Of a DNA stretch of 64,000 bases, positions 1-64,000 are shown one piece after another (within the stretch, counting starts at the first letter, position 1; every line of letters begins with the position of its first letter). Source of the DNA: Minisyncoccota bacterium. Its GTDB lineage: Bacteria; Patescibacteriota; Minisyncoccia; Phycocordibacterales; PALSA-1337. Under the pieces are notes generated by a model, which worked only from the letters and a program-made list of their open reading frames with translations, was not told the DNA's origin and did not search any database. The DNA lies in contig JAGOQK010000003.1 in NCBI GenBank assembly GCA_017991475.1, positions 848-64,847 on the forward strand, read 5' to 3'. The position numbers were made by a program, and so were the translations under genes.

Positions 1-153
1 CAGAAATAGTGTGCTCGGCGACAAGATGCCTGCCTTGAATGACTCGCTCAAGAGATGCGGTGATGCGATGACGCATGTACCCATAAACCCCAAAAACGAC
101 AAGCACTGTCGAGCATGCGATTATGAACAATGCTGTATGACTATGATGATGCT

Positions 154-696
154 TCATGGGAGTACTCGAGTAAATCTGAGCGAAAATGGAATATCCTTAC
201 TCTTGGCAAGCTCTGATATGGGCAACTCGACCTTGTTGCCGACTGACATGTTCTCGAGACGTGTTTTAAATGAAACAAGTGACTCGCGCGTAGCTGCAAC
301 ACCCTGTATGACCATTACTGCGCTCGTCGTCGAAATGTCAGACACTACGATTGACTGGATCTTCACAGAACCACGCGCAGATACGACATCCTTGACGAGA
401 GTCGATGGTCGCTGACCCCCGAGAGTCCTCGACAGTTCTCGCATGAGCATCGTATCCTCCTGCAACTCTCGTGTCATCTCAGCGATTCCCCCACTTGCCT
501 GTCCACCCATATCACCCTGCAAGAGGGCAGCTTGCCCTCTCTCCTCGAACGAAACTTTCACATACGCCGGGAATAGGGATCCTATACCTATAACACCAAC
601 AACAGACAGCATGAAAAAAGCAACGATAGACGCGTGCAGGCGGTACCTTTTTTTAAGTAACTTCTGATCTTCGATTGGAAGGAAACTGTGTCTCAT
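154..696 (-). CDS. pilN: PilN-like type IV pilus assembly protein. N-terminal TM helix, about 180 aa, immediately downstream of PilM
   Basis: Size, single N-terminal hydrophobic segment and position directly after a PilM-like gene; no strong family motif seen, so the call is by context. Confidence 0.45.
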   Translation of the reverse strand: MRHSFLPIEDQKLLKKRYRLHASIVAFFMLSVVGVIGIGSLFPAYVKVSFEERGQAALLQGDMGGQASGGIAEMTRELQEDTMLMRELSRTLGGQRPSTLVKDVVSARGSVKIQSIVVSDISTTSAVMVIQGVAATRESLVSFKTRLENMSVGNKVELPISELAKSKDIPFSLRFTRVLP

Positions 697-699
697 TGG

Positions 700-1674
700 T
701 TATGATGATGACAATGCAAGACCTGCTGCAATAGCGTATTCGAAAGATTCTGATTTCGCTATGGGCGGCACGTACAAGTCCGTATTGAAAGCGTTGTGCC
801 ACACATCGGGCAGCACGGTGTGTGCAACTGTCTCTTCACTCTGATTGCGAATGAGAGATTCGCACGCTTCAGCCTTGGATCCAACGATGACTATTTCAGA
901 TATAGCTGCATGAACATCTGCGTGCGTCATCCAGTATGCGTGCACTCGAGCAATCTCAGCGATAAGTGCCTTACCTTGATCCGACGCTACCTCATCTAGA
1001 CTGTCACTTCCCCAAGCAATCGTCGAAGTGAAACACACAACTCCCTCGGAAACTACATAGAGACCGCTTTTTTTGTGCATAACATGAACAATGAGGTGTG
1101 TGCCTTGTGAATTGACTGGTTCATATGCAGTAACGATCGCCTTTGGAGCGACTTCATAGGCAACAATCGAGAGGCCCGCCTCGCGGAGCAAGGAAACATG
1201 ATGTTCTACATAGGTACGCGGTACTACTGAAACACTTGTGCGCAATGTATCACCAGTAACAATTTTCGGCATGAGATCGAATTGGAAGATCGCATCAGCA
1301 GCTGACAACGGAACATTCTGATCAAGTTTAAATTCGATGTTCTGTGCAATGGATCGGAAATCAGCGCTTGGCACATCAGTCTGGAATAGATATGCTTTCT
1401 CCTCGGGCAATGAGACCTTCACATACGAAAGATCATTATCCTGCGCAAACTTCTTGAGTATTTCCACGAATTTCTTCTCATCCTTGATGTCTCCTCCGTC
1501 AATGAGACCGGGGGGTAAAATTTGTGTTGCGTGCTTGGATATCACGAGACGTCCACCAGAACTTCGGTATTCAATACAACGAATAGCATCATCAGAAATA
1601 TCGAGTCCTGCGTGCGGCATAACGAGGAATGTGGGAGGCGGAAAAAGCTTGAAGAGGAGCGAGCGCGTATTCAT
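700..1674 (-). CDS. pilM: Type IV pilus assembly protein PilM (actin-like ATPase fold)
   Basis: About 320 aa with a GLDIS-type N-terminal motif typical of PilM/FtsA-like proteins; followed by a PilN-like gene on the same strand. True start may be the internal Met (MPHAGLDIS) around 1620. Confidence 0.6.
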   Translation of the reverse strand: MNTRSLLFKLFPPPTFLVMPHAGLDISDDAIRCIEYRSSGGRLVISKHATQILPPGLIDGGDIKDEKKFVEILKKFAQDNDLSYVKVSLPEEKAYLFQTDVPSADFRSIAQNIEFKLDQNVPLSAADAIFQFDLMPKIVTGDTLRTSVSVVPRTYVEHHVSLLREAGLSIVAYEVAPKAIVTAYEPVNSQGTHLIVHVMHKKSGLYVVSEGVVCFTSTIAWGSDSLDEVASDQGKALIAEIARVHAYWMTHADVHAAISEIVIVGSKAEACESLIRNQSEETVAHTVLPDVWHNAFNTDLYVPPIAKSESFEYAIAAGLALSSS

Positions 1675-1696
1675 ACCCTAAGTATACCGTATGTAC

Positions 1697-2317
1697 TTAC
1701 GACTTCCAACGGCGAATCCCCTCTTTGACGATTTCCTTTATTGCAGGCGCTGCAGAAACGAGAATGATAACAATGACAACAGGTATGACGTACTTGTCAG
1801 GGTTCGGTATGAGCGCTCCGAGTCCGTAGCCAAGCCAGAGCATGCCCCATGTCCAGATGAACGCGCCGATAATATTGAAGGTGATAAATGTGCGATATGG
1901 CATCGTACCAATTCCCGCCACAATCGGAGCAAACGTACGGATGATCGGCATGAACCGCGCAAGAATAATCGTCTTCTTACCATGCTTCTCATAGAATTGT
2001 TGTGCGCGGACAATGTGTTGTTTGTTAAATATCACCGAGTCCTCTCTCGAAAATAACGATGGGCCAATCTTCTTGCCAAAAGCGTATCCGATACTATCTC
2101 CAACAACGGCGGCGATGAATGTTCCGATGAGAAGCCATGCAAATGATACGTACCCCTGCGACGCGAGGAAGCCAGCAGTGAAAAGAAGCGAGTCGCCGGG
2201 CAGGAAAAAGCCGAAGAAGAGTCCCGTCTCGATAAAGATGACCGCGATCACGCCGAGCGTCCCGAGCGCCATGATCAGGGTCTTAGGCTCGAGGAATATG
2301 TTGAGAAATTCGGGCAT
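1697..2317 (-). CDS. DedA/VTT-domain (SNARE-associated) family membrane protein
   Basis: Polytopic membrane protein with the conserved DedA core (FxxxGLFFGFFLPGDSLLFTAGFLA ... KHGKKTIILARFMPIIRTFAPIVAGI). Confidence 0.8.
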   Translation of the reverse strand: MPEFLNIFLEPKTLIMALGTLGVIAVIFIETGLFFGFFLPGDSLLFTAGFLASQGYVSFAWLLIGTFIAAVVGDSIGYAFGKKIGPSLFSREDSVIFNKQHIVRAQQFYEKHGKKTIILARFMPIIRTFAPIVAGIGTMPYRTFITFNIIGAFIWTWGMLWLGYGLGALIPNPDKYVIPVVIVIILVSAAPAIKEIVKEGIRRWKS

Positions 2318-2339
2318 ATGGTTCTATTTAACTATTCTG

Positions 2340-2777
2340 CTACGCCGCCTTAGTTCCAGGCTGGATTGTCGTATTAGGCTCAAGAAGTGAAAAATTGCCA
2401 TTTGCATCTGATACTGCAAACAACATGCCATTACTCTCATACCCTTTTATTTTCCGCGGTTCCAGATTGGTGACGAACATACAGGTTTTGCCGACAAGCG
2501 TCGCAGGATCAGGGAAATACATAGATATGCCTGAGACGATCTGGCGAATATCAGGAATTATTTCTGGCGCAGGTTGAACTATTTCGGCCGATGGTACTTC
2601 TGGAGTCACAACTGTACCCGGTGCAGCAACTGGAGGAACCACGCTCTGAACTGGTTGTATTTTTGTCCCAAAATCAACCGAGAGCTTAAGGAGCTTATCG
2701 GTATCAGGAATCTTCTCAGCAGAAAGTATTTTTCCTGCACGGATCTCTACCTTTTTGAAATCATCATAGGTAATCAT
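2340..2777 (-). CDS. tRNA-binding domain protein (CsaA/YgjH/EMAP-like OB fold) with an inserted Pro/Val-rich linker
   Basis: N-terminal DFxKVEIRxGKIxxAEKIPDTDKLLKLSVDFG and C-terminal KTCMFVTNLEPRKIKGYESNGMLFA match the tRNA-binding (MetRS C-terminal-like) domain. Confidence 0.6.
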   Translation of the reverse strand: MITYDDFKKVEIRAGKILSAEKIPDTDKLLKLSVDFGTKIQPVQSVVPPVAAPGTVVTPEVPSAEIVQPAPEIIPDIRQIVSGISMYFPDPATLVGKTCMFVTNLEPRKIKGYESNGMLFAVSDANGNFSLLEPNTTIQPGTKAA

Positions 2778-2814
2778 GTGGCTATTTTAACAGATTAATT
2801 GTGTTAATAAACAA

Positions 2815-3225
2815 TCATTCCCCTATATCCCAATCATCCTTTTCCTGCCTATCGAGATAACTCTGAAGGATCAATGCTGCCGCACTCGCGTCAGTGAGAT
2901 CCGTCTTCCCCTGAAATCGTTCTGCCTGCATGCTTGTCATGAACTCGAGCTCGAGATAGACGGTAAGCCCGAGACCTTCGAGCTGTTTCTTGAATGCGTC
3001 GGCCTCCTCGAAGACTGCGTTGGGCTCCTGTTTGTAATTCCTGGACTCCCCCATCACGATCTCGGTGACTTCATGCTGACGTGCGATCTCCTCCACCTCT
3101 CTAATCGCAAGTTCTGTATTTTTGACCACCACCAGTGGCAACGCAAACTGACGCGCGGGGTCAGAAACCGCGATGCCGATGCGTTTCGTACCATAGTCGA
3201 TGCCGAGGATTCGATTTTCCATCAC
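2815..3225 (-). CDS. ruvX: Holliday junction resolvase-like nuclease YqgF/RuvX
   Basis: ILGIDYGTKRIGIAVSD N-terminal motif and about 136 aa length are characteristic of YqgF/RuvX. Confidence 0.85.
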   Translation of the reverse strand: MMENRILGIDYGTKRIGIAVSDPARQFALPLVVVKNTELAIREVEEIARQHEVTEIVMGESRNYKQEPNAVFEEADAFKKQLEGLGLTVYLELEFMTSMQAERFQGKTDLTDASAAALILQSYLDRQEKDDWDIGE

Positions 3226-3286
3226 TTACAACACTATCACAAAACCATTGCGAAACAACAGTTTTTGCATTATGATGGCGAGGCCT

Positions 3287-3373
3287 GGACGGGTGGCTGA
3301 GTGGTTTAAGGCAACAGTCTTGAAAACTGTCGTACTCGCAAGGGTACCGTGAGTTCGAATCTCACCCCGTCCG
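3287..3373 (+). tRNA. tRNA-Ser (anticodon TGA) with long variable arm
   Basis: Cloverleaf readable by eye: acceptor GGACGGG/CCCGTCC, anticodon stem-loop ACAGT-CTTGAAA-ACTGT (anticodon UGA), long variable arm, T-arm GAGTTCGAATCTC. Confidence 0.85.
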
Positions 3374-3420
3374 CACATGAATCGCCAATGCCCTATTTGG
3401 GCACTGGCGATATTTTGTTT

Positions 3421-3490
3421 TCCATTCGCAAGCTCATGGGTTGTCCTTCCAGAGGACTAGCTCCGTTCGCAAGCTCACGGGTTGTCACAC
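3421..3490. repeat. Two direct copies of a roughly 22-nt motif (TTCGCAAGCTCAYGGGTTGTC) about 40 nt downstream of tRNA-Ser
   Basis: Seen directly: tccaTTCGCAAGCTCATGGGTTGTCc ... ctccgTTCGCAAGCTCACGGGTTGTCac. Confidence 0.5.
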
Positions 3491-3517
3491 ATCCTCACTT
3501 GACGCTATAATTCAAGC

Positions 3518-3976
3518 ATGGATCCTCTCATCTCATGGAACGCGCCCGAGCACTACTATGTCGAAAAGAAACCCGACTGGTACTGGGCTGTCGGTATCGT
3601 CACACTCGCAATCGCAGCAGTCGCTTTCATCTTCGGCAACATCATCACCGGAATATTTGTGATCACAGCAGCAGTCGCGCTCGTCCTCCACGCGTCACGT
3701 CCACCACGTATCGTCACCTACAGCATCACTGACCGTGGCATCGTAGCGAATGATGTACTCTATCCTTTCTTGACCCTTGAATCATTCTGGATACCTCACG
3801 ACGAGTTCCCCCACAAACTCATCGTCAAATCTCGCAAAACATTCATGTCACTCATCGTCATCTATCTCGATGAAGTCGATCCCGAAAAGGTCCGTGAAGT
3901 CATGCTCACCTATATTGCAGAGACAGAGCACCGAGAGTCTGTACTTAAGCACATACTTGAGAGATTGGGTTTTTAA
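3518..3976 (+). CDS. Hypothetical small membrane protein (two adjacent TM helices)
   Basis: ORF with a hydrophobic hairpin (WYWAVGIVTLAIAAVAFIFGNIITGIFVITAAVALVL); no recognisable family. Confidence 0.45.
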   Translation: MDPLISWNAPEHYYVEKKPDWYWAVGIVTLAIAAVAFIFGNIITGIFVITAAVALVLHASRPPRIVTYSITDRGIVANDVLYPFLTLESFWIPHDEFPHKLIVKSRKTFMSLIVIYLDEVDPEKVREVMLTYIAETEHRESVLKHILERLGF

Positions 3977-4004
3977 TATATAATGCGCCTATTAACTCAA
4001 TTAA

Positions 4005-5303
<1,299 letters not shown>

Positions 5304-5343
5304 CTGATAAACAACTCAAACTAGACATTGCCCCTTTCATCCC

Positions 5344-6333
5344 ATGAGTTATACTTATGGGATGAAAACCTTATATACAAAAAAGTTCGTTTATTCGACG
5401 CTCGCACTCGCGCTATTCGCCATAGCACCATCCATAGCATCCGCAGAAGAGACTTGCACCTTCTCCTCTGACCTCTCAGTCGGTTCGATCAGCGAAGAGG
5501 TGCGCTGTCTGCAGAAATACCTCAATGCGAACGGATACATCATCTCCTCATCTGGCCCCGGATCTATCGGTGGAGAGACGTCTCTCTTCAGGGAGAAAAC
5601 TGCGGAGGCCGTGAAGAAATGGCAGACCGCAATGGGTATATATCCTGCCACGGGCACGTTTGGACCCCTATCGCGCGCGACCTATGAGACCAAAAAGAAG
5701 GTCATCGTTCCTTCCACGACAACAACCGTCAACTCTCCCAACACGACCACTTCCGGCTCGACCACGATCATATCCCCTCAGACAACTACCACCTCCACGA
5801 ATACAACCTCGAGCTCGTCATCTTCATCAGATTCGAGTATTAAGAAGCTCCTCAAGAGCGTCTCTGATGCTATCAAGGATGCCGAGGAGAAGATTGATGA
5901 CGCAGAAGATGACGAAGATGCAACTGCTGACGAAATTACCGACATGCGCGAGCAGCTCGACAAAGCCAAGCAAAGACTCGTTGATGCGGTCATGGCATAC
6001 ATTGACGGCGACTTCACCGAAGCAAATTCCCTCGCCAACAAGTCAAAAAACTATACCGAGAATGCTGTCGAAGACATAGACGAAGATGAGAACAAGCAGG
6101 ATGCAGAAGACGCTATTAGTGACGCAAAAGAAGCTATAAGCCAAGCTCGTGAAGACATATCGGAAGCTGAAGATGATGACGAAGATACAGACGAGGCGCG
6201 AGATCTCTATGACGAGGCGCGCGCCAAGTATGATGACGCCCGTGAAGCATTCGACGATGAGGATTATGAGGATGCTCTCGATCTTGCAAAAGAAGCTGAG
6301 GATCTCGCCGAGGAGTCATCAGATGCGCTCTAG
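5344..6333 (+). CDS. Secreted protein: signal peptide, PG_binding_1-like domain, Ser/Thr-rich linker and highly acidic repetitive C-terminus
   Basis: N-terminal signal peptide; the LQKYLNANGY...FREKTAEAVKKWQTAMGIYPATGTFGPLSRATYE block resembles the putative peptidoglycan-binding domain; C-terminus is D/E-rich. Confidence 0.55.
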   Translation: MSYTYGMKTLYTKKFVYSTLALALFAIAPSIASAEETCTFSSDLSVGSISEEVRCLQKYLNANGYIISSSGPGSIGGETSLFREKTAEAVKKWQTAMGIYPATGTFGPLSRATYETKKKVIVPSTTTTVNSPNTTTSGSTTIISPQTTTTSTNTTSSSSSSSDSSIKKLLKSVSDAIKDAEEKIDDAEDDEDATADEITDMREQLDKAKQRLVDAVMAYIDGDFTEANSLANKSKNYTENAVEDIDEDENKQDAEDAISDAKEAISQAREDISEAEDDDEDTDEARDLYDEARAKYDDAREAFDDEDYEDALDLAKEAEDLAEESSDAL

Positions 6334-6352
6334 AGTCGCTCCGACCTACAAA

Positions 6353-6604
6353 CTATACATCCACAGAATAGGCAGCATACTCGCTGCCTATTGTGTTATC
6401 TGCCCTACCCTCTATCAGACCCTTCAAAATTTTATTCTCAGCATTAAGTCTGTAGACAGCACCCAACAAAAAGGCGATATTTATCGCCACGAGGCCATAT
6501 ATGATGTGTTTGAGATACTTCCGGTGTTTATTCATGCTTCTGTGCCGATACTGACGGATGACCATCGGGTGCCTTACATTGCCAGATATGCCTGAATATT
6601 GCAA
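6353..6604 (-). CDS. Hypothetical small protein (one TM)
   Basis: ORF only; weak support. Confidence 0.2.
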   Translation of the reverse strand: MQYSGISGNVRHPMVIRQYRHRSMNKHRKYLKHIIYGLVAINIAFLLGAVYRLNAENKILKGLIEGRADNTIGSEYAAYSVDV

Positions 6605-6616
6605 GAAAAATCCGGA

Positions 6617-6643
6617 GCAGTCCGGATTTTTCTCTCATGTGCC
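6617..6643. terminator. Stem-loop AATCCGGAGCAGTCCGGATT flanked by A/T runs, a candidate bidirectional intrinsic terminator downstream of tRNA-Arg
   Basis: Perfect 8-bp stem with T-run on both strands. Confidence 0.4.
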
Positions 6644-6813
6644 CTCAGTACCCAGTAGGTCAATGTGCTCATTGAGGAATCTTTCCCTACGGGAACGGTA
6701 TAGGCTTCGTATCGTGCTCGCTTCGCTGCGCGCGATACACTCAGCCTTTTCGATTCCTACTCGCAACACGCTCAAGCGTGTTGCTTGAGGTCACATACTC
6801 ACTTCGTTCGTTG

Positions 6814-6885
6814 TGCCCTCAGTAGGAATCGAACCTACATTGCAAGATCCGCAATCTTGCGTCCTATCCATTGAACGATGAGGGC
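6814..6885 (-). tRNA. tRNA, anticodon read as GCG (Arg)
   Basis: Reverse complement folds as cloverleaf: acceptor GCCCTCA/TGAGGGC, anticodon arm CAAGA-TTGCGGA-TCTTG, T-arm GTAGG-TTCGATT-CCTAC. Confidence 0.7.
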
Positions 6886-6985
6886 GTTAGAAATTCAAAA
6901 TGCAAAAATCAAAATTTAAAATTGAATTACAACGTAAACAATTCTAGCATTTCGCAGCCAACTTTTGAATTTTGCCTTATGACTT

Positions 6986-7246
6986 TTAAATTCTCTTGAG
7001 TGCGGCCATAACACGAGACTTGGTACGACTTGCGGTGTTGGCCTTGATATAGCCAGTCTTAGAAGCCTTGTCGAGCGACTGATAGATGGACGGAATGAGT
7101 TTTTCTGCAGCTTTCTTATCTTTTGCAGCAACGAGCTTGCGGAACTCCTTCATTCCCTTCTCGATAGCAGACTTGCGACGGAGGTTGAAAACACGCTTCT
7201 TCTTCGATGCGCGGAGTGCTTTGTGAGCTGATGAGGTGATAGGCAT
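6986..7246 (-). CDS. rpsT: 30S ribosomal protein S20
   Basis: 86 aa basic protein with a SAHKALRASKKKRVFNLRRKS-type N-terminus typical of S20. Confidence 0.9.
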   Translation of the reverse strand: MPITSSAHKALRASKKKRVFNLRRKSAIEKGMKEFRKLVAAKDKKAAEKLIPSIYQSLDKASKTGYIKANTASRTKSRVMAALKRI

Positions 7247-7314
7247 AGGTTATATATTTTCGTATGTCAGGCCAAGATACCATGGCAGGCGAAGAAAGTA
7301 AAGCTTTAATCACT

Positions 7315-7420
7315 GTGAGGAAGACATGTGTGTTTCTGACGGTGCTTCGTTGTATTTGTACACTACACTTTAAAGAACCGTTCTGCGAAGCACCGTCAGA
7401 AACACACATGTCTTCCTCAC
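7315..7420. repeat. Long perfect inverted repeat (35-bp arms, about 36-nt loop) in the divergent rpsT/ruvA intergenic region
   Basis: GTGAGGAAGACATGTGTGTTTCTGACGGTGCTTCG ... CGAAGCACCGTCAGAAACACACATGTCTTCCTCAC, exact complement; shares the CATGTGTGTTTCTGA-like motif with hairpins at 12196, 31209 and 36972. Confidence 0.85.
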
Positions 7421-7445
7421 GGTGCCTTATTTGCTATACTAACCC

Positions 7446-8031
7446 CATGATCTCCTACCTTCGTGGCCCCATCATCGAACTCGGCACTCGCTATGCCGTT
7501 CTCGATATGAGCGGGCTCGGCTACAAGGTCTATACGACCGATGACACTATCCATACCCTCAAGGTCGGGCAGGAAGTCACCTTCTGGGCGCATACCATCG
7601 TCCGTGAGGATGCGCTCGATCTCTACGGCTTCACTTCACAGCGAGAACGCTCATTCTTCGAGCTCCTCATCGGCATTTCAGGAATAGGTCCCAAGAGTGC
7701 CCTCAATATCCTCTCACTCGTCTCAGCTGATACTCTCGCGAGCTCTATCCGCAGTGGCTCAGTCGCGCACCTAGTCAAAGTTTCTGGAATTGGTCGGAAG
7801 ACTGCAGAGAAGATCGTCCTCGAACTCAAAGACAAGCTCGCAGGTTCATCATTCCACTCAGACGACCCTACCCTCTCAGCTGGCATGTCGAGCGATATGG
7901 ATGCACTCGAAGCCCTCCGCGCACTGGGGTATGAAACTGATGAGGCGCGTGATGCATTGAAAAAGATTCCTACAGATATCACTGATACGGGCAAGAAGGT
8001 GAAGGCGGCTCTCAAGGAGTTGGGGAGGTAA
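7446..8031 (+). CDS. ruvA: Holliday junction DNA helicase subunit RuvA
   Basis: MISYLRGPIIEL... N-terminus, HhH motifs (GIGPKSALNIL, VSGIGRKTAEKIV) and C-terminal RuvB-interaction domain. The longer ORF in the track (from 7264) runs through the hairpin and is rejected. Confidence 0.9.
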
Positions 8032-8194
8032 CGAAATCAGTATGTGCAAATTATGCACATACAGCTACCAACATATTTTCAAATACAGTTGACGAATCTT
8101 TGTACGGTGATAAAATTACCGTACCAACTTTCCTCTCTTGTTCGAAAAAGCCGACAGATCTACCAAGAACTGGCGGTTTTTTGATTGAAAAGCA

Positions 8195-8213
8195 ATATGC
8201 ATTTTTTGCATAT
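8195..8213. promoter_or_regulatory. Palindrome ATATGCA-TTTTT-TGCATAT upstream of the RhuM-like gene, a possible operator or promoter element
   Basis: Perfect 7-bp inverted repeat 45 nt upstream of the chosen start codon. Confidence 0.3.
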
Positions 8214-8258
8214 TACAAACCAGGGAAAGAATTTTTACCAATTAACTACAAAACTATT

Positions 8259-8777
8259 ATGAAGAAAAAACCAATCAATAACTCCGGCGAGCTTATTATC
8301 TATTCAGGCAAGAACGGTGGCGTTGAGTTGCGTGCGGATTCCAAAAAAGAAACTATCTGGGCTACACAAGCACAAATTGCCGAACTATTTGAGGTAAACT
8401 CACAGGCAATCACAAAACACCTAGGAAACATATACTCCGAAGGTGAGTTATCCAGGCGGTCAACTTGTTCCAAAATGGAACAAGTTCAACATGAGGGAAA
8501 TCGACACGTCAGACGCAAAGTTGAATTTTATAACCTCGACGCCATTATCGCAGTCGGATATCGAGTCAACTCCAAACAAGCTACCCGATTCCGCATCTGG
8601 GCAACCCGAACTCTCCGCGAACACCTCATCAAAGGCTTCACTATCGATATGAAGAAGATCGAAGGTACAGCATCTGGATTCGCTGACCTCCGTAAAACCG
8701 TTGATTTCATCGAGTCGCGAGCTCAAGGTCGTGTACAAGGTACTGTCGTAGTGAAGCTCAAGAAGGAGTTGTTGTAA
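8259..8777 (+). CDS. RhuM-family (virulence-protein RhuM / Fic-associated DNA-binding) protein
   Basis: Conserved RhuM core: KNGGVELRADSKKETIWATQAQIAELFEVNSQAITKHLGNIYSEGEL ... VRRKVEFYNLDAIIAVGYRVNSKQATRFRIWATRTL. Start set at MKKKPINN; the upstream extension is likely untranslated. Confidence 0.7.
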   Translation: MKKKPINNSGELIIYSGKNGGVELRADSKKETIWATQAQIAELFEVNSQAITKHLGNIYSEGELSRRSTCSKMEQVQHEGNRHVRRKVEFYNLDAIIAVGYRVNSKQATRFRIWATRTLREHLIKGFTIDMKKIEGTASGFADLRKTVDFIESRAQGRVQGTVVVKLKKELL

Positions 8778-8784
8778 TAAAAAT

Positions 8785-8820
8785 GGCTCCCCAAAACTTC
8801 ATGCGAAGTTAGAGGGAGCC
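8785..8820. terminator. Bidirectional stem-loop (GGCTCCC...GGGAGCC) between convergent genes
   Basis: 7-bp GC-rich stem with inner palindrome AACTTCATGCGAAGTT. Confidence 0.5.
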
Positions 8821-8826
8821 AGTGAT

Positions 8827-9471
8827 TCAGCGGGAAAAGACTCGGGAGCCGGCACACCAGTAACCTAGGTCCCCGATAGAGCCGGATTTGATGTCCCAAC
8901 CAACTACACTCCAGTACACATTCATGGAGGAAAATTCACCATCCGCACCAACAATGTGGAAGATATTTGGGAGTCCATCAGTTAGAAGAATCCCCTCCTG
9001 TCCTTCACTTTGGAGTGTAAGGAGATGGTGAAGGTGAGCTAAACTAATCAGTTCCTTACCATCCTCGATCTGACGGAGAATCTGCAAGCCATTCGAATTC
9101 ATAAGAAGTTCGCGCGAACAAAGAATGGTCTCGTGGATATTAATCTCAACTTTTGAGGAAAACATCTGGGTAAAGTTGTTTCCGAGGCTACGGAACTTCA
9201 CACCGCCGACCACACCCCTGCCAAATTTACCTTTAGCTTCGAAGCGTTCGAATGCGGGACACTTGATAGTATCATGAGACTTGAGTCGATAAGGGAGTGA
9301 AGGTTCAGTAACAATCATCTGAAGCCGTTCCGCGACCATTTCAGGATCGCGCTTGCCGTCCATAATCAGCATGCTAATTTTGCCCCACAACTTGAACAAC
9401 CGTTCGAACACATTGATATTACTCATATCGTTTCCTATTCTATTTTGATGAACTACATACCCGTTACTCAC
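8827..9471 (-). CDS. Hypothetical protein, no recognisable family
   Basis: 214-aa ORF convergent with the RhuM-like gene; no motif recognised. Confidence 0.4.
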   Translation of the reverse strand: MSNGYVVHQNRIGNDMSNINVFERLFKLWGKISMLIMDGKRDPEMVAERLQMIVTEPSLPYRLKSHDTIKCPAFERFEAKGKFGRGVVGGVKFRSLGNNFTQMFSSKVEINIHETILCSRELLMNSNGLQILRQIEDGKELISLAHLHHLLTLQSEGQEGILLTDGLPNIFHIVGADGEFSSMNVYWSVVGWDIKSGSIGDLGYWCAGSRVFSR

Positions 9472-9656
9472 AGGTATTCCAGAATTCTGCTGGCCCAGTC
9501 GTAAGGTGATCTTACTGGCTGCATTATATCACTTTTTACACCCAAAGTCAACCTCCTCAAAACCCCTAAAATAAGCCATACTATGGGTGTGATTCTTGGG
9601 CTTTGACTGTCGACTTACGACTACTGACTGACAACTTACAACTGACCACTTCCCCA

Positions 9657-10925
9657 ATGCTAGATTTAACTCTCAACAAAATCCGCCGACTCATTCCTGC
9701 AAAGGCCTTCACGGCTCTCCAGGGACCCTACCATTGGACACTCTCTTTCCTCGCAGCACTCTGGTATCGATTCCCTTCTCGCAAGATCAAGGTCATCGCC
9801 GTGACTGGTACCAAAGGCAAGAGTTCGACCGTCGAGATCCTCAACGCAATCATGGAAGAAGCTGGATACAAAACCGCACTCTCGAATACTATTCGCTTCA
9901 AGGTCGGAGATATTTCTTCGGAGAATCTCTACAAGATGAGCATGCCCGGAAGATTCTTCGTACAAAAGATCATCAGGAAAGCCGTGAACAATGGTTGCCA
10001 ATACATGATCATGGAGATGACATCTCAGGGAGCACTTCTCCATCGTCACCGCTTCATCCAGATGGACGCATTCGTCTTCACCAACCTCTCCCCTGAACAT
10101 ATCGAGGCTCACGGATCATATGAGAATTATGCTCAGTCGAAACTCTCGATCGCGCGTCAGCTCGGCAAATCCAAGAAGCAGAATCGCATACTCATCGTCA
10201 ATGCTGATGACGCGGCGGCTGACCGATTCATGGAATGCGACGCTGATCGAAAAACAAGTTTCAGTATCCACGATGTCGAACCGTATGAAATCAAAAAGGA
10301 AGGTATAGAGTTTACTCTCGATGGAAGACGTGTCCGGTCGCACCTCTCTGGCCTCTTCAATCTCTACAACATCACTGCAGCCATCACTGCTGCACGGAGT
10401 CAAGATGTAGGCTTGAATGAGATCGTGCGCGCAATCGAGAATTTCAATGGCATACCAGGTCGTGTGCAGAGAATAGAATCGGGTCAAGACTTCACAGTCA
10501 TCGTCGACTATGCGCACACCGCAGACTCACTCGAGAAGCTCTACCAGGTGTTCCAATCATCGAGGAACATCTGTGTGCTTGGAGGTACTGGCGGCGGTCG
10601 CGACACGAGTAAGCGCGAAATTATGGGCAAAATTGCAGACACATACTGTGATGAGATTATTTTGACCGACGAAGATCCGTACGACGAAGATCCGAATAAG
10701 ATCGTTGCCGATGTCGCCAAGGGCATCTCAACTCAGAAACCGACCATCATCATGGATCGTCGCGAAGCCATCCGTGAGGCTATCAAGCGTGCGAAGACCG
10801 GAGATGCAATACTCATCACCGGCAAAGGGACGGATCCGTATATCATGGGTGCCAAAGGAACCAAGGTGCCGTGGAGTGATGCGAAGGTGGCGAGAGAAGA
10901 GATTGAGAAAAGAATTTCTATATAG
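9657..10925 (+). CDS. murE: Mur ligase family protein, most like MurE (UDP-MurNAc-L-Ala-D-Glu:diamino acid ligase)
   Basis: P-loop VIAVTGTKGKSST, central Mur-ligase domain and VDYAHTADSLEKL motif. Start is uncertain (9603 or 9657). Confidence 0.7.
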   Translation: MLDLTLNKIRRLIPAKAFTALQGPYHWTLSFLAALWYRFPSRKIKVIAVTGTKGKSSTVEILNAIMEEAGYKTALSNTIRFKVGDISSENLYKMSMPGRFFVQKIIRKAVNNGCQYMIMEMTSQGALLHRHRFIQMDAFVFTNLSPEHIEAHGSYENYAQSKLSIARQLGKSKKQNRILIVNADDAAADRFMECDADRKTSFSIHDVEPYEIKKEGIEFTLDGRRVRSHLSGLFNLYNITAAITAARSQDVGLNEIVRAIENFNGIPGRVQRIESGQDFTVIVDYAHTADSLEKLYQVFQSSRNICVLGGTGGGRDTSKREIMGKIADTYCDEIILTDEDPYDEDPNKIVADVAKGISTQKPTIIMDRREAIREAIKRAKTGDAILITGKGTDPYIMGAKGTKVPWSDAKVAREEIEKRISI

Positions 10926-12177
10926 ACTTCACTGAATACAATCCATTCAACTTCTCCACTGTCTTCGGTCCAATTATTCCCGTTCCTCCGAGACCATGTT
11001 TGTCTTGAAATGCCTTCACTGCCTCTCTGGTACACGGTCCGATCTTCCCTGTTCGTGGACAATCATTCTTGTTTCTACTTCCCGGAGGATATACCCCGTC
11101 GAGGAGAAGCGCGGTCTGGAGCGCATACACATCACGCACTGAAGCTGCTGTCTCACTGAACGAAGCTCCCCAGGTGTGTGGGAGCATCAGTGTATCGTAA
11201 CTTGCCGCAGCGACGGTTGTCTTGCCCTGATGGAAGAAATCCTCGAGACCGAGATAGGTTTGATACGCGAGATCCTTGATCGCAAGAGTGCGTGCCTCTG
11301 GATCTACTATCTGCGGCTCGTATATATAGGCATACTCGATGAGCAAACTCGCAGCATCGGCAGTATTGTTAGCGCCGATTGCGATAAGTTCGCGCTCGTC
11401 CACAATGCCACCTGATTCCCCTTGATGATCAGAGACTGCGTTGTACTTCGCGAGGCGCTTGAATACCGTCTGTGCAATAGCGCGCGTGGTCGTACTGTTC
11501 AAGTACTGCGCCTCCGGAACATATATGGAAAAACCGCTGTATTCACCCGGGGTCATCCATCCATGGCCAGGATAATCGTTGAAGTGAACATGGATCGCAA
11601 TGTCGACTGCGTTCTCATTGGACCACTTGGTGATGCCGTAGAGACGATATGCAACGTTACTCGGGGCAGTATTGTGATGCACTTTCGGAACGAAGTCTTG
11701 AGAACCGAACTGAGCGACACGACGGAGCGATTCTTCTTTGTGCGCCTTCTGCCACTCGATGATACTATCCCATGAATTCGTAAAATAATTCTGGAAAGTC
11801 GGGTTCCACGCTTTGCCATCACGAGGAATGATGACTTCATACTTGCTGTTTGAACCAAGAAATCCAGAAAGTTCCTGAGCGAGCTGTACGGTAAGGTCGC
11901 GCTCCTTGAGGTCACCATACTCAGCACCTCCATATCCTGGTTCATGTCCTGGCATGAGGAGTACGCGTATCTTGGCCTTACCTCGCTCGGCATCAACAGT
12001 ATATTTCTTTTGAAGTTCAGCGATGGTGCGCGGGTTGTGAGTGACAACTGCAGCGATCTGTCCGCCGAGATTCTCTATGTATGCCGCGAGACGGCCTGCC
12101 TGTTCTGGAAATTGCGTCGCCAGCCAGGGCGTAAGGAACAAGCTTATGAGTATGGCGAGTGCGATATAGTGACGCAT
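10918..12177 (-). CDS. N-acetylmuramoyl-L-alanine amidase (Amidase_3) with C-terminal PG_binding_1 domain
   Basis: LLMPGHEPGYGGAEY and IAIHVHFND Amidase_3 motifs; C-terminal TREAVKAFQDKHGLGGTGIIGPKTVEKL. Signal-peptide-like start MRHYIALAILISLFL. Confidence 0.8.
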   Translation of the reverse strand: MRHYIALAILISLFLTPWLATQFPEQAGRLAAYIENLGGQIAAVVTHNPRTIAELQKKYTVDAERGKAKIRVLLMPGHEPGYGGAEYGDLKERDLTVQLAQELSGFLGSNSKYEVIIPRDGKAWNPTFQNYFTNSWDSIIEWQKAHKEESLRRVAQFGSQDFVPKVHHNTAPSNVAYRLYGITKWSNENAVDIAIHVHFNDYPGHGWMTPGEYSGFSIYVPEAQYLNSTTTRAIAQTVFKRLAKYNAVSDHQGESGGIVDERELIAIGANNTADAASLLIEYAYIYEPQIVDPEARTLAIKDLAYQTYLGLEDFFHQGKTTVAAASYDTLMLPHTWGASFSETAASVRDVYALQTALLLDGVYPPGSRNKNDCPRTGKIGPCTREAVKAFQDKHGLGGTGIIGPKTVEKLNGLYSVKSI

Positions 12178-12195
12178 AATGTTGCACATAGTATA

Positions 12196-12320
12196 GCAGA
12201 CACCGCGCAGGTGGCGCATGTGTTTTCAGCATGTCATGCTTTGGCGGTCATATAAAGTCCGGATCTTCAATCCTAAACATGACATGCTGAAAACACATGC
12301 GCCACCTGCGCGGTGTCTGC
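12196..12320. repeat. Long perfect inverted repeat (43-bp arms, about 39-nt loop), hairpin family member B
   Basis: GCAGACACCGCGCAGGTGGCGCATGTGTTTTCAGCATGTCATG ... CATGACATGCTGAAAACACATGCGCCACCTGCGCGGTGTCTGC. Loop (as reverse complement) begins TTTAGGATTGAA, as in the copies at 31209 and 36972. Confidence 0.9.
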
Positions 12321-12363
12321 ATACCAACTTGCACTTTATACTCCTTTGCTCTTAACTATACTC

Positions 12364-13284
12364 ATGCCCGAACTCCCTGAAGTTCAAACGACCGTAAATG
12401 GTTTGAATGACCACGTCGTCGGTCTGACTATCACTGGTGTGTGGTCTGACTACAACAGTTCCCATTTCAAAGGATCAGATACCATCAAGGATCCGAGGTA
12501 TTTTGAGCTCCTCAAAAAAGAGATTACTGGCACGAGAATAGTTTCTGCTAAGCGACGTGCAAAAAACATACTGATCGAACTTTCGAGTGGTTCTACCCTG
12601 CTTGTCCACCTCAAGATGACCGGTCACCTACTCTATGGTTGCTACCTATTCAATACTGAGAGGAAAAAGGATCCCTGGGAAGCGATAAGTCCTGAACCAT
12701 TGAAGGATCCGAAGAATAGACATGTGCACTTCCTGATTTCATTCTCGAATAAAAAACACCTCGCCCTTTCTGATGTGCGAAAATTCGCCAAGGTTACTTT
12801 GCTCGACTCGAAGAAATTACACGACTCCGAGCACCTCAACGCAATCGGTCCAGAACCTCTAGATGAGTCATTCACATTCGAAAAGTTCACCTCAAGACTC
12901 AACCTTAAGGCAAGCGGAAAAATCAAGCAGGTTCTCATGGATCAGAGCATCATTGCGGGCGTCGGGAATATCTATGCTGACGAGTCACTTTGGCGTGCAG
13001 GAATACATCCAGCGCAAAAAGTATCTACAATTCCTGTGAAAGATATGAAATTACTTTTTACCGCGATGAAACAGACACTGTCGAAAGGAATACATTTTGG
13101 CGGTGACTCAACATCTGACTACCGAAATATTCATGGCGAGAAGGGTGAGTTCCATGAGACGCATCATGCATATCAACGAACAGGATCGAAATGTGACAAG
13201 AAGGGGTGTGGTGGGGCTATCGTGAGGATTGTGCTTGGTGGGAGAGGAACTCATTTCTGTGATAAGCATCAGCGATTGAGCTGA
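12364..13284 (+). CDS. mutM: Formamidopyrimidine-DNA glycosylase (Fpg/MutM, Fpg/Nei family) with insertions
   Basis: MPELPEVQTT N-terminus (catalytic Pro2), H2TH region, C-terminal zinc finger CDKKGCGGAIVRIVLGGRGTHFCDKHQ. Confidence 0.85.
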   Translation: MPELPEVQTTVNGLNDHVVGLTITGVWSDYNSSHFKGSDTIKDPRYFELLKKEITGTRIVSAKRRAKNILIELSSGSTLLVHLKMTGHLLYGCYLFNTERKKDPWEAISPEPLKDPKNRHVHFLISFSNKKHLALSDVRKFAKVTLLDSKKLHDSEHLNAIGPEPLDESFTFEKFTSRLNLKASGKIKQVLMDQSIIAGVGNIYADESLWRAGIHPAQKVSTIPVKDMKLLFTAMKQTLSKGIHFGGDSTSDYRNIHGEKGEFHETHHAYQRTGSKCDKKGCGGAIVRIVLGGRGTHFCDKHQRLS

Positions 13285-13775
13285 AACAACGCAACCCCAG
13301 CCGCCACCGACACATTCAAGGACTCCTTCTTCCCTGCCATAGGTATCTCCATAATATAATCAGCACTTTTTAAAAGTTCTTTCGACACTCCACCAACTTC
13401 ATTACCGAGAATGAGCGCGACACCAGCATTTTTCTTTGTTGCGCCGCTTTTTATTTTCTGCGAAATTTCACGATAATCAACCGATCGCTCATCCTGTTCG
13501 AGTGCAACAACAGTGAACCCCTCCTTTTTGATATCTTTGATGAGAGTTAAAGTCGCTTTCGTATCTGCAACATATTCCCAAGCAACCAAGTCTTCCGCAC
13601 CAAGAGAGACTTTTACGAGATCTTTCCTCTTCCTGCCAAAACGATCCACAGGTGAAGGAGTGGTGCCTACCAGATATATCTTCGACACACCCGCGGCATC
13701 TGCAGTACGGAAAATAGAGCCAACATTATGGATACTACGGATATTATCGAGGATGAGGCAGATACTGTTGGACAT
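13269..13775 (-). CDS. SpoU/TrmH-family RNA 2'-O-methyltransferase
   Basis: ICLILDNIRSIHNVGSIFRTADAAG, LILGNEVGGVS and EIPMAGKKESLNVSVAAGVALFQ SPOUT motifs. Confidence 0.8.
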   Translation of the reverse strand: MSNSICLILDNIRSIHNVGSIFRTADAAGVSKIYLVGTTPSPVDRFGRKRKDLVKVSLGAEDLVAWEYVADTKATLTLIKDIKKEGFTVVALEQDERSVDYREISQKIKSGATKKNAGVALILGNEVGGVSKELLKSADYIMEIPMAGKKESLNVSVAAGVALFQLNR

Positions 13776-13855
13776 TCCTTAGAAATTGAGTCAATTAGTA
13801 ATTAGGACTTAAATCTACTATACTACTCATATTACACAATAACCGCTCATCTACC

Positions 13856-14224
13856 ATGCTTTCTGTATTCCCCACCCTCCTCTCATACGAACAACTTGCG
13901 CCGTTCATCCTCCGTATGATGCTCGGTATCACTCTTGCATATTTCGGCTACCAGAAGATCCTCGGCAAAGGCGGCAGTTCTGGTAGTAACACCAAGATCT
14001 ATGGCGGCATCGAGGTGCTCATCTCCGTCTTTCTCATCATCGGTCTCTGGACCCAGGTCGCTGCTCTGGTGAATGCAGTTATCCTCGTAGTCAAAATCGG
14101 TTTCAAGATCCGCCACAAAGAGTTCCTCACAAATGGCGTCAACTACTACCTACTCCTCCTCGCCATGGCAGTCTCTGTCATGTTCCTTGGTGCTGGCTGG
14201 TTTGCGTTCGATATGCCGCTCTAA
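13856..14224 (+). CDS. DoxX-family membrane protein
   Basis: About 120 aa, 3-4 TM, with the RxxLGxxxxxxGxxK signature of DoxX. Confidence 0.7.
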   Translation: MLSVFPTLLSYEQLAPFILRMMLGITLAYFGYQKILGKGGSSGSNTKIYGGIEVLISVFLIIGLWTQVAALVNAVILVVKIGFKIRHKEFLTNGVNYYLLLLAMAVSVMFLGAGWFAFDMPL

Positions 14225-14251
14225 ATAAAATTTTAAGAACTTAAATAGCTG

Positions 14252-14324
14252 TGCGCCCAGTTGGAATCGAACCAACGACCCACTCCTTAAAAGGGAGTTG
14301 CTCTACCGACTGAGCTATGGGCGC
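14252..14324 (-). tRNA. tRNA-Lys (anticodon TTT)
   Basis: Reverse complement GCGCCCATAGCTCAGTCGGTAGAGCAACTCCCTTTTAAGGAGTGGGTCGTTGGTTCGATTCCAACTGGGCGCA; anticodon loop CTTTTAA. Confidence 0.85.
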
Positions 14325-14432
14325 AAATGAGAATCCAAAGAACAAATATACCCTGCATTCGTTCTGTTGGTTCGAATGCCGCGCCTATACGGATTTGGTA
14401 TGGGCGCAAGAACTACACATTACCACAAAAAC

Positions 14433-15170
14433 CTACTTCTTCAAGTCGAGCATCACCCTCTCCACCGCCAACTCTGCATCACAGACCCCTCGATGAGCAT
14501 CATGATACACCGTGATCAGCTTCTCAGTGAGCGTGTCCAACTCTCCTTCACTATAGTTCCCCGCGGCCTTTTTTGCCTTTGAAAATACGAAAGGGCTCAA
14601 GCCCGACTCACCAGCACTCTTTGCATTCGCCGCCAACTTCATGGATTTCACCTGCCAGAAAAGCGTGCCAATGATGCTCTCAGGCTCATTTCCTTGATCG
14701 ACCGCTTCACGATACACCGACCAAGCCTTGAATGGATCTCGAGCTCCGACCGCATCTGCGAGCGCAAAAATATTAAAATCGCCCGACTGTCGACTATCGA
14801 CTGCCGACTTTTGACTATCTCCACACTCCACCATCTTCTCCGCCGACTTCTCTAACGCCTTTTTCAATTCCGCATTGAGCTTCCCTTCCAACACAATGAA
14901 TATATTCGTCGACTCAGCCATCACGGGCACAAATCCTGCAAAAGATTCTTTCGCTTCTGCATTCTCGGTCACACGATCCAGATAGATGATGTATTTATTC
15001 GAAAACAAACCCTGACCACCAATGTGTTCCTCTATGATCGAAGGGTTCCACTGACCCGCCTCAACGCGTACATATGAGGCGTCGGGTCTCTTGGTACGCA
15101 GTGAAGACACCAGAGTTGTCGCTTTGGTGACTGCGGATGCGGTGTCTGTGCCATGGAAGACGTAGAGCAT
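14433..15170 (-). CDS. holA: DNA polymerase III delta subunit (HolA-like)
   Basis: Size, N-terminal MLYVFHGTD (clamp-loader delta start), helical C-terminal domain; lies directly downstream of polA. Confidence 0.65.
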   Translation of the reverse strand: MLYVFHGTDTASAVTKATTLVSSLRTKRPDASYVRVEAGQWNPSIIEEHIGGQGLFSNKYIIYLDRVTENAEAKESFAGFVPVMAESTNIFIVLEGKLNAELKKALEKSAEKMVECGDSQKSAVDSRQSGDFNIFALADAVGARDPFKAWSVYREAVDQGNEPESIIGTLFWQVKSMKLAANAKSAGESGLSPFVFSKAKKAAGNYSEGELDTLTEKLITVYHDAHRGVCDAELAVERVMLDLKK

Positions 15171-15239
15171 AATGAAAGTATACCTTTATTTAAACAAATA
15201 AAAAGACCGCCGAAACTATTTCCAGCGGTTGATTTACAG

Positions 15240-15539
15240 TCAGGATTGCTTGATCAAAGTCCCACGGATAATCCCGTATTGGGGCCAATTTGAAACACTA
15301 AACAGGTATTCACAACCATCAGGCAAAACGACTGTGCCGGTCACATATTCATCAATTCTGAGTTTGAAACTCTCTTTGCCCCAAAGAAAAGTAATCAGGG
15401 CCTTTACTCGGTCGGTAGTTAGATTTGTTTCATCGTGAGTAATTTCGAAATCAAAGCTATTTGGTGCCATATCCCATTTTTTCTGCTTCCCTCCAAGCAA
15501 CTGATTTACAATGAAATCCCCAAGTGACGTCGCGTTCAT
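15240..15539 (-). CDS. Hypothetical protein
   Basis: ORF between polA and holA; start chosen at MNATSLGDF. Confidence 0.35.
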   Translation of the reverse strand: MNATSLGDFIVNQLLGGKQKKWDMAPNSFDFEITHDETNLTTDRVKALITFLWGKESFKLRIDEYVTGTVVLPDGCEYLFSVSNWPQYGIIRGTLIKQS

Positions 15540-15629
15540 TATGCTGTTCCTTTCATTTTCGAGGAATAACCCTCTTTGTTTGGTACATAAAACTATCCGT
15601 ATATAATCATTGAAGATACAGTGTGTCAA

Positions 15630-18281
15630 CTACTTCAACTCCCCCCAACTCTCCCCTATCGCACCATCTGCTCTCAGTGCAATCCCTTTGGTATCTTCAA
15701 GACTCATGACACCCTCCATGATCTTCTCGATCTCCTTCGAGACCGCTTCTGCCTTTTCATTCTTGATCTCATAGACGAGCTCGTCGTGAACTTGGAGCAA
15801 CGCATGAACATCAGCCTCAAGACCATTCTTCTTGATATACTCATCCACTCGTACCATCGCGATCTTGATCACGTCAGCCTCCGTTCCTTGGATCGGTGCA
15901 TTGATAGCCATACGCTCTGCCTGAGCGCGAATATAGGGAATCTTAGACTTGATACCCTCGAAGTATCTGCGACGACCATAGAAGGTCTCTGTGTAGCCAC
16001 GACGCGCAGTCTCAGCCTTCACTTCATTGAGGTAGTTCGCGAGCATTGAGAATGTGTGGAAATAATCATCATAGAATTTCTGCGCAGTCGGACGATCGGT
16101 GCCAATACTCTTCTGGAGCGACGTCACGCCCATACCATAGAGCATGCCGAAGTTGATGGCCTTGGCTTGGCGGCGCATCTCAGAGGTCACCTGATCCTGT
16201 GGGACCTTGAATACAAACGCTGCAACTGATGCATGCACATCCTGTCCTCCTTTGAAGATCTCTATCATCTTCTCGTCGTTCGACAAGAAAGCTGCGATAC
16301 GGAGCTCGATCTGGGAATAGTCGAAGCTGCAGAGCTTGTATCCCCTCTCAGCGATGAATGCATATCTGATGGCTTTGCCGAGCTCGGTCTTGATCGGGAT
16401 ATTCTGGAGATTGGGATTGATAGACGCCATACGACCTGTCGCTGATCCTGCTGATACGAGATGTGAGTGCAGACGATTATTCTTGTCGAGAAGTGGCGGT
16501 ATCGCATCGATATAAGTCGAAAGAAGTTTGGTAAGTTCACGGTACTCGAAGATGAGCTTCACGATCGGGTGAAGGTCGACGAGCTTTTCGAGCTCTGATT
16601 CTTTGGTCGAGCGTGCACCACCCGCAGTTTTCTTCATACCCTTTGCCGTCAATCCGAGCTTGTCAAAAAGTACTTCACCGAGCTGCTTGGGTGAACTGAT
16701 ATTGAATTCCATATCCGCAAGCTTCCAGATCTCCTTTTGCAGTCGATCAGCCTCTGCGTGATACTTTTTGCCGAGATCTTCGAGCAGTATCTTGTCTACC
16801 TTGATACCGCGCTCCTCCATCTTGTCAGTGATCGGAATGAGTGGAAGTTCAATATCTTCATACACCTTTCGCAGATTCCTTTTATCGAGCTCCGCAAATA
16901 CTGTCTCGCGCGCTTTCCCAAACTCATCCGTATTGGCAAAATTGAGCAGATCTTCTAGTGTCGGATTCGTCAGGTTCGAGTTCACCACCCATAGCGCAAG
17001 TAATGTCTCTTTGAGAACCGTCGGATCAATGGCGCTATTAAAAAGAGAGGTTGATGTGGGTGCGGGTGAAGTAGTGGTTGGATTTACATCTGCTGTGCTG
17101 TCATTCCCGCGCAGGCGGGAATCCAGGGTTTTACCAGGAACTTTATTTTTGCTATCCGTCGCCCCTGCGTTCGAGTCAGTGGTATGACCCTGGATTCCCG
17201 CCTGCGCGGGAATGACAGCAGAAGCCGCTCCTACACCCGCCCCTCCACCCACCACCTTCTGCAAGCGCTGCACCAACGTTCGAAATTCGAGTTGCGTCCA
17301 AAGCGTCGTCACCTTCTTGATATCCAATCCTTCCTTGAATGTCTTCTCCGGCAACACAAACTCCACCGGCGCCTTCCTATTGATCGTCGCGAGCATCTTG
17401 CTGAATTCTGCCTCCTCTTTGTTATCTTTCAAGAGCTGCACAATTCTCGGCGTAATCCCTGCATCCAAGAATTTTTTCTCATGGCCTGCCTCGAGCTCCT
17501 TATACATATTCTCGATCGTCCCAAATGTCGTGATGAGAATGGTTGCCGTCTTTTCACCGATCCCTTTCACGCCGATAATATTGTCCGATGGATCTCCACG
17601 AAGTCCCTTGTAGTCAGGAATGAGTTCTGGCCCAAATCCAAATCGCTCACGCACCATATCTTCGTCATAGATGATCGTATCCTTGATTCCCTTTTTCAGA
17701 GTATAAACGCGCACAGTTGTCCCTTTAACCAACTGTAAGGTATCCATATCACCCGAGGCGATAACAATCTCAAGTCGATGGTCAGCAGTCGGCAGTCCTT
17801 GCGACTTTAGTTTCGAGCGGCTCTGACTGTCGACTGCTGACTGTCGACTAATCACTTGTTCTACTATGGTTCCCAACATATCATCTGCTTCATATCCTTC
17901 CTTGCTATACATCGGTATGTCGAGCGCCGTGAATATATCCGGAGACCGATTGATCTGGGTGATGAGGTCATCATCAGTCTCCTTGCGTTGTGCTTTGTAG
18001 CCCTTGTACGCTTCATGGCGGAATGTGAGACCCTTGAGATCATAGCAAGCTACTACATAGTCAGGCTTGAGTTGCTCAATGATGCTGATGAGCATGGTCG
18101 AGAGACCGTAGAGTGCACCCGTAGGCTCGCCACGCGCCGTCGAGAAGTCAGGCAGGGCGTGGTAGGCACGATGAAGTATTGCGTGAGTATCGAGGAGTAC
18201 CAGGCGCTTGGTTTCTACCTTCTCGGCTTTTGGGGATTTTGCAGGCTTTTTTGTGGCTGGTGACATAGGGGCATTGTACAC
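15630..18281 (-). CDS. polA: DNA polymerase I (5'-3' exonuclease + 3'-5' exonuclease-like + polymerase domains) carrying an in-frame palindromic-repeat insertion in the inter-domain linker
   Basis: 883 aa. 5'-nuclease N-terminus (LVLLDTHAILHRAYHA), polymerase motifs (DYSQIELRIAAFLS, motif B RRQAKAINFGMLYG, motif C LQVHDELVYE). Linker contains ...AVIPAQAGIQ...SRLRGNDS... encoded by the hairpin repeat at 17097-17219. Confidence 0.95.
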   Translation of the reverse strand: MYNAPMSPATKKPAKSPKAEKVETKRLVLLDTHAILHRAYHALPDFSTARGEPTGALYGLSTMLISIIEQLKPDYVVACYDLKGLTFRHEAYKGYKAQRKETDDDLITQINRSPDIFTALDIPMYSKEGYEADDMLGTIVEQVISRQSAVDSQSRSKLKSQGLPTADHRLEIVIASGDMDTLQLVKGTTVRVYTLKKGIKDTIIYDEDMVRERFGFGPELIPDYKGLRGDPSDNIIGVKGIGEKTATILITTFGTIENMYKELEAGHEKKFLDAGITPRIVQLLKDNKEEAEFSKMLATINRKAPVEFVLPEKTFKEGLDIKKVTTLWTQLEFRTLVQRLQKVVGGGAGVGAASAVIPAQAGIQGHTTDSNAGATDSKNKVPGKTLDSRLRGNDSTADVNPTTTSPAPTSTSLFNSAIDPTVLKETLLALWVVNSNLTNPTLEDLLNFANTDEFGKARETVFAELDKRNLRKVYEDIELPLIPITDKMEERGIKVDKILLEDLGKKYHAEADRLQKEIWKLADMEFNISSPKQLGEVLFDKLGLTAKGMKKTAGGARSTKESELEKLVDLHPIVKLIFEYRELTKLLSTYIDAIPPLLDKNNRLHSHLVSAGSATGRMASINPNLQNIPIKTELGKAIRYAFIAERGYKLCSFDYSQIELRIAAFLSNDEKMIEIFKGGQDVHASVAAFVFKVPQDQVTSEMRRQAKAINFGMLYGMGVTSLQKSIGTDRPTAQKFYDDYFHTFSMLANYLNEVKAETARRGYTETFYGRRRYFEGIKSKIPYIRAQAERMAINAPIQGTEADVIKIAMVRVDEYIKKNGLEADVHALLQVHDELVYEIKNEKAEAVSKEIEKIMEGVMSLEDTKGIALRADGAIGESWGELK
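17097..17219. repeat. 123-bp palindromic element (33-bp perfect arms with a nested TTCCCGCGCAGGCGGGAA mini-palindrome) embedded in-frame in polA
   Basis: GCTGTCATTCCCGCGCAGGCGGGAATCCAGGGT ... ACCCTGGATTCCCGCCTGCGCGGGAATGACAGC. Length is a multiple of 3 and the polA ORF reads through it. Confidence 0.85.
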
Positions 18282-18319
18282 CAGAATGAGGTGCCTTCGT
18301 AGAGGTTACTCCAACTGCC

Positions 18320-18850
18320 TTATTCAGCTTTCTTCACCATCTCCATATCAATGATAATCGCTCCGCTTTTTAGTCGACCAGATTCCTGCGCCGTTCTTTT
18401 TCCTGTATCGGTAAAACCCAATTTTTTATAAAAGTTTATTGCGTTTTCTGTATATTCTGCAACCTGAACATATGTATCTTTTCTAGGGTCAAGAAATTCC
18501 ATCGCCTTATTCCAAAGTTTCGTTCCAATTCCCTTGTTCTGAAATTCGGGCAAAATGTACAGGGTTCTTAAATGATTATTATTCTCATTTCTAATAACTG
18601 TACAAGCACCGACGACCATATTCCCTCTTTTTGCAACCAGTCTTTTTTTATTTTCTGGTAAATTTCTTATTAATTCCTTTAAGTTATCAATCTTTTCATC
18701 AGAAAAATCATCCTTATAGCTATCTTCAATATCATCTATTGTCACTCCCTTCTCTTTATTCGGGTATGTCGAAAGCCATGCTTTATAGAATACATTTGTA
18801 ATTCCTAACGCATCATCAGGAACAGCATCAAGAATATTGATATCTTCCAT
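18320..18850 (-). CDS. GNAT-family N-acetyltransferase
   Basis: Acetyl-CoA binding motif region (VAKRGNMVVGACTV...QNKGIGTKLWNKAMEF). Confidence 0.8.
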   Translation of the reverse strand: MEDINILDAVPDDALGITNVFYKAWLSTYPNKEKGVTIDDIEDSYKDDFSDEKIDNLKELIRNLPENKKRLVAKRGNMVVGACTVIRNENNNHLRTLYILPEFQNKGIGTKLWNKAMEFLDPRKDTYVQVAEYTENAINFYKKLGFTDTGKRTAQESGRLKSGAIIIDMEMVKKAE

Positions 18851-18862
18851 ATTATTTAAAAA

Positions 18863-19408
18863 CTAATACTCCACCACCCTCTCATTCTCGCCCTCCCCGA
18901 CACTAAAGTTAATCTGAGAATACCCCTCAAGTTTCTCCACCGCCCCCTTCACATTTTCCGGCCACTCAATGAGGATGAGGTTATCTGGATCAGCAGCATA
19001 CTTCGCAAAATTGATCGCTTCCAATTCCTGGGCACGCTCGAGACGATATGCGTCGATGTGCACGAGACGCTTCCACGGAAAATTCGCTGCTCCGTTCTCT
19101 GTCAGATCCGCTACCACCTTCGTCGGATCAATATCATATATCTTCATAATCACAAATGTCGGACTCGTCACATCCTCTGTGATACCGAGATCCTTCGCCA
19201 CACATTTCGTAAAAGCAGTCTTCCCTGCACCGAGGTGACCTGAGAGACCGATAATTGTTGCTGTGTCTGTGTCATTCCCGCGAAGGCGAATTAGCAAATT
19301 CGTGCCTGGCCGGGAATCCATGCGATTCTTATTTTCAGAAATACCTCGCAGCCATTCATGGGCAATTTGGGCTGTTTCTTCTAGAGAATGTGATACTTGC
19401 TTAATCAT
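18863..19408 (-). CDS. tsaE: tRNA threonylcarbamoyladenosine biosynthesis ATPase TsaE (YjeE) with an in-frame repeat-derived insertion near the N-terminus
   Basis: P-loop LSGHLGAGKTAFTKCVAKDLG typical of TsaE; the preceding NKNRMDSRPGTNLLIRLRGNDTDT segment is encoded by the GTCATTCCCGCG...CCGGGAATCC repeat. Confidence 0.8.
   Translation of the reverse strand: MIKQVSHSLEETAQIAHEWLRGISENKNRMDSRPGTNLLIRLRGNDTDTATIIGLSGHLGAGKTAFTKCVAKDLGITEDVTSPTFVIMKIYDIDPTKVVADLTENGAANFPWKRLVHIDAYRLERAQELEAINFAKYAADPDNLILIEWPENVKGAVEKLEGYSQINFSVGEGENERVVEY
19271..19320. repeat. Palindromic element of the same family as 17097-17219 (GTCATTCCCGCGAAGGCG ... GGCCGGGAATCC) inside tsaE
   Basis: Shares the CATTCCCGCG / CGGGAATCC arms and encodes the same RLRGND peptide motif found in polA. 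Confidence 0.65.
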
Positions 19409-19458
19409 GAGGTAATACTACACGCCTTATGCTTATGCCTCAAGGCAGGAATGAAAAA

Positions 19459-19497
19459 ACCGCATCCCTTCCCTGTTGGAAAAGATGCGGTTACTGA
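19459..19497 (-). terminator. Rho-independent terminator (AACCGCATC...GATGCGGTT followed by TTTTTTC on the minus strand)
   Basis: 9-bp stem plus T-run, located just after the stop of the 19582..20160 gene. Confidence 0.65.
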
Positions 19498-19581
19498 TGC
19501 AAGACTACTTACCTGTGCCCACGACCGACTGCGGTGGTGGAGGTGTATCTCGCGGAATTGTTTACGGCATTTGAAGAACTG

Positions 19582-20160
19582 TTAACGACGACGTCCGCCA
19601 TGATTGAACATTTCTCCAACTGAAGGTACCGAACCGTACGGGTTGTTGTTGTAGTTCTGCCCATAGGATCGATGCCCTCCGAATGCATTCCGATACCCCG
19701 CCTGATTGGCGTGGATGCGGGCACGCTCGCCATACGCCGAATCGTTCACCCAATACGTTCCCGTGTGGTAGTAACTCGGATATGAGCTGATGCTCACCCC
19801 GGCTGACGCAACGAACGGGAGGTTGACGATGCCGACTCTGCTGGGAGTGTGGTACTGCCGCTCAACATATACCGGTTGCGGCGCAACAACAACTTCTCGA
19901 ATTACGACTGGCTGGATTGCGATCGTCTCACGAATGAAATTTGTCGTGATACTCGGTGTAGCGGAAGCGACTACGACATTGCTCCGCGGCGGAATCTCGG
20001 ATATCGGCGTCCACTTGATGACGAACTGTTTAGCCACTCGATTGGTGACGCCATTTGTGCACACCGCGGGTGACGAGCACCCGCACTCACACGCCCGAGC
20101 TTCAACAGCCCAGAATGTTGCGGCAACTGCCGCGATGATACTGACAATGATCTGTTTCAT
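19582..20160 (-). CDS. Secreted hypothetical protein (signal peptide, Cys-rich N-terminus, Tyr/Asn/Gly-rich C-terminus)
   Basis: Clear signal peptide MKQIIVSIIAAVAATFWAVEARA; own terminator; the overlapping plus-strand ORF 19790..20437 is rejected. Confidence 0.5.
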   Translation of the reverse strand: MKQIIVSIIAAVAATFWAVEARACECGCSSPAVCTNGVTNRVAKQFVIKWTPISEIPPRSNVVVASATPSITTNFIRETIAIQPVVIREVVVAPQPVYVERQYHTPSRVGIVNLPFVASAGVSISSYPSYYHTGTYWVNDSAYGERARIHANQAGYRNAFGGHRSYGQNYNNNPYGSVPSVGEMFNHGGRRR

Positions 20161-20393
20161 AAAACCTTTCGTTGTGTTCCGCGACAGTGCGGAACACCTT
20201 CTAACCTGGTATATATTATATCACCTTTCAATGCCAAAGTCAATGCCCACCTTGTGGCTCTACTTAGCCCTGTCACCCGCACCGCACCGCTCCCTTTTTT
20301 ACGATATATTCGCCATGTTCATGTATCGTCTACGCTCGGATCTTGCGAAAACAAGCTTTCACAAACCCTCACTTGACGATATAATAAGCACCA

Positions 20394-22067
20394 ATGACCA
20401 TCGTATTCGACGAAGACAAACAGAAAAGAAGGCTTGACCAGCTCCTCCACAAAGAAGAAGAGGATCTCGTGCAGATCCTTTCGGGCAAGTACGGCATCGA
20501 GTATGTAAATTTACTTGGTACCCCCGTGAACTCAGACGCCCTACGCCTCATCAAGGAAGAGGATGCTCGCAGGACACAGACCGCTGGATTTGCACTCATA
20601 GACAAGCGTATCAAGATCGCTGCACGCAACCCGCAAGACGAGAAGGTTACTACCCTACTCACCGACCTCACCGCCAAAGGATATCGACCTGAGCTTTATA
20701 TCGCTTCTACCCAAAGTCTCGAGAAAGCATGGAAGATGTACAAAGATCTTTCTTTCGCGTACGAAAGCAAGGCAGGATCACTCGAGATATCGAACGACGA
20801 AATCGCCGCTATCGTCAAAGAGGCGAAGAGTCTCCCTGTCATTGTGTCTATTTTGGAGAATACCTTGGCGGGCAAAAAGAGCTATCGCGTCTCTCGCATC
20901 CTCGAAACGGCTGTCGCGGGAGCACTCGCTATCGACGCATCCGATATTCACTTAGAGCCTGAGGAGACCTATGTCCAGCTCCGCTACCGTCTCGACGGTG
21001 TTTTGCAGGAAGTGACCCGCTTCGATACTGAGACCTACGGACTCATCCTCTCTCGCATCAAACTCATCTCGGGCATGAAACTTAATATCAAGAAGGATTC
21101 GCAGGACGGACGTTTCAGCATCCGCCTCCCTATCGGTGATATAGAGGTCCGCGTCTCGATACTGCCGGGCGCGTACAATGAATCCGTCGTGATGCGTCTC
21201 CTCAATCCGAAATCTATCGACGTACCGCTCGAATCACTCGGCATCAACGAGAAACTACTCAACATCCTCCTCAAGGAGATTGATCGTCCTGACGGTATGA
21301 TACTCACGACAGGTCCGACTGGATCAGGTAAGACGACGACACTTTATTCATTTTTGAAGAAAGTCCATAACCCCCAGATCAAGATCGTCACCATCGAGGA
21401 TCCGATCGAGTATCACCTCCCTGGCATCGTGCAAACACAGGTTAACGACAAAGGGTACAACTTCCTTGAAGGCCTCCGTGCTGCTGTCCGCCAGGACCCT
21501 GACATCATTATGGTCGGTGAAATCCGCGACAATGAGACGGCTGATATTGCAGTAAATTCCGCACTCACGGGTCACCTCGTATTTTCAACACTCCATACCA
21601 ACGATGCTGCAGGCACCTACCCCCGCCTCATCGACCTCGGTGTAAATTCGAAAGTGCTCACCTCAGCTATCCGCGTCGCCATGGCTCAGCGTCTCGTCCG
21701 TAAGCTCTGTGAATTTTGCAAGAAAGAAATGCCTGTCGACGGCGATGTGCAGCAAAATATTGAGACGACCATCCAGACTATCGAGGACAAGTCTCTCATT
21801 CCTGCAGACCGTTCCAGGATGTGGGTATCGGTCGGGTGCGAGAAGTGCAATGGCACCGGCTACAAAGGTCGCATCGGTATCTACGAGGCCATTCTCACTG
21901 ACAAGAAGATCGAGGACGCAGTGGAGATGAACCCGAGCGAGCGCGAGATTTGGGCGGCTGCCGCCGGACAAGGTATCCTGACCATGAGGCAGGATGGTAC
22001 GCTCAAAATCCTTCAGGGAATGACGTCGATGAGTGAACTCGAGCGAGTGATCGCATTGACTGATTAG
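20394..22067 (+). CDS. pilB: GspE/PilB-family secretion ATPase (type IV pilus assembly ATPase)
   Basis: N-terminal GSPII_E_N-like domain, Walker A LTTGPTGSGKTTTL, Asp/His boxes, tetracysteine motif CEFCKKE...CEKCNGTGYKGRIGIYE. Confidence 0.85.
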   Translation: MTIVFDEDKQKRRLDQLLHKEEEDLVQILSGKYGIEYVNLLGTPVNSDALRLIKEEDARRTQTAGFALIDKRIKIAARNPQDEKVTTLLTDLTAKGYRPELYIASTQSLEKAWKMYKDLSFAYESKAGSLEISNDEIAAIVKEAKSLPVIVSILENTLAGKKSYRVSRILETAVAGALAIDASDIHLEPEETYVQLRYRLDGVLQEVTRFDTETYGLILSRIKLISGMKLNIKKDSQDGRFSIRLPIGDIEVRVSILPGAYNESVVMRLLNPKSIDVPLESLGINEKLLNILLKEIDRPDGMILTTGPTGSGKTTTLYSFLKKVHNPQIKIVTIEDPIEYHLPGIVQTQVNDKGYNFLEGLRAAVRQDPDIIMVGEIRDNETADIAVNSALTGHLVFSTLHTNDAAGTYPRLIDLGVNSKVLTSAIRVAMAQRLVRKLCEFCKKEMPVDGDVQQNIETTIQTIEDKSLIPADRSRMWVSVGCEKCNGTGYKGRIGIYEAILTDKKIEDAVEMNPSEREIWAAAAGQGILTMRQDGTLKILQGMTSMSELERVIALTD

Positions 22068-22087
22068 TAAGATAAAACGAAAATACC

Positions 22088-22498
22088 ATGAATAATACAG
22101 CAAACGTATCGCAGATGATACAAAAATTGAATGAGGAAATCAAAAAAGAAGCACAGGAATTGACCTCGACTATGGAGGAATTGCACGCAACTGAAACAAG
22201 GGTTGCGCATCTAAAGGCAGACGCCCCTCAAAAACAGAAAGAACTTGATGCACTAAAACTTGAGATACCGAGAAAACAGAAGGAGCTTGATGCACTAAAA
22301 CTTGAGATACCGAAAATACAGAAAGAACTTGACGCACTAAAACTCGAATTGCGAAATGATGAAAGTGATATTCCAAAGCTTCGCGCGCACCAGCAAGGAC
22401 TTCTGCACGCAAAACAAAAAGCACAAATGGATCTGACTAATGCGCAAAAATTGCTTCAAAGTAATGTTCAGAAGATAAATATGCGTCCCACAAGATAA
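22088..22498 (+). CDS. Coiled-coil protein with three tandem 13-aa repeats (KQKELDALKLEIP)
   Basis: Repeats visible in protein and as about 39-bp tandem DNA repeats around 22230-22350; followed by a stem-loop at 22506-22535. Confidence 0.5.
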   Translation: MNNTANVSQMIQKLNEEIKKEAQELTSTMEELHATETRVAHLKADAPQKQKELDALKLEIPRKQKELDALKLEIPKIQKELDALKLELRNDESDIPKLRAHQQGLLHAKQKAQMDLTNAQKLLQSNVQKINMRPTR

Positions 22499-22903
22499 TG
22501 CAACGAAAACGCCTTTGACTTTCCTGTCAAAGGCGTGCGATGAAACTTTTCCCCATTGATTTCTAGGCGGGACGAGGGGTAGGATATCAGCAGATGAATA
22601 TCTCTGGTGAAGATCGATTCAAACTAGAGAATCTCTAAGCAATATCTCGGCGCGTGATGCGCCAAGCGAGGTAGAGTCCCGAGGATAATTTCAGTACGCA
22701 ATGCAAGCATTGCAACCAAAATGTCCTTAGCACTATACCCAAACCTGGGAAGGCCATTGCTTAGAGGTTCACGAGTTTGAAATGAGCGTGTCTATACAGT
22801 GATTAAGCATAGAAAAATGCGACACCTGTCGTTCGCATTCCTGATATGTATATTATACACTACCTATATGACTTCAAGAGTATCTTAGCATACCCTGATT
22901 AAA

Positions 22904-23914
22904 ATGTCAATACCCCCTCAAAATACCCTAGAAAACGAGAAGGATGCGGGATTCCTGGACCAAACACTGCGTCCGGCTCGCTGGGATGAATACATCGGTC
23001 AGAAAAACATCAAAGATAACCTCCACATCCTCCTGACGGCGGCACAAGAGCGCAAACACCCCCCTGAACACATCCTTTTCTATGGTCCACCAGGTCTCGG
23101 CAAGACTACCTTGGCGCACCTGATCGCCAAAGAGACGGGTTCGCAGATGAAAGTGACCTCTGGTCCTGCAATTTTGAAGGTCGGCGACCTCGCTTCTATC
23201 GTCACCAACCTTTCTTCGGGTGACATTTTATTCATCGACGAAATTCACCGTTTGAATAAAGCTATCGAAGAAGTCCTCTACCCTGCCATGGAGTCTGGAA
23301 CGCTCGATATTATCATCGGCAAAGGACCATCGGCACGAACAATCCAGCTCGACCTTCCCCCATTCACACTCATAGCTGCGACTACGAGAATTGCCATGAT
23401 ATCCTCCCCGCTCCGATCTCGATTTTCCGGAGGAGTGTTTAAGCTCGAGTTCTACACTGACGATGAAATCGCCAAAATTATCAAAAGGTCGGCGAAGATT
23501 CTAGATATTGAAATCCATGATGATGCCGTCACAGAGATTGCCATCCGCTCGCGCTTCACACCGCGTACTGCCAATTATCACCTCAAGAGATGTCGTGACT
23601 ACGCGCAAATCCACAAAACCTCTCTTACAAAAGAAGTGGTCGAGAAGGCTCTCACGATGCTCGGCGTCGATACGCTCGGTCTTACTGCTGCAGATCGTGA
23701 GATATTGAAAGTTATCATCAATAAATTTGGTGGTGGTCCTGTCGGTCTCGGCACTATTGCTGCTGCCCTCTCTGAAGAACAAGCGACTGTTGAGGAAGTG
23801 TACGAGCCGTATCTAATCCAGCTTGGTTTATTGGAACGAACACCGAGGGGCCGCATCGCGACAGATAAGGCGTATGCACACCTAGGTGAGAAGGGTGCGG
23901 CGAGGTTGATCTAA
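22904..23914 (+). CDS. ruvB: Holliday junction branch-migration ATPase RuvB
   Basis: Walker A GPPGLGKTTLA, DEIHRL Walker B, sensor and winged-helix C-terminus; full length 336 aa. Confidence 0.95.
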   Translation: MSIPPQNTLENEKDAGFLDQTLRPARWDEYIGQKNIKDNLHILLTAAQERKHPPEHILFYGPPGLGKTTLAHLIAKETGSQMKVTSGPAILKVGDLASIVTNLSSGDILFIDEIHRLNKAIEEVLYPAMESGTLDIIIGKGPSARTIQLDLPPFTLIAATTRIAMISSPLRSRFSGGVFKLEFYTDDEIAKIIKRSAKILDIEIHDDAVTEIAIRSRFTPRTANYHLKRCRDYAQIHKTSLTKEVVEKALTMLGVDTLGLTAADREILKVIINKFGGGPVGLGTIAAALSEEQATVEEVYEPYLIQLGLLERTPRGRIATDKAYAHLGEKGAARLI

Positions 23915-23974
23915 TTAACCTAATTAGAAATTTAAGCCATTTGCACTTTTTAATCCAAAGAGTAAACTACCACC

Positions 23975-24505
23975 ATGTCCGGCCATAACAAATATTCAAA
24001 AATTAAGCACGTCAAAGCGAAGAATGATGCTCAGAAGAGCAAGAATTTCGGTAAGCTCGTACGCCTCATCACAGTGGAAGCAAAGAAAGCCAAAGGAGTC
24101 CTCACTTCCCCAGGCCTTGCTGCCGCCATTGAGAAAGCTCGTGGCGAGAACATGCCCAATGATACGATAGACCGTGCTATCAAGAAGGCTACTACTGATA
24201 ACAGTGCCGATATGGAGTCCATCATCTATGAGTCATACGGCCCGGGCGGTGTTGCCATCCTCATTGAAGCCCTCACTGACAATAGGAATAAAGCTGCTCA
24301 GGAGATCAAGCATATCCTTTCCAAGAATGGCTTCGAGCTCGCCTCTCCCGGTAGCGCATCGTGGGCATTCAAAAAAGAAAATAATGTCTGGAATGCAACC
24401 ACCACCATGCCACTCGAAGATGCAGATATTGAAGTACTCACCAAGCTCGTTGAAGAACTTGAAGAAAATGATGAGGTTCAGGAAGTGTTCACGAATGCGG
24501 AGTAG
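23975..24505 (+). CDS. yebC: YebC/PmpR-family transcriptional regulator (short form, 176 aa)
   Basis: MSGHNKYSKIKHVKAKNDAQKSKNFGKLVRLI matches the YebC N-terminus; lies just upstream of ruvC as in the canonical yebC-ruvCAB arrangement. Confidence 0.75.
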   Translation: MSGHNKYSKIKHVKAKNDAQKSKNFGKLVRLITVEAKKAKGVLTSPGLAAAIEKARGENMPNDTIDRAIKKATTDNSADMESIIYESYGPGGVAILIEALTDNRNKAAQEIKHILSKNGFELASPGSASWAFKKENNVWNATTTMPLEDADIEVLTKLVEELEENDEVQEVFTNAE

Positions 24506-24508
24506 TTA

Positions 24509-24675
24509 AAGCGCACTGCCAAGAATGATACTTACGGCGTCGAGGACTTGTCCAAGTGAGCTGAAATTATTAAACATTCTGGCATGGGCTGCGTATGTCC
24601 CGTATGCCAGAATGTTTTGTAATTTCGCGAAACGAGTCCCGCAGACGCCGTAAGTATCATTCTTGGCAGTGCGCT
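24509..24675. repeat. Nested hairpin: outer 32-bp perfect inverted repeat enclosing an inner 14-bp inverted repeat, between yebC and ruvC
   Basis: AGCGCACTGCCAAGAATGATACTTACGGCGTC ... GACGCCGTAAGTATCATTCTTGGCAGTGCGCT; inner AACATTCTGGCAT...ATGCCAGAATGTT. Confidence 0.85.
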
Positions 24676-24687
24676 ATACTTATAACT

Positions 24688-25161
24688 ATGATTATCCTCG
24701 GCATAGACCCTGGCTATGACCGTCTCGGAGTAGCCATCATAGAGAAAAACGGCAGGAATAAGGAGAAGCTCCTCTATTCTGGCTGTCTACAAACATCAGC
24801 CGAAGATGACATCTATACTCGTTTCGGGAAGATCGGTGCTGAGGTTGCACGAGTTATCAGTGAATACTCCCCTGCCGCACTAGCAATCGAAACACTTTTT
24901 ATAACCAAGAATCAGAAAACTGCGATGCGCGTCGCCGAGGCGCGCGGCATCATCATTTACGAGGCAGTTCGGGCCGGCATACCAGTTCATGAATACAGTC
25001 CAATGCAAATCAAGTCAGCTATAACAAGCGACGGCAAGAGTGACAAGGAGCGAATTATAAAAATGGTCCATATCCTCATAGATATTCCAGCGAAGAAAAC
25101 CGTTGATGATGAATATGATGCAATAGCTGTTGCACTGACGCATTCCGCACATGCGAGGTAA
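24688..25161 (+). CDS. ruvC: Crossover junction endodeoxyribonuclease RuvC
   Basis: MIILGIDPGYDRLGVAIIE N-terminus (catalytic Asp) and RuvC-length body. Start placed after the hairpin; the longer ORF from 24595 is rejected. Confidence 0.85.
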   Translation: MIILGIDPGYDRLGVAIIEKNGRNKEKLLYSGCLQTSAEDDIYTRFGKIGAEVARVISEYSPAALAIETLFITKNQKTAMRVAEARGIIIYEAVRAGIPVHEYSPMQIKSAITSDGKSDKERIIKMVHILIDIPAKKTVDDEYDAIAVALTHSAHAR

Positions 25162-25219
25162 CGCACCTCGGGATATCCTGCCAGAGGATTGCTCCGAGGT
25201 AACGCACCTCGGGATATCC
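25155..25219. repeat. Direct repeat: two copies of GAGGTAACGCACCTCGGGATATCC 17 nt apart, overlapping the ruvC stop codon
   Basis: Seen directly in sequence. Confidence 0.6.
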
Positions 25220-25297
25220 ACAGGGGGGATTGATTGCCAAAATAGGAGGACTTTGTTACAACTATCGCACAAGAAGTTATCAGGTTAATTTATAGGT

Positions 25298-25561
25298 ATG
25301 CCAACGGCCAAAAAAACAAAAAAGACTGCTCCTGCGGTAGAGGAGCACGATGAGGTGGAAGAGCATCATGAAGATACTCTCCCCGTCAAAGCAAAGAAAC
25401 CCGTGGAGATCGACGAGCCCGAACCCGTTCTCGCGGTTGTAGACGAAAAGCTCGAAGAGGATCCTCTTGCTGCGCCAGCAGAAGATGATGAGCTTGCCGG
25501 AGAAGAGCTTTCACTTGACGGTGAAGAGCTCAATCCCTTCGGAGATCGCTGGGAGGAATAG
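25298..25561 (+). CDS. Small highly acidic hypothetical protein
   Basis: ORF only; extreme D/E content. Confidence 0.3.
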   Translation: MPTAKKTKKTAPAVEEHDEVEEHHEDTLPVKAKKPVEIDEPEPVLAVVDEKLEEDPLAAPAEDDELAGEELSLDGEELNPFGDRWEE

Positions 25562-25580
25562 TATGCAGTAGCTTCCGTCA

Positions 25581-28139
25581 TTGGGGGCTATTTGCTACTA
25601 TTACCATATGTCCCACCACAAAAAAAAGATTCATCGTCATGTAAAGGCGATTGTTGTGCTAGCTATTTCTGGGGTTTTCATTGTGACTGGTCTCGTGGCA
25701 CTCTGGGTGGCTACGCTCGAGATGCCGGACCTCGACTCATTCCAGAACAGGAAGATTATAGAGTCTACCAAGATATACGACCGTACGGGTACCATACTGC
25801 TCTATGATACCGGCAGAGACGCGAAGCGCACCGCACTTCCCCTCTCTGCGATTTCTTCATTCATACAAGAAGCCACTATCGCCATCGAGGACTCGGATTT
25901 TTATACCAACATCGGCATCGAGCCGACTTCCATCATCCGTGCAGTACTCGCAAACCTAGCAACAGGGGGATATGGGCAGGGTGCGTCCACGATCACTCAA
26001 CAAGTCGTCAAAAACTCACTTCTCACCAAAGACAAGACCATTACACGCAAAATCAAAGAGTGGGTCATTGCAGTCAGACTTACGCGTATAATGAGCAAGG
26101 ATCAAATCCTTGAAACGTACCTCAACGACACCTCATATGGAGGTACTATTTTCGGCGTTGAGGAAGCGAGTCGTGCATTCTTCGGTAGGTCAGCCAAGGA
26201 TGTAACACTTGCACAAGCTGCATATCTTGCCGCAATACCCCAGGCACCAACGTACTATTCACCGTACGGAACACATCGTGATGATCTTACTGCACGCCAA
26301 AGACTCGTGTTGAAACGAATGCTCGATCTCGACCTGATATCCCAAAGCGAGCACGATGAAGCTGTAGCCGAGGAGGTAGTATTCCTTTCTAAGAACGATT
26401 CAAGTATTCGTGCCCCTCATTTCGTCATGTTTGTGAAGGATTACGTAACACAGAAATATGGTGAAGAGCTTACGAGTAGTGGCGGCCTGCGCATCATCAC
26501 GACGCTCGACTATGGCATGCAAGAAAAAGCTGAGGATGTCGTGGTCAAGTTTACCCCATCCTTGGAAAGCAACTTCAACGCGAGCAACACCGCGATGGTA
26601 GCAATCGATCCGAAGACAGGTGACATACTCACCATGGTCGGTTCACGAGATTACTTCGACCCGACAATAGACGGAAATTTCAATATCGCTCTCGCACAAC
26701 GACAACCAGGATCCACATTCAAGCCATTCGTGTACGCAACTGCATTCGAGAGGGGGTATACGCCCGAAACTGTGCTGTTCGATGTAGAAACGGAGTTCTC
26801 TACGGAATGTACAGTCGAAGGCAAGCCAAAGAAAGCTGGCGAGGATCCGACGAAGGTTTGTTACTCCCCCGATGAGTACGATCACACATTCCCTGGTCCC
26901 ATGAGCATCCGAGAGGCCCTTGCTCACTCGAGAAACATACCGGCTGTGAAGGCGTTGTACCTTGCCGGCATCAATCGATCCATTCAGACCGCTGAGAACA
27001 TGGGTATCACCAGCCTCACCGATCCTGCCCGTTATGGACTCACCTTGGTCCTTGGAGGTGGCGAGATATCACTTCTTGAGCTCACGAGTGCCTATGGCGT
27101 ATTCGCCAACGACGGCATGCGCAACCCGTATCGATCTGTGTTGCGCGTCGAGGATAGCAAAGGAACTATTCTTGAAAGTGCAGAAGTGTCTCCTGTAGCA
27201 ACAGAGGCTTTGAAACCGGAGATCGCTCGTCAGATATCAGATATACTGTCTGATGAAAGCGTACGTATGGAAAGCCTCAAACCTATCGGTGAAAGTGTCG
27301 GGCGCAAAGTTGCCATCAAGACAGGTACGACCAACGACTATCGAGATGTCTGGGCTGTCGGGTATACTCCCAATCTTGTTGTTGGGGCCTGGGCAGGAAA
27401 GAATGACAACACGCCCATGAAACAGAATATCGCTGGTCTTATTATTGCACCTGTCTGGGGAGCATTCATGTCGCAGGTCGAAGAAACGTTCCCTCCAGAA
27501 AACTTCCAGGAGCCTCCGGCACCCCTTTCTGACAACAAGCCGGTGCTGCGTGGAATATGGCAGGGTGGTATTTCATACTGGAAAGACTCTATCTCGGGCA
27601 AGATTGCTACTGAATACACCCCCTCTGAAACCAAGAAGGAAGTTGCCTTCAATAATGTTCACTCTATACTTCACTGGGTCAACAAGAGTGACCCTCGTGG
27701 CGAAGCTCCCAAGAACCCCAACGACGACTCACAGTATGAGTACTGGGAGTACGCGGTTAGAAAATGGTTCGATAAATACCAGGAGGAGCACCCTGATTTC
27801 AAAGAAGCAACCTCAATCGAGATTCCCACTGCTGTAGATGATATTCACCTACCTGAGAAGGCTCCTCGTGTATCGTTTGTTACACCTACATACGGTGCAT
27901 CATTAAACTCAAAGGAAAGTTTGAACATAAAACTTCAAGCAACCGGAGCTTACCCCGCACAAAAAACAGAAGTGTACATCAATGGTAAGTATATTCTTAC
28001 CTCTGAAAAAGATCCTCTCAACATTTCTTTCTTCCCCTCTGACGTTGGCAACCTGTCTGGAAATACTACTCTTTCTGTAGTTCTCTACGATTCCGTCTTC
28101 AATAAAGGGATGGCTTCAACGACATTCTCTATTAATTAA
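25581..28139 (+). CDS. Class A penicillin-binding protein (transglycosylase + transpeptidase, PBP1A-type) with C-terminal extension
   Basis: N-terminal TM, GT51 motifs (EDSDFYTNIGIEPTSIIRA, GASTITQQ), transpeptidase SxxK (STFKPF), SxN and KTGT motifs. Start could be 25608. Confidence 0.9.
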   Translation: MGAICYYYHMSHHKKKIHRHVKAIVVLAISGVFIVTGLVALWVATLEMPDLDSFQNRKIIESTKIYDRTGTILLYDTGRDAKRTALPLSAISSFIQEATIAIEDSDFYTNIGIEPTSIIRAVLANLATGGYGQGASTITQQVVKNSLLTKDKTITRKIKEWVIAVRLTRIMSKDQILETYLNDTSYGGTIFGVEEASRAFFGRSAKDVTLAQAAYLAAIPQAPTYYSPYGTHRDDLTARQRLVLKRMLDLDLISQSEHDEAVAEEVVFLSKNDSSIRAPHFVMFVKDYVTQKYGEELTSSGGLRIITTLDYGMQEKAEDVVVKFTPSLESNFNASNTAMVAIDPKTGDILTMVGSRDYFDPTIDGNFNIALAQRQPGSTFKPFVYATAFERGYTPETVLFDVETEFSTECTVEGKPKKAGEDPTKVCYSPDEYDHTFPGPMSIREALAHSRNIPAVKALYLAGINRSIQTAENMGITSLTDPARYGLTLVLGGGEISLLELTSAYGVFANDGMRNPYRSVLRVEDSKGTILESAEVSPVATEALKPEIARQISDILSDESVRMESLKPIGESVGRKVAIKTGTTNDYRDVWAVGYTPNLVVGAWAGKNDNTPMKQNIAGLIIAPVWGAFMSQVEETFPPENFQEPPAPLSDNKPVLRGIWQGGISYWKDSISGKIATEYTPSETKKEVAFNNVHSILHWVNKSDPRGEAPKNPNDDSQYEYWEYAVRKWFDKYQEEHPDFKEATSIEIPTAVDDIHLPEKAPRVSFVTPTYGASLNSKESLNIKLQATGAYPAQKTEVYINGKYILTSEKDPLNISFFPSDVGNLSGNTTLSVVLYDSVFNKGMASTTFSIN

Positions 28140-28181
28140 ATAGATAAACAAAATGACACACTGCGCAGTGTGTCATTTTGT

Positions 28182-28442
28182 TTATCTGATATCTCCTATT
28201 TTACGAATAGATTGCTGTGAATTCGCCTCAATGAGAATAGCGTGTTTCTTGATAAAGATTTGAGACTTCTGCATTGCAGTAAGACCTTCGAGTACTGCAG
28301 TATCTGAGTTGAAATTGACCCTCTCTATCGGAATATCAAAACCTGCGTGTTTACGAATAGCATCACAAACTGACATGCGAACAACGACTTCTTGCGCATG
28401 TTTACCCTGAACTCGCTTGAAAAATTCGGATATATTAAGCAT
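28182..28442 (-). CDS. Small DUF721/DciA-like protein downstream of dnaN
   Basis: 86 aa, conserved position after dnaN; weak sequence-level support. Confidence 0.4.
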   Translation of the reverse strand: MLNISEFFKRVQGKHAQEVVVRMSVCDAIRKHAGFDIPIERVNFNSDTAVLEGLTAMQKSQIFIKKHAILIEANSQQSIRKIGDIR

Positions 28443-29549
28443 TTACCTATTCATCGGCATCACGAGGTAGAGAAATGTTTGATCTCCTGAAACTGGCTTG
28501 ATAACAACAGGACGATTGAGACCGTTGAGCTGAAGGGATACACTGTCTGCATCAATCGATTGGAATCCATCGATAAGATATCGATAATTGAAATTAATCT
28601 CCATCTTATCACCTGTTAGAGCTGCATCCACGAGTGTTTGGTTCTCTCCAATATCGCTATTTTTAGTCTGTATTTCAAACATTTTTCCTTTTGGATCGAT
28701 GGTGAGATGAACTTGATTGAACTTATCAGAGAAAATGTTTGATATTTTCAAGGAATTGAGAATGTCTTGTTTGAGTGCAACTACTTCCGTTGTGAATGTT
28801 TTAGGAATAATCTGTCTATAATCAGGAAAAACTCCATCTATTACGCGTGATACGATATACACACCATCATGCTCAAATGAAATAAGATTTTTGTTTGCCG
28901 TAACAGTTACCGAACCATTCATGCTTTGAAGGATTCTAATGATATCTTGGGTATTCTTGAATGGAATCAGAGTATCAACAACTTTTGATCCTCCGTCGCT
29001 TTTAACTTTCTTCTCAGCAAGACGAAATGAGTCCGTTGCTGCAAATGTGAGGTATTCCCCATCCTTATATACATAAATGCTTGAAAGCTCTGGTTTAACG
29101 CTCGATATTGAAGCACTATATGCCACAGCGCTCAATCCTTGAACAAACACTTCTGGTGATATTGAATACTCTTGACCATCTGAAACCTTCGGTATTGGGG
29201 GAAAATCCTCAGCAGGAAGGGTTTTTATTACTCCTTTGGACTTATTGGTCTTTATATGGGCATTACCAGATATAACCTCAATTGATATAACCTGATTTTG
29301 ATCATTAGCCTGAGATATAAATGAAGAAAGAGTATGTGCAGGTACTGCAATAGTACCTATTCCATCTGATTTTACTGGAACAGCAACCTCTACACCCACA
29401 TCGAGATTTGTGGCTTTGAATAGTGCAGTATTCTTATCAACTTCAATAAGAATACATGAGAGTACAGGTAATGTCTGGTGCTTTCCTGCTACCCTCTCTA
29501 TGAGTTGGATCGTTTCTCTCAGTTTTTTGAATCCTATGTCTATCTTCAT
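28443..29549 (-). CDS. dnaN: DNA polymerase III beta sliding clamp
   Basis: 368 aa three-domain clamp; N-terminus MKIDIGFKKLRETIQLIERVAGKHQTLPVLSCILIE; located next to dnaA. Confidence 0.9.
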   Translation of the reverse strand: MKIDIGFKKLRETIQLIERVAGKHQTLPVLSCILIEVDKNTALFKATNLDVGVEVAVPVKSDGIGTIAVPAHTLSSFISQANDQNQVISIEVISGNAHIKTNKSKGVIKTLPAEDFPPIPKVSDGQEYSISPEVFVQGLSAVAYSASISSVKPELSSIYVYKDGEYLTFAATDSFRLAEKKVKSDGGSKVVDTLIPFKNTQDIIRILQSMNGSVTVTANKNLISFEHDGVYIVSRVIDGVFPDYRQIIPKTFTTEVVALKQDILNSLKISNIFSDKFNQVHLTIDPKGKMFEIQTKNSDIGENQTLVDAALTGDKMEINFNYRYLIDGFQSIDADSVSLQLNGLNRPVVIKPVSGDQTFLYLVMPMNR

Positions 29550-29776
29550 AGTAGTTTTTAATTTAATTTATCACAGTATGTTATTAGTCCTGTGGGTATG
29601 TGAATAAAGTTATTTAATGGCTCTAAATATGGATACTATAGGAATTATTTATTACACAGCATGTTGAAGAATTTTTTCTCTATATCCCTTTGAATAACTT
29701 CTGTGTATTACTCACCTATTTACCCACACACTTTTCCTATCCTATATACAACCTATTCACATACTTTTCCCCAGTT
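29550..29776. other. Candidate oriC: AT-rich dnaN-dnaA intergenic region with several near-consensus DnaA boxes
   Basis: TGTGGGTAT (29591), TGTGAATAA (29599), TTACCCACA (29719) and TATTCACAT (about 29755) are each within 1-2 mismatches of TTATCCACA; region is AT-rich and sits between dnaN and dnaA. Confidence 0.4.
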
Positions 29777-31123
29777 TTATAACATCGTACGAACCTGGGT
29801 AATTTCTTGGGAAAGCAACTGATCAGTCTTCATCTCTTCACGCATCTTTTCATATGAGTGAATAACAGTAGTGTGATCTCTTCCTCCAAGCTTTTCTCCA
29901 ATTGAGGGGAATGATATGCCAAAATCCTCTCTCAATATATACATAACCACCTGGCGTGGTCTCACCACCTCCTTGCGTCTCGTTTTGTTGTAGATACTAT
30001 CCTCGTCGATGTTGTAGAATTCCGATACAATCTTCACTACATCCTTCACAGACATCATTTTCTTCGGTTTTACGTTGTTTTTGAGTATATTTTTGATTTC
30101 ATTGATACTCAATTCCCTGTTTTTTAGTTGAGTTTGGCATGCAATCACGTTGATAATACCCTCTATTTCGCGGATATTATCCTCAATAGATGATGCTATG
30201 TGGTCGATAACCTCATCAGAGAGAGTGATATTGTGTGGTGCACACTTGCTACGTACGATCATGGTACGAGATTCCTGGTCGGGCTCAGGTATGTCTATGA
30301 TCATTCCTGCATTGAATCTACCCTTGAGGCGATCTTCAAGTCCAGGAATTACATTTGGGTGTTTATCTGACGAGAATACGAGCTGACGAGCGGAATCATA
30401 GAATGTATTGAAAAAGTGGAAGAGTTCTTCTTGGAACTTCTCTTTACCCGCGAAGAATTGTACATCGTCCATGATGATAACATCATATTTTCTGTACTTA
30501 TCTTTGAATAGCTGCACCTTTGCTTCTTGAATAGCGGCAAAAAGCTCAGAACCGAATCTTTCTGAGGTCAGGTAAAACACCTTTTTATCTGGAAATAGCT
30601 TCTTGATCTGGTTCCCTACAGCTTGGATCATGTGTGTCTTACCGCGACCCGTCTGTCCATATATGAACAATGGGTTGTATGACTGCCCAGGAGCCTTCAC
30701 AACACTCTGAGAGGCTGCGTGAGCGACTTCGTTGAAGGGTCCAACCACAAGAGACTCAAATGTATATCGTGGATTGAGGTTATCCTCCTTGTTGATATAG
30801 AAATCTTGTAGGGGCATGGCTAGTGTAGGCATGTTTAGAGCATCCTTTTTGGCTTGATGACCTCCCTTTCCCTCTTCTTTTATGATCACATACTCGAGGG
30901 CACGGACACGCTCGTTCATTTGGCGCAAAATACGCAAGATTGAGTTGTGAAACTTCTTTTGGAGCCATTCATGGGTAAATGAGTTTGGAACTCCGAGGTA
31001 GACTACCCCCTCATCTTCACGGAGTATCTTGATATCTTTGAACCAGGTCGAGAAGTTTGCTTGAGAGACGGCAGTCTCTATCTCTATGAGCGCAGTTTGC
31101 CACATTTTCGTAAAGTCATTCAT
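29777..31123 (-). CDS. dnaA: Chromosomal replication initiator DnaA
   Basis: AAA+ motifs (GQTGRGKTHMIQAVGN, IIMDDVQF), C-terminal DNA-binding domain (YHNITLSDEV..., GGRDHTTVIHSYEKM). Confidence 0.95.
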   Translation of the reverse strand: MNDFTKMWQTALIEIETAVSQANFSTWFKDIKILREDEGVVYLGVPNSFTHEWLQKKFHNSILRILRQMNERVRALEYVIIKEEGKGGHQAKKDALNMPTLAMPLQDFYINKEDNLNPRYTFESLVVGPFNEVAHAASQSVVKAPGQSYNPLFIYGQTGRGKTHMIQAVGNQIKKLFPDKKVFYLTSERFGSELFAAIQEAKVQLFKDKYRKYDVIIMDDVQFFAGKEKFQEELFHFFNTFYDSARQLVFSSDKHPNVIPGLEDRLKGRFNAGMIIDIPEPDQESRTMIVRSKCAPHNITLSDEVIDHIASSIEDNIREIEGIINVIACQTQLKNRELSINEIKNILKNNVKPKKMMSVKDVVKIVSEFYNIDEDSIYNKTRRKEVVRPRQVVMYILREDFGISFPSIGEKLGGRDHTTVIHSYEKMREEMKTDQLLSQEITQVRTML

Positions 31124-31208
31124 AGGATTTGGTGCCTATAAGTATATACCTGTTTATAGATTTGCAAACTTGTGGAGAATCAAAATTTATGTTGATAAGT
31201 TGGGGACA

Positions 31209-31328
31209 ACTGAAACACAGTGGTGTGCGTGTGTTTTCTCAGTGTCATGTTTATGATTGAGCACTAAGCTTAAAAAGACTGATAAAGCATGACACTGAGA
31301 AAACACACGCACACCACTGTGTTTCAGT
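31209..31328. repeat. Long perfect inverted repeat (41-bp arms, 38-nt loop), hairpin family member C, in the dnaA-rpmH intergenic region
   Basis: ACTGAAACACAGTGGTGTGCGTGTGTTTTCTCAGTGTCATG ... CATGACACTGAGAAAACACACGCACACCACTGTGTTTCAGT; loop TTTATGATTGAGCACTAAGC... Confidence 0.9.
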
Positions 31329-31383
31329 AGCAATAGTAGTAACAACTTGCGAAATTATGAGTTTTGATTTATAGTATGCACCT

Positions 31384-31518
31384 ATGTCATTCACCTATAA
31401 CCCAAACAAGCGCAAACGCGCAAAGTCGCACGGATTTCGCGTCCGCATGAAGACCGCTCCTGGCCGCAAGGTTCTTGCACGCCGTCGTGCAAAGGGTCGT
31501 TCACGCGTCGCCGTATAA
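31384..31518 (+). CDS. rpmH: 50S ribosomal protein L34
   Basis: 44-aa [47 protein letters not shown] (not in the 60-aa ORF track); canonical L34; followed by rnpA. Confidence 0.9.
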
Positions 31519-31521
31519 GCT

Positions 31522-31857
31522 ATGCTTTCTCGTTCTCAGAGAATCTCTGTTGAACAATTCAACTCCATCATGGAAAAAGGAAGGGTCTCCCACTCTTCCC
31601 TTTTTCTCATACGAGCAGTCTCAGGAAGAGACGACATTCGTATTGCTGCAGTGACACCCCAGAAAGTATTCAAAACCGCCGTTCTCCGCAATAGAGTGCG
31701 TCGCAGAATGTATGAAGCTATTCGATTTATAGCGATGAATATAAAACCCGGCACACAGGTCATCGTTTTTGCCAAGGCGGCAGCATCTGATAAGAAGCCG
31801 ATTGAGCTCGGGGCTGACATGAAAAATCTCTTTGTGAAAGCGGGTATTTTGGTGTAG
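31522..31857 (+). CDS. rnpA: RNase P protein component
   Basis: 111 aa basic protein directly after rpmH; FLIRAV...RNRVRRRMYEA motif. Confidence 0.85.
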   Translation: MLSRSQRISVEQFNSIMEKGRVSHSSLFLIRAVSGRDDIRIAAVTPQKVFKTAVLRNRVRRRMYEAIRFIAMNIKPGTQVIVFAKAAASDKKPIELGADMKNLFVKAGILV

Positions 31858-31858
31858 T

Positions 31859-32596
31859 ATGAGCTTTATGTACAATGAACTTATTTTTCGCCCCCTTTAT
31901 AACGGCCTTGTGGGTATCATGGACCTCGTGCCCTGGATCGATGTGGGCATCGCAGTTATCATATTTACGGTGATAGTTAAGCTCATACTCTACCCTCTTT
32001 CAAAATCCTCCCTTCTTACTCAAGTGAAAATGAAGGAGGTTGAGCCTGATGCCGCGAAGATTCGTGCTCAATATAGCTCTGATAAGCAGACCCAGGCACT
32101 CAAGATTATGGAGCTCTACAAGTCGCGAGGAGTCAAGCCTTTTGCGGGAATATTACTCGTGCTCATACAACTCCCTATCCTTTTTGCGATCATCTCCGTT
32201 TTCTATAAGATCATTCCAGAGATTCGTCCAGAATATCTCTATAGCTTCGTCTCCATTCCTGTGGTTAAGACACACTTCCTTGGTCTCATAGATCTCACAC
32301 AAAAGAGTCTTATATTGTCGTTGATTACCGCAGGAATCCAGTATTTTCAACTCAAGTATTCACTCGCTTCGCGCCCTACCGCTCCTTCAGATGCAAGTGA
32401 TACTGCAAGCCAGATATCGAACTCCATGAACAAGCAGATGAAATATTTGCTCCCTATTCTCGCCTTCGCGTCGACATATTGGCTCATCCCTGCCCAGTTC
32501 CCTCAGGCAGCAGCTATCATCGCGGTGTACTGGTCAGTAAGCACTCTGTTTACTCTCGGACAAGAGCTTTATATTCGCAAGAAACACATCAAGTAA
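31859..32596 (+). CDS. yidC: YidC/Oxa1-family membrane protein insertase (short form)
   Basis: 245 aa, 5 TM; conserved ...MELYKSRGVKPFAGILLVLIQLPILFAI... region; canonical position after rnpA. Confidence 0.85.
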   Translation: MSFMYNELIFRPLYNGLVGIMDLVPWIDVGIAVIIFTVIVKLILYPLSKSSLLTQVKMKEVEPDAAKIRAQYSSDKQTQALKIMELYKSRGVKPFAGILLVLIQLPILFAIISVFYKIIPEIRPEYLYSFVSIPVVKTHFLGLIDLTQKSLILSLITAGIQYFQLKYSLASRPTAPSDASDTASQISNSMNKQMKYLLPILAFASTYWLIPAQFPQAAAIIAVYWSVSTLFTLGQELYIRKKHIK

Positions 32597-32632
32597 AATT
32601 CTAAACCCTAAGATTAGATCTTAGGGTTTTAT

Positions 32633-33958
32633 CTAATTACTTGAAATCAAATCCAGAGACCATAACGATAAGTCATTCTTGTTCATGAAGAACAGAAAGT
32701 CGTCTTTTTGATCGAGTCCGAGGTTGAAGGCGTCAATGATGCGATTTGAAGTATCTATGATGGAAGATAGGAGTTTGATCTCTCCTGTCACACCATTGAT
32801 CTGCCATATCTTGTCGACCGTAGAAACAGTTCCCGCATACCAATCATCAGGATACACTCCATCTACCGGCTGTGCGGGCGTCGCACAGTAGACCATCTCC
32901 TTGTAGAAATTACCCCAAACGCACTTATCTGCAAGTGTCCTCACGATAGCATCTATCCCCTTTTTGTCAGCGACTGTATATACGCTGGTGAGCACATTCT
33001 TGTTACTGCCCGTGGTGGAGACGATGACACGCTTAGCATCAGAACTTACGCGCGTGCTTATACCTGCGAGTGGCCCGAGTATTTTGTTCCAGACGCCAGT
33101 CTTTGCATTGACGAAATAGAGGTATCCACCCTCAGTGGCAGTCCCCCTGGTAGTGAGAGCTATTGTATTCTCCTCTGGCCACTCGGCATTGAGTTGAGTG
33201 AGGGGTGTACTGAATATCTGAGTCACTGATTTACCGTCGAATGTAGAAACATACCCCGTACCCATCCCGTTCTCATTTACAAGCATGAAAAGTTTATCTT
33301 TCTTTGGCGATGCCGCGTAGGTGATGATGTTTTCAGGAAGATTCTTGCCCTTGAGCTCATATGGGGTGATTGTTTGACCATCGGCCCCTACACCGAGGCT
33401 TTGCGGAGGGGTGCTGCTTGCTGAGGTGCTCGTGGCGACTTTGGGAAGTATGCGAGCCTTGATATCTGCATAAACCGAGCTTATCGAGGTTTCCGCTTCG
33501 TCGAGGCTCGAGGCTATGAATGCGCTCGCATCCTTGTTCCACACACTCTGATATATCCTCGGTACGACGGTGTTCGATAGTGTCGTGACAGCGAGAGTGT
33601 CTCCCTTGGTTTCGTAGATATTGCCACGCCCACGATCCACCCAGCGGATGACTGTGGTACTAGCGGTCGTACTTGCAGCATATCCACCGACGGGGGTGGC
33701 GCTTAGGAGGCGAAGTGCAGGTATCTTGGCTGGAGTTGTGGTATCGGTAGTTGTTGAAGTCACAGGAGTAGTTCCACCACCGGCATTCTGCTGACCCCCA
33801 CCAGTTGGCGGTCTACCAAAAGGCTGAAATCCTCCCTGCTGGTCACCCGAATTCGACCCCTGCCCTGTCGTATCAGCCGGCATGCGCATGAAGAAATACC
33901 AATACGCCGCGCCAGCGATTATCAGAAGTATGAGGAGTATGGGGAGGATTTTTTTCAT
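32633..33958 (-). CDS. Secreted or anchored hypothetical protein (N-terminal TM, Thr/Gly-rich linker, large C-terminal domain)
   Basis: Last gene of the minus-strand block that contains the VirB4/VirB6-like genes. Confidence 0.45.
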   Translation of the reverse strand: MKKILPILLILLIIAGAAYWYFFMRMPADTTGQGSNSGDQQGGFQPFGRPPTGGGQQNAGGGTTPVTSTTTDTTTPAKIPALRLLSATPVGGYAASTTASTTVIRWVDRGRGNIYETKGDTLAVTTLSNTVVPRIYQSVWNKDASAFIASSLDEAETSISSVYADIKARILPKVATSTSASSTPPQSLGVGADGQTITPYELKGKNLPENIITYAASPKKDKLFMLVNENGMGTGYVSTFDGKSVTQIFSTPLTQLNAEWPEENTIALTTRGTATEGGYLYFVNAKTGVWNKILGPLAGISTRVSSDAKRVIVSTTGSNKNVLTSVYTVADKKGIDAIVRTLADKCVWGNFYKEMVYCATPAQPVDGVYPDDWYAGTVSTVDKIWQINGVTGEIKLLSSIIDTSNRIIDAFNLGLDQKDDFLFFMNKNDLSLWSLDLISSN

Positions 33959-33960
33959 AC

Positions 33961-35394
33961 TTAAAGAGTTAAACTTCCTGAGGGGGTGTCATACACGTTG
34001 GGAATAGGCTGAATTATTTTATCAGTACCATCTCCTTTGCCACCAAAAGCTTTTATTATTTCGTAGGCTTGCTCTTTGAACTTTGCTCGTGAATCAGGAT
34101 CCTTGATCGTTTTGTTTGCTTCAACTCTATTTATTTCCTCCTGTATATCAGATATTGCCCGGTTTGCGCTTTCTTGATTTACATCACGAGCAATACCTTT
34201 CCCGACGACAGAAGCAACGGCGGTGCCGGCAATATATCCTACACCCGCCCCAACTCCACCTCCAGTTCCCGCCCCAACAATAACAGCCCCACTCGCTATC
34301 GTGGCTTGCAGGGTCTCGATGGTGGCTATGCCATAAGGATTCCACGAAGTCGCATGTCCAATTGTTGAATAAATTTTAGACATTGACTTTGAATATGCAG
34401 CAAAATCCTGTAGTTCAGCTATAGATTGCGTCTGGCCATTTTCCTGCAATAGCCTCGTATATTTGGCGAGATGCTCATCGATTTTTTGTGCGCATTCAGC
34501 GGGCGACATCTTTGATTGGCCGCCGACTACATTGCCACAATCCTGCATTGCGATATTCATCATACCGACCCCTGTGTTCAACTCGATAGTTCCAGTAAGT
34601 TCCAATTCTTGGTTTTTATTATCAGTGATTTGAACACACAAATCCTCCTCCTCCGAGGTCAAATCAGTATCTGAACATCGATCCAAAATCTGCGCTTCAG
34701 ATGATACGCCAAGTATACCCTCGGCTTCTGAAATGAGAATAGCCCGTTCACTCCTCAAGGATTTAATAGATTCACCGAGTGCATTATTTGCGCGCCTCAG
34801 ATTGGTTACCCTATCTTTCAATGTTGCCATATCGCTCGCGAGCGTATCTGCGGCAGTCTTGGATAATTGACTGAAAAAACTAACTGTCGCACCCTTCTCA
34901 TATTTAATATCAAGCGGCTTTACAAGCGTCGAAGGGATATCAACAAGACGAGGATCTATGGTTCTCAGGATCAAATACGAACAGAGCACCAACAAAAGTC
35001 CCTGGAGTGCTTGGAAAATCATCTTTTTACCTTCATTTTTTCCCAGGAATGAGTCAGTGGTTACATACTTGAATCCTCCGGCGACAATAACGAGTACTGC
35101 GGCGACTGCAGAGAGGGCGATGATAAGGTTGAAGATGTAGCGCACATAGTCACCAAAATTCACCTTCTCTACCAGCGTGTTTTCTGCACATTTTTGAGTT
35201 CCGTCATTGAGACAAGGCAGGGGCTCTAGAAGCGTATAGGTTGCAACAGGATTGTCTTGAGGGTTGCTTGAAGTATTTGCGGCAGTGTCAGCATGAGTGA
35301 TCGAGGGGGTGACGAGCATGCCGACAGCGATGAAGATTGTAAAGACGGATCCTGCGATGGTTAATAATATGTTTTTGTTCATAGATGTATTCAT
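33961..35394 (-). CDS. VirB2/TrbC-like (signal peptide + two-TM hairpin) protein fused to a long coiled-coil/Gly-zipper C-terminal region
   Basis: Signal peptide, then TM pair (YIFNLIIALSAVAAVLVIVAGGF ... MIFQALQGLLLVLCSYLILRTI) as in T4SS pilins, then about 330 extra residues including GAGTGGGVGAGVGYIAGTAVASVVG. Confidence 0.4.
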   Translation of the reverse strand: MNTSMNKNILLTIAGSVFTIFIAVGMLVTPSITHADTAANTSSNPQDNPVATYTLLEPLPCLNDGTQKCAENTLVEKVNFGDYVRYIFNLIIALSAVAAVLVIVAGGFKYVTTDSFLGKNEGKKMIFQALQGLLLVLCSYLILRTIDPRLVDIPSTLVKPLDIKYEKGATVSFFSQLSKTAADTLASDMATLKDRVTNLRRANNALGESIKSLRSERAILISEAEGILGVSSEAQILDRCSDTDLTSEEEDLCVQITDNKNQELELTGTIELNTGVGMMNIAMQDCGNVVGGQSKMSPAECAQKIDEHLAKYTRLLQENGQTQSIAELQDFAAYSKSMSKIYSTIGHATSWNPYGIATIETLQATIASGAVIVGAGTGGGVGAGVGYIAGTAVASVVGKGIARDVNQESANRAISDIQEEINRVEANKTIKDPDSRAKFKEQAYEIIKAFGGKGDGTDKIIQPIPNVYDTPSGSLTL

Positions 35395-35401
35395 GGCTAT
35401 A

Positions 35402-36463
35402 TTAGAATGTTACTTCATTCTCTGTTGCTGTATCACCGCTGAATGATGCTGAAAATCCCCCGCTCGCACCTTGTAGAATCTTGTCAGTGTTTCTGATATC
35501 GAGGCGTATGTTGGATGTACCTGCAGATCCCTCGGGTGCGCGTAATACTACTGACTGACTTGATGAAAGCTCGGTACGCTTCACGCTGTTGATGAGCCAT
35601 GTCAGCGCGAGATTTCCGATACCATCTGCTGGTTTATTGAAGCCAAATGGTACCGCGAGCACAGAGGTCTCCTTTTCAGAACCAATGCGCACCGTATTTT
35701 TTACTGCTTTGTTAAAGAAAGTGCCATAGAGCGGGTCGGTAACATAGAAGCCTATTGAAGGACTTGTTGCAGCTATGGATATGCTCCCTTGGCCCTGTGC
35801 TGCACTATCGCGCGCAGCTACAGACACAGTCACATCGTAGGGTCGTGGGACGATATCTCCAGCGAGATAGATGGATTGTTTACCGTATCCTGACTGGTTT
35901 TGGAGCACTGTACTCCCTTTCTTCCACGTGTATACGAGTGTTTTCGGATCGTACTCTGTGCCACTCGCTGTGGCGAGATGTGGAACAGCGATTATTTTGA
36001 CTATATTCTGATAACGCGGCGATATCTTGCCCAAGAAAAGTGGATGAACATAACCATCAGATTCGACGAGCATGTCTATAGAGCTGGCTGTTATAGTGAT
36101 CGAATCAGACATACTCGTGCCGATAGTTGGACGAGCAGTTATCGAAACTACAAGCGACTTTCCGAGCTCAGGCGCAATGACTTTAACCGTTTTCAAACCG
36201 ACACCGCTCTGGACAGCTTTACCATTTATAGACCACGATACGGTAGACGAATCGATATCGATTGAATAACTCTTGAGGGTGATAGTTACTTCCTGTCCTG
36301 GGTATGGGTTGGGCGAAGATGTTTCGATGACGAGCCCGCTTATACCGGCTGGTATCGCTTGGGCGAATAGGTATGAGGTATGAGGTGTGAGGCATGAAGC
36401 AAAAAACACAAAACAAAATAGCAGTACTACTATGGATGAGAAATGAGAAAAACGAGAGTTCAT
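35402..36463 (-). CDS. Secreted hypothetical protein (signal peptide; beta-rich, Ig-like repeats likely)
   Basis: Start placed at MNSRFSHFSSIVVLLFCFVFFAS signal peptide; within the T4SS-like block. Confidence 0.5.
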   Translation of the reverse strand: MNSRFSHFSSIVVLLFCFVFFASCLTPHTSYLFAQAIPAGISGLVIETSSPNPYPGQEVTITLKSYSIDIDSSTVSWSINGKAVQSGVGLKTVKVIAPELGKSLVVSITARPTIGTSMSDSITITASSIDMLVESDGYVHPLFLGKISPRYQNIVKIIAVPHLATASGTEYDPKTLVYTWKKGSTVLQNQSGYGKQSIYLAGDIVPRPYDVTVSVAARDSAAQGQGSISIAATSPSIGFYVTDPLYGTFFNKAVKNTVRIGSEKETSVLAVPFGFNKPADGIGNLALTWLINSVKRTELSSSQSVVLRAPEGSAGTSNIRLDIRNTDKILQGASGGFSASFSGDTATENEVTF

Positions 36464-36518
36464 TGACTCTATTTTAGCAATATTATGAGCTATATGCGAT
36501 GAAAAATGTGTATAGGTA

Positions 36519-36953
36519 TCAGTTTTTGAGGCCCCCATTTGGAGGTCGAGTACCGCCCTGGTTCAAAGGTTGCTGTTTTTGGGCTGCTCTGCGCACACCT
36601 CCACTATTGAGGTGTGGTCCGCTAGATAGTGATCCCACAGAGATACCAGTTTTATCCTCGATACGAGTAGTGACCACTATGATAATCATAGCCAAAGTGA
36701 TGGTGGGAAGTGCTTGGATGGCAGGAATGATTTCAGCGATAGCGGAGACACCGCTTGCCGCCAGCCTTTTGCCATTCATGAATCCGAATCCAGACTTGAA
36801 CAAGTATATATTAATGAGGACCCAATAGGTTGGCCCCACAATGATGCCAACAATAGGTATGAGGGTCAGAAGGTCAGCAATGATAGCGGAACCTATAAGC
36901 AGAGCTGCTGCTTTGTTGCTGATACGATTTTTCTTGCCAGATTCTTGTTCCAT
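36519..36953 (-). CDS. Small polytopic membrane protein (3 TM) with Gly-rich C-terminus
   Basis: ORF in the T4SS-like block, directly downstream of hairpin D. Confidence 0.45.
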   Translation of the reverse strand: MEQESGKKNRISNKAAALLIGSAIIADLLTLIPIVGIIVGPTYWVLINIYLFKSGFGFMNGKRLAASGVSAIAEIIPAIQALPTITLAMIIIVVTTRIEDKTGISVGSLSSGPHLNSGGVRRAAQKQQPLNQGGTRPPNGGLKN

Positions 36954-36971
36954 AAGTTCATTATAGCAGAA

Positions 36972-37093
36972 GAGCCCTCATGTACGCGGTACGCATGTTT
37001 TGTGCATGTCATGTTTAGGATTGAACACTAGAAATAATGTTACCTACTAAGCATGACATGCACAAAACATGCGTACCGCGTACATGAGGGCTC
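36972..37093. repeat. Long perfect inverted repeat (42-bp arms, 38-nt loop), hairpin family member D, inside the T4SS-like gene block between the VirB4-like gene and the next gene
   Basis: GAGCCCTCATGTACGCGGTACGCATGTTTTGTGCATGTCATG ... CATGACATGCACAAAACATGCGTACCGCGTACATGAGGGCTC; loop TTTAGGATTGAACACTAGAAATAATGTTACCTACTAAG. Confidence 0.9.
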
Positions 37094-37104
37094 GTACCTC
37101 AATA

Positions 37105-38916
37105 TTACCCAGCCTGTTCCAGATCCTTCTTCGCCTGTTGAATACTCAAAACTTGAGCAGGATTGGTCGTGATGATCTGATCCTCGGTATATGATGCAAC
37201 GATCTTGATGGCGACGTGCTTGAGACCCACGAAGAATATACCCTCCCCCACATCTGATTCGAGCAAGAGGTACTTCTCTTCATCAGTCAGGTTAAATGTT
37301 TTCTGGATATGGTCGATGACTGTAGGAGACTGTTTGAGGAGTATTTGGATCGATGAGTTGGTTACGATAGGCAATCCATATGGTGAATTCAAGAAATCAT
37401 CCACGTCCTGGGTGATGGTAGCAAGTCCAAGGAAGTACTTGCGGCCGCGCTTGGCAAGGCTGAACAAGAATGAAGCTGTATCTTCAGACTTCATCATCCA
37501 CCACGCCTCGTCGATGACGAGCAGGCGCTTCTTGAGATTCTTGCGGATAGCATTCCAGATATAGTGAGTGACGATATACATAGCCACTGGCTTGAGTTCA
37601 TCTTCCATATCACGGAGCGAGAACACGGCAAATTTCTTGTTGATGTCGATGTTGGATGGCCTGTTGATGAAGCCTGACCATGTTCCTTTGGTGTACTTTG
37701 AGAGCCTCTGCACAAGCGATTCGCCGCCCTCCATTCCTGCAAGCACCAGCTCGAAGTCGGATAGGAGCGGTGGCTCAACGGTGCGGAAATCAGCCTCGGG
37801 CGTGATGTCTTTCAAGGCATAGGTCTCAGTGATGGCGCGATCGATGATAGCGTCTTCTTCTTGTGTGAGGCCTCCGAGCATGATGCGGAATAGTCCGACG
37901 AGGTTGATGATGTTCGAACGGAGTACATCAGCGCCAGATTCGTCCTCGCGTGGTATCGGGAGATCAAATGGGTTGATGTGGTGCTCAGAGTTGAGTGAGA
38001 TATTGAAGTACTTCCCTCCCGTAGCTTCTGCCATGTATTCGTACTCCTTCTCTGGATCGATGACGATAACATCCACATCGAACATGAGTGTTCGGAGGAT
38101 CTCAAGCTTAGTGTTGTAGGACTTTCCAGCACCGGCCACTGCGAATGTCACTGAGTTGTAGTTTTCAAGCGAGTAGCGATCAAAGAGAACAAGTGATGAG
38201 TTGTGACGATTGATACCGTAGAGGATACCCTTGTCTGAGGTGAGATCAAATGAAACGAATGGGAAAAGTGACGAGAGTGGCGAAGAGTTGAGCTTGGAGT
38301 GCACTGCGAGCTGGTCATCCGCGATAGGAATAACAGATTTGAATCCCTGCTCCTGCTGGAAGAGAGCTGGCTTCACATAGATGAGTTTGGATTCGAGGAT
38401 AGACTTGATCTCTGATTCGAGCTTATCGAGCTCGCCTTCGTTATCAGCGAATAGGGTGATATAAACACCGACGTCGAAGAGATGTTCCTGTGCCTGCATG
38501 AGTTGGTCGCGGAGCTGCTCGAGATCTTGGTATGCGGTATCGAGCGCTGGATCACGGACAAGGCCTTTCTCTTCCCTGTGTGAAATCTGACTTTGAACCT
38601 CAGCAACCTTCTTCTGGAAATGCCTCAAAATTTTTGCAGTATCGACGGGGTGTATGAATATCGAAATATTGAATATTTTGTCGAGATTGATGATCGGTGC
38701 AAACCAGCTCTCGTCAAGGAAGCGAGGGTATGAGATCACGAAAAGTGTGCGACCGACTTTCTCACCAAGATTGATCTCCTTTGGGCTTACCTTGAGTGCA
38801 GACGGCGAAATGACATCCTTGAGTTCTAGGACACCAGCCTGATAGATCTCTTCTGGCAGGATAGAGACAATAGGAGATGATTCTTTTTTGCCGAATAGTT
38901 TGTTGAGGAATGACAT
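37105..38916 (-). CDS. virB4: VirB4/TraC/CagE-family type IV secretion ATPase (Gram-positive-type, about 600 aa)
   Basis: Walker A SVTFAVAGAGKSYNTK, VIDPEKEYEYMAEATGGKYFNI, Walker B LLVIDEAWWMM, C-terminal LATITQDVDDF. Confidence 0.8.
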   Translation of the reverse strand: MSFLNKLFGKKESSPIVSILPEEIYQAGVLELKDVISPSALKVSPKEINLGEKVGRTLFVISYPRFLDESWFAPIINLDKIFNISIFIHPVDTAKILRHFQKKVAEVQSQISHREEKGLVRDPALDTAYQDLEQLRDQLMQAQEHLFDVGVYITLFADNEGELDKLESEIKSILESKLIYVKPALFQQEQGFKSVIPIADDQLAVHSKLNSSPLSSLFPFVSFDLTSDKGILYGINRHNSSLVLFDRYSLENYNSVTFAVAGAGKSYNTKLEILRTLMFDVDVIVIDPEKEYEYMAEATGGKYFNISLNSEHHINPFDLPIPREDESGADVLRSNIINLVGLFRIMLGGLTQEEDAIIDRAITETYALKDITPEADFRTVEPPLLSDFELVLAGMEGGESLVQRLSKYTKGTWSGFINRPSNIDINKKFAVFSLRDMEDELKPVAMYIVTHYIWNAIRKNLKKRLLVIDEAWWMMKSEDTASFLFSLAKRGRKYFLGLATITQDVDDFLNSPYGLPIVTNSSIQILLKQSPTVIDHIQKTFNLTDEEKYLLLESDVGEGIFFVGLKHVAIKIVASYTEDQIITTNPAQVLSIQQAKKDLEQAG

Positions 38917-38920
38917 AGTC

Positions 38921-39562
38921 TTATGTTATCTGTATCGGCTTCTCCGTTTCGCCTGGGTTAAACAGTTTATAGAACAATTCTACCACCTCTTCTGTCCCAA
39001 GCTCCGCTGCGCGGACACCACAACGTACGAGCCCTTGCTCTACCACGGCGACGCGCTGTTCGAGCTGGCTGCGGTATTCTTGGAACTTCGCATCAGTACT
39101 TTCCGCAGTCGCCTTACCTGCTCCCTTCCCCGGGAACATGCCTGCCAGAGGATTCTTGCCCCCACTCACGATCGGTGGATCGTACGGTATGACGACGAAG
39201 AAACTCTTGGACATGATGTTTGTGCTCTCGACGAAGGTTTTGATAAATTCGATGTACTCACGAACTTGGATCTTCATGAGCTCGGTGATCTGTTCCTTGT
39301 AGCGATCTTCGAGGAGGGCTATATACGGTCTGATGTCGAGTTTTTTTGATTGAACGAATATCTGTATAGAAAAATCGAGCGAGTTCACAAAATTCTGGAA
39401 TTGCATGAGGATAGAGCTCTGTTCATCCTGTGATTTGAGGGCGAAGTTGAGAGATGAGGCGAGCACGACCGCGCGCATGCCGCCATTTTTGAGAATAACG
39501 ACCCCGTCCCGAATCTCTTGAATCGGTATGAATCCTTGGGTTGTCGATTGTTTAGGAGCCAT
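38921..39562 (-). CDS. Hypothetical protein resembling the N-terminal domain of Gram-positive VirB4-like ATPases; a possible split VirB4 N-domain or accessory protein
   Basis: FIPIQEIRDGVVILKNGGMRAVVLASSLNFALKSQDEQSSILMQFQNFVNSL resembles N-termini of Tn916 Orf16 / PrgJ-type proteins as recalled; separated from virB4 by only 4 nt. Confidence 0.4.
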   Translation of the reverse strand: MAPKQSTTQGFIPIQEIRDGVVILKNGGMRAVVLASSLNFALKSQDEQSSILMQFQNFVNSLDFSIQIFVQSKKLDIRPYIALLEDRYKEQITELMKIQVREYIEFIKTFVESTNIMSKSFFVVIPYDPPIVSGGKNPLAGMFPGKGAGKATAESTDAKFQEYRSQLEQRVAVVEQGLVRCGVRAAELGTEEVVELFYKLFNPGETEKPIQIT

Positions 39563-39993
39563 TACTTTTGGTTTTTATTTGAATACATGCTCTCCTTGAT
39601 ATCGAGGCTCCAACTCAAGTCCTTGAGTTTGCTATCGGAAATTTTAGGAACCATAATCGAGGCGTAATTTTTGATATCAGCGACAGGAGACTTCTCGGTT
39701 TGTGCGACCTTGTCCTCCTTCTTCCAGATATAGAGCTTGCCCCCGAGCCAGTATTTGAATGCAGCTTCGACAATAGCGACGAATGGCTTGTTATTGATCC
39801 TGTAGAATGCGAGTGCCGCAGATATTGCCATGACGATAATGATAGGAACGATCGCCAACGTGAAGCTGCCCAAGAGCACATACAGCAAAAATGATAAGCC
39901 TCCCCCACCAGCGAGATATATGAACTGTTTCAGGGTGAGAGGACCAAAGATTTTGTCCTCAACCTCGATGAATTGGGGAACTTGATAGCGCAT
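39562..39993 (-). CDS. PrgI/VirB3-like small membrane protein
   Basis: 143 aa, N-terminal IEVEDKIFGPLTLKQFIYLAGGGG then two TM helices; sits immediately upstream of the VirB4-like genes as PrgI-family proteins do. Confidence 0.55.
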   Translation of the reverse strand: MRYQVPQFIEVEDKIFGPLTLKQFIYLAGGGGLSFLLYVLLGSFTLAIVPIIIVMAISAALAFYRINNKPFVAIVEAAFKYWLGGKLYIWKKEDKVAQTEKSPVADIKNYASIMVPKISDSKLKDLSWSLDIKESMYSNKNQK

Positions 39994-40049
39994 TACAGTA
40001 TATTATAACCCAATTACGCACATTTATATATGTGCAAATAGAATTCGTT

Positions 40050-40781
40050 TTAACTTACCATTTCCCTATAGGGGTCAGGTCCAGCTTTCTTGGGTTGTGG
40101 AGGTGGTGTCTTCGGGGTTTCTGGGGCTGTAGGTGTTTGTATGGGGCTTTGAGTAGTTCTTTGGGGAGCTGATGGTCGGGTCGGCACTGACTGTACAGGC
40201 GTCTCCAAGGGCGTTTCCTCGACTACAGGCAAATTGCTTGGAGCAGGCGCCTCATGATGAGGTTTGGGTGCGAGTTGCCCGACTGAATTCTGGAGAAGAT
40301 GATCAACGAGCGGCTCAGTGTGATTGTCTGAAGACGATTTTGAGTAGGCACCCTTCGGAACAGGTGGATTCTCTAGGTGTTCAAGTATCTGACTTCTATC
40401 TGCTGCACTTACCTTGGATTCAGTTGCAACCCTCTCTTTCTCAATACTGAAACCACCGACCTTTTCAATGTTTGCAACTGAGGCAGCATTCTCTTCTACT
40501 GTAGTTTGCGCCTGGATTTGTTCCTTGAGCGTCTGGAATACAGCCGCATTGACCTCGGCGACGATCTTCTCCGCGAGTCCCCGGTCGATCTCGAGGCGTT
40601 GCATGATGTGCTTGATGAAGTCTCCCGACTCGCTGACGCCATTGAGTATGTCGCGTATCTCAGCATCAAGTTCCCCTACTTGGTCGATGAGGAGGCCGAA
40701 TTTCGCGCCGATAGCTTCCGAACGGTCGTAGAGTTCGGCTGAGTCAGCGAGCTTTTTGAATTCTGGGGGTGTTTGGTGCAT
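40050..40781 (-). CDS. Hypothetical protein with Pro/Thr-rich C-terminal tail
   Basis: ORF only; in the T4SS-like block. Confidence 0.45.
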   Translation of the reverse strand: MHQTPPEFKKLADSAELYDRSEAIGAKFGLLIDQVGELDAEIRDILNGVSESGDFIKHIMQRLEIDRGLAEKIVAEVNAAVFQTLKEQIQAQTTVEENAASVANIEKVGGFSIEKERVATESKVSAADRSQILEHLENPPVPKGAYSKSSSDNHTEPLVDHLLQNSVGQLAPKPHHEAPAPSNLPVVEETPLETPVQSVPTRPSAPQRTTQSPIQTPTAPETPKTPPPQPKKAGPDPYREMVS

Positions 40782-40795
40782 GTGAGTAATAATAA

Positions 40796-42712
40796 TTAAG
40801 CAGGGTTATATGTTACTCCGTTTAAGGTTATACTTGCCTTGAGCCAATCACCATGGTTCTTAGGTTTACTCATCCAACCGAAGGCGCTGTGCTCACTGCC
40901 ACCAGAAGTCGTTTTCCAATCGAGAATACTTCTTGCAATAGCATCTTTTGTTTCCTTAGATACTTTACTGTCACCAATTTTCTTAAGACGATCGATGGAA
41001 AGATGTTCAAGTAGCCCTGGGTTTGCCAGCAATGATTCATCTTCGACAATACTGTCAATATCCATATCCTTTACCATCTGCTTGACGACCTCCTTGTCGC
41101 CCGTAGTCACTGCGCTTGAGAACGCATCCTTACGCGCGGTCTTGAGTGTGCTTATATCCTCAGGTTTGAAATCTTCCGATTTCTCAATAGCTTCAATGTC
41201 TGATTTTTGGAGATGCTTCATAACCTGAGGATTTTTCAAGACATCCTTCCCAAGAGCAAGCTTCTCGTCTTTGCTCATAAGTTTAATAATAGCCTTGTAT
41301 TCATCAGATGATTTAGAGTCGGAAGCGATAAGATTTTTGATTTGAGTTACCCTATCCATCTGTGTTTGCTTCTTTGCAACATCCTTCAGCTCCTTTCTGG
41401 TCTCATCATAACTTCGTGGACCCCCAAACTTACTCTTTGCAACTTGTCCTATTGTTGCAGAGCGAATATCTCTACCGAGCAGACTGTTGCCGATGCGAGT
41501 ATTGGAGAGGTATTTATCTGTTTTTGATGCCGCCATTCCAAAAGTTTTGCCACCTGCCCAACCGCTAACACCCTTCCAGATTGCTCCCGCCCCTACACCC
41601 TCTGCCCACTTTGGCATCATTGCTCCCACACTGATAGCCGCAAGAAGTGGCGCGTTGAGCATGATAATAACAATCGAGGCATTGATACCGAGGATCATGT
41701 AGTTCGCCCACCAGTACTCGCCTGCCGACTGATTCGTGGCAAATCCGGCTTGGAACAAGTTGCTTGAGGTCAGGATGCTCAACGCGAAATACATGAGCAA
41801 CAAATACACTGGCATGAAGAGGAGCTGACTCTTGTAGGTATCAGTCCATTTATTGGCGTATGTTTTTAGGTCAGGCACTGCGAATGACGCGAACCATATC
41901 GGGGAGAATCCAAGCAAGAGAAGCAACACAACGAAGCGTACGATGAAGGCAAGCGCTGCGAGGAAGAAGCTTGCTGCAGCGGTGAGCATGACGACGATGC
42001 CAAATACACCACCAAGGATAATCTGTGTGGATGCGTGAAAAGTTCCTGGTGTTCCCCCTGCCCCCGACGGATTGAGGGCCGCAGTTTTGGCATCATAGAA
42101 ATTGCTGATCTTGAGCGATTTCATGAATATGTCGGAGAGTCCGCCGTCTGCAAATCGTGTTTCGAGATTCGCACCATTCCCCACAAGCTGATCATAGTTG
42201 AGGTTACTTGCAGGCGCAATAGTGTTGTAGAGCTGCATCGATACTACATTTGAGACGTCGATACCGAGTCCTGCAGCGAAGAAACTGAAGTTTATGAGCA
42301 CTCCAGCGACTACGACCGTCTTGATGAGGTTTCCTGCGCTCGGTCCGGGGACGCCGATCGGTGCCAAGATCATCTTGAGTGCTGCGAAGACGAGGGTGAA
42401 TATGAGGAACATGCCGGATATGTCTCGTATCGATTTCCAAACCGCGTATATCGCTGGAGTACCTTCAAGGAACTCTTTGATGTTGAGTGTCAGGTTTATC
42501 GACATATTGAGCAGCGATCCGGCAAGCGCGAGGATCCAGGCGGATATGGTCAGAAGGTTGTTGACGATTTCGGCGAAGAATCCAGTGACGAAGTCATGGA
42601 AGGTATATCCGAAGAGTGGTGCGTCTGCTGCCTGCGCCACATGCCCAAATCCTCCCACGAGTATCGTGATGAGGATGAGAGTTGCTGTTATGTGAGGCAA
42701 GTAGCGTTTCAT
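40796..42712 (-). CDS. VirB6/TrbL-like polytopic inner-membrane protein with C-terminal charged cytoplasmic extension
   Basis: Signal peptide plus about 8 TM helices across the first 400 aa, then a long K/D/E-rich tail; size and topology match T4SS VirB6-like channel proteins; adjacent to PrgI and VirB4. Confidence 0.55.
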   Translation of the reverse strand: MKRYLPHITATLILITILVGGFGHVAQAADAPLFGYTFHDFVTGFFAEIVNNLLTISAWILALAGSLLNMSINLTLNIKEFLEGTPAIYAVWKSIRDISGMFLIFTLVFAALKMILAPIGVPGPSAGNLIKTVVVAGVLINFSFFAAGLGIDVSNVVSMQLYNTIAPASNLNYDQLVGNGANLETRFADGGLSDIFMKSLKISNFYDAKTAALNPSGAGGTPGTFHASTQIILGGVFGIVVMLTAAASFFLAALAFIVRFVVLLLLLGFSPIWFASFAVPDLKTYANKWTDTYKSQLLFMPVYLLLMYFALSILTSSNLFQAGFATNQSAGEYWWANYMILGINASIVIIMLNAPLLAAISVGAMMPKWAEGVGAGAIWKGVSGWAGGKTFGMAASKTDKYLSNTRIGNSLLGRDIRSATIGQVAKSKFGGPRSYDETRKELKDVAKKQTQMDRVTQIKNLIASDSKSSDEYKAIIKLMSKDEKLALGKDVLKNPQVMKHLQKSDIEAIEKSEDFKPEDISTLKTARKDAFSSAVTTGDKEVVKQMVKDMDIDSIVEDESLLANPGLLEHLSIDRLKKIGDSKVSKETKDAIARSILDWKTTSGGSEHSAFGWMSKPKNHGDWLKASITLNGVTYNPA

Positions 42713-42733
42713 GAATCTATAGGGGTTGAATGA

Positions 42734-44344
42734 TTATCGTGAGGATGAGTTGGCAGAGCTTTTGAGCGAGCGGCAGATATTCATGTATTGTTCAGCGCTT
42801 GTGTTGAACTGAGCTGCCTTCGCCTGTGCCTCAGCGAGATCGGTTGCGCCATTATCCCTCCCCTGCTGTATTCCCGGCAGGTTGGAAGCGATGAATTCCT
42901 GAAGCTGGTTCGATGCTTCTTGGGCGCTCTGCGCGTCCGAGATATTCTGGGCAGATCGGATGCGAGATCCGATCAGGCTGATAGTTGTATTGGCAGCATC
43001 GCGCTTGGTGCTGTATACCAGCGCAGCGGGCGCGACTTGGTTGATGAGGATCACCTGAATTGCATCGGCGTTACGCTGGGCTTCGCTTATCGCCGAAGAT
43101 CGTGTTCCTGTGACGGTGATATCCTGGAAACACCCTTGTGCGATAGAGAAATTGCTGCGGGCTGTGTCGAACGCGCTGACTGCTTGCTGATAAGTAGCAG
43201 CGACTGATTGGGCCTCGCTCAGGTAAGTAGCATAGCTCGACTGGACGTTCTGCGCAGAGTTCGAGTATGCACCCGCTCCTCTTGACTGCGCATTGAGCTG
43301 ATCAATATATGACTGTGTCTGCCCTCCTGTTCTTCGGGTGGTTCCTCCGAGACCCTGTGTGAAGACTTGCGATATGAGCTGCGCGAACAGGGCGCTCGAG
43401 ATCTCGTTGATAGAGTCTGCGAGGTTGAGTTGGTCGACACTCGAACCCAAACTCTTATTGAGACCTGCACCAATGACTGAACCAGGAGTCTGCACTGAAC
43501 AAGTTTTGTATTCCATGTATCCCGTTTCCTCGTCTCTGACCGCTTTGTATTTCGATCCATTCGCGGAGGTTACGCTGCCGGTATTGTTGAGCTGTACGAG
43601 ATCTCTCTGATCGAGGCCGAGACTTGCTCCACCTGTTCCATTGGCGTCGACTACTGCGGTAGTACAGTTTTCCCACGACAAGAATCCTTGCCCCCTATTG
43701 AGATCATTGTTAACTTTTTGTTCCTTTCCGAATATCTGTGCTTCGAGATCACTCTTGGCTTGAAGGTATGATCCGTATGGATTGTTCTGCGGTTCGCTGG
43801 TCATAGCTATGAATGCTGGCCACCCTCCTTGTGAAAAGTCGCCCGAGGTGAATCCCTCGATGCTGTAGCCGTTGATGCTCGCATTCTGCGCGTTGCCGAT
43901 GATTGTTTCGAGTGTACAGCGGTACCGTTCGCTCATAGAGCTCGTTTGGCCGAGGGCAAGGGAGAGTCTAAGGTCGATATTCCAGGGCGAACAGAGATTT
44001 TGAAGCGGGCCCACATTTGCGATGAAGTTGCCCGTGATCTCATCACCAAGGTCGAGGAAGAATGCCTCCGGGTTGTCGATGAATGCAGGACTTCCCTCGA
44101 ATCCCGTGTTGATCCAGTTGACGATGCTCGTTGTGAGTTGCTGGAGAGTCATTTTAGCGACATTCCATGCGAGCGAGTTGAGCACGAAGTCCTTGGTTTG
44201 CTGCTGGATGCTATGCCAGTTGAAAAGTGTGTCTATCGGCACCGCCCCAACAGCATGGGCTCTCGACGGCGCAAGAGTCGCCCCGGAAATAGCGAAGATG
44301 CCAACAATGAGTGCGAGAGTGGTTTTTGAAATTCGAGTATTCAT
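42734..44344 (-). CDS. Large secreted hypothetical protein (signal peptide, Gln/Ser/Ala-rich C-terminal half)
   Basis: Signal peptide MNTRISKTTLALIVGIFAISGATLAPSRAHA; no known domain recognised. Confidence 0.5.
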   Translation of the reverse strand: MNTRISKTTLALIVGIFAISGATLAPSRAHAVGAVPIDTLFNWHSIQQQTKDFVLNSLAWNVAKMTLQQLTTSIVNWINTGFEGSPAFIDNPEAFFLDLGDEITGNFIANVGPLQNLCSPWNIDLRLSLALGQTSSMSERYRCTLETIIGNAQNASINGYSIEGFTSGDFSQGGWPAFIAMTSEPQNNPYGSYLQAKSDLEAQIFGKEQKVNNDLNRGQGFLSWENCTTAVVDANGTGGASLGLDQRDLVQLNNTGSVTSANGSKYKAVRDEETGYMEYKTCSVQTPGSVIGAGLNKSLGSSVDQLNLADSINEISSALFAQLISQVFTQGLGGTTRRTGGQTQSYIDQLNAQSRGAGAYSNSAQNVQSSYATYLSEAQSVAATYQQAVSAFDTARSNFSIAQGCFQDITVTGTRSSAISEAQRNADAIQVILINQVAPAALVYSTKRDAANTTISLIGSRIRSAQNISDAQSAQEASNQLQEFIASNLPGIQQGRDNGATDLAEAQAKAAQFNTSAEQYMNICRSLKSSANSSSR

Positions 44345-44349
44345 AGTTT

Positions 44350-45273
44350 TTATTGTAATTGTGAAAAGAGTGATCCAGGCTCTGTTGACGCAAAGGCGAT
44401 TCCCGCTAAGGCGAAGTATGACTTTATGCTCTTGAGCGAAGTTAGAAGATTGCTTTGGATGGCAGTATATGCGCTTACTGATACCATCGTCTGCATCGGA
44501 TCATGTTCGACGCCCCGAATATCACGAGAAATTTTTGCCATACCAGATACTGCATTTAGAAGATCTACATGATAGGGAGCGAGAGGTTGTGGGACAGGCG
44601 TACCCTTGAGCTGGGTCGCTATCGTCTCGTATGAAGATACTACAGGGTCAATCTGCATGAGAAGCTTCATGTCCCCCTTTTCCAATGCGTCATTTGCGAT
44701 GACGGCTGGATCGGCGTCGACTCCGTATGTCGAAAATGTAAATCCGACAGCATTTCCATACTCCTTGACGTTGGTCGCGGTAGCTTCTGCGATGATTGAA
44801 ATATCAGCCACGGTAAATGCCTTGGGTTGTTCTGCTGCGCGCGCAGCGTTGTATATCGATTGATTCAATGTGTCTGTAACGAACGGCTGGTTCTCGATGA
44901 GATTGCTCTGCTTGAGCTGTATATAGCGAGCGAAGAAATCCCTGCCGAATTGATCAGTGAGGGTCAAATCTTCTAACGATGTTGATGGTACGGCAGTGCG
45001 GGTAGGTGCGGCTGGCTTCTCAAGAAAACTCAACCTCCAATCAGTCGTAGATGCTGAGGTCTCGTTTGTTTTTTGCGTAGAAACAACATCGATGGAACTC
45101 GCTGGGATCGATCCGGACGATGCTTTCTCGGTGGGTTGACCTGACTTTGCGTATATAAATACGCCTCCAACGGCCAGGACGCACAGTATCGCAATCAAGG
45201 CAGTCTGTTTGTGAGGGTAATAGCTCGCCATATCACTACAAGTATAGCAGAAAATCAATAGATTCTCGGCCAT
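44350..45273 (-). CDS. Membrane-anchored hypothetical protein
   Basis: Single N-terminal TM (ALIAILCVLAVGGVFIY), extracellular remainder. Confidence 0.45.
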   Translation of the reverse strand: MAENLLIFCYTCSDMASYYPHKQTALIAILCVLAVGGVFIYAKSGQPTEKASSGSIPASSIDVVSTQKTNETSASTTDWRLSFLEKPAAPTRTAVPSTSLEDLTLTDQFGRDFFARYIQLKQSNLIENQPFVTDTLNQSIYNAARAAEQPKAFTVADISIIAEATATNVKEYGNAVGFTFSTYGVDADPAVIANDALEKGDMKLLMQIDPVVSSYETIATQLKGTPVPQPLAPYHVDLLNAVSGMAKISRDIRGVEHDPMQTMVSVSAYTAIQSNLLTSLKSIKSYFALAGIAFASTEPGSLFSQLQ

Positions 45274-45297
45274 ATCTGTGGACAGGCAGCATTATTT

Positions 45298-46269
45298 CTA
45301 CTTCGATGTTCCGATCTGGGTGATGGTTCCGCTCGGACTACCTTCCGCAGTACAGTCTTCACCATGATATACCAGACATGTCCCCCCTGAAGTGTAGTTT
45401 CCGAGTACATTTTGACCAACACCGTTGATATTCGCTTCTCGATAAAGCATGCTAGCACCGGGTTGGAAGATGAGAGAGATCGGCTGTCCGCGGACATCCT
45501 CGATATCGAGCATGCTCGATGCGCTGCAGGTACATTGGGTCACGCGGCTTACACGACCGCCGAACTCCATGAGCGCTCCTCCACCCCCTCCACCAAATCC
45601 AGGGATACCACCTCCGCCGCTACTTCCGCCCGCTCCAGGCAGGAAGTTTCCGAGCGTAGCCCCTGTTGTTCCGTTAGGGCTCATACCATAGAGGATGTCA
45701 TATACTTGCTGGCCGACATCGCCGAGGAGTTGTGTCCAACCAAGACCACTTATATAACCGAAAACTTCCTTGTCGAGCTCTCGAAATGTCATGTCATCAC
45801 CCTGTGCCGAAGGTTGAGTTGTGGTGCGAGTACTCGTCGAATAGGTGTATACGGGCTGATAGTACGCACCATTTGAATAAATAGGAACCGAAACACCTCC
45901 TGAATCTATGCTATAAGTTGTTGGTGTAGTTCGCTCAGGAACCGACGGTATATTGAAAGTTTGAGTCGGCGTGTTTGTATAGAATGATGACTGGACGGCG
46001 GGGGCTGAGTTGATAATCTCAGGTTCCCTGGGTTTTTCAATGGGGGTTTCGAGTGTTGGAATATAAGTGTAAGGATCTTCGGGCGCGCGCGTATCGACCA
46101 CGCGATCTACAGGGCGGTCAAATGGAGAGAATGTTGCATCGTCGAGCGCGATTTGGGGGGTGGTTTCTTGTGGTCTGAGCCAGTAGAGGAGGAATGCAGC
46201 AGTGAGCAGGATCAAGAGAAGGATGAGTATGGTGGCAATAAGTTTTTTGTGTCCTTCTTCTTGATTCAT
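45298..46269 (-). CDS. Membrane-anchored hypothetical protein with Thr/Pro-rich region and Gly-rich stretch
   Basis: N-terminal TM (LIATILILLLILLTAAFLLY); first gene of the minus-strand block. Confidence 0.45.
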   Translation of the reverse strand: MNQEEGHKKLIATILILLLILLTAAFLLYWLRPQETTPQIALDDATFSPFDRPVDRVVDTRAPEDPYTYIPTLETPIEKPREPEIINSAPAVQSSFYTNTPTQTFNIPSVPERTTPTTYSIDSGGVSVPIYSNGAYYQPVYTYSTSTRTTTQPSAQGDDMTFRELDKEVFGYISGLGWTQLLGDVGQQVYDILYGMSPNGTTGATLGNFLPGAGGSSGGGGIPGFGGGGGGALMEFGGRVSRVTQCTCSASSMLDIEDVRGQPISLIFQPGASMLYREANINGVGQNVLGNYTSGGTCLVYHGEDCTAEGSPSGTITQIGTSK

Positions 46270-46290
46270 ACTCTAATATTCTATCATGAA

Positions 46291-47112
46291 TTAAGGCTTA
46301 GCTTTAAGCTGTGCGGTGATATCTATCCAATTTTCTATAGTCATATCCTCAGCACGAATCTTGGGGTTGAGACTGATTGCGGCCCAAACAGCTGTGGCTT
46401 CTTCTGGTGTAAGCACAGCCTCGATGTTCCTGAGTGCAAATTTCCTCTTATGTGCAAATCCTGCTTTAACTATCGAGAAAAATCTTGATATCTCGACATG
46501 TTTCTCAGAGAAAAGACGATCAGAAATATTTGTGATTGAAAGTATTGCCGAGTCAACCGTTGGTGGAGGAGTAAATGCTCCCGGTGGGACTTTGGCGACA
46601 AGTTTTGGTGTACCAAAGGCTTTTACTGATACCGACAAGATACTCTCCTTTCCATCACGAGTAACGATTCGTTCAGCGACTTCTTTTTGCACAAGTAGCA
46701 CCATTTTGTCAGGTCGTGGACCATGTTCGAGGAACTTCTCGAGGATTGCACCGGTGATGTAATACGGAATGTTCGCTATGATGGAAAAAGAATTCGGCAA
46801 CAGCGAATATGGCGCGGCCGCAAGCATTTCAGGTTCCATCTCGAGAATATCCCCCTCGACCAGATTTAATTTCCCCGCGGATATTTTTTCTATGAATGTT
46901 TCTTTGAGGAGTGCGATCGCACGAGTATCTTTTTCGACCGCCACTACATTCACGCCGACAGCTAATAGTGCACGTGTCAGAACACCAGTACCAGGGCCAA
47001 TCTCAAGTACAGTATCCCCTTCTTTGAGGTTTGCCGCAGCGATAATCTGCTCAAGTACATGAGCAGAATTGAGAAAGTGTTGGCCGAGAGATTTTTTTGC
47101 GAATAATTTCAT
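46291..47112 (-). CDS. rsmA: 16S rRNA (adenine1518/1519-N6)-dimethyltransferase RsmA/KsgA
   Basis: LGQHFL, VLEIGPGTGVLT SAM motif, NIPYYIT motif. Confidence 0.9.
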   Translation of the reverse strand: MKLFAKKSLGQHFLNSAHVLEQIIAAANLKEGDTVLEIGPGTGVLTRALLAVGVNVVAVEKDTRAIALLKETFIEKISAGKLNLVEGDILEMEPEMLAAAPYSLLPNSFSIIANIPYYITGAILEKFLEHGPRPDKMVLLVQKEVAERIVTRDGKESILSVSVKAFGTPKLVAKVPPGAFTPPPTVDSAILSITNISDRLFSEKHVEISRFFSIVKAGFAHKRKFALRNIEAVLTPEEATAVWAAISLNPKIRAEDMTIENWIDITAQLKAKP

Positions 47113-49247
47113 TAGAAATCAATAAATAATGCTTTTGCACCACTTGGTTTCTCGGGGGGAGCTTGGTCCTCTATTAGTGACGCTTCAATATCTCCGATGA
47201 ATTCGGACGGTGTATTCACTCTCTGTGCACCATAGACGGTGCGAATAAGAGTATGACTCAAATGTACCCTTTTGCGCGCGCGCGTCAATGCCACATAGAA
47301 CAGACGGCGCTCCTCCTCGCTTTCTGACTCACTCATGCCAGTATCGTCCATATGCTTGAATGGAAAAAGGTCTTGCTCTAGCCCCGCGATGAATACATGG
47401 TCGAATTCAAGCCCTTTTGATGCATGAACAGTCATCAGTCGCACAGCATCATGATCTTTCTCTAGGTCGTCCTGGTCGCTCGCGAGTGCTGCGTTGGTGA
47501 GGAAGGCTTCCATTCCTGCGGGGATAGTATCGAATACGGTCGGCACATTCGAAGGTGCAACAAATGAGGTTTCTGAACCCTCTTCGGAGCGTTGCTGGCT
47601 TGGGGTTTGTGTAACCTCGAACGGCAACGCGAGAAAAGAAGGCTTTGCGAGCTCTTCCTGTGTGCGAGCAAAGCCTATCGTGGGTGAAGAAACTTCATTT
47701 GTGGAACCTGAGGATGTGTCCGCGGAGTACTCGTCATACTGTGCCGCCACGGTAACCAATTCTTGGATGTTGAGGAGTCGTTCTTCGTCCTCAGCATCAC
47801 CTGAACGGAGCATACGCTCGAGGCCAGTTTCCTGGATGACGAAACGCACGGCTTCAGAAGGCTTCTTTTCATAGATTTCATGGCGAATATCGTCGAGCAG
47901 TTTCCAGAACGACCTCAATTTTTCCTGCATCGCACTTGGCAAGAGATCCGACCTTCCCGACATGATCTTTGCAATCGATACCTTCCCTATTCCGCGCGTC
48001 GGTGTGTTGATAACCCTTCCGATATCTGCCCACGATTCCTTGTTGAGTGCTGCGCGAATGTACGATAGCACATCTTTGACCTCTTTTCTCTCGAAGAAGC
48101 GCACACCAAGGAGTTGATAAGGAATATTTTTCTTGATGAATGCCTCTTCTAGGGCGCGTGATTGGAAGTTGGCACGATATAGGACCGCGATGTCGCGCGC
48201 GGAAGTTCCCTTCTCGATCAATACACGCGCCGTGTCGGCGATATTTCGGGCCTCGTCTACTTCCGTATACGACGCATTCAAGGATATTTTCTCGCCCGCA
48301 TCGTTGTCGGTATATAATGTCTTCTTTTTTCTTAGGTGATTCTTCTCGATAACGTTATTTGCTGCAGCGAGAATTGTTTTCGTTGAGCGGTAGTTCTTCT
48401 CGAGTGCGATGACGGTCGTTTCGGGGTAGTCTTTTTCGAAATTTAGGATATTCTCGATAGTCGCACCTCTCCAGCTATAGATATTCTGGTCCGCATCTCC
48501 CACGACGCAAATATTGTGGTGCCCTTCTGCCAGATACTGCGCGATCTTATACTGCACCTTGTTGGTATCTTGGTACTCATCGATATGAATGTATTTCCAC
48601 AGCGACTGATACTTTGCACGTACCTCGGGTCTTTTGGCGAGAAGCTGCATTGTTTTGAGCAAGAGATCGTCAAAATCCAAGGATTTGTCTTTGTGCAAGG
48701 CTGCATCGTATTTTTCCCAAACTTGAGCAACCATTTCTTGCATGTGGTCTCGAGCTGCATCTGCGTATTCGAGACGACTCATACCGTCTCCTTTTGCGCG
48801 AGAGATCATATTGAGCATAGTTCCTGGATCGAATTGCTTCGGATCAATTGAACTCTGCTCCATAGCTTCTTTGACCGCGCGCTTGGAGTCTCCACGATCA
48901 CAGATGGTGAAGTGGCGAGTAAGTCCGAGTAAGGCAGCATTCTCACGGATGATATGGACACCGAGTGCATGAAATGTGCTTAGAAATGGACGTTCATGGA
49001 ACGAGATGGGCACGTTCAAGGTCTTGTCATGCGCGATGAGGTCGTTGACACGCTCGCGCATCTCCTTTGCTGCCTTGTTGGTGAAGGTGATAGCGAGAAT
49101 ATTGTGCGGAGCGACGCCTTTTTTGATCAGGTTGAGGATGCGCTGTGTGATCACGCGCGTCTTGCCTGAGCCGGCTCCGGCTATGATGAGAACTGGACCG
49201 TCGGAGGTATCGACGGCGCGCTGTTGAGCATCATTGAGGGTGGACAT
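47112..49247 (-). CDS. pcrA: UvrD/PcrA/Rep-family ATP-dependent DNA helicase
   Basis: LNDAQQRAVD...GPVLIIAGAGSGKTRVITQRI, DEYQDTN, and C-terminal helicase motifs (VTRARKRVHLS). Confidence 0.9.
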   Translation of the reverse strand: MSTLNDAQQRAVDTSDGPVLIIAGAGSGKTRVITQRILNLIKKGVAPHNILAITFTNKAAKEMRERVNDLIAHDKTLNVPISFHERPFLSTFHALGVHIIRENAALLGLTRHFTICDRGDSKRAVKEAMEQSSIDPKQFDPGTMLNMISRAKGDGMSRLEYADAARDHMQEMVAQVWEKYDAALHKDKSLDFDDLLLKTMQLLAKRPEVRAKYQSLWKYIHIDEYQDTNKVQYKIAQYLAEGHHNICVVGDADQNIYSWRGATIENILNFEKDYPETTVIALEKNYRSTKTILAAANNVIEKNHLRKKKTLYTDNDAGEKISLNASYTEVDEARNIADTARVLIEKGTSARDIAVLYRANFQSRALEEAFIKKNIPYQLLGVRFFERKEVKDVLSYIRAALNKESWADIGRVINTPTRGIGKVSIAKIMSGRSDLLPSAMQEKLRSFWKLLDDIRHEIYEKKPSEAVRFVIQETGLERMLRSGDAEDEERLLNIQELVTVAAQYDEYSADTSSGSTNEVSSPTIGFARTQEELAKPSFLALPFEVTQTPSQQRSEEGSETSFVAPSNVPTVFDTIPAGMEAFLTNAALASDQDDLEKDHDAVRLMTVHASKGLEFDHVFIAGLEQDLFPFKHMDDTGMSESESEEERRLFYVALTRARKRVHLSHTLIRTVYGAQRVNTPSEFIGDIEASLIEDQAPPEKPSGAKALFIDF

Positions 49248-49545
49248 GGGGCAAGTTTACCATACACAGGTTCACCTGTACTGTACTATGTCAGCGAATC
49301 AGTACAATTATTACCCAACAGATGTTTTTTGTAATTTAACTACGCATCATTTATTGACATTTTGTCCAATAAAATGACTGTTTATATCTTTCATTGACAA
49401 TACTTGAACACCTGCTACTCTGGATGAATACCCTCCTCTATAGAGGAAATTATATGGCTTAACAGAGCCATTTATTTATGAAGGGATCTGTATCATCGTC
49501 CGGTCTGCTGTCATCGAAACGACTTGCTGAAATGATACAAATGTT

Positions 49546-50616
49546 ATGAAATACAACTCACAAAATACGACACAGAATATAAGCTTTGCCAAGCGAGCCA
49601 CCATGTGGTCTGCCCTTATCTGTATCTTGGCTCTAGTAGTATTTACCTTTTCGGAGACCGCGCACGCTGGTCTTCTTTCGTATGTGAATTCACTCTTTGG
49701 AAGCGAACAAGTTTCAGCTAAGGTTGGGGGTTTCTCAGGGGGCAATTCTCAGACCATTGCGCTCTTGCAGGCGGCCAATTCTCTTGATCCAAATCCTGAG
49801 AAGCCGATCGGGGTTGTTCCGGTGGTTGGAAATACGCTCGTGGCAGATGTTGCGCTCGCAGATTCATTCGTTAGTAGTACTGCCAACACCCAAATCAGTC
49901 TCTATACGGTCCATGAGGGAGATACACTGTCTGGGATTGCTGATATGTTCGATGTTTCAGTCAATACCATCATGTGGGCCAATGATATCGGCAAATCCAC
50001 TTCCCTACGCGCAGGCCAAACGCTCGTTATTTTGCCAGTTACTGGTATCAATTATGCCGTCAAGAAGAATGATACTATCAAAGGCATTGCTCTTAAGTAC
50101 AAGGCCGATGTGGGTGAAATACTGCAGTACAATGACCTCACGCTCGCATCAACCCTGTCGGTCGGACAAGTCATCATTATTCCCGATGCTGAGCAGCCCT
50201 TTGTTCAAACTACATATGTGGCTTCTGGCAACACGGCGCACGATACGAATGGACCAAGTTATGCGGGATACTACATTCGTCCGGTATCAGGTGGCATCAA
50301 GACACAAGGGCTTCATGGGTATAATGGTATTGATATTGCATCATATGCTGGTGCCCCGATTGTTGCCGCCGCCGCGGGCAAGGTAATCGTAAGCTCGGGT
50401 AGTGGTTGGAATGGTGGATACGGCAATCTCATCATCATCTCTCATGATAATGGAACCCAGACAGTGTACAGTCATCTTTCGAAGAATCTTGTTGTAGCAG
50501 GTCAGCATGTCGAACAGGGTCAGAGGATAGGGCTTATGGGTGCGACCGGAAAAGTGCAAGGTGTAACGGGCGTGCATCTTCATTTTGAGATTCGTGGAGC
50601 GAAAAATCCTTTCTAG
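49546..50616 (+). CDS. LysM-repeat M23-family metallopeptidase (cell-wall endopeptidase)
   Basis: Three LysM-like repeats (YTVHEGDTLSGIADMF..., YAVKKNDTIKGIALKY...) and M23 catalytic motifs HGYNGIDIA ... HLHFEI. Confidence 0.85.
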   Translation: MKYNSQNTTQNISFAKRATMWSALICILALVVFTFSETAHAGLLSYVNSLFGSEQVSAKVGGFSGGNSQTIALLQAANSLDPNPEKPIGVVPVVGNTLVADVALADSFVSSTANTQISLYTVHEGDTLSGIADMFDVSVNTIMWANDIGKSTSLRAGQTLVILPVTGINYAVKKNDTIKGIALKYKADVGEILQYNDLTLASTLSVGQVIIIPDAEQPFVQTTYVASGNTAHDTNGPSYAGYYIRPVSGGIKTQGLHGYNGIDIASYAGAPIVAAAAGKVIVSSGSGWNGGYGNLIIISHDNGTQTVYSHLSKNLVVAGQHVEQGQRIGLMGATGKVQGVTGVHLHFEIRGAKNPF

Positions 50617-50628
50617 GAGAGGTAATTT

Positions 50629-52161
50629 CTACAATCTTTCACGATACTGAAGCGCCTCGAGGATGTGTTCCCTCTCAATAGTCTCTGATGATGCAAGATC
50701 GGCTATGGTTTGAGCAACTTTTATTATTCTATGGAATGCTCGGCCGGATATGCCGAGCTTTGTTGCGGATTGCCTTAGTAATTCTCGGGCAGTATCGGCA
50801 AGGATTACAACTTTTTCGAGTTCGTTGGCCCCCATTTCACTGTTGTAGCTGATTGATAGGTTATGTCCTTCGAAACGTTTTTTCTGACGGTCTCGCGCAC
50901 AAATCACGCGGTCACGAATAGTGTGTGAGTCCTCAGATGCTCCTGTGGGTGCAGCCAGCTTGTCATAGTCAATTTTGTCGACGGTTGCCCAGACATCAAT
51001 ACGATCAACGATTGGTCCCGAAAGCCTCCGACGATATGATCGAAATAGGTGCTCTGGACAGGTGCATCCGCGCTCTTTGCCGAGTCCACAAGGACAGGGG
51101 TTCATGGTTGCGATGAGAATACATTGTGCGGGGAATGTGAACGCGCCGCGAGCACGAGATATCGTTATTGACCTGTCCTCTAGTGGCTGTCGAAGGGCCT
51201 CTATGACGGATCGGTCAAATTCTGGGAATTCATCAAGAAATAAGATTCCGCGATGAGCAAGAGTTACCTCTCCGGGGCGTGGAATACTTCCACCCCCAAC
51301 AATTGCAGGGTATGAAGCTGTGTGATGTGGTGCGCGGAATGGTGGATTTGTAATCAGTTTTCCATTTTTGAGTTCGCCTGCTGCTGAGTATATGCTCGTT
51401 ACTTCGAGCGAGTGTTCATATGAGAGGGGTGGTACTATCGATCTGAAGCAATGTGCAAGCATCGCCTTACCTGTTCCTGGAGGTCCGCACAGGATGAGAT
51501 TGTGAGCTCCTGCAGCGGCAATTTCAAGGCATCTCTTTGCGGCCTCATTCCCACGAATTAGGTTCATATTAGGAATCGAGTGGTCACCTTCGGGTACGTC
51601 TTGGCTTGTCGATGAAGTACAGATGATCGGCATCAGACGACACTTTCCTGTCATATGATCAATAATCTCTGTAATGTGTGAAACCGCATAGATAGTTAAG
51701 TTCTGTGCAAGTGATGCCTCATGAGCATCCTCCTCAGGTATAAACGCAGTAGTATACCCGTGCACTGGCGCTTGGCACAGTATCGGGAGTACGCCACCTA
51801 TCTTTCTGATTCTGCCGTCCAGTGATAGTTCCCCCAGAAAAAGCTTGTTATCTGCATCAAGCTCAATGTCTCCTGATGCATTGAGGTATGCGAGAGCCAT
51901 GGCAAGATCAAAAGATGGTCCTTCCTTACGAACATGAGCTGGTGCGAGAGATATGATAACCTTCTGATTTTTCTGTTTTGGGGACGTAAATCCTATATTC
52001 TTGATAGCGGCAGATATACGGTCCTTTGACTCCTCGACAGCCCGGTCACCAAGCCCGACCACGGAAAAACTGTGAAGACCGTTGGATATATCAACCTCTA
52101 TTGTTACTATTTCGATGTGTAATCCACTAAGTTGCGCACTGTATGATGTTGATATTCCCAT
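50629..52161 (-). CDS. comM: YifB/ComM-family Mg-chelatase-like AAA+ ATPase (competence protein ComM homolog)
   Basis: Lon-like N-terminal domain, Walker A LILCGPPGTGKAMLA, GILFLDEFPEF Walker B, C-terminal ChlI-type domain. Confidence 0.85.
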   Translation of the reverse strand: MGISTSYSAQLSGLHIEIVTIEVDISNGLHSFSVVGLGDRAVEESKDRISAAIKNIGFTSPKQKNQKVIISLAPAHVRKEGPSFDLAMALAYLNASGDIELDADNKLFLGELSLDGRIRKIGGVLPILCQAPVHGYTTAFIPEEDAHEASLAQNLTIYAVSHITEIIDHMTGKCRLMPIICTSSTSQDVPEGDHSIPNMNLIRGNEAAKRCLEIAAAGAHNLILCGPPGTGKAMLAHCFRSIVPPLSYEHSLEVTSIYSAAGELKNGKLITNPPFRAPHHTASYPAIVGGGSIPRPGEVTLAHRGILFLDEFPEFDRSVIEALRQPLEDRSITISRARGAFTFPAQCILIATMNPCPCGLGKERGCTCPEHLFRSYRRRLSGPIVDRIDVWATVDKIDYDKLAAPTGASEDSHTIRDRVICARDRQKKRFEGHNLSISYNSEMGANELEKVVILADTARELLRQSATKLGISGRAFHRIIKVAQTIADLASSETIEREHILEALQYRERL

Positions 52162-52259
52162 GGAGCAATCATATCAATTTGATATGAAGGAATAATGAAG
52201 AAGTGATAGAGAAATCATGATGGAGCACTTTGATCAGTGCCTAAACACAAAAACACTCC

Positions 52260-52622
52260 CTAGTGGGAGTGTTTGATTGAAATTCGTGCGGAAGGGTTTG
52301 CTTCAAGGCGCTCTATTTCTATAGGCTTGCCGCAGGTCTCACATAGACCGAAGGTACCCTTTTCTATACGGTCGAGAGCGGCATCGATTTCTCCTAACTG
52401 CTTGTCGAGCTGGCTTACAATGCCGGTGTTTTCTTCAAGTTCTTCAAGTTTGTCGGCAACCTCGTTTTCATCTGCGGTATCAACCTGCATATCCCCTGGA
52501 GTAGCCTCCCATCCGCTTGCAGTACTAGTCGAACGGCGTCCGATGCCACCAAGTTCCTTCTCGAGCTCTGTTTTCTCTGCGAGTAGTTTGTTCTTGAATT
52601 GTTCGATATCTTTCTTATTCAT
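52260..52622 (-). CDS. DksA/TraR-family protein (coiled-coil + degenerate C4 zinc finger)
   Basis: Coiled-coil N-terminus and C-terminal GLCETCGKPIEIERLEANPSAR region typical of DksA/TraR; only two Cys retained. Confidence 0.6.
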   Translation of the reverse strand: MNKKDIEQFKNKLLAEKTELEKELGGIGRRSTSTASGWEATPGDMQVDTADENEVADKLEELEENTGIVSQLDKQLGEIDAALDRIEKGTFGLCETCGKPIEIERLEANPSARISIKHSH

Positions 52623-52631
52623 AGTCCTATA

Positions 52632-54725
52632 TTACCGTATTTGTGCCTGTCTTTCAAGGCGTGTTAGTACCTCAATAAGAGTAGCTTCATCGCTCGCCAG
52701 AGCAAGATGAGTATTGTCTATAAATGAATAGAGGAATAGAATGGTGCCGTTTTCAATACGAAATGCCCGTACGTCCTTGTTCTTGATGATACGATCTTCG
52801 AATGTGCCACGCAGCGTAAAATATGGTCGAAGCGGTGCTACAACCTCAACGATGGTAGATGAAGCGGTCGATGTTGCACCAGAAGGTGTTGTGGTTGAGT
52901 TGAGTGTGATGGTGGTTGTCGACGATGGTACAAGTGATGGCAGGAGTGAATCGAGATTAATGGTTGGACTTGAGGTAGTCGCCACGGTAGCTACGCGCGT
53001 ATTGGCAATGCCAGTAGAATCAGATGGATATATGAACTGTTTAAGGTCATCAGCTATAGTTGCTTCCCACTGAAGCATTCCTGCAAAAGCATTCTGGAAG
53101 AAATTGGTAGTGACTATAGCGAATACCCCCTTTTCTTGTGCGGAATTTGTGTATACGCCGAGCATCCAATCAGCGGTAATCGTACGATTCAATATGTCAG
53201 GCACCGAAATGTCCAACCCTGAAATTGCTTCGGGAGCGCCTATCTGCGTGAATGTTGCAGTGTTTGAGGATGCTGTCTTACGTGCAAGAATAATCTCTTT
53301 GATCGTACCAGGTGTTTGCGCTTTCGCTACCTCTGCCTGGATACGTGAAAGTAATGTGGCAGGAAGTTGATTGTCGATAGGGATCACTGCATAGCTATCC
53401 GCGCGTACAATCCCTGGTCTACCCTGTTGTTGGACTGGTGTATTGGATATGCTGGTTGCCAAAGGACTCTTGCTATAAAGATAGTATCCCGCGAACACTC
53501 CTCCCCCGAGGAGTATGATAATCAGAAGTGTCATAACGATCTTCAGTAGGGTACGAGAATCTTTCTTGGGTCCAGAATCGTCTGATATTCGCTCCTCACC
53601 CTGCACCTTCTTCGTTTCTGCGATTGCGATAGATGCAGTCGATATTCTGCGGTGCGACATTGCTTCAGCAACATCTCCTTCGTAAGTACGCATCGGCTTG
53701 AAAGGCCCGTTTTGATTCTGAAATGGTTTTGGAGCATCAGGTTTGTCACCAGGGAGTACAGAACCGACAGCGTCTTGTAGACTTGTTGGTTTCGGTTGGA
53801 CGACAGGGTCAGCAGTATAGTCTGACAATCGAGCTCCTATAACCTTTGATGGAGGATTGAAAGGAGTGGTGCGGGGTTTTGCAACAGATGATGGTATGTT
53901 GACAGGAGGAGGTGTGCCGAGCGATGTGGCCGATGTTGTTGTAGGGGGCACAGAAGGGGTGGGATTGGAAGTCACTGTCGGTGTTGCAAATGGTGTTGCC
54001 TGAAGGCTTCCAATGTTCTTGTCGAGCAAATTTTCTTTGATGGTTGGCGGAGCAGCTTGTGTTTGGCTATGAACTTTCCTGAGTATTGCTTGGAGTGCCG
54101 CTGCAGAAGCAGGACTTTCAGGAACTTTCTGAGTTGAAGGAATTGCTGGTTGTACAGGCAGCTTTGGTGTCGAAGATGCTTCCGTGACGAATTTTGTTGG
54201 CTGCTGTGAAGTGCCTGAGGGTTTGTATGATGAGGGTATTGATTGTGCTGAAGTGGTGGTGGGTGGTGGGGTTTGCACAGAAGCGGTAGACGCAGGGGCC
54301 TGTGTCGGTGCGTGTGGCACCTGCGAGTACACCTTCACTGCTGGTGCCTGCATCGCAGGATCTATCGGGGGGTGAGGTATCGGTTTTGGAGTTGATGATA
54401 CAGGTGGTGTAGGAATTGGTTCAAGTTTGTTGATTGGTGCGCGAGTCGGTGTCGGAGTTTGAATAGGGCGCGGCACAGCTACGGGAGTGCCCGTTTTCAT
54501 GCTGTTCATAATTGCGCCTGGATTCCTTAACGCTTCGGCAATCTCGAGGTTGACCTTGTGAGTGACTGGTCCATCGAGGTCACTTACTGGCTTGATATCT
54601 CCATCAGTGAAATCATAGACACGGTCGCTGACGGTGTCCTGTTCCTCGGTATCATTGGGTGCAGGCGTAGTATTAGGCTCGACAGGAATGGGTTGTGACT
54701 TCGGTGTGAGAAGATCGTCGTTCAT
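52632..54725 (-). CDS. Bitopic hypothetical protein: long Pro/Thr/Ser-rich cytoplasmic N-terminal region, one TM, about 290-aa extracytoplasmic C-terminal domain
   Basis: Composition and single TM (LLKIVMTLLIIILLGGGVFAGYYLY) seen in translation. Confidence 0.45.
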   Translation of the reverse strand: MNDDLLTPKSQPIPVEPNTTPAPNDTEEQDTVSDRVYDFTDGDIKPVSDLDGPVTHKVNLEIAEALRNPGAIMNSMKTGTPVAVPRPIQTPTPTRAPINKLEPIPTPPVSSTPKPIPHPPIDPAMQAPAVKVYSQVPHAPTQAPASTASVQTPPPTTTSAQSIPSSYKPSGTSQQPTKFVTEASSTPKLPVQPAIPSTQKVPESPASAAALQAILRKVHSQTQAAPPTIKENLLDKNIGSLQATPFATPTVTSNPTPSVPPTTTSATSLGTPPPVNIPSSVAKPRTTPFNPPSKVIGARLSDYTADPVVQPKPTSLQDAVGSVLPGDKPDAPKPFQNQNGPFKPMRTYEGDVAEAMSHRRISTASIAIAETKKVQGEERISDDSGPKKDSRTLLKIVMTLLIIILLGGGVFAGYYLYSKSPLATSISNTPVQQQGRPGIVRADSYAVIPIDNQLPATLLSRIQAEVAKAQTPGTIKEIILARKTASSNTATFTQIGAPEAISGLDISVPDILNRTITADWMLGVYTNSAQEKGVFAIVTTNFFQNAFAGMLQWEATIADDLKQFIYPSDSTGIANTRVATVATTSSPTINLDSLLPSLVPSSTTTITLNSTTTPSGATSTASSTIVEVVAPLRPYFTLRGTFEDRIIKNKDVRAFRIENGTILFLYSFIDNTHLALASDEATLIEVLTRLERQAQIR

Positions 54726-54752
54726 TCACTATATTATAACAGGAATTAAAAA

Positions 54753-56954
54753 TTATCTCCTGTGCCCCATCGGCGGGCGTGGCGGCCTTGGAGTCTCCTC
54801 TTTCTTTGTGAAGAAGTCCGGATTTGCACCCTTGATAGAGAGATTGAGGCGACCCTTCTCGTCGACTTCCTTCACGACGACAGGAACCTTGTCCCCTTCT
54901 TTCACATATGTCTCTGGTCTCTCGACGCGGAATCCTGCCATTTCTGAGACGTGCACGAGTCCTTCAGCGTTGGGACCTATCTTCACGAATGCGCCAAAGT
55001 CCATGAGGCGTACCACTTCCCCTTCAAATCTTTCACCAGGCATATATTCACGAGTCATGTTGTAGATGATCTCCTTCGCTTTTGCGGCGGTCTCATTCTT
55101 GCCTGTGATGAATATAGAACCATCATCCTCAATAGTGATGTCCTCTACATGTGTCACATCGCGGATCTCATTGATCGTCTTGCCTCCAGAGCCGATGACG
55201 AGACCGATCTGATCAGGCTTGATCTTCATGACGATGATCTCTGGTGCGTTCGGTGATATCTTGGCACGCGGAGCAGCTATCGCCTTTTCGATAACATCGA
55301 GGATCCTGTAGCGTGCAGCTTGCGCCTTGGTGAAAGCTTCAGCGAGTATCTTGAGCGGAATACCACCCACCTTCACATCCATCTGCACAGCAGTGATACC
55401 TGCACGAGTTCCCGCAACTTTGAAATCCATATCTCCATGATGATCTTCTGGTCCTTGAATATCAGTGAGTACTTTGTATTGCGCAGGCCTACCCTGCGCA
55501 TCAACACGCATCATGAGGCCGCTCGCTATTCCTGCTACTGGTGCCTTGATCGGAACTCCCCCATCCATGAGTGCGAGTGTTGATCCGCAGACAGATCCCA
55601 TCGAGGTTGATCCATTCGATGCCATCGCTTCAGATACGAGACGGATTGTGTACGGGAAAATATCTTTTGCAGGAATGACGGGAACGAGAGCTTTCTCTGC
55701 GAGTGCACCGTGTCCGATCATGCGGCGATTGGTGCCACCAACTCTCCCGGTCTCACCTGTCGAAAATGGCGGGAAGTTGTAGTGGTGCATGAAACGCTTG
55801 TCCTCATGTTCGATGAGTGCATCCATGACCTGCGCATCTCCGGGACTTCCGAGAGTGAGCGTCGAGAGGATGTGTGTTCCTCCGCGGTAGAAGATACCTG
55901 AGCCATGAAGGATCGGTGAAACACCACCAGCTTGTGCATAGAGTGGTCTGACCTCATCCATTCCGCGGCCATCTGCACGCTTGCCGTTGTCGATAGCTTC
56001 TGTGTGGAGGAGTTCATTCACTGCTTCCTCGAATACCTCTTGCGCCATCGCAGCATCTCCCTTCTCAGCCTCACTCTTACCGGTGATCATTTTCGCCTCG
56101 AATAGATCGGTCCAGATCTTGTTGATCTCATTGATCTTGTCATGTCCTGGCTTTGCACTCATGACGAAGCTTGCCAACTTCGGTGCAATCTCAGCGTGAA
56201 ACAGTTCCTTTGTGCCTGGTGTCGGCTCTGGAAGTTCAACCTCAGTCTTAGGTTTACCAATCTCTGCGATGATCTTCTTCTGCCATGCTTGCACCTTCTC
56301 GATTTCGGCAGATGCCAGTGCAAGACCTTCATTCATAGTATCTTCGCCAACTTCTTTCGAAGCGACCTCGATCATGTTGATGGTGTCATCTTTTCCGCAA
56401 GCGACCATCTCGAGTACGACACCCGCTTCTTCGCGTGCTTTGAAATCAGGATTGACGAGCCACCCCCGGTCGTGGCCGAGGGCATGCTTTCCATCGCGTG
56501 CCATGCGTACCGCAGAGACAGGACCATTCCAGGGAATGTTCGAAGTGCCGAGTGCGAGTGACGCTGCAATCACTGAGACTACATCAGGATCATCTTGATC
56601 GATAGAGAGTGTGGTGATGATGACCTGCACCTCATTGCGCATGCGCTGATTGAAAAGTGGGCGGATAGTGCGATCAACAATTCTTCCTGACAAAATCGCC
56701 TCAGTCGAAGGTCTCCCTTCCCTGCGGACGTATCGTGACCCGAGAATTTTCCCAGTTGCATAAAAACGCTCCTCGTAATCTACGGTGAGTGGGAAGAAAT
56801 CACCTTCCTTCATCTTGCCCATGACTGCAGTGGCGAGTACAACTGTGTTGCCGTAGCGGACCATGACGGAACCATCAGCATTCTCTGCAAGGTCGTTGAA
56901 TTCGGCCGTGAGAGTCTTGCCACCGATCTCGATCGAGTATTCTTTTTTGTTCAT
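54753..56954 (-). CDS. pnp: Polyribonucleotide nucleotidyltransferase (PNPase)
   Basis: Two RNase PH domains, KH (QIGLVIGSGGKTINEIR) and S1 domains; 733 aa. Confidence 0.95.
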   Translation of the reverse strand: MNKKEYSIEIGGKTLTAEFNDLAENADGSVMVRYGNTVVLATAVMGKMKEGDFFPLTVDYEERFYATGKILGSRYVRREGRPSTEAILSGRIVDRTIRPLFNQRMRNEVQVIITTLSIDQDDPDVVSVIAASLALGTSNIPWNGPVSAVRMARDGKHALGHDRGWLVNPDFKAREEAGVVLEMVACGKDDTINMIEVASKEVGEDTMNEGLALASAEIEKVQAWQKKIIAEIGKPKTEVELPEPTPGTKELFHAEIAPKLASFVMSAKPGHDKINEINKIWTDLFEAKMITGKSEAEKGDAAMAQEVFEEAVNELLHTEAIDNGKRADGRGMDEVRPLYAQAGGVSPILHGSGIFYRGGTHILSTLTLGSPGDAQVMDALIEHEDKRFMHHYNFPPFSTGETGRVGGTNRRMIGHGALAEKALVPVIPAKDIFPYTIRLVSEAMASNGSTSMGSVCGSTLALMDGGVPIKAPVAGIASGLMMRVDAQGRPAQYKVLTDIQGPEDHHGDMDFKVAGTRAGITAVQMDVKVGGIPLKILAEAFTKAQAARYRILDVIEKAIAAPRAKISPNAPEIIVMKIKPDQIGLVIGSGGKTINEIRDVTHVEDITIEDDGSIFITGKNETAAKAKEIIYNMTREYMPGERFEGEVVRLMDFGAFVKIGPNAEGLVHVSEMAGFRVERPETYVKEGDKVPVVVKEVDEKGRLNLSIKGANPDFFTKKEETPRPPRPPMGHRR

Positions 56955-56989
56955 AGTGGCTTAACTGTAGCAAATAATATTTTTCATTA

Positions 56990-57829
56990 CTATTCCTTTA
57001 CAAGGCTGGATTTCCATGACAATTCGAAGATCATCTTCATCATGTTGTAGATAGTTTCATCTTCGATGATGGTTCCAGTCAGGAATTCTTTGTTCAGGTT
57101 CACTATTGCGATCTTGTTTGTTCCATAGATCGTTATCTCGCCCTTGAATGGGAATTTTTCCGCAGGAATGTGTCGGAGCTCCGGTACTACCTCCTTTTTG
57201 TATCCTGTAAAGAATTTTTCTCCGTACTCACGATCTTCAGTGGTATCTGGAACTATTCCACGTGTAGTGATTCCCACTCGTTCCTTTGTGCGTCTGAATC
57301 TTTCAAAGAATTTCTCTGGAAACACATTTTCGAGCTCTTTCGCATTCGACCAGGCGAGCATCTCATATTTTTTTTCTGTCGCTATCATATCCTCGTATAT
57401 AGCAACGATACCTTCGATATTCTCAAAGTAGGTCACCTTCGGTCTTGTACCAAGAATTCCATATAGCCCCTCAATATCAGGAACTACTGATTTCATCTGC
57501 TCTACCTCCTCCTGTGCCCTTCGCACTCTACCCTCCGCATAACGAACTACCTTCTCAGGTTTCTCGATCTGATAGAAGATCTTGCTTCGCTTCTCGATCT
57601 CACTCACAAGTCCACGAATAGAAAGCGCAGTAAGTATGTGATAGGTGGTACTTCTGTTGATTTCGGCATATTCGGAGATCTTGGAGGGGTATGCCCCACC
57701 CAATTCCAGCACAGAAACGTATATTTTGGCCTCTTTGTCAGTGAAACCTGATTTTATGAGCTTCTCTACCAGGCTATAGTTCTTGATTTTCATAGCTATA
57801 ATAGTACTCTTTTGCCCTATATTTGTCAA
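56990..57829 (-). CDS. TrmB-family transcriptional regulator (N-terminal wHTH, C-terminal ligand-binding domain)
   Basis: LIKSGFTDKEAKIYVSVLELGGAYPSKISEYAEINRSTTYHILTALSIRGLV matches the TrmB HTH. Confidence 0.6.
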   Translation of the reverse strand: MTNIGQKSTIIAMKIKNYSLVEKLIKSGFTDKEAKIYVSVLELGGAYPSKISEYAEINRSTTYHILTALSIRGLVSEIEKRSKIFYQIEKPEKVVRYAEGRVRRAQEEVEQMKSVVPDIEGLYGILGTRPKVTYFENIEGIVAIYEDMIATEKKYEMLAWSNAKELENVFPEKFFERFRRTKERVGITTRGIVPDTTEDREYGEKFFTGYKKEVVPELRHIPAEKFPFKGEITIYGTNKIAIVNLNKEFLTGTIIEDETIYNMMKMIFELSWKSSLVKE

Positions 57830-58028
57830 TCTATACGCACAAAATATAGCAATATATCAGAATATGGCTATAAATATAGTTATTCTACACCCATATCTAT
57901 CATCTTCACGCACAATGTTTGACAGGCATGCTATAATATTGTCAGATAGGATGAGTTCTTTGAAACGACCATGTTTATAGCTACCTCTACTGGTGGCGCA
58001 TGGAAGGCAAGGAATTCTTTGAAAATTT

Positions 58029-58277
58029 ATGTATACACTAGAAAAAGGCCGTAATACCCGAGTATCTCATTATAGTCCGTTTGGCGGTGGCAAGTGTTTC
58101 TGTAACAGTTTTGTTTGGGAGGTTTTTTCTTCCCATGAGACTGAGGCTGAAGCAAATGATGCTTACCAATGCCAAATAAAGAAGAGTGGTGGTTCCTGTT
58201 GGAGACTTAAAGGACCCAGCGGACAAATAATGAAACAATACGATTTCATTCCAACATCTTCTGGATTAGGGATATGA
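58029..58277 (+). CDS. Hypothetical small Cys-containing protein
   Basis: ORF only, followed about 90 nt later by a stem-loop + T-run (58368-58395). Confidence 0.25.
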   Translation: MYTLEKGRNTRVSHYSPFGGGKCFCNSFVWEVFSSHETEAEANDAYQCQIKKSGGSCWRLKGPSGQIMKQYDFIPTSSGLGI

Positions 58278-58445
58278 CCCAATGAAGGACGGAGCTAACC
58301 TTCACCACAGAAGCTCCAATCGTTGTCACCTTTCTAAAAGCGTGAGTGTCGTGTGCAGCACGAATCAAACCCCGACTTACCTCGGGGTTTTCTTATACAT
58401 CTTGATGTCACAAATTGTGACTTCAAGTTCACGCTTCCTTGTTCG

Positions 58446-58679
58446 TCAGTATGTATTCTCACCCCTCCTCCCCATATCGAGTATATAAGCCGCCCCATTT
58501 TCGATATGAAAAATAATTCTCACATCACCTTTTCTCACACGATAGACCTCATTCACGCCCTTCAATTTCTTCACATCCAAACCATTCAGATCCAGTCGAA
58601 GTATTCTCTCGATGATAGGTAGTAGAGAAGCTCGTTCTTTTGCAACAAGCTTGGATAGGAATTTCTCGAGTTTCGTCAT
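58446..58679 (-). CDS. RelE/ParE-superfamily type II toxin
   Basis: C-terminal VYRVRKGDVRIIFHIENGAAYILDMGRRGENTY is the characteristic RelE/ParE core; 4-nt overlap with upstream antitoxin-like gene. Confidence 0.65.
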   Translation of the reverse strand: MTKLEKFLSKLVAKERASLLPIIERILRLDLNGLDVKKLKGVNEVYRVRKGDVRIIFHIENGAAYILDMGRRGENTY

Positions 58680-58930
58680 GCCATCTTCCGTAGAGCTGCA
58701 AGTACATCCTTTGCGGGGACTCCACCTTTCTTAATCTGTGTAAAATCGACGACAGTCTCCCACATACCATCATCACCCCATGCATCGACAGGCTCGAGCT
58801 TGAAAATAGGACTGGATTTACGGACAACTACAAACGAAGACCCCTTCTGAAGCATGCGAACATACTTCTCCATATTGAGTCGTAATTCCTTGAGGCCGAT
58901 TATTTTTGATTTTGTAGTGATAGTAGTCAT
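58676..58930 (-). CDS. Phd/YefM-like antitoxin (putative)
   Basis: 84 aa; IIGLKELRLNMEKYVRMLQKGSSFVVVRKSSPIFKLEPVD resembles Phd/YefM N-terminal fold; translationally coupled to the toxin. Confidence 0.55.
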   Translation of the reverse strand: MTTITTKSKIIGLKELRLNMEKYVRMLQKGSSFVVVRKSSPIFKLEPVDAWGDDGMWETVVDFTQIKKGGVPAKDVLAALRKMA

Positions 58931-59007
58931 ATATACAAGTTTATCTTAAGGTAATCTTGTAGTCAATAGTTCAAGGTCACAACTTGTGACCTTGAAATAC
59001 TGCACTC

Positions 59008-59526
59008 CTACCTCTTCCCCGCCCTCAAGAGATACTTACCTGACCCATCATCGAGATCCATGAAGTGATCGGAGACTTCTATGAGCTTCGCAGATGTAGA
59101 CTTGCCGAATGAGACGACCTCAACCTGACAACCCTGATTCATCTGGAGATATTCGACGAGTGGGCAGAAGTCGCCGTCACCAGTGATGAGGATGACCGCA
59201 TCGAGCTTGGGTGAGAGTTTGACTGCATCGATAGCCATACCGACGTCCCAGTCTGCCTTCTTGGCACCTGAGCTGAAGATCTGGAGGTCCTTGACCTTGG
59301 TTTCGATACCCATCTTTTCGAGCGCCTCGAAGAAGCCGGTCTCTTCACCTGATTCGGTGGCGATGACGTAGGCGACTGCGCGGACGAGCTTGCGACCATC
59401 GAGAGCTTCTTTGACGATAGCGCCAAAGTTGACCTTCGAATGATAGAGGTTACGACCGCTGTGATAGAGATTCTGTGCATCGATGAATATACCGACGCGC
59501 TGTTCTTTGTGTTTTATGACTGACAT
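59008..59526 (-). CDS. NYN-domain (LabA/DUF88-like) protein, a putative RNase
   Basis: VGIFIDAQNLYHS...AVILITGDGDFCPLVEYLQ are the conserved NYN/LabA acidic motifs. Confidence 0.8.
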   Translation of the reverse strand: MSVIKHKEQRVGIFIDAQNLYHSGRNLYHSKVNFGAIVKEALDGRKLVRAVAYVIATESGEETGFFEALEKMGIETKVKDLQIFSSGAKKADWDVGMAIDAVKLSPKLDAVILITGDGDFCPLVEYLQMNQGCQVEVVSFGKSTSAKLIEVSDHFMDLDDGSGKYLLRAGKR

Positions 59527-59805
59527 GAAAAAAAGTTTAAAGTTTAAAGTTAAAAGTGCAAAGTTAAACTCAAAACAGGATTAACTAAATATTAAAATGT
59601 GTAACTACTGACAAGTATACCCTACTTTGAGAATTCGGTCAGAGCACGCATGAGTGGTACTCCAAGAGAAATCGCAAGTAATGAGAGGCTCGCTGCCCAA
59701 CCATAGGAACAACTACCAGAAGCATTTGCTACTGTGAAACCAGTTATTACTATCGATGCTGCCCAGACTAAGAGTAAAATCTTTCGGCGGGTCATGAATG
59801 TGAAA

Positions 59806-60072
59806 CTATTTCTTGAGATCCAACTTCTTCAAAACTGCAGAGTAGCGTCTTGGGTGATTCTTCTTGAGATAGACGAGATGAGTCTGACGATCAGCGACCA
59901 TACCGAGGAGGCCACGGCGAGAATGGTTGTCCTTCTTGTGTTTCTTGAGGTGATCGGTGAGTTCTGCGATCCTCTTGCTCAAAAGAGCGACCTGAACCTC
60001 CGCAGAGCCAGTATCCTTGTCATGGACAGCGATATCCTTGATAATCTTGGTCTTTTGTCGTGTAGTTAACAT
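59806..60072 (-). CDS. rpsO: 30S ribosomal protein S15
   Basis: 88 aa; TGSAEVQVALLSKRIAELTDHLKKHKKDNHSRRGLLGMV matches S15. Confidence 0.9.
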   Translation of the reverse strand: MLTTRQKTKIIKDIAVHDKDTGSAEVQVALLSKRIAELTDHLKKHKKDNHSRRGLLGMVADRQTHLVYLKKNHPRRYSAVLKKLDLKK

Positions 60073-60129
60073 TGCCTATATATAGTAGCATGAATGGGGT
60101 CGGAGTGCAACTTTTTGGGTATTATAAAA

Positions 60130-60169
60130 CCCGCAATTAGGAAGTCGAACTTCTCTATCTAATTGCGGG
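60130..60169 (-). promoter_or_regulatory. Stable stem-loop in the rpsO 5' leader, a candidate S15 autoregulatory element
   Basis: CCCGCAATTAG-GAAGTCGAACTTC-TCTAT-CTAATTGCGGG, 58 nt upstream of the rpsO start; S15 leaders in many bacteria carry the S15 autoregulatory structure. Confidence 0.3.
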
Positions 60170-60596
60170 TCGATCCAGCCGGTTAAGGAAGGATCTGGCT
60201 TTATCGATGTGGTCGCCGGGGCTGCTGGCTACGGATTGGAATAATCTGAGCCGCCGTGCTGGCCGTTGTCGATCGCGCCGGTGAGGGTGAATTTATTTTT
60301 TGTGCCGAAATCAATGTTGCTGGTGCTCGGAGGACTGTTCATACGGGCGATAACCTTTCTTGGTTCAGTGTTTTGGGCCGCCATTTTCGCGTTGTACATG
60401 CCACACGGCACATACATTGAATGATCTCGAACACCCCTTTAGGGGGAAACATCTCTATGTAAAGATCATCCAATTCGTTATATAGTATAGCATACCTATC
60501 TTTTTTGTCAAGTACCTTGTATGGTATCTCCATTTTGTCATTATTTATAGCCATATATTCGGGTTATGCGCAGGCCTACCCTGCGCAAGCACATAA

Positions 60597-61583
60597 ATGC
60601 GCTATACTATACCCATGTCGCATAATATCAAGGATCTCAAACAGCAATTCCTGGAATATATCGAGATCGAGAAGGGTCGATCTGTGAAAACTGTGCGAAA
60701 CTATGACTTTTTCATCACCAAATTCCTTCTCCAGGCCAAGATCAAGTACCCCGAAGACATTACAGCGGAAAAAGTCCGAGAATTCCGCCTCTGGCTCAAC
60801 CGCCAACCAGGTCAGAAGAGCCGAGGTAGGATCGAATCAAACACACTCAAGAAGAATACGCAGAATTATCATCTCATCGCCCTACGCACATTCCTGAAAT
60901 ATATGGCCAGGAGAGGGATCAAAACCCTCTCTCCAGAGATGATCGAGCTCGCCAAGGTGGGTCATCGCCAGATAGATCTCATTACGTCGTCCGAGCTGCG
61001 ACGCCTCCTCGATGCTCCTGATGGCGACTCCCCTGCTTCTTTGCGCGATCGCGCCATCCTCGAGCTCCTCTTCTCCACCGGTCTCCGTGTCGCTGAGCTC
61101 TGTTCCCTCAATCGTGATATTGATCTAACAGCAGACGAGTTCCCTATCAGAGGCAAGGGTGACAAAGTCCGCCCTGTATTCCTGTCCCCTGATGCAAAAT
61201 CAGCTCTCAAAAAGTATCTCGACGCTCGCCAAGACATGGGAGAAGCCCTCTTTGTCGAAATGAGTGAACGCAGCATGAAATCTGCCACCAAGATGGGTAC
61301 CAAAGGCAAAAAAGATGAATATCCGGGTGACAAACCACTCACCACTCGTTCTGTGGAGCGCATCGTGAAACGGTATGCCATCAAGGCAGGTATCTCAAAG
61401 AGAGTCACACCGCACGTCATCCGGCACTGCTTTGCCACTGATCTCCTCAGCAATGGCGCCGATATCCGCTCAGTCCAGATGCTTCTCGGTCACTCTGATA
61501 TCAGTACGACTCAGGTCTATACGCACGTGACAGATAGTGAGCTTCTCAGGGTGCACAAACAGTTTCACGGCAAGAGGAAGTAG
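60597..61583 (+). CDS. Tyrosine site-specific recombinase, XerC/XerD-like
   Basis: Catalytic residues in R...HxxR...Y context (VTPHVIRHCFATDLLSNGADIRSVQMLLGHSDISTTQVYTHV); SAM-like N-terminal domain. Confidence 0.85.
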   Translation: MRYTIPMSHNIKDLKQQFLEYIEIEKGRSVKTVRNYDFFITKFLLQAKIKYPEDITAEKVREFRLWLNRQPGQKSRGRIESNTLKKNTQNYHLIALRTFLKYMARRGIKTLSPEMIELAKVGHRQIDLITSSELRRLLDAPDGDSPASLRDRAILELLFSTGLRVAELCSLNRDIDLTADEFPIRGKGDKVRPVFLSPDAKSALKKYLDARQDMGEALFVEMSERSMKSATKMGTKGKKDEYPGDKPLTTRSVERIVKRYAIKAGISKRVTPHVIRHCFATDLLSNGADIRSVQMLLGHSDISTTQVYTHVTDSELLRVHKQFHGKRK

Positions 61584-61610
61584 TGTGGTGAGTTATGAAA
61601 CAATAAAAAT

Positions 61611-61634
61611 CGGCACCCCATCTCTGAGGTGCCG
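61611..61634 (+). terminator. Stem-loop CGGCACC-CCATCTCTGA-GGTGCCG after the recombinase gene
   Basis: 7-bp GC-rich stem about 28 nt after the stop codon; no strong T-run, so weak. Confidence 0.4.
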
Positions 61635-61738
61635 AAGTGGGCGCTGCTGCCCTGGCCTCGGTACTTTATTGCTTAGCTTTGAGGGGCTTTTTCATACCGA
61701 TAAAATAGTAGCATTTTGTCACTAAGAGAGTAAAGACC

Positions 61739-62314
61739 TTAGGCGCGAGCAGTCCTTAACAATTGCGACACATCCCACGATGGATTGTTCATGATACTCC
61801 TATAGAACCAAGGTGCCAGAAGTGCAAAGAATAGATTGCCGGCGAGATGGCGCAGAGTGAATGGTATCTGACCGACAGCAGCTCCCATGAGTGATTGCTC
61901 GAACAAGAGCGGACCCATGATAACTCCGGTCACGAGATCAAAGAACAATGTCCCTACGATACTCGCCACAACGAAGTTTCTTGTCGTCGCAGAACGATGT
62001 CGCAGGAAGTATCCGCCCGCTATGCCGACAATTCCATACGTGAGCGCGGTGAGGAGTGTCCATGAACCAACTTTGCCCATGAGGGCATCGAGGAGGATCA
62101 TGCTCAGTGCTCCATATACTCCCCCGACGAGTGGTCCGTACGCTTTGCCTCCTGCAAACTCAGTCGCCATGAGCGGTGAGATATTGGAGAGGCCTACGAG
62201 CGGTGTTACGAGGCGGAATACGAGCGTGAATACGAAGCCGGCGAGATATTTCACTGCGCCGTCGAACGAATGGATGATGTTTTTCATAATGGTGCGGATT
62301 GTGATAATCCACAC
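61739..62314 (-). CDS. ECF-transporter S component-like membrane protein (RibU-like by context)
   Basis: 191 aa, about 5-6 TM, no partner ATPase genes adjacent (a common arrangement for ECF S components); preceded by an FMN-riboswitch-like leader. Confidence 0.45.
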   Translation of the reverse strand: MWIITIRTIMKNIIHSFDGAVKYLAGFVFTLVFRLVTPLVGLSNISPLMATEFAGGKAYGPLVGGVYGALSMILLDALMGKVGSWTLLTALTYGIVGIAGGYFLRHRSATTRNFVVASIVGTLFFDLVTGVIMGPLLFEQSLMGAAVGQIPFTLRHLAGNLFFALLAPWFYRSIMNNPSWDVSQLLRTARA

Positions 62315-62339
62315 AGCGTGCCTTTTGAGGTTTCAGATA

Positions 62340-62495
62340 GATGCTGGTGGCATCATCTGGCCTTACGCGGGCGATCCGATTCCTGCTAATGAATCGGGGT
62401 GCATGAGATCGGACTCGCTCTATTCCCCTACCCGATGGCAGGTTCATTTCGCTTACCGTTGCGCGACAGTGGGGAGTTTCACCCCGTTCATCATG
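62340..62495 (-). promoter_or_regulatory. Candidate FMN (RFN-element) riboswitch in the leader of the ECF S-component gene
   Basis: Minus-strand transcript contains GGGGTGAAACTCCCCAC...CGGTAAGCG...GCCCGCGTAAGGCCAGATGATGCC, close to the RFN core GGGGCGAAATTCCCCACCGGCGGTA...GCCCGCG...GTCCGGATGG. Confidence 0.4.
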
Positions 62496-62559
62496 CACGC
62501 TGTATGTTGAGTCAAGTGTAACATAGGCAAACTTTATTAAGAAAGTATATAATACCCTC

Positions 62560-63129
62560 ATGAAAAGACTCATAATTGTTCACGGATGGAGTGATAATCC
62601 CAAGGAGCCTATTATTTCCTGGCTCGGAAAGATCGGCACAGACGCAGGATTTGAGACAACTGTTCTCGATATGCCGAACCCTAGTGTGCCGACTATCGAC
62701 GCATGGACCAAGCATTTGGAAGATAACGTATATTATGTTGACCAGGATACATATTTCATAGGTCACAGCATGGGATGTCAGGCCATCCTTAGGTATTTGG
62801 AGATGAATAAGGGGTCAAAATTTGGAGGTGCGATCCTGATAGCCCCGTGGCTCAAAATTACCGGATTGGAGACTCGGGAAGATGAAGACATTGCTCGTCC
62901 ATGGGCAGAAAGGCCGATCGACTTTGCAGGCATTCGTGCTATGGGTGGAAAGTTCGTGACTATTTTTTCTGATAATGACAAATTTGTTCCGTTCGAAGCC
63001 AATAAGGAAGCGTTCGAAAAAGCTTTGAATCCAACAGTTATCGTTGAACATGCGAAAGGACATTTTTCAGAGGAAGATGGGGTGGGAGAGCTACTTTCTG
63101 CAAGTGAGGCGTTGAGTGGTTTTAAATAA
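62560..63129 (+). CDS. Alpha/beta-hydrolase-fold serine hydrolase (YdeN/RBBP9-like)
   Basis: MKRLIIVHGWSDNP N-terminus, nucleophile elbow GHSMG, C-terminal His region. Confidence 0.7.
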   Translation: MKRLIIVHGWSDNPKEPIISWLGKIGTDAGFETTVLDMPNPSVPTIDAWTKHLEDNVYYVDQDTYFIGHSMGCQAILRYLEMNKGSKFGGAILIAPWLKITGLETREDEDIARPWAERPIDFAGIRAMGGKFVTIFSDNDKFVPFEANKEAFEKALNPTVIVEHAKGHFSEEDGVGELLSASEALSGFK

Positions 63130-63152
63130 GATAATAGTTGAGGTAATAAAAA

Positions 63153-63170
63153 AGCGCTGGTCAGGCGCTT
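63153..63170. terminator. Stem-loop AAGCGC-TGGTCAG-GCGCTT between convergent genes
   Basis: Perfect 6-bp stem flanked by A-run upstream and T-rich downstream. Confidence 0.4.
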
Positions 63171-63197
63171 TGTAGTGCAAAATCGTAAACCATTGGT

Positions 63198-63467
63198 TTA
63201 TTTGTAATCCTCTGGAAACTGACCATGGCACCATTCAATAATGTTCTTCAGCTTTTCCATTGGGACGGTCAGTGTCACTGGCTTTTTGTCGCCATCGTCA
63301 CCAATATCCAAAACAAATGAGTCATTGGTGATTTCCTTGGCAAGGCCGTAGTGTTCGTCTCCATTGGTTAAAATTACACATAAGCAAACACGCGGACCGC
63401 CTTTACGGGTAGCCTCCCCCATGTTCCTTTTGAATGTTTCAATCAGGGTATCTTTGAATGTTTTCAT
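63198..63467 (-). CDS. Hypothetical small protein
   Basis: ORF only. Confidence 0.35.
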   Translation of the reverse strand: MKTFKDTLIETFKRNMGEATRKGGPRVCLCVILTNGDEHYGLAKEITNDSFVLDIGDDGDKKPVTLTVPMEKLKNIIEWCHGQFPEDYK

Positions 63468-64000
63468 TTTTTAAAAGAACCATTTTTACTCAATGAATCA
63501 ACGACTTCAGTCGCAGACTCAATAAAGTGCAGATTTTGATGGAATCTGCGGAAACCATGTTCCCCTAGCAATAACACTCGCATTCAAGTGTATTGAAGGG
63601 GTAGACCCAGCGTCCGTCACCGACATACCTCTGACGATGCCACTTTCGTGACTGTGTCAAAAGCTGGCTACGCTCCCTCTTGGAAAGCCGACGACGAGAG
63701 CCGTCAGTGAATTCAAGCGAGCGTGGTCTCCTTCTATGGGAGATATCGAGTACACCATCGGTGGTGCTCGATCTTACAGGCTTGAAGCCAGGAAACTGCA
63801 CCGTCGCACCGCCGTATGTTGTGCTCATGATATTTCCTTTCGGTTGGGATTGTTGGTTTTGAAATTAATCGCAGCCGGAATCACCATGAAGATCCTTGCC
63901 AGGTACTCATTCATAGCTATCCGGTGATAATCAAAAGATCCAGGTTGTCACCCGTGAGGCGTTTTTGAGCCTCGAATCTTCTGTTTACCTTGTTCTCTCC

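Follow-up and report, generated by a model that had tools for sequence, protein, structure and literature searches.

We describe a gene in a chromosomal T4SS of Patescibacteria whose product appears to join a VirB2-type pilin to a folded helical domain of about 310 residues. Sequence comparisons support its assignment as a VirB2-type (T4SS_pilin family) subunit of the Patescibacteria T4SS that carries a C-terminal extension. In at least 52 species the extended form is the norm, and a close relative keeps a plain short pilin at the same position of an otherwise identical cluster. On our assessment there is about an even chance that this Paceibacteria protein is a pilin with a built-in, retained domain outside the cell that serves surface display or host contact.

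A pilin family with a long C-terminal extension

The gene codes for a 477-residue protein from an ATG start, and gaps of 7 nt and 2 nt separate it from its neighbours in a co-directional operon (Table 1). The sequence-only reading of this ORF gave no strand; the gene lies on the minus strand. An exact-sequence lookup identified the product as MBP6858549.1, annotated as 'hypothetical protein KBC33_01820' in a Candidatus Pacebacteria/Paceibacterota MAG; the source is a Paceibacteria MAG (Patescibacteria/CPR). The architecture proposed in the sequence-only reading, a pilin-like module followed by a long C-terminal extension, was borne out: the ORF has a predicted signal peptide, a hairpin, and an extension of about 310 aa.

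The protein matches Pfam family PF18895 (T4SS_pilin) over residues 87-144 (profile positions 12-69 of 71) with an E-value of 0.006 and 17.0 bits, which is under the Pfam gathering cut-off of 26.6 bits. Its NCBIfam matches (PdsO, aminotransferase) were rejected as noise. We collected a homologue set of 98 protein clusters with lengths of 333-708 aa. PF18895 is matched by 95 of the 98 at E<=0.01, with a best value of 1.2e-9, and about half of the set carries a precomputed PF18895 call; one member matches TrbC/VirB2 (PF04956). The proposed similarity to VirB2/TrbC-type pilins is therefore found across the family, and it is the family, not the score of this one protein, that supports the pilin assignment from sequence. 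The long architecture is also present in 52 complete genes from species-representative genomes. Its recurrence in these genes and in the 98 clusters argues that it is no assembly artefact. We considered a type IV pilin with a class III signal peptide and rejected it: the protein has no G↓FxxxE motif and carries a predicted Sec-type leader and a two-helix hairpin instead.

Table 1. Features of the extended pilin gene and its T4SS cluster. Positions are those of the window, the whole 64-kb stretch of DNA that was analysed.
Feature	Position	Strand	Basis or remark
Extended VirB2-like T4SS pilin, complete CDS	33961..35394	minus	ORF listing, exact-sequence lookup, homologues
Predicted Sec signal peptide, residues 1-35	35290..35394	minus	hydropathy heuristic
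Mature N-terminal motif YTLLEPLPC and Cys61...Cys69 loop, residues 50-79	35158..35247	minus	alignment, AF2
Two-helix transmembrane hairpin (PF18895 core), residues 80-146	34957..35157	minus	hydropathy, AF2, Pfam
Pro-rich tail DPRLVxIPxTLVxPLxIxY, residues 147-165	34900..34956	minus	alignment, AF2
Predicted C-terminal helical ectodomain, residues 166-477	33964..34899	minus	orphan fold; ~310 aa
Gly/Ala-rich uncharged zipper segment, residues 371-402	34189..34284	minus	ladder statistics, pLDDT, hydropathy
Conserved downstream gene, 441 aa, N-terminal anchor and G/Q/T-rich linker	32633..33958	minus	sequence, synteny
Two conserved genes between VirB4 and pilin	35402..36953	minus	synteny
378-aa secreted beta-rich protein	35402-36538	minus	synteny
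144-aa two-TM protein	36519-36953	minus	synteny
VirB4-type ATPase, 603 aa	37105..38916	minus	Pfam P-loop_TraG 8.7e-25, AAA_10, DUF87
TrsD-like protein resembling VirB4 N-terminus, 213 aa	38921..39562	minus	NCBIfam VirB4_plasma 3.5e-10, TrsD 2.3e-5, both below cut-off
PrgI / VirB3-like membrane protein, 143 aa	39562..39993	minus	Pfam PrgI 4.3e-13
Candidate extended VirB6-like platform, 638 aa, polytopic, hydrophilic C-terminal region	40796..42712	minus	position and topology only

The conserved pilin module

A Kyte-Doolittle scan located three hydrophobic stretches, at residues 7-33, 83-113, and 124-144. The first forms the core of the predicted signal peptide and is followed by an AXA-like site (THA↓DT) that our heuristic places at about residue 35. 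Aligned homologues have equivalent small-x-small sites after the hydrophobic core. The other two stretches coincide with the two-TM hairpin that had been proposed from the sequence, and AlphaFold2 (AF2) modelled hairpin helices at residues 80-112 and 116-146 with pLDDT values of 86-95. The loop between them is short and net-basic (4 K, 1 D, 1 E). Upstream, residues 50-79 were modelled as a beta-hairpin with strands at 52-60 and 74-79. Y53, L55-P60, and F80 are invariant in the homologue alignment (A1), and short pilins have the YTLLEP motif too.

The most conserved segment of the protein, with an identity of 0.71, is the Pro-rich tail. Residues D147, P148, R149, L150, V151, I153, P154, T156, and V158 are invariant among the homologues, and AF2 models the tail as coil (pLDDT 58-83). 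Its counterpart in short pilins is their natural C-terminal tail (INPdL...); these proteins terminate 5-12 aa past the equivalent motif. The sequence-only reading assigned the first 140 residues to the pilin. The module itself stands, but its boundary does not: the conserved region extends to about residue 165 and includes both the YTLLEPLPC motif and the Pro-rich tail. Two outcomes had been named as contrary to the pilin reading, a lack of similarity to any pilin and a topology prediction at odds with the hairpin, and neither was found.

Short pilins in the orthologous position

A single-sequence search with the N-terminal module found only three proteins, all apparently truncated. A profile of the module (A5) was more productive and retrieved PF18895 proteins of 124-227 aa with E-values from 2e-49 to 8e-6. 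Genuine short pilins of 124-139 aa are among these matches, and they share the YTLLEP motif, the hairpin, and the INPdL tail with the extended protein. One 187-aa candidate (P0153) was not accepted as a short form because it comes from a long-read assembly contig full of frameshifts. Our search for homologues with and without the extension thus recovered both kinds. In one locus (L005), a 139-aa pilin occupies the slot of the extended gene and the gene order is otherwise identical (TrsD-VirB4-142-333-[pilin]-415, then yidC rnpA, then dnaA dnaN).

The window holds no other pilin-like ORF detectable with the family HMM among all six-frame ORFs, and Pfam searches of every small ORF that has two or more hydrophobic segments revealed no second pilin. 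There is one pilin copy per cluster, without a tandem pilin array.

An oriC-proximal T4SS cluster

The extended pilin gene belongs to the known oriC-proximal, Gram-positive-like chromosomal T4SS of Patescibacteria. Published clusters of this type adjoin dnaA, dnaN, rnpA, and ksgA and contain VirB2-like pilins, and the cluster analysed here agrees with that description (PMC12102498). The genes for VirB4, the TrsD-like protein, and PrgI/VirB3 share an operon with the pilin gene. VirB4 is collinear in 51 of 58 related loci, and orthologues of the TrsD-like protein carry PF26593 (TraC-like). The 638-aa protein has multiple hydrophobic segments but no Pfam or PDB match, and related loci have a gene for a 619-679-aa product at the same position; it may be an extended VirB6. 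The 441-aa gene is the last of the cluster before yidC, is likewise collinear in 51 of 58 loci, and has no family or PDB match. No family match was found for the 144-aa and 378-aa proteins. More broadly, Pfam (E<=1) and PDB sequence searches returned nothing for the neighbours of 441, 378, 144, 243, 638, 536, 307, and 323 aa, and no peptidase family was detectable in the cluster.

Gene order is identical in loci where the pilin has about 25-39% identity to ours. The neighbours are collinear in 40-57 of the 58 species loci, except for the 144-aa protein (29 of 58).

These findings bear on the possibility that the resemblance to pilins arose by chance, in an unrelated secreted or membrane protein with a hydrophobic hairpin that merely mimics them. 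The sub-threshold Pfam score of the individual protein would allow this, as would the tendency of helical hairpins to yield non-specific structural matches. However, nearly the whole family matches PF18895, the N-terminal profile ties the family to cited short PF18895 pilins with E-values of 1e-12 to 1e-21, the gene sits in the slot of a short pilin, and it invariably lies within a VirB4 cluster. The family Pfam, profile, slot, and synteny results effectively refute a chance resemblance, to which we attach almost no probability.

A predicted helical bundle without known relatives

We modelled the extension on its own with AF2 and obtained an intramolecular helical bundle with a pTM of 0.78 and a pLDDT of about 80. 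The sequence-only reading had described this region as a coiled coil. In support of that description, the first long helix (residues 169-225) shows a heptad pattern that is significant (p about 0.01) and has weak matches to the Lpp, GCN4, and Mdv1 coiled coils in a PDB sequence profile search; the model, however, packs it within a folded bundle. The region has a GGKGDGTD motif at residue 451 and contains four cysteines (240, 253, 286, and 301). Cys pairs within this domain are conserved among homologues, and it is probably disulfide-stabilised.

Foldseek against the PDB found no known fold for the extension beyond generic or designed helical bundles. The PDB sequence profile likewise returned only such bundles, without a VirB5, adhesin, or toxin fold, and we found no structural similarity to VirB5, VirB8, or VirB10. 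A VirB5/TraC minor pilin was rejected because neither sequence nor fold resembles the VirB5 three-helix bundle with appendage. The extension is thus predicted to be a confidently folded orphan bundle without a PDB relative.

A profile scan of 1.84 billion representatives matched the extension in only 60, always fused behind the pilin module; it found no C-terminal domain alone or in other fusions. Three short hits (P0104, P0115, and P0118) were discarded: they are fragments, read-throughs, or the result of frameshifts. The extension is present in each of the 52 complete species-representative genes, with products of 326-628 aa. Identity between homologues is 21-31% (about 25%) in this domain versus 68-71% in the hairpin and tail; compared with the hairpin (68%), the domain is by far the faster-evolving part.

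A lineage-specific glycine-rich segment

The glycine-zipper segment noted in the sequence-only reading is present, with GAGTGGGVGAGVGYIAGTAVASVVG at residues 374-398, but it proved to be a feature of a minority of the family. Its small-xxx-small ladder has eight rungs between residues 374 and 402 (G374-x3-G-x3-G-x3-G-x3-G-x3-A-x3-G-x3-A). Eight rungs were reached in about 3% of shuffles of the same 35 residues, so the periodicity is only modestly above what the Gly/Ala-rich composition provides. Only part of the family has the segment, about 25 of 98 homologues and 5 of 52 species-representative genes, and its length is variable. AF2 models it as a disordered loop (pLDDT 43-44) that protrudes from the bundle. 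From these comparisons, the zipper appears to be a lineage-specific hydrophobic add-on of the ectodomain, and the loop may touch a membrane.

Transmembrane glycine zippers such as PF05433 resemble this segment in the eight-rung ladder and in its uncharged stretch of about 30 aa. If the segment were an additional TM helix in the cell's own membrane, the chain would cross that membrane three or four times and its last ~80 residues would be cytoplasmic, or a Gly-zipper channel would form; the protein would then be channel- or holin-like and no pilin. Weak matches of single family members to PF05433 (glycine-zipper 2TM; one homologue, at 1.4e-4), C19orf12-like, and SipB point the same way. The segment differs from transmembrane zippers in several respects, however. 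Its Kyte-Doolittle maximum of 1.45 is under the TM threshold of 1.6 that we applied, the protein has no Pfam glycine-zipper match, and the segment is facultative: about three quarters of homologues lack it, as do 47 of 52 species-representative genes. In the AF2 model the flanking helices pack into one domain, which argues for a loop and makes a single membrane pass unlikely. A true TM segment is unlikely on these grounds, and we regard the multi-pass alternative as very improbable.

A proposed displayed ectodomain and its alternatives

We favour a novel filament subunit over a processed precursor. The protein would be exported by Sec, with removal of a leader of roughly 35 aa, and the hairpin would sit in the membrane with both ends outward and its basic loop in the cytoplasm. 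Like other VirB2 proteins, it would then be handed to the VirB3/VirB4/VirB6-like machine encoded upstream. The helical domain would be retained through the conserved Pro-rich tail and would lie on the extracellular face, coating whatever the hairpins assemble into, be it a short pilus or a wall-spanning stalk. The even number of TM helices after the leader, the conserved Cys pairs, and the modelling of the zipper as a loop all argue for the outside location. Structures of conjugative pili place the inter-helix loop at the lumen, which leaves the termini facing outward (PMC11722321). The low identity of the ectodomain relative to the hairpin and tail points to a surface-exposed role, as does the lack of a separate adhesin in Patescibacteria T4SS clusters (PMC12102498). 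The fast-evolving ectodomain could thus serve surface display or host contact.

Some observations weigh against a displayed domain. Apart from the protein's own sub-threshold Pfam score, the most conserved segment is an unstructured tail at the module junction, which would suit a protease site, and C-terminal trimming of pilins has precedents: TrbC loses 27 aa through the signal-peptidase-like TraF, and TrhA loses 5 aa (PMC11722321). A protease might therefore cut at about residues 147-168 and release a polymerising pilin of ~110-130 aa, leaving a C-terminal domain that acts as an intramolecular chaperone, an assembly inhibitor, or a separate secreted factor. The end of short pilins just past the equivalent motif, and the short pilin in the orthologous slot, fit such a pro-pilin. 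Known trimming, however, removes 4-27 residues and no folded 310-aa domain, and the cluster has no recognisable peptidase to perform it. Short pilins also naturally end in this tail, and cleavage is therefore not needed to explain why it is conserved. Finally, a domain with conserved Cys and a confident fold has been kept across at least 52 species, which argues for a function of its own, though one that it could still exert after cleavage. We consider cleavage unlikely but credible; it would make the domain the largest pilin pro-region known.

The protein might instead be a part of the machine that does not polymerise. The hairpin would then be a membrane anchor or VirB6 dock, and the ectodomain would oligomerise through helix 169-225, for example as a pentamer or trimer, into a fixed stalk or cap through the cell wall and S-layer; it would replace missing VirB5/VirB8/VirB10-like parts, and there would be no pilus. 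VirB2 is needed for substrate transfer even in pilus-less systems (PMC12857230), and homologues of VirB5 and VirB8 mostly escape detection in Patescibacteria (PMC12102498). The heptad periodicity of the helix, with its weak coiled-coil matches, and the single pilin copy per cluster are also compatible with a fixed structure. On the other side, the extension does not structurally resemble any of the parts it would replace, and AF2 packs the long helix intramolecularly. Conservation of the hairpin, N-terminal motif, and tail is as strong as that in true short pilins, suggesting that pilin-specific contacts have been retained. We judge a fixed part rather unlikely.

In a more elaborate form of the displayed-ectodomain reading, a single polypeptide would act as major pilin (VirB2), as tip or adhesin (VirB5/PrgB-like), and as a membrane-inserting element. 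Ectodomains would sheathe a T4SS filament or stalk, and the hydrophobic loops of the Gly-zipper subclade would enter the host membrane and form a passage through which host metabolites are taken up. We regard this combination as speculative and improbable; if it is true, monoderm epibionts would have a T4SS appendage of a new architectural class.

Comparison with known pilins

We compared the extended pilin with the VirB2-like pilins described in other Patescibacteria, for example those of the Southlakia epibionticum ML1 array, whose pilins are essential, and those in the survey of Quinonero-Coronel et al. 2025 (PMC12102498; PMC10633639). They share a leader, a two-helix hairpin, and a basic loop, and their genes likewise adjoin those for VirB4, TrsD, and PrgI, in a cluster near dnaA that is MPF_FATA-like and has no relaxase. 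The extended pilin has the YTLLEP motif and the INPdL/IDPRLV tail in common with short members. In contrast, the mature extended protein would have about 440 aa rather than about 90-110 aa, it adds a folded ~310-aa helical domain without known relatives, and it is encoded by a single gene rather than a Southlakia-type tandem array of divergent short pilins. The papers that we consulted do not appear to discuss the extended form, which they would simply have counted as 'VirB2'.

Conjugative pilins of Gram-negative bacteria (VirB2, TrbC, TraA, and TrhA) and the archaeal Ced/Ted pilins likewise have a leader cleaved by signal peptidase, a hairpin extracted into the filament, and a basic loop lining the lumen. 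Their mature forms have 60-130 aa, with at most 27 C-terminal residues removed, and none carries a large folded C-terminal domain such as this 35-kDa appendage. The host also differs from those of Gram-negative conjugative systems in being monoderm, without an outer-membrane core complex.

The ectodomain can be set beside the VirB5/TraC tip protein, which is helical, secreted, and thought to be distal and target-contacting: it is all-helical too, is predicted to be extracellular, and belongs to a system without a recognisable VirB5. The 'extended VirB6' proteins follow the same theme of a conserved membrane-embedded T4SS core with a large hydrophilic extension (PMC12857230), but they are a different subunit family without homology to the pilin.

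Implications for Patescibacteria

Patescibacteria account for a large part of bacterial diversity and are apparently host-dependent. To our knowledge, theirs is the only T4SS known to be essential for its owner's growth and the only monoderm T4SS with VirB2-like pilins. A filament or stalk built from the extended pilin would differ from known conjugative pili. In a clade that comprises at least 52 species, the only pilin encoded in the cluster has a large, fast-evolving ectodomain with an orphan fold, while the pilin in the same slot of a close relative is a plain 139-aa protein. This comparison of clusters with and without the extension marks a part of the machine that likely faces the host. 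It also provides a concrete target and tests the cargo capacity of the VirB2 scaffold.

Pilin identity of the N-terminal module

The extended pilin is encoded by a single ORF at the coordinates given by the sequence-only reading; it lies on the minus strand, packed tightly between co-directional neighbors. An exact-sequence lookup identified the product as MBP6858549.1 from a Candidatus Pacebacteria/Paceibacterota MAG. Hydropathy analysis also bore out the predicted topology: residues 7-33 form a signal-like N-terminal segment followed by THA|DT, and residues 83-113 and 124-144 are strongly hydrophobic, with a short lysine-rich loop between them.

We compared the protein with known pilin families. 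By itself it scored 17 bits against PF18895 (T4SS_pilin; residues 87-144), below the cut-off of 26.6. A database search returned 98 homologs of 333-708 aa each, all from Patescibacteria, of which 95 matched PF18895 at E<=0.01 and one matched TrbC/VirB2. The pilin-family match is therefore a property of the family, and the individual sequence remains sub-threshold. In the conserved core, approximately residues 50-165, two elements are invariant, a YTLLEPLP motif and a Pro-rich tail (DPRLVxIPxTLVxPL); the core also includes a Cys loop and the hairpin. A profile of this pilin module found short proteins (124-139 aa) that share these motifs and end 5-12 residues past the equivalent INPdL motif; homologs both with and without the extension exist. 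The gene order is unchanged in a related T4SS locus of another genome (L005): TrsD-VirB4-142-333-[139-aa pilin]-415, then yidC rnpA, then dnaA dnaN. The gene spacing there leaves no room for a hidden extension behind the 139-aa pilin. This short pilin in the same gene order is decisive for the pilin identity of the module. We conclude that the gene is the VirB2-type gene of a T4SS cluster, and we are highly confident that its product is a VirB2-like pilin homolog with an added domain. What we say of the protein beyond this identity, we infer.

The surrounding T4SS cluster

Patescibacteria T4SSs are MPF_FATA-like, lack a relaxase, and lie near the replication origin, and their VirB2-like pilins have been detected with PF18895 and PF04956 (PMC12102498). 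The cluster described here has the same arrangement and the same oriC-proximal position. Southlakia epibionticum cannot grow epibiotically without its T4SS and pilin array (PMC10633639), and a review singles out Patescibacteria T4SSs as the sole monoderm T4SSs that may have pili (PMC12857230).

Features of the T4SS cluster and its surroundings
Feature	Position	Strand	Remarks
Whole T4SS operon	32633-46269	-	directly beside origin-region genes
Extended pilin	33961-35394	-	477 aa
Conserved small protein	36519-36953	-	144 aa
VirB4 ATPase	37105-38916	-	603 aa; TraG P-loop, 8.7e-25
TrsD-like protein	38921-39562	-	213 aa, separate gene; resembles VirB4 N-terminus
PrgI/VirB3-like protein	39562-39993	-	
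Polytopic membrane protein	40796-42712	-	638 aa
Secreted protein	42734-44344	-	536 aa; Ser/Gln/Ala-rich
Membrane-anchored protein	45298-46269	-	323 aa
dnaN	28443-29549	-	
dnaA	29777-31123	-	
rnpA	31522-31857	+	
yidC	31859-32596	+	
ksgA	46291-47112		far side of cluster from yidC/dnaA
UvrD/PcrA (UvrD-type) helicase	47112-49247		far side of cluster
LysM + Peptidase_M23 protein	49546-50616	+	just outside cluster

VirB4 function is split over two genes, the TrsD-like gene and then the ATPase gene; the split is kept in all related loci inspected, with orthologs that match PF26593 (TraC-like). The operon also encodes several conserved unknown proteins. The 638-aa protein begins with a signal-like segment, has some 6-7 hydrophobic segments, and ends in a hydrophilic region of about 250 aa rich in Lys and Glu. 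It has no match in Pfam, NCBIfam or PDB, and its topology and synteny make it a candidate 'extended VirB6'. The 144-aa protein, with two hydrophobic segments and a tail rich in Gly, Pro and Asn, has no family match; its gene overlaps the start of the next by 20 nt at its 3' end, and a counterpart of 142-146 aa occupies the same position in all syntenic loci. It may represent an additional small membrane subunit of the T4SS. A long run of Gly (GAGGSSGGGGIPGFGGGGGG) and a C-terminal domain containing Cys mark the 323-aa protein. Neither it nor the 536-aa protein has detectable relatives, and the positions of both are conserved in related loci. The LysM + Peptidase_M23 protein may serve the T4SS as its cell-wall hydrolase, since a published survey associates M23/LysM-containing VirB1 substitutes with virB4 in Paceibacteria (PMC12102498). 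At 28001-30000, over dnaN and the spacer between dnaA and dnaN, GC content drops locally to 0.374 (about 0.47-0.50 elsewhere in the window), perhaps a sign of the AT-rich origin region.

Distribution of long and short forms

Scanning one genome per GTDB species for the DPRLV motif recovered 58 loci, labeled Parcubacteria, Paceibacteria, Taylorbacteria, Nomurabacteria, Minisyncoccia or generically. VirB4 (51 loci), a 378-aa protein (57) and a 441-aa protein (51) are collinear neighbors, and yidC lies on the opposite strand in 49. All 52 complete genes encode proteins of 326-628 aa (median 403), and an uncharged Gly-rich segment is present in five of them and in about a quarter of the 98 protein clusters. 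Thus, the clade normally has the long form, to which a sub-lineage has added the glycine zipper. Neither the 64-kb window nor the regions flanking related loci contained a second pilin-like ORF.

A 187-aa family protein (P0153) was considered as a short pilin and rejected. In its long-read assembly (L006; ENA contig_246751_np1212, locus 10001-11372), the pilin gene, dnaN and a PBP gene are all in pieces, so P0153 is almost certainly a frameshift artifact of a long form. Short forms from such frameshift-prone assemblies should be treated with caution.

Fold and conservation of the extension

AlphaFold2 (AF2) modeling from the 98-sequence alignment gave a mean pLDDT of 80.3 for the full-length protein, and residues 160-477 alone were also modeled confidently (pLDDT 79.9, pTM 0.78). 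In the prediction, the long helices of the extension (169-225, 247-287, 298-318, 322-349, 353-370 and 392-449) form a bundle, the Gly-rich segment is a loop of low confidence, and the final ~28 residues are disordered. Of the coiled coil predicted from sequence, only the first long helix, 169-225, shows significant heptad periodicity (p ~0.01), and in the model this helix is part of the bundle. The claimed glycine zipper does exist as a small-xxx-small ladder of eight rungs at residues 374-398 (GAGTGGGVGAGVGYIAGTAVASVVG). When the same 35 residues were shuffled, ~3% of the trials reached eight rungs, so the ladder exceeds composition only moderately, and its hydropathy maximum of 1.45 falls under the 1.6 that we took to define a membrane segment. 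Because the flanking helices pack confidently into one domain in the model, the segment is predicted to form a loop or hairpin rather than cross the membrane once.

Scanned against 1.84 billion representative proteins, a profile of the extension matched only 60. Nearly all of these matches are in proteins of 350-540 aa and begin near residue 130-200, behind a pilin module; the few short matches were rejected as stand-alone domains, being fragments or frameshift products. The extension is a genuine, conserved domain with an orphan fold. It is probably extracytoplasmic or extracellular, because a leader precedes the two TM helices, and four cysteines conserved within the close family (240, 253, 286 and 301) fit this location. 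Identity among homologs is 21-31% in this ectodomain versus 68-71% in the hairpin and tail.

Proposed mechanism and alternatives

Pilins sit as hairpins in the membrane, are cut by signal peptidase and are pulled out by the VirB4/VirB6 machinery; in their filaments the lumen is lined by the basic loop together with lipid, which leaves the termini on the outside (PMC6362355; PMC11722321). By analogy, the extended pilin would be a membrane hairpin whose leader is cut by signal peptidase before extraction by VirB4/VirB6. With outward-facing termini, the ectodomain would coat the exterior of any structure built from the hairpins. Its fast evolution, and the description of Patescibacteria T4SS clusters without a separate adhesin (PMC12102498), suggest that it acts in host contact or in display on the surface. 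We give this full model, a VirB2-type pilin with an outward ectodomain serving either role, an even chance.

The protein might instead be a pro-pilin that is cut at the conserved junction. Trimming of TrbC and TrhA offers a precedent, but on a much smaller scale, and with no protease detectable in the T4SS cluster we consider this doubtful. A hairpin-anchored stalk or cap that does not polymerize is likewise an unlikely reading. The Gly zipper is very unlikely to be an extra TM or channel element, given its sub-threshold hydropathy, its absence from most complete genes and clusters, and the single packed domain formed by the flanking helices. The idea that the pilin resemblance arose by chance is refuted by the family-wide PF18895 matches, the short proteins reached by the pilin-module profile, the 139-aa pilin of L005 and the collinear VirB4 genes; we regard it as wholly improbable.

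The T4SS of Patescibacteria, its oriC-proximal location and its VirB2-like pilins are already published, and extended members above HMM thresholds would already be tallied as 'VirB2' in one survey (PMC12102498). In the papers that we read on Patescibacteria T4SSs, PMC12102498 and PMC12857230 among them, we saw no pilins with a C-terminal extension mentioned, and the database annotates MBP6858549.1 only as a 'hypothetical protein'. Such an architecture is unusual among VirB2 proteins, and the short ortholog in L005 is a ready natural control for the extended pilin.

Follow-up and report, generated by a model that had tools for sequence, protein, structure and literature searches.

The window analysed here is a stretch of 64,000 nucleotides that carries dnaA, dnaN, rpmH, rnpA, yidC, ruvABC, polA, a PBP gene, enolase and three tRNAs, and it is part of the chromosome of a Parcubacteria-like CPR bacterium around the replication origin, near dnaA. 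The sources of related sequences label the bacterium Pacebacteria, Parcubacteria or Taylorbacteria. A megablast search with 15 kb of the window against phage genomes returned no match. The cumulative GC skew turns at ~34-36 kb, consistent with a replication origin in that region, and the G+C content falls to 37% at 28001-30000 (dnaN and the dnaA-dnaN spacer) versus a window average of ~47%. The only recombination- or nuclease-type genes in the window are those for a Xer-like tyrosine recombinase and housekeeping nucleases; RuvABC is also encoded, and the PNPase gene lies at 54753-56954. Between ruvA and the Mur ligase gene, the window contains an extra segment of ~1.5 kb (8100-9471) with a RhuM-family gene (8100-8777) and an unannotated 214-aa open reading frame (8827-9471) on the minus strand; at two related loci (L153 and L155) the Mur ligase gene directly follows ruvA.

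The site under study lies within a T4SS-like gene string, all of it on the minus strand. PrgI/VirB3-like and TraC-like genes are located upstream of a VirB4-like gene, which is followed by a gene for a small predicted membrane protein and, beyond it, by larger genes, one of which matches a T4SS pilin weakly. An earlier note on this DNA had placed a hairpin inside this co-directional string, directly after the VirB4-like gene, and that placement is correct. The features, in the order of transcription for the genes and signals, are as follows.

37105-38916, minus strand: VirB4-like gene for an ATPase of 603 aa (Pfam matches: TraG P-loop, AAA_10 and DUF87; homologues are named VirB4/TraC in their sources)
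37094-37104, minus strand: spacer of 11 nt between the VirB4-like stop codon and hairpin D
36972-37093, no strand: hairpin D, a palindromic element with 42-bp perfect arms and a 38-nt centre, equally perfect on both strands
36972-36992, no strand: left arm of the basal stem, GAGCCCTCATGTACGCGGTAC (21 nt; partner 37073-37093), unlike that of the other copies
36993-37013, no strand: remnant of the mid-stem motif, GCATGT, and the apical stem TTTGTGCATGTCATG (partner 37052-37072)
37014-37051, no strand: loop, or apical module, of hairpin D with the family-specific block TTTAGGATTGA
36960-36968, minus strand: extended -10 promoter box TGCTATAAT, 3 nt past hairpin D and 6 nt ahead of the ATG, putatively of leaderless type
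36519-36953, minus strand: the next gene, a predicted membrane protein (144 aa; ATG at 36953) with little conservation among relatives

Hairpin D is a 122-nt inverted repeat, present at the coordinates first given for it (36972-37093). Its arms, 36972-37013 and 37052-37093, match over 42 bp with 0 mismatches, where 0 such matches are expected by chance and 100 shuffles gave none; the pairing reaches 47 bp when one C.A/T.G mismatch is included, which leaves a loop of 28-38 nt. The 42-bp stem that the earlier note had reported is real. An RNA copy read in the direction of the flanking genes has a folding free energy of -99.1 kcal/mol, compared with -44.5 +/- 3.9 kcal/mol for shuffled sequences (z = -14.1; matched by 0/200 shuffles). 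On the transcript strand, the order is the VirB4-like stop codon, 11 nt, hairpin D, TTC, TGCTATAAT, 6 nt and ATG. A perfect duplex of 42-47 bp, once transcribed, is sufficient for an RNase III substrate and for a block to 3'-5' exonucleases; the length criterion for the former is ~20 bp or more of continuous double-stranded RNA, and the transcript-sense fold of hairpin D contains 42 perfect pairs.

Hairpin D is not an assembly artefact, because an independent Logan assembly (L001) is identical to the window across 7,853 nt before stopping 30 nt into the hairpin, and because related hairpins were found again in several independent assemblies. Assemblers break at hairpin D.

The VirB4-like site and the promoter of the next gene

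We compared the VirB4-like site across about 80-90 orthologous loci, here cited by L numbers. At most of these loci, the spacer after the VirB4 stop codon is 0-30 nt long and the hairpin is absent. Within the sub-clade, spacers are either 15-65 nt long and free of a long hairpin (for example L143, L059, L160, L161 and L162), or 142-152 nt long with a long hairpin (the window, L139-142, L058 and L065) or a more complex structure (L064). The hairpins at the VirB4 site of L058, L065 and L139-142 measure 115-121 nt and have stems of 39-42 bp. The hairpin is dispensable and has been gained or lost between relatives.

Many of these relatives have 91-99% amino-acid identity in VirB4, but that identity is a misleading measure of relatedness, because the fourfold-degenerate sites of the window and its nearest relatives are 47-54% different and their Fpg proteins are just 76-82% identical. 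The VirB4-like protein (37105-38916) is 98-99% identical to those of L057 and L139-L143, while the fourfold-degenerate sites are ~47-54% diverged, which indicates exceptionally strong purifying selection. A recent insertion of the hairpin, as the 99% VirB4 identity might suggest, is rejected in view of the extreme constraint on VirB4 together with the same divergence at fourfold sites and in Fpg. Hairpin D and the hairpin of L139-142 share their site, orientation and loop type and are 60% identical over the full length; they are probably orthologous, with an origin older than the split between these species, and hairpin D is thus not a very recent insertion. The small gene directly downstream of VirB4 is often missed by tblastn, being too divergent.

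L139-L142 are four population variants of one species, and they offer a rare direct view of how the palindrome mutates. The hairpin (3454-3568 in L142), with a stem otherwise perfect over 39 bp, occurs as one perfect haplotype and as three with a single mismatch in one arm (L140 and L141 are the same, L139 is different). Arms therefore mutate singly, and the mismatches are later removed.

The next gene has an extended -10 box of its own. The arrangement of TGnTAnAAT, 5-8 nt and ATG coincides with independently called gene starts at 2777, 7447 (ruvA), 46269, 49247 (uvrD) and 54725, and because of this recurrence, and from its spacing, we infer that the box is a leaderless-type promoter. With the called starts at 25608 and 36953 added, seven starts have the box, 6-8 nt ahead of the ATG; leaderless mRNAs may therefore be a common feature of genes that open a transcription unit in this organism. 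Of 21 sub-clade loci, 16 carry the box, 6-9 nt ahead of the next gene's start codon, and among them are L143, L059, L160, L161 and L162, which lack a long hairpin. L143 has the downstream-gene allele and the TTCTGCTATAAT of the window, with a 47-nt unstructured spacer where hairpin D would be. The promoter is consequently older than the hairpin and independent of it, because the box persists at hairpin-less loci, L143 among them. We had also considered that the element delivered the promoter, which is rejected because of the same TTCTGCTATAAT at the empty site of L143.

The spot between the VirB4-like gene and the next gene is a transcription-unit boundary, not the interior of a translationally coupled operon. 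The earlier note had proposed that the hairpin may separate the expression of the ATPase module from that of the downstream genes; that proposal is not supported, given the next gene's own -10 box, its presence at 16/21 loci and the absence of the hairpin from most relatives.

Sibling copies and the wider superfamily

The hairpin family to which the earlier note assigned hairpin D exists. Its core, TGTCATGTTTAKGATTGA, occurs three times in the window, at 12196-12320 (inverted), 31209-31328 and 36972-37093, where 0.08 occurrences are expected. Besides hairpin D, the long hairpins of the window are the following.

12196-12320, no strand: I2, a 125-nt family member with a 43-bp stem; it separates the divergent amidase and fpg genes and is inverted with respect to hairpin D
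31209-31328, no strand: I3, a 120-nt family member with a stem of 41-44 bp; rpmH lies on one side of it and, on the other, the DnaA-box cluster that precedes dnaA
7311-7424, no strand: superfamily member I5, with a different loop type that is common to the L058 genome, 7 nt before the TGCTATACT-N6-ATG of ruvA
17096-17220; 24507-24678; 28142-28187: unrelated long hairpins

The three core copies have apical stems that are 81-87% identical and loops that are 63-69% identical, while their outer ~20-bp stems are mutually unrelated and each is perfectly self-complementary. Two of the three are positioned between divergent genes (rpmH/dnaA and amidase/fpg). I5 is a more distant relative, so that 64 kb hold three core copies and one distant copy, with only patches of sequence in common.

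The unrelated hairpins have diverse settings. The 125-nt hairpin at 17096-17220 lies in-frame within polA (15630-18281, minus strand) and belongs to a different, widespread palindromic family, TGTCATTCCCGCGCAGGCGGGAATGACA, which is intergenic in L062, L067, L068, L094 and L099. It encodes ...SAVIPAQAGIQ...LDSRLRGNDST in the variable linker from the 5'-3' exonuclease to the polymerase domain, and PolA is 883 aa long in the window versus 845-846 aa in two relatives. Between yebC and ruvC, 24507-24678 forms a 172-nt nested hairpin whose outer stem of 32-35 bp encloses a second stem of ~23 bp; its last bases are the -10-like TATACT before the ruvC start, and 7311-7424 is placed likewise before the ruvA promoter. 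The third, 28142-28187, is a perfect 46-bp palindrome without a loop (23-nt arms) between the convergent ends of PBP and dnaN; in the L057 genome, the equivalent position is taken by a superfamily hairpin of 113 nt. Simple loop-less palindromes exist elsewhere in these genomes as well (28142-28187, L068 and L132).

Upstream of dnaA, a conserved cluster of DnaA-box-like sequences, TGTCCCCAACTTATCAACA...TCTCCACAAG, is present at 31124-31208 and at the orthologous loci of L057, L058, L059, L060, L160 and L161. A long hairpin abuts this cluster on its rpmH side in at least six genomes (the window, L057, L060, L065, L160 and L161); L058, L059 and L162 have no long hairpin there.

Across 869 kb of loci, we catalogued 15 hairpins of the superfamily, and more were found in L153, L157/159, L160 and L161; the sample spans about 12 genomes and about 40 kb of synteny. 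These long hairpins are found only in the sub-clade nearest the window, with none in ~60 more distant loci. Their geometry varies little, with lengths of 104-130 nt (median 120), stems of 31-47 bp (median 39) and loops of 28-61 nt (median 37). ACACAT appears in 8/15 stems (0.24 expected, p = 2e-11) and CACATG in 7/15 (0.15 expected), every time 22-26 bp from the loop; this shared, positioned motif shows that hairpins of different sites and genomes are homologous.

Stems selected as RNA normally tolerate G.U pairs on one strand. Among the 581 stem pairs of the superfamily, 580 are Watson-Crick, one is C.A and none is G.T, and the orientation of the loop flips between copies in one genome. Both observations indicate that the palindrome is maintained at the DNA level.

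The hairpins recur at a few places: between VirB4 and the next gene, between the ends of the T4SS string and yidC, between rpmH and dnaA beside the DnaA boxes, between dnaN and PBP, and between amidase and fpg. These four to five recurrent places are all transcription-unit boundaries. Occupancy is patchy at every one of them, and some sub-clade genomes, such as L162, lack hairpins in this region altogether. The elements can persist for long: genomes that are ~47-54% diverged at fourfold-degenerate sites have hairpins in identical positions at rpmH-dnaA and at amidase-fpg. The 15 elements are flanked by neither target-site duplications nor direct repeats, and the bases beside them are not conserved; the open reading frames of the 64-kb window include no DDE or Y1 transposase, RAYT or other obvious partner.

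Two further ideas were considered. An orientation bias relative to replication fits the three copies of the window, but L058 and L065 have opposite orientations on the same side of dnaA, and the idea is rejected. Insertion of an inner element into an older, short palindrome is unsupported, as hairpin-less VirB4/next-gene and rpmH/dnaA sites retain no matching residual palindrome, but the simple loop-less palindromes elsewhere in these genomes leave it conceivable.

Searches were also extended to larger collections. In 185,579 species genomes, the strict core pattern TGTCATGTTTANGATTGA gave 55 matches, close to the chance expectation and with 0 hairpins among them; the sole Saccharimonadales match is in a PpsA coding motif. 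This pattern is too narrow, because loops differ between genomes. A two-part core pattern had 0 matches in JGI metagenomes, the basal stems of D and I2, treated as possible 'spacers', had 0 matches in IMG/VR, and a relaxed palindromic core found nine viral loci, all of them coding coincidences or ordinary phage terminators.

Stems, loops and candidate explanations

We now compare stems and loops, separately, between sites and between genomes. Identities are read against a random-sequence baseline of ~45%, and the basal segment compared includes the shared mid-stem motif. At the amidase-fpg site, where three genomes have a hairpin in the identical position, the basal stems with that motif are identical at 26/28, 25/30 and 25/30 positions (83-93%), and they stay orthologous although neutral sites are saturated; the loops of the same three hairpins are 27-44% identical, versus ~45% for random sequence. 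The rpmH-dnaA site has the same tendency between genomes (basal stem 65%, loop 45%). Comparisons between sites of one genome have the opposite outcome. In L065, loops are 86-100% identical (37/37 for two oppositely oriented copies), compared with 54-62% for basal and 59-75% for apical stems; L161 has 74% for the loop and 52% for the stem, the window 63-69% for loops and 50-61% for basal stems, and the L057 genome 51-70% and 52-68%, respectively. The basal stem is thus a property of the site, and the apical module a property of the genome.

Identical loops on unrelated, perfectly paired stems cannot result from simple duplication with later divergence. Possible causes of the loop sharing are cassette-like replacement, short-tract ectopic conversion or co-evolution with a trans-acting factor. 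Tentatively, and with the odds against it, the hairpins may be two-module genomic elements of a kind not described before in CPR bacteria, in which an inherited, site-specific palindromic scaffold bears an apical loop cassette that is overwritten or homogenised across the genome, and they would then mark transcription-unit and origin-proximal boundaries. The agent would be either a dedicated DNA process, for example by an element or an enzyme directed at the apices of hairpins, or a factor acting in trans with which the loops co-evolve.

For hairpin D itself, the account that we consider probable, though by no means secure, is that it is an optional copy of a lineage-restricted palindrome superfamily, situated at a boundary with a pre-existing promoter, maintained as DNA and passive in its local effect. 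Each element would be a four-part unit: the basal stem (8-21 bp) is specific to the site, a shared motif resembling GCACATGTG follows at mid-stem, the apical stem measures ~16 bp, and the loop (~37 nt) is specific to the genome. Hairpin D would lie after the VirB4-like stop codon and ahead of the next gene's leaderless-type promoter, which was there before it. Mutations in a single arm would arise and then be removed, most plausibly by arm-to-arm copying at replication (template switching), by selection, or by both. When RNA polymerase leaves the VirB4 gene, the transcript is predicted to fold into a very stable hairpin, which may provide the VirB4 mRNA with a 3' end that resists nucleases such as PNPase, may be a substrate for RNase III and may lower read-through into the promoter of the next gene. 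A passive insulating or stabilising role is the functional statement for hairpin D that the sequence best supports. The recurrent occupancy of boundaries, the conserved amidase-fpg basal stems and the constant geometry could reflect selection for a function, rather than mere tolerance.

The hairpin could instead have been selected as a dedicated regulator (terminator, attenuator or RNase III processing site) by which the membrane-protein and pilin-like genes downstream are uncoupled from the VirB4 ATPase module. It is located exactly between the stop codon and the next promoter, four to six lineages have different hairpins at the VirB4 spot, the length of the stem suffices for RNase III, and the Correia elements of Neisseria provide a precedent (PMC2649163). 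However, most relatives with the same gene order lack the hairpin, including many that keep the promoter, hairpin D is not followed by a T-run, and strictly Watson-Crick stems with flipping loops argue against selection at the RNA level. The sibling copies are located between divergent promoters, and a barrier to read-through has no obvious role there, because the rpmH/dnaA and amidase/fpg promoters diverge. We judge dedicated regulation to be unlikely.

Another explanation sets the function in the DNA itself, with the hairpin as a binding or cruciform site for a protein encoded by the genome (for example, a recombinase, a nucleoid protein or a replication-associated factor) that marks domain or transcription-unit boundaries; the loop and the palindromic mid-stem motif would be recognised, and the loops would co-evolve with the protein in each genome. 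The strict Watson-Crick palindromes, the motif CACATGTG at a fixed distance from the loop, the genome-specific loops common to different sites and the conserved basal stem at amidase-fpg are all consistent with recognition, as are the hairpins directly beside the DnaA-box cluster in at least six genomes and the tyrosine recombinase and RuvABC encoded in the window. No candidate protein is linked to the hairpins, though, their presence is patchy and the L162 region has none, and we consider a dedicated protein site decidedly unlikely.

Hairpin D might also be a classical non-autonomous transposon (MITE- or REPIN-like) that recently inserted at a permissive intergenic site and is purely selfish. 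A repeated ~120-bp palindrome with a patchy, lineage-specific distribution and an inner part that is similar within a genome invites this view, and assemblies break at the element. Against it, there are no target-site duplications, conserved flanks or GTAG/CGTC tag, nor a DDE or Y1 transposase in the window; the termini are the least conserved part, paralogues share patches instead of the whole element, and orthologous copies persist across genomes whose neutral divergence is saturated. A recent, selfish insertion is strongly improbable. Still further from the data is a structured non-coding RNA or double-stranded RNA precursor with a guide- or spacer-like basal stem, which we all but discount: the layout resembles a short-hairpin RNA (a variable basal duplex, a conserved upper stem and loop, and constant geometry), but there are 0 G.U pairs in 581, the elements face either way with respect to genes and promoters, IMG/VR contains no match to the basal stem of D or I2, each site passes on its own basal stem, and Rfam offers generic hairpin models on both strands but no family.

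CPR/Patescibacteria genomes are tiny and tightly packed, and some of their phyla have the highest densities of perfect inverted repeats (PMC13155455). At least part of that signal consists of long, strictly perfect palindromes at transcription-unit boundaries. Their combination of site-inherited stems and genome-shared loops fits neither classical transposons nor REP elements, and an active process behind it, if there is one, would maintain or exchange DNA hairpins in a novel manner. At the T4SS-like locus, which is very strongly conserved, it is a promoter that separates the VirB4 module from the downstream genes, and the hairpin is optional rather than a conserved regulatory switch.

Comparison with known systems

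Like hairpin D, intrinsic terminators are stem-loops found where a transcription unit ends, immediately behind the stop codon. Their stems are 5-15 bp long with loops of 3-8 nt, whereas hairpin D has a stem of 42-47 bp and a loop of 28-38 nt, and where a terminator has its T-run, the stem of hairpin D is followed by TTCTGCTATAAT on the transcript strand. A scan of 36400-37600 for intrinsic terminators found 0 terminator-like sites. In Rfam 15, only tRNAs reach the gathering score in the window; a permissive scan returned generic miRNA-precursor hairpin models, on both strands and at no more than half the gathering score.

Replication template switching at quasipalindromes, in which one arm templates the other, is established in E. 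coli (PMC7202029). Such copying would let the sequence drift and still leave the arms perfectly complementary. The demonstrations concern a mutational process at short quasipalindromes of E. coli and yeast (PMC7202029); template switching is not known to maintain a family of elements with 40-bp stems, and it leaves the genome-specific loops unexplained.

The attC sites of integrons are likewise defined by structure (57-141 nt), with a sequence that varies while the hairpin shape is kept. In attC, however, the outer R and L boxes are conserved and the centre varies, while in these hairpins the centre is conserved and the outer part varies. attC sites have extrahelical bases and lie in cassette arrays, whereas the hairpins have no bulges and are dispersed. 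In place of the attC core sites RYYYAAC / GTTRRRY, the base of hairpin D reads GAGCCCTC/GAGGGCTC within a perfect stem.

Among 118,019 surveyed genomes, those of Parcubacteria phyla had the highest densities of perfect inverted repeats, which the survey did not characterise (PMC13155455), and the literature that we searched contained no published description of these palindromic elements. Two families of intergenic palindromes come closest. REPIN/REP elements (BIMEs) are intergenic palindromic repeats that form hairpins of ~100 nt, often at gene ends, and they constitute vertically persistent, lineage-specific families that are similar within genomes and different between them (PMC3116915, PMC3337134, PMC3733652). 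Membership in REP requires that the palindrome bear, at one of its ends, a conserved tetranucleotide, GTAG or CGTC (PMC3733652). REPs combine this tag with conserved arms, whereas the hairpin ends here read GAGC, GCAG, ACTG and GTGA, and the genome-specific signature resides in the loops instead of the arms. REPIN stems are imperfect, while these are perfect over 31-47 bp, with the termini as the most variable part, and REPs are associated with RAYT transposases, whereas the 64-kb window around the hairpins contains no RAYT.

The Correia elements (CREE) of Neisseria are intergenic inverted-repeat elements of ~100-150 bp that are co-transcribed and fold into hairpins; they can be cleaved by RNase III, alter the expression of neighbouring genes, and adjoin or create promoters (PMC2649163). 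By analogy, they are the best precedent for the earlier regulatory idea. MITEs and CREE have conserved terminal inverted repeats and a target-site duplication; the outer 8-21 bp of the hairpins have no sequence common to the copies (basal identity 50-68%), and none of the 15 elements has such a duplication. CREE in particular have conserved 26-bp terminal repeats, a TA target duplication and an IHF site, all of which are absent from these hairpins. The elements are most like REP/REPIN and Correia-type intergenic palindromes, yet by the characters that define those families they stand outside both.

Follow-up and report, generated by a model that had tools for sequence, protein, structure and literature searches.

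Type IV secretion systems (T4SSs) have VirB4 as their signature ATPase. In the window analyzed here, a 64,000-nucleotide stretch of DNA from an ultra-small patescibacterium, a VirB4-like ATPase of 603 aa is preceded by a gene for a protein of 213 aa, which raises the question of whether the two ORFs are the parts of one VirB4. A sequence-only reading of the locus had left three options: a VirB4 split into an N-terminal domain and an ATPase, a gene broken by a frameshift, or an ATPase accompanied by a distinct accessory protein. Our analysis supported the first of these, and the two ORFs very probably encode a single VirB4 jointly, as two polypeptides.

The gene order at the locus was prgI (VirB3-like), trsD-like and virB4 (Table 1). 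Direct reading of the junction between the 213-aa and 603-aa ORFs (...ATA ACA TAA GACT ATG TCA...) showed the TAA stop codon, 4 nt and then the ATG, in agreement with the 4-nt distance given earlier. The two ORFs were in different frames, with starts 646 nt apart, and no obvious Shine-Dalgarno sequence was seen in the 4-nt spacer before virB4. Upstream, the TAA of prgI overlapped the ATG of the 213-aa ORF (TAATG). The PrgI ORF matched PF12666 (E 4.3e-13, 50 bits vs a cutoff of 27) and had a hydrophobic stretch at residues 24-67. In the 213-aa protein the maximum Kyte-Doolittle 19-residue mean was 1.24, and the protein was without a hydrophobic segment, as its earlier description as TM-less had implied. 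A VirB3-VirB4 fusion was absent at this locus.

Table 1. Features of the locus and its flanks, in window positions.
Feature	Position	Strand	Basis
ksgA/UvrD-type helicase flanking cluster	46291-49247		
Surrounding gene cluster, mostly unannotatable envelope proteins; taken as the remaining T4SS locus (inferred extent)	32633..46269	-	ORF list
Polytopic membrane protein, 638 aa, in the surrounding cluster	40796-42712	-	ORF list
prgI / VirB3-like small membrane protein, 143 aa	39562..39993	-	Pfam PrgI PF12666
TrsD-like / 'TraC-like' (PF26593) protein, 213 aa, soluble	38921..39562	-	NCBIfam profiles, BLASTP, fold
Spacer GACT, 4 nt, from TrsD-like TAA to virB4 ATG	38917..38920	-	Sequence read directly
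VirB4-type T4SS ATPase, 603 aa	37105..38916	-	NCBIfam CD1110, Pfam, PDB 4AG5
Walker A AVAGAGKS, residues 259-266 of the 603-aa protein	38119..38142	-	Aligns with KPGAGKS of 4AG5
Walker B-like LLVIDE, residues 465-470 of the 603-aa protein	37507..37524	-	Motif scan; aligns with VLVVDE of 4AG5
477-aa protein in the surrounding cluster	33961-35394	-	ORF list
yidC/rnpA/dnaA flanking cluster	29777-32596		By eye from translations

This is a chromosomal, origin-proximal T4SS locus typical of Patescibacteria. In the literature, such systems are described as having no relaxase found in most clusters, and as essential for epibiotic growth in one cultivated species; the T4SS of Southlakia epibionticum comprises SEML1_0006-0019 (Wang et al. 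2023, PMC10633639). The sole Pfam hint in the surrounding cluster was a weak T4SS_pilin match in the 477-aa protein (E 0.006, below the cutoff). DnaA-box consensus matches were not enriched in the window (12 vs 14.6 expected).

The 603-aa protein was compared with profiles of full-length VirB4 proteins, which are 752-894 positions long, and proved short for a VirB4, as had been noted before. It scored 365.8 bits against the VirB4-like ATPase of the CD1110 family (NCBIfam NF045971; cutoff 325) at positions 180-733 of 752, and it matched only positions 292-893 of 894 in the Mbov_0397 VirB4 profile. Its scores were below the cutoffs for TIGR00929 VirB4_CagE (115 vs 643) and for TraC-F-type (174 vs 567). 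Pfam P-loop_TraG was matched with an E-value of 8.7e-25, residues 228-583 matched the VirB4 C-terminal domain (CTD) in PDB 4AG5 (E 9e-39), and both the Walker A and the Walker B motifs were intact. The matched residues 228-583 constitute the ATPase CTD, and residues 1 to about 227 make up the latter half of the N-terminal domain (NTD) of VirB4. A complete NTD of about 400 residues was absent from this polypeptide, in which the first ~180-290 profile positions were missing; the missing part was found on the separate 213-aa ORF.

The N-terminus of the 213-aa protein had been said to resemble that of Gram-positive VirB4 homologues, and profile searches bore this out. The protein matched positions 2-105 of 752 in the CD1110-family VirB4 profile of NCBIfam (8.4e-5), positions 100-233 of 894 in the mollicute NCBIfam profile VirB4_plasma (Mbov_0397 VirB4; 3.5e-10) and positions 53-200 of 852 in the TrbE profile (1.7e-3). 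The match to TrsD/TraD NF041427 (positions 13-142 of 201, E 2.3e-5) scored 24.3 bits vs a cutoff of 200, which is below the NCBI criterion for this family, and a kinship to staphylococcal TrsD would be a remote one. By BLASTP the protein matched the fused VirB4 (858 aa) encoded on the Myxococcus plasmid pYRE, at residues 16-206 (E 3e-11). The AlphaFold (AF2) model of the protein had a pLDDT of 87, and when it was searched against the PDB with Foldseek the top 14 matches were all TrwK/VirB4 of R388 (probability 1.0, E ~2e-4), with the next match at E 0.2. A Pfam scan gave no match, because the Pfam copy used was without PF26593, which it missed on the fused patescibacterial protein P0156 too, and not because the protein is an orphan. 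PF26593 was precomputed for a protein 100% identical to it (P0001) and for its top 120 homologues, in entries that displayed no score. About 8000 homologues were obtained at E<=1e-3; the top 120 were all standalone proteins of 210-235 aa.

A chance resemblance between a protein unrelated to VirB4 and the VirB4 N-terminus would fit the empty Pfam scan and a PDB sequence search without a meaningful match (the best, to a mitoribosomal protein, had E 0.54). However, it is barely credible in view of four independent VirB4/TrbE/TrsD profile matches that all lie at N-terminal positions, the BLASTP match to a fused VirB4, the fold matches exclusive to VirB4 and the precomputed PF26593 'TraC-like' assignment of the identical protein.

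Alignment to full-length VirB4 had been proposed as a check, and it placed the two proteins on complementary parts. The ranges covered by the 213-aa and 603-aa proteins were colinear and did not overlap in the CD1110 profile (2-105 and 180-733) or in the Mbov_0397 profile (100-233 and 292-893). In the fused VirB4 of pYRE the 603-aa protein matched residues 327-750, downstream of the stretch matched by the small protein, and in the fused P0156 the two proteins corresponded to residues 5-215 and 225-796 (the latter with 56% identity). The model of the 797-aa P0156 aligned with TrwK from end to end over ~800 columns (E 9e-27, TMq 0.61, TMt 0.60). Profile position 448 paired with residue 446 of TrwK, where the aligned ATPase stretch with Walker A begins, and the TrwK NTD comprises residues 15-400 (PMC9259494). 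With the register set at the ATPase domain, the N-terminal ~215 residues therefore map to approximately the first half of that NTD; this placement comes from profile coordinates and the ATPase-domain register and not from a residue-level structural alignment, the Foldseek output being without target coordinates. Roughly, then, the VirB4 NTD of ~400 residues has its N-proximal half in the 213-aa protein and its second half, followed by the P-loop ATPase domain, in the 603-aa protein. Judged from profiles and models, the two proteins together would make up the whole VirB4 architecture of NTD and ATPase CTD.

The TrsD family and the second half of the NTD were also compared by hhalign, which showed no similarity (probability 0.2%). 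This ruled out both an internal duplication within the NTD and the 213-aa protein being a paralogous copy of the NTD part kept by the 603-aa protein.

The conservation of the split was examined in 80 Paceibacteria-type species genomes, in which the small protein was 71-94% identical to the 213-aa protein. Two separate ORFs were present in 79/79 related species genomes (0/79 fused), and in 79 of 80 related loci the TrsD-like gene was preceded by PrgI. With one outlier left aside, the distance from the trsD-like gene to virB4 lay between -7 and +194 nt, and it was <=13 nt in 58/79; all three relative frames occurred (33/27/19), and the virB4 ATG was kept in 77/79. The identity of the ATPase in these relatives was 86-99%. 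The sister lineage labelled Colwellbacteria had the fused gene in 118/118 cases, after removal of two scaffold-gap artefacts, and its VirB4 proteins of 775-807 aa carried both parts in one chain with a short linker. The search for fusions in related genomes, also suggested by the sequence-only reading, thus found them in that sister lineage and in none of the close relatives. The split order prgI, small protein, ATPase was found on Firmicutes plasmids of Geobacillus, C. botulinum and Halobacillus, the last annotated TrsD; whole lineages were fixed in either the fused or the split state.

A single virB4 gene broken by a frameshift at the spacer, either through sequencing or assembly error or through a recent pseudogenising mutation, would account for two ORFs lying just 4 nt apart in different frames, and other Patescibacteria do have fused full-length genes. 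False splits also arise from assembly: two 600-aa proteins nested among the fused ones (P0289, P0385), which had been candidates for recurrent recent fission, each proved to come from a fused gene interrupted by a scaffold gap of 100 N, and the idea of such fission was dropped. However, a frameshift is highly improbable here, given two ORFs in 79 of 79 relatives with variable gaps, all three frames and a conserved virB4 ATG, strong conservation of both proteins, and the occurrence of the identical 213-aa protein, deposited as 'hypothetical protein', in independent sources. The separation of the two genes is a stable trait of long standing in this lineage and not a sequencing or mutational accident.

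The 213-aa protein might also be a descendant of the VirB4 N-terminus that no longer simply completes the ATPase and acts as an independent accessory or adaptor, for example a regulator or a substoichiometric docking factor. That it is encoded separately in groups as far apart as Firmicutes (on plasmids) and many Patescibacteria is in line with this, and so are the long, low-complexity, Pro/Ala/Gln-rich C-terminal tails of some standalone homologues (356-443 aa) and the Gracilibacteria TrsD homologues reported as unlinked to virB4 (PMC12102498). The long-tailed homologues and the Gracilibacteria genes hint that the small protein can have its own role. However, what the small protein supplies is exactly the region that its 603-aa partner is without, the sister clade joins both in one chain through a short linker, the model of the fused protein superposes on an entire VirB4, and gene order and tight junctions are conserved. 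An accessory role of this kind is therefore unlikely at the present locus, and the evidence favors a split VirB4.

At the family level this finding is already known. Quiñonero-Coronel et al. (2025, Microb Genom, PMC12102498) report that no other T4SS component adjoins virB4 in Patescibacteria as abundantly as TrsD homologues do, often near dnaA, that they are remotely similar to the N-terminal portion of VirB4, that the MPF_FATA TrsD profile of CONJScan/MacSyFinder had 2,272 matches in Patescibacteria, and that the Southlakia homologue is essential. The same paper names TrsD/TraD upstream of a VirB4-like ATPase as an arrangement of pGO1-type Gram-positive systems and Patescibacteria. The similarity of TrsD to the VirB4 N-terminus is cited here through that paper only, because Guglielmini et al. 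2014 (PMC4027160) do not use the string 'TrsD' in their main text; the 'TraD' of the pELF plasmid paper (PMC13492992) is a VirD4-like protein and irrelevant here. Two points, the complementarity with an adjacent VirB4 that is without the matching region and the clade-stable pattern of fused and split genes, were not found stated in the portion of PMC12102498 available to us.

The locus was also compared with known systems. The Patescibacteria T4SSs described in PMC12102498 are from the same phylum and have the same PrgI/VirB3-TrsD-VirB4 order near dnaA, rnpA and ksgA, and nothing substantive differs. The TrsD/TraD and TrsE/TraE proteins of pGO1/pSK41/pIP501-type systems (MPF_FATA, pGO1 subclass) likewise pair a small soluble protein with a short VirB4-like ATPase directly downstream. 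However, those systems are plasmid-borne conjugation machines with a relaxase and a coupling protein, whereas the present locus is chromosomal and beside the replication origin. Full-length VirB4 proteins, such as R388 TrwK (PDB 7O41/8RTD), the Gram-positive CD1110 family and the Colwellbacteria type, have the same architecture of NTD and ATPase CTD, and at the present locus PrgI/VirB3 lies just upstream; in contrast to them, the chain here is interrupted near NTD residue 215, so that two polypeptides result. The VirB3-VirB4 fusions of some conjugative systems, noted in PMC12102498, show that VirB3, VirB4-N and VirB4-ATPase modules can be joined or separated at the gene level, but they go in the opposite direction, fusion and not fission, and at a different junction.

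The stop/start overlap and the 4-nt spacer suggest that prgI, the trsD-like gene and virB4 would be translated as a coupled trio, prgI first, with roughly equimolar products. In R388, the VirB4 NTD has VirB3 wrapped around it, and the NTDs form the VirB4-VirB4 dimer interface (PMC9259494). By analogy with the R388 structure, we propose that docking of the small subunit on the 603-aa subunit may restore a complete NTD, through which the ATPase hexamer would then be tethered to both the translocon and the PrgI/VirB3 membrane anchor. More speculatively, the VirB4 NTD could consist of two separable modules with a flexible linker, so that the position of the cut is not arbitrary, and, if the split were functional and not neutral, the free TrsD-like module could have its stoichiometry or timing set independently of the ATPase; we regard this as unlikely. 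Capping might then be limited to some of the VirB4 protomers, for instance, or docking of the ATPase onto PrgI/VirB3 might be gated; if true, this would be a level of regulation not known from the T4SSs studied so far.

For annotation, the 'hypothetical protein' label should be read as a VirB4 N-terminal module (TrsD-like); beyond this correction the finding is of little importance. Both proteins should enter VirB4 phylogenies and structure predictions of these organisms together. Studies of how the Patescibacteria T4SS functions, a system essential in the one species tested, should regard PrgI, the TrsD-like protein and VirB4 as one assembly unit. The clade-stable dichotomy of fused and split genes offers a natural experiment on the need for covalent attachment of the N-terminal module.

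The genes for the 143-aa PrgI-family (VirB3-like) protein, the 213-aa TrsD-like small protein and the 603-aa VirB4-type ATPase follow one another directly, with junctions that overlap or are very short. The first two share TAATG, the stop of the 143-aa ORF and the start of the 213-aa ORF. Between the TAA that closes the 213-aa ORF and the ATG that opens the 603-aa ORF stands GACT, and the frame differs between the two. The PrgI-family protein has a hydrophobic stretch at residues 24-67; no transmembrane-like segment was found in the 213-aa or 603-aa protein. The sequence-only reading, which had described a short ATPase 4 nt from a small protein without a transmembrane segment, was right in every detail of these two ORFs.

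Features of the T4SS-like cluster and its flanks in the window, and gapped loci of related genomes
Feature	Position	Strand	Basis or remark
dnaA	29777-31123	minus	By eye from translation
rnpA	31522-31857	plus	By eye from translation
yidC	31859-32596	plus	By eye from translation
Cluster ORF	32633-33958	minus	No significant Pfam match
477-aa protein	33961-35394	minus	Weak T4SS_pilin match, E 0.006, under cutoff
Cluster ORF	35402-36538	minus	No significant Pfam match
144-aa protein	36519-36953	minus	Directly downstream of virB4; hydrophobic stretch, residues 14-99
VirB4-type ATPase, 603 aa	37105-38916	minus	NCBIfam and 4AG5 matches
TrsD-like small protein, 213 aa	38921-39562	minus	ORF list; VirB4/TrsD profile matches
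PrgI-family protein, 143 aa	39562-39993	minus	Pfam E 4.3e-13
Cluster ORF	40050-40781	minus	No significant Pfam match
Cluster ORF	40796-42712	minus	No significant Pfam match
Cluster ORF	42734-44344	minus	No significant Pfam match
Cluster ORF	44350-45273	minus	No significant Pfam match
Cluster ORF	45298-46269	minus	No significant Pfam match
ksgA/RrnaAD	46291-47112	minus	Other flank of cluster
UvrD/PcrA-type helicase	47112-49247	minus	Other flank of cluster
LysM + M23 peptidase protein, 356 aa	49546-50616	plus	About 3 kb from cluster, opposite strand
L086, gapped fused gene	1282-3470		Gene call of 600 aa
L087, gapped fused gene	1362-3858		Gene call of 600 aa

Judged by its sequence, the 603-aa protein is a VirB4-type ATPase. 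It scored 365.8 bits with the NCBIfam model 'VirB4-like conjugal transfer ATPase, CD1110 family' (curated cutoff 325), and it retains intact motifs for Walker A (AVAGAGKS, residues 259-266) and Walker B (LLVIDE, residues 465-470). It covers only positions 180-733 of the 752 in this model and only 292-893 of the 894 in the mollicute VirB4 model. The crystal structure of the Thermoanaerobacter VirB4 C-terminal ATPase domain (4AG5) aligned to residues 228-583 (E 9e-39), and the profile and 4AG5 coverage together indicate an ATPase domain with about 227 residues before it. Compared with models of full-length VirB4, its first ~180-290 positions are missing, so the ATPase lacks a complete VirB4 N-domain.

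Profile comparison places the 213-aa protein on the VirB4 positions that are missing from the ATPase. It matched positions 2-105 of 752 in the CD1110 model, 100-233 of 894 in the mollicute model (E 3.5e-10) and 53-200 of 852 in the TrbE model; a match to positions 13-142 of 201 in the TrsD/TraD model (E 2.3e-5) was far under that model's cutoff. The Pfam model of the domain is PF26593 'TraC-like'. In BLASTP, residues 12-204 paired with 16-206 of a VirB4 that the Myxococcus plasmid pYRE encodes as a single chain of 858 aa (E 3e-11); residues 327-750 of that chain align to the 603-aa protein. An AlphaFold2 model built from 98 diverse homologues was confident (pLDDT 87), and its only significant PDB matches were 14 chains of TrwK, the VirB4 of R388 (probability 1.0, E about 2e-4; next match, E 0.2). 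A family unrelated to VirB4 was rejected on these profile, pYRE and TrwK matches, which bear out the likeness of the N-terminus to a VirB4 start. Profile-profile comparison of the small-protein family with the N-terminal part kept by the 603-aa protein gave nothing (probability 0.2%), so the small protein supplies the VirB4 piece that the ATPase lacks and is not a second copy of the part retained.

Exhaustive comparison with 1.84 billion representatives yielded 2,328 relatives of the small protein. Nearly all of the best 150 were standalone (146-443 aa), and one was P0156, a 797-aa fused VirB4 whose gene (L081), in another patescibacterium, is flanked by prgI and by the yidC-rnpA-dnaA-dnaN block. 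P0156 is colinear with the two proteins of the window: identity is 47% between its residues 5-215 and the 213-aa protein, and 56% between its residues 225-796 and the 603-aa ATPase. In a search with P0156, 118 of the best 120 clusters were proteins of 775-807 aa with PF26593 and ATPase domains, on contigs of up to 644 kb, and among these clusters fused VirB4 is the rule in the lineage labelled Candidatus Colwellbacteria. The two 600-aa exceptions were rejected as true splits, because each locus holds a 100-N scaffold gap within a fused gene and the gene calls are thus artefacts. With both exceptions accounted for in this way, the fused or split state looks fixed per lineage.

The AlphaFold model of P0156 (pLDDT 77) aligned with full-length TrwK over about 800 columns (E 9e-27, TM 0.61/0.60). 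At the ATPase domain, the numbering of the fused-family profile agrees closely with that of TrwK: profile position 448 pairs with TrwK residue 446, where the aligned stretch holding Walker A begins. As the N-terminal domain (NTD) of TrwK comprises residues 15-400 (PMC9259494), this correspondence equates the small protein with about the N-terminal half of the NTD. On the fused model, the split point coincides with a linker predicted at lower confidence (pLDDT 60-69 around residues 210-230). In some standalone TrsD-like homologues of 356-443 aa (P0153, P0194, P0216), a conserved ~210-aa domain is followed by a long Pro/Ala/Gln/Thr-rich low-complexity tail, so some lineages have elaborated the free C-terminus that the split made.

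A frameshift had been another option raised for the two ORFs. From a scan with one genome for each species, 80 of the 308 relatives found were kept, and gaps and frames were counted in the 79 with both genes. The genes were split in 79/79, in all three relative frames (+1 in 33, +2 in 27, 0 in 19), and the virB4 ATG was kept in 77. The distance from the small-gene stop to this ATG was -7 to +194 nt, one outlier apart (≤13 nt in 58/79), and identity was 86-99% for the ATPase, 71-94% for the small protein and 63-87% for PrgI. Neither sequencing error nor recent pseudogenisation can give rise to this pattern, and the frameshift reading was rejected. The two ORFs complement each other as parts of a single VirB4: the two-gene observation was confirmed and the split-VirB4 reading is supported, with the split conserved in the window's lineage and the fused state conserved in a sister lineage. 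In the outlier, L063 (6001-6745), an in-frame stop lies about 28 codons into the TrsD-like gene and virB4 is intact, reflecting either sequencing error or rare loss of the small gene.

The overlapping or minimal junctions probably couple translation, and the small subunit is proposed to dock onto the 603-aa subunit and rebuild an NTD. This NTD would bind the PrgI/VirB3 membrane anchor by analogy with R388, where VirB3 is wound about the NTD of the central VirB4 and VirB4 dimerises through its NTDs (PMC9259494). The prgI-small protein-ATPase split also occurs on Firmicutes plasmids. Small protein and ATPase measure 318 and 636 aa on Geobacillus pGspE55-1, 257 aa (annotated 'TraC family protein') and 620 aa on C. 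botulinum pCBG, and 345 aa (annotated 'TrsD') and 622 aa on a Halobacillus plasmid.

The sections of Quiñonero-Coronel et al. (PMC12102498) drawn on here report 2,272 TrsD homologues in Patescibacteria, 1,664 of them adjoining virB4, an essential TrsD homologue in S. epibionticum, and locus proximity to dnaA, rnpA and ksgA. With these TrsD homologues published and PF26593 in existence, the split VirB4 is a correct rediscovery. In those sections we found no statement that the adjacent VirB4 lacks exactly the small-protein region, or that each state, fused or split, has become fixed in separate lineages of Patescibacteria; complementarity and the lineage-wise states are small additions to a known kind of system.

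The system is a chromosomal, origin-proximal Patescibacteria T4SS. Most such clusters are without a relaxase, and in Southlakia epibionticum the T4SS is essential for epibiotic growth, according to the literature. Replication-origin and housekeeping genes flank the cluster on either side. Cumulative GC skew reaches its minimum at about 34-36 kb; at 28-30 kb, next to dnaA, lies a stretch with a GC content of 37%. DnaA-box consensus matches were not enriched over the whole window (12 observed vs 14.6 expected); four lie within about 200 nt of the ends of dnaA. The 144-aa protein had no family match, and its ORF overlaps the next by 20 nt at the 3' end; it and the 477-aa protein may be VirB2-like pilins of the kind that T4SS loci of Patescibacteria have been reported to encode. 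Among the seven sizeable ORFs without a significant Pfam match, the 638-aa protein at 40796-42712, with many hydrophobic segments by eye, is a candidate VirB6-like channel subunit, and N-terminal signal/anchor-like segments and Ser/Thr/Pro-rich regions occur in several of the rest. Peptidoglycan hydrolases such as LysM + M23 proteins may replace VirB1 in Patescibacteria, as noted in the sections of PMC12102498 used here.

Many MAGs with a TrsD-like protein 72-91% identical to that of the window carry the title 'uncultured Candidatus Saccharibacteria bacterium' (L003-L080; these are TPA assemblies), and the titles of relatives just as close read Parcubacteria, Taylorbacteria or Paceibacterota. 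On these records, 'Saccharibacteria' seems to be a catch-all or mistaken taxonomic label.

Follow-up and report, generated by a model that had tools for sequence, protein, structure and literature searches.

The question raised by the minus-strand leader near the end of the window (the whole 64,000-nt stretch of DNA analysed here) is which RNA family it belongs to and what is carried by the small membrane protein encoded behind it. The original prediction read positions 62340-62495 as an FMN-riboswitch-like leader, the downstream gene as that of the riboflavin S-component RibU and the two together as an indication of riboflavin salvage. We have now found that the leader is a true riboswitch of the vitamin B12 (cobalamin) class and not of the FMN class. 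On the minus strand, positions 62508-62288 very probably form a compact AdoCbl-II (class-II) cobalamin riboswitch (RF01689, CL00101); the gene under its control is monocistronic and encodes a 182-aa membrane protein with the S-component fold. The general idea of a vitamin riboswitch placed before an ECF-S-component-like gene was thus right, whereas the FMN and RibU specifics were wrong. The combination of a riboswitch with a small ECF-S-component-like protein is an ordinary arrangement, which was overlooked here by standard annotation. A conserved structured leader is indeed present in the span first delimited, but the true leader is larger (about 220 nt).

The sequence strings on which the FMN assignment was built were all found on the minus strand: GGGGTGAAACTCCCCAC at 62485-62469, CGGTAAGCG at 62458-62450, GCCCGCG at 62372-62366 and GGCCAGATGATGCC at 62362-62349. 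Their resemblance to the RFN core is genuine, but it is due to a T-loop hairpin (GGUGAAAnUCC) and an ACGGUA...AGUCCG module which, according to alignments, are common to the FMN and cobalamin riboswitches. The FMN family RF00050 and the window leader share the GGGUGAAAUUCCC-type T-loop hairpin and the ACGGUA...AGUCCGGAU module beside P1; unlike RF00050, the leader has no P3, P4 or P5, which make up half of the six-helix junction. When the whole 64-kb window was scanned with Rfam at gathering thresholds, three tRNAs were the only matches and no riboswitch was reported. In a permissive Rfam scan of the leader, the best weak match was AdoCbl RF01482 (20.2 bits, E 0.21, cut-off 50), RF00050 reached 11.8 bits against a cut-off of 66.2, and TPP and THF, which had been named as further candidates, gave nothing at E <= 10. 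In the RF00050 alignment, 70 consensus positions (helices P3-P5) were replaced by 5 nt. Since the relatives of the leader pass the cut-offs of the cobalamin family instead, we give almost no credence to the control of a riboflavin S-component of the RibU type by an FMN (RFN) riboswitch.

Homology of the aptamer to Rfam-accepted AdoCbl-II sequences could be demonstrated. A covariance model built from 13 such sequences, with the window left out (model R1), detected one significant site in the 64-kb window (62432-62509, minus strand; 38.4 bits, E about 5.5e-9). The comparative set comprised 34 species-level genome loci encoding the transporter, and the window leader was conserved upstream of the orthologue in 11 of these 34 genomes (nhmmer E-values of 4e-23 to 1e-4; model R1). 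Five leaders without the segment between ACGGUA and AGUCCG all scored at or above the RF01689 gathering score of 36.5 bits (L006, 37.3; L017, 37.5; L018, 43.8; L024, 43.7; L025, 37.0). None of the eight orthologous leaders bearing an insert exceeded this cut-off, and the window copy, which unlike RF01689 has a 38-nt P6 insert, likewise falls below it, so that by gathering score alone it would not be placed in RF01689 or CL00101. When positions 62416-62453 were removed in silico, the two pieces of the profile match (30.9 + 3.8 bits) merged into a single contiguous match of 43.7 bits. At the P6 position, 68 of 110 non-redundant relatives carry inserts of 10-40 nt, and the P6 insert is therefore a normal variable region of this RNA. 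It is because of this variable insert that the Rfam cobalamin models miss many CPR copies.

The aptamer architecture established by these comparisons consists of P1, a purine-rich junction, a T-loop hairpin, an invariant P5/L5 and P6 core, a variable P6 insert and P1' (Table 1). The P5/L5, P6 and junction strands of the window (CUGUCGCGCAACGGU ... AGUCCGAUC) stand in consensus order, are closed by P1 and align with positions 41-70 of the RF01689 model via L006, as well as with model R1. The P5/L5 and P6 5' strand did not vary in any relative, and the AGYCCG of the B12-box-like segment was invariant across the relatives. Hairpin A was found in every clade member with a different sequence each time, and hairpin B also occurs in clade members with differing sequences. 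Hairpin C is kept in the clade with compensatory changes (e.g. GGAUU/AAUCC to GAAUU/AAUUC in L017) and ends 1-5 nt before the AUG. The TGnTAnAcT box lies at a constant distance upstream of CAUACAG across the orthologous leaders; transcription would accordingly start at about 62507-62509, at the P0 5' strand and 8-10 nt past the box. A generic promoter scan did not flag the box at 62515-62523.

Table 1 Features of the leader and its gene, from 5' to 3' (all on the minus strand; coordinates of the window)
Feature	Position	Strand	Basis or remark
Promoter-like extended -10 box TGTTACACT	62515-62523	-	TGnTAnAcT box in orthologous leaders
P0 5' strand CAUACAGCGU(GC), transcript 5' end	62495-62506 (CAUACAGCGU, 62506-62497)	-	Pairs with 62310-62321
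Cobalamin-class (AdoCbl-II-like) aptamer, P1 5' strand to P1 3' strand	62399-62498	-	Model R1; RF01482; orthologues in RF01689
P1 5' strand GUGCAUGA	62491-62498	-	Perfect pairing with UCAUGCAC at 62399-62406
Purine-rich junction UGAAC	62486-62490	-	Family consensus GAAG
T-loop hairpin (P4 of cobalamin riboswitches) GGGG-UGAAACU-CCCC	62471-62485	-	Covarying stem
P5/L5 and P6 5' strand CUGUCGCGCAACGGU	62455-62469	-	Mapped on the RF01689 consensus structure via L006
L5 core CGCGCA	62460-62465	-	Within CUGUCGCGCAACGGU
Variable 38-nt P6-loop insert, hairpin CCUGCC/GGUAGG with flanking GA-rich internal loop	62416-62453	-	
P6 3' strand and junction (B12-box-like segment) AGUCCGAUC	62407-62415	-	Aligns to RF01689 AGUCcGAG
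Hairpin A (CCGAUUC...GAAUCGG), variable, after P1	62376-62397	-	Read directly from the sequences
L13-like element GCCCGCG	62366-62372	-	Proposed kissing-loop partner of L5, 2-nt CC bulge
Hairpin B (CAGAUGAUGC...GCAUC-U-AUCUG)	62334-62359	-	Predicted minimum-free-energy fold
P0 3' strand (GC)ACGCUGUGUG	62310-62321 (ACGCUGUGUG, 62319-62310)	-	Partner of the P0 5' strand
Hairpin C (GUGUGGAUU-AUCAC-AAUCCGCAC)	62292-62314	-	Predicted minimum-free-energy fold; ends 4 nt before AUG
CDS, 182 aa, ECF-S-component-fold membrane protein	61739-62287	-	DUF6580 / PF07155 border
Intrinsic terminator	61610-61635	-	11-bp stem, then U run

The helices of the leader covary. In the T-loop stem, 97.7% of the cells were paired over 110 sequences, with 96 double-change cells; none of 500 shuffles reached so high a value, and the signal collapsed in the slid controls. 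In P0, 97.9% of the cells were paired in 14 clade leaders, and a C-G to U-A double change was found in two sequences. Three of the six counted pairs of P1 change on both sides across the clade, one of these changes being unique to the window. P0 and P1 taken jointly were paired in 97.3% of the cells with four pairs altered on both sides, compared with 8-69% in the slid controls. The window copy itself has a P0 of 12 bp, all of them standard pairs, and a perfectly paired P1 of 8 bp. P0 is a clade-specific long-range helix which joins the 5' end of the transcript to the nucleotides directly preceding the start region. The leader as a whole folded better than all of 200 shuffles (z = -3.7). As it is conserved in orthologues, folds better than shuffled sequences and contains covarying helices, the element goes beyond what is expected by chance.

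A subclade (window 62416-62453, minus strand; L058; L157/L158; L159/L160) shares a P6 insert in which a covarying hairpin, seen in L058, L157 and L159 as well, is enclosed by a conserved GA-rich loop, GCGAAAUGAa ... GGAAUaGAGC. The GA-rich internal loop may be a k-turn or a loop-E-like module.

The structural archetype of the AdoCbl-II or AdoCbl-variant riboswitch (RF01689) is env8HyCbl. The window copy resembles RF01689 in the compact aptamer, the T-loop hairpin, the short P5 with L5, P6 (CGG/CCG), the AGUCCGA junction and the closing helix, and it has a downstream element that could pair with L5 in a similar way, with two nucleotides left unpaired. The closing helix is single and uninterrupted in the window copy, whereas in the RF01689 consensus an internal loop divides it into outer and inner helices, and the junction reads GAUGAAC instead of GGGAAA. 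The L13 equivalent of the window lies between two hairpins in a multiloop closed by P0, whereas in RF01689 it lies in a hairpin loop holding the ribosome binding site, and the bulged L13 nucleotides would be CC in the former instead of purines as in the latter. The families RF00174 and RF01482 belong to the same clan and possess the same T-loop/P6 module, and the core motif was found in RF00174-matching sequences, too. The large P6 peripheral extension of class I is absent from the window copy, and its RF01482 score is low.

Some features of the window copy might suggest that it is a decaying or non-functional relic, homologous to cobalamin riboswitches and unresponsive to the ligand. The junction sequence GAAC was found in the window only, that is in one of 110 sequences, GAAG being present in approximately 105 of them, and the T-loop stem of the window is shorter by 1 nt on each side. 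The junction bases were identical in a second assembly (L155). Due to this unique change in a conserved junction, ligand binding by the window copy is not guaranteed. A U-to-C change beside L13 moreover costs one possible kissing-loop pair; this L13-flank variant is, however, shared by the sister sequences L058 and L159. The element has been cleanly lost in L156, the closest relative (74% identical protein), which has the same synteny and promoter, and partial remnants of the leader are all that is left in L004, L022 and L023. Riboswitch loss is thus frequent among the relatives. Against decay of the window copy, one pair of its P1 has changed from U-A to C-G in a compensatory, lineage-specific manner, and its P0, the four G-C pairs of its T-loop stem, the core and L13 are intact. 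The intact and compensated P1, P0 and core, together with the shared L13-flank variant, point to continued selection on the structure. We therefore consider the window copy to be a functional cobalamin riboswitch, and a relic to be unlikely.

Several loci of the relatives deserve mention. In L156 (2700-3010), the order transporter, XerD-like gene, rpsO and NYN gene as well as the extended -10 box are kept, and the leader of about 220 nt is gone. At L025:3586-3792, a group I intron match (Rfam, 61.4 bits) adjoins a tRNA gene, and in L024 (region 1-56) and L025 the riboswitch starts only about 10 nt past the 3' end of a tRNA gene. The riboswitch and gene of L036 (604-817, minus strand) are intact except that ATT stands in the place of the ATG start codon of the transporter; the reason could be a sequencing error, the use of a non-canonical start or decay to a pseudogene.

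The genes controlled by the same RNA core speak for the B12 class as well. A metagenome collection was scanned for the invariant core TCCNNCRCTGTCGCGCAACGGT, which was found in at least 120 stretches. Among the matches listed, the genes downstream of the core encode MetE (Meth_synt_1/2), CobT (DBI_PRT), a CbiA-domain CobQ-type protein, three Peripla_BP_2 (BtuF-like) proteins, NrdD and class I-type large subunits of RNR with ATP cones. This is the classic cobalamin-riboswitch regulon, and the core instances that precede B12-type genes match RF01689 or RF00174 at gathering. At least 25 core instances, in addition to the window, are located upstream of the transporter family. No rib gene was found downstream of the core among the 131 instances listed, in contrast to what an FMN riboswitch would lead one to expect. 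On low-GC CPR-like contigs (L060 and L142, similarly L035, L082, L113 and L130), a GUGAAG-type aptamer is placed upstream of the anaerobic NrdD gene. Such a placement implies that B12 represses an RNR which does not itself depend on B12, and hence that a B12-dependent alternative exists, in related organisms.

In characterized cobalamin riboswitches, the ligand stabilizes a kissing loop between L5 and L13, in which unpaired L13 nucleotides are always present, two of them in the AdoCbl-variant family (PMC5028336). The L5 sequence CGC-GCA can pair with UGC[CC]GCG, leaving two C bulged, and the version of the window is CGC[CC]GCG. Of 103 instances, 37 had the motif GC[CU][CU]GCG downstream of the aptamer; an upstream control gave 3 of 103, and shuffled sequences gave about 5. 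L5 and L13 are invariant in our data because the search pattern fixed L5, and the kissing loop therefore rests on enrichment and analogy, not on covariation. By analogy, L5 would pair with GCCCGCG in the window also, where L13 sits between two hairpins and not in a hairpin loop.

In the mechanism that we propose, bound cobalamin would stabilize the kissing of L5 (CGCGCA) with GCCCGCG further downstream, two C being bulged, and this interaction would repress the gene, so that the element would act as an OFF switch for a protein importing cobalamin or another corrinoid which the reduced CPR genome could not make. Deeper-branching members of the family have terminators composed of a stem and a U run downstream of GCCCGCG. 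When L13 was blocked in L080, L092 and L102 as a mimic of the kissing loop, the predicted fold moved from an antiterminator (involving GCCCG or UAAGGCA) to the terminator; according to this modelling, the platform of these three sequences is an OFF switch.

The leaders of the window clade have no terminator. In 36 long ORFs of the window, only three weak matches to Shine-Dalgarno (SD) motifs were detected. A TAnnnT or -10-like box is located 6-8 nt from the ATG in at least a dozen genes (e.g. at 20394+, 54725-, 1674-, 49247-, 18266- and 15170-), which suggests that leaderless mRNAs are common in the host CPR organism. Almost no SD motifs and many -10-like boxes so close to the starts mean that translation is largely SD-independent. 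A literature search on leaderless mRNAs or SD usage in Parcubacteria yielded nothing in the library used. In view of the missing terminator, the scarce SD use and the conserved hairpin abutting the AUG, the most likely target of B12-dependent repression is the SD-independent initiation of translation or the stability of the mRNA. In constrained-ensemble nearest-neighbour modelling, the accessibility of the start region was unchanged between the free and the locked (P1 plus kissing loop) states, and the advantage of hairpin C differed between the two by just 0-0.8 kcal/mol.

Two pairing arrangements were considered as the switching element and dropped. P0 and hairpin C as ligand-controlled alternatives are disfavoured, as both coexist in the minimum-free-energy fold and the constrained ensembles show no change. 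An anti-kissing-loop helix of L13 with GGGUA can be formed in most clade members; it is not general because it is absent in L021 and L139.

That modelling yields no OFF logic for the window clade is one of the points in favour of a variant of the cobalamin fold which responds to another ligand or switches the gene on, with a transporter cargo other than a complete corrinoid, e.g. a lower-ligand base or precursor. The clade junction GAUGAAG/GGUGAAG in place of GGGAAG, the single uninterrupted closing helix, the location of L13 between two hairpins and the unusual P0 helix would also fit such a variant, and an activating corrinoid riboswitch has been described (PMC10327014). However, GUGAAG-type aptamers precede NrdD-type genes and, before the same protein family, OFF platforms of the terminator type, and MetE and CobT are preceded by an identical L5/P6 core. 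A change of ligand or of regulatory sign thus appears very unlikely, and a repressing cobalamin riboswitch is the preferred reading.

The 191-aa ORF described originally does exist, starting from GTG 62314. Its real start is most likely ATG 62287, giving 182 aa, because almost all of the 120 listed homologues are 182 aa long and because in the orthologous leaders the frame opened by GTG is either broken or out of phase with the gene. An SD-like AAAGG with GUG 62314 was also considered as the true start or as a conserved uORF and was rejected: neither frame nor length is conserved, and SD sites are barely used. The strong intrinsic terminator at 61635-61610 makes the unit monocistronic. On one side of the gene lies a divergent Ser_hydrolase gene, on the other a convergent gene for a XerC/D-like recombinase. 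The protein family is well conserved in Paceibacterota/CPR, and an identical protein comes from a 'Candidatus Pacebacteria' MAG.

The search against ECF S-component families gave a weak pass for PF07155 (34.7 bits, cut-off 26.7), whereas DUF6580 (26.2 bits, cut-off 27) and ECF_trnsprt (22.9 bits, cut-off 30.7) remained below their cut-offs. The AF2 model of the protein (pLDDT 88) has a predicted six-transmembrane-helix ECF S-component fold, and its top structural matches were all ECF S-components. FolT, PanT, BioY and ThiT matched the model as well as RibU did, and the NCBIfam RibU equivalog scored 14.9 against a cut-off of 99. Since the equivalog fails and the structure is no closer to RibU than to other S-components, riboflavin salvage is unsupported, and salvage of B12 or another corrinoid is the supported reading. 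A profile of the protein family had no match at E <= 10 among all PDB chains. Neither the fold search nor the PDB sequence search gave a readout of the substrate; it is the riboswitch class alone that points to corrinoid import. Import of a B12-type vitamin into a reduced CPR bacterium is the probable function of the protein.

For comparison, BtuM (PDB 6FFV / 8OVV) is the solitary S-component-like B12 transporter of proteobacteria and ECF-CbrT (PDB 6FNP) the cobalamin ECF transporter of Lactobacillus. The window protein has no detectable sequence similarity to ECF-CbrT, to RibU/FolT-type group II S-components or to other solved S-components. Nor is its family related to BtuM by sequence, and its structure is closer to FolT and RibU-type S-components. 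In BtuM, the cobalt-ligating Cys80 is essential (PMC6072759), whereas none of the 34 invariant columns of the window family is a cysteine. EcfT and EcfA/A' are missing from the neighbours of the gene and from the 20 largest genes of the window; the latter are housekeeping genes and encode no B12-dependent enzyme. In the library used, a literature search gave nothing on DUF6580, or on cobalamin riboswitches or ECF/B12 in Patescibacteria. It is possible, though somewhat doubtful, that the DUF6580-border family of CPR represents an unrecognized corrinoid uptake system, maybe ECF-free like BtuM, unrelated to BtuM and CbrT and having no Cys ligand, whose class-II riboswitch, with L13 in a P0-closed multi-helix junction, acts in a nearly SD-free, largely leaderless system by means beyond secondary-structure switching.

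The functional call for this locus in a reduced CPR (Paceibacterota) genome is thus corrected from riboflavin to probable B12/corrinoid salvage. The result provides a testable function prediction for an uncharacterized membrane family at the DUF6580 / PF07155 border which is widespread in CPR and is a candidate for a new corrinoid transporter family there. If the family is confirmed as a corrinoid importer, this will help to explain the acquisition of B12 by symbiont-like CPR bacteria. The terminator-free, P0-closed platform in an SD-poor organism also bears on the question of how riboswitches control translation without a ribosome binding site.

Elsewhere in the window, the large ORFs without a Pfam match include 52632-54725, 40796-42712 and 42734-44344. 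The genes at 37105-38916 (minus strand), 20394-22067 (plus strand) and 700-1674 (minus strand) encode a TraG-like P-loop protein, a T2SSE-type ATPase and a PilM-like protein, a set which looks like type IV pilus or secretion machinery.
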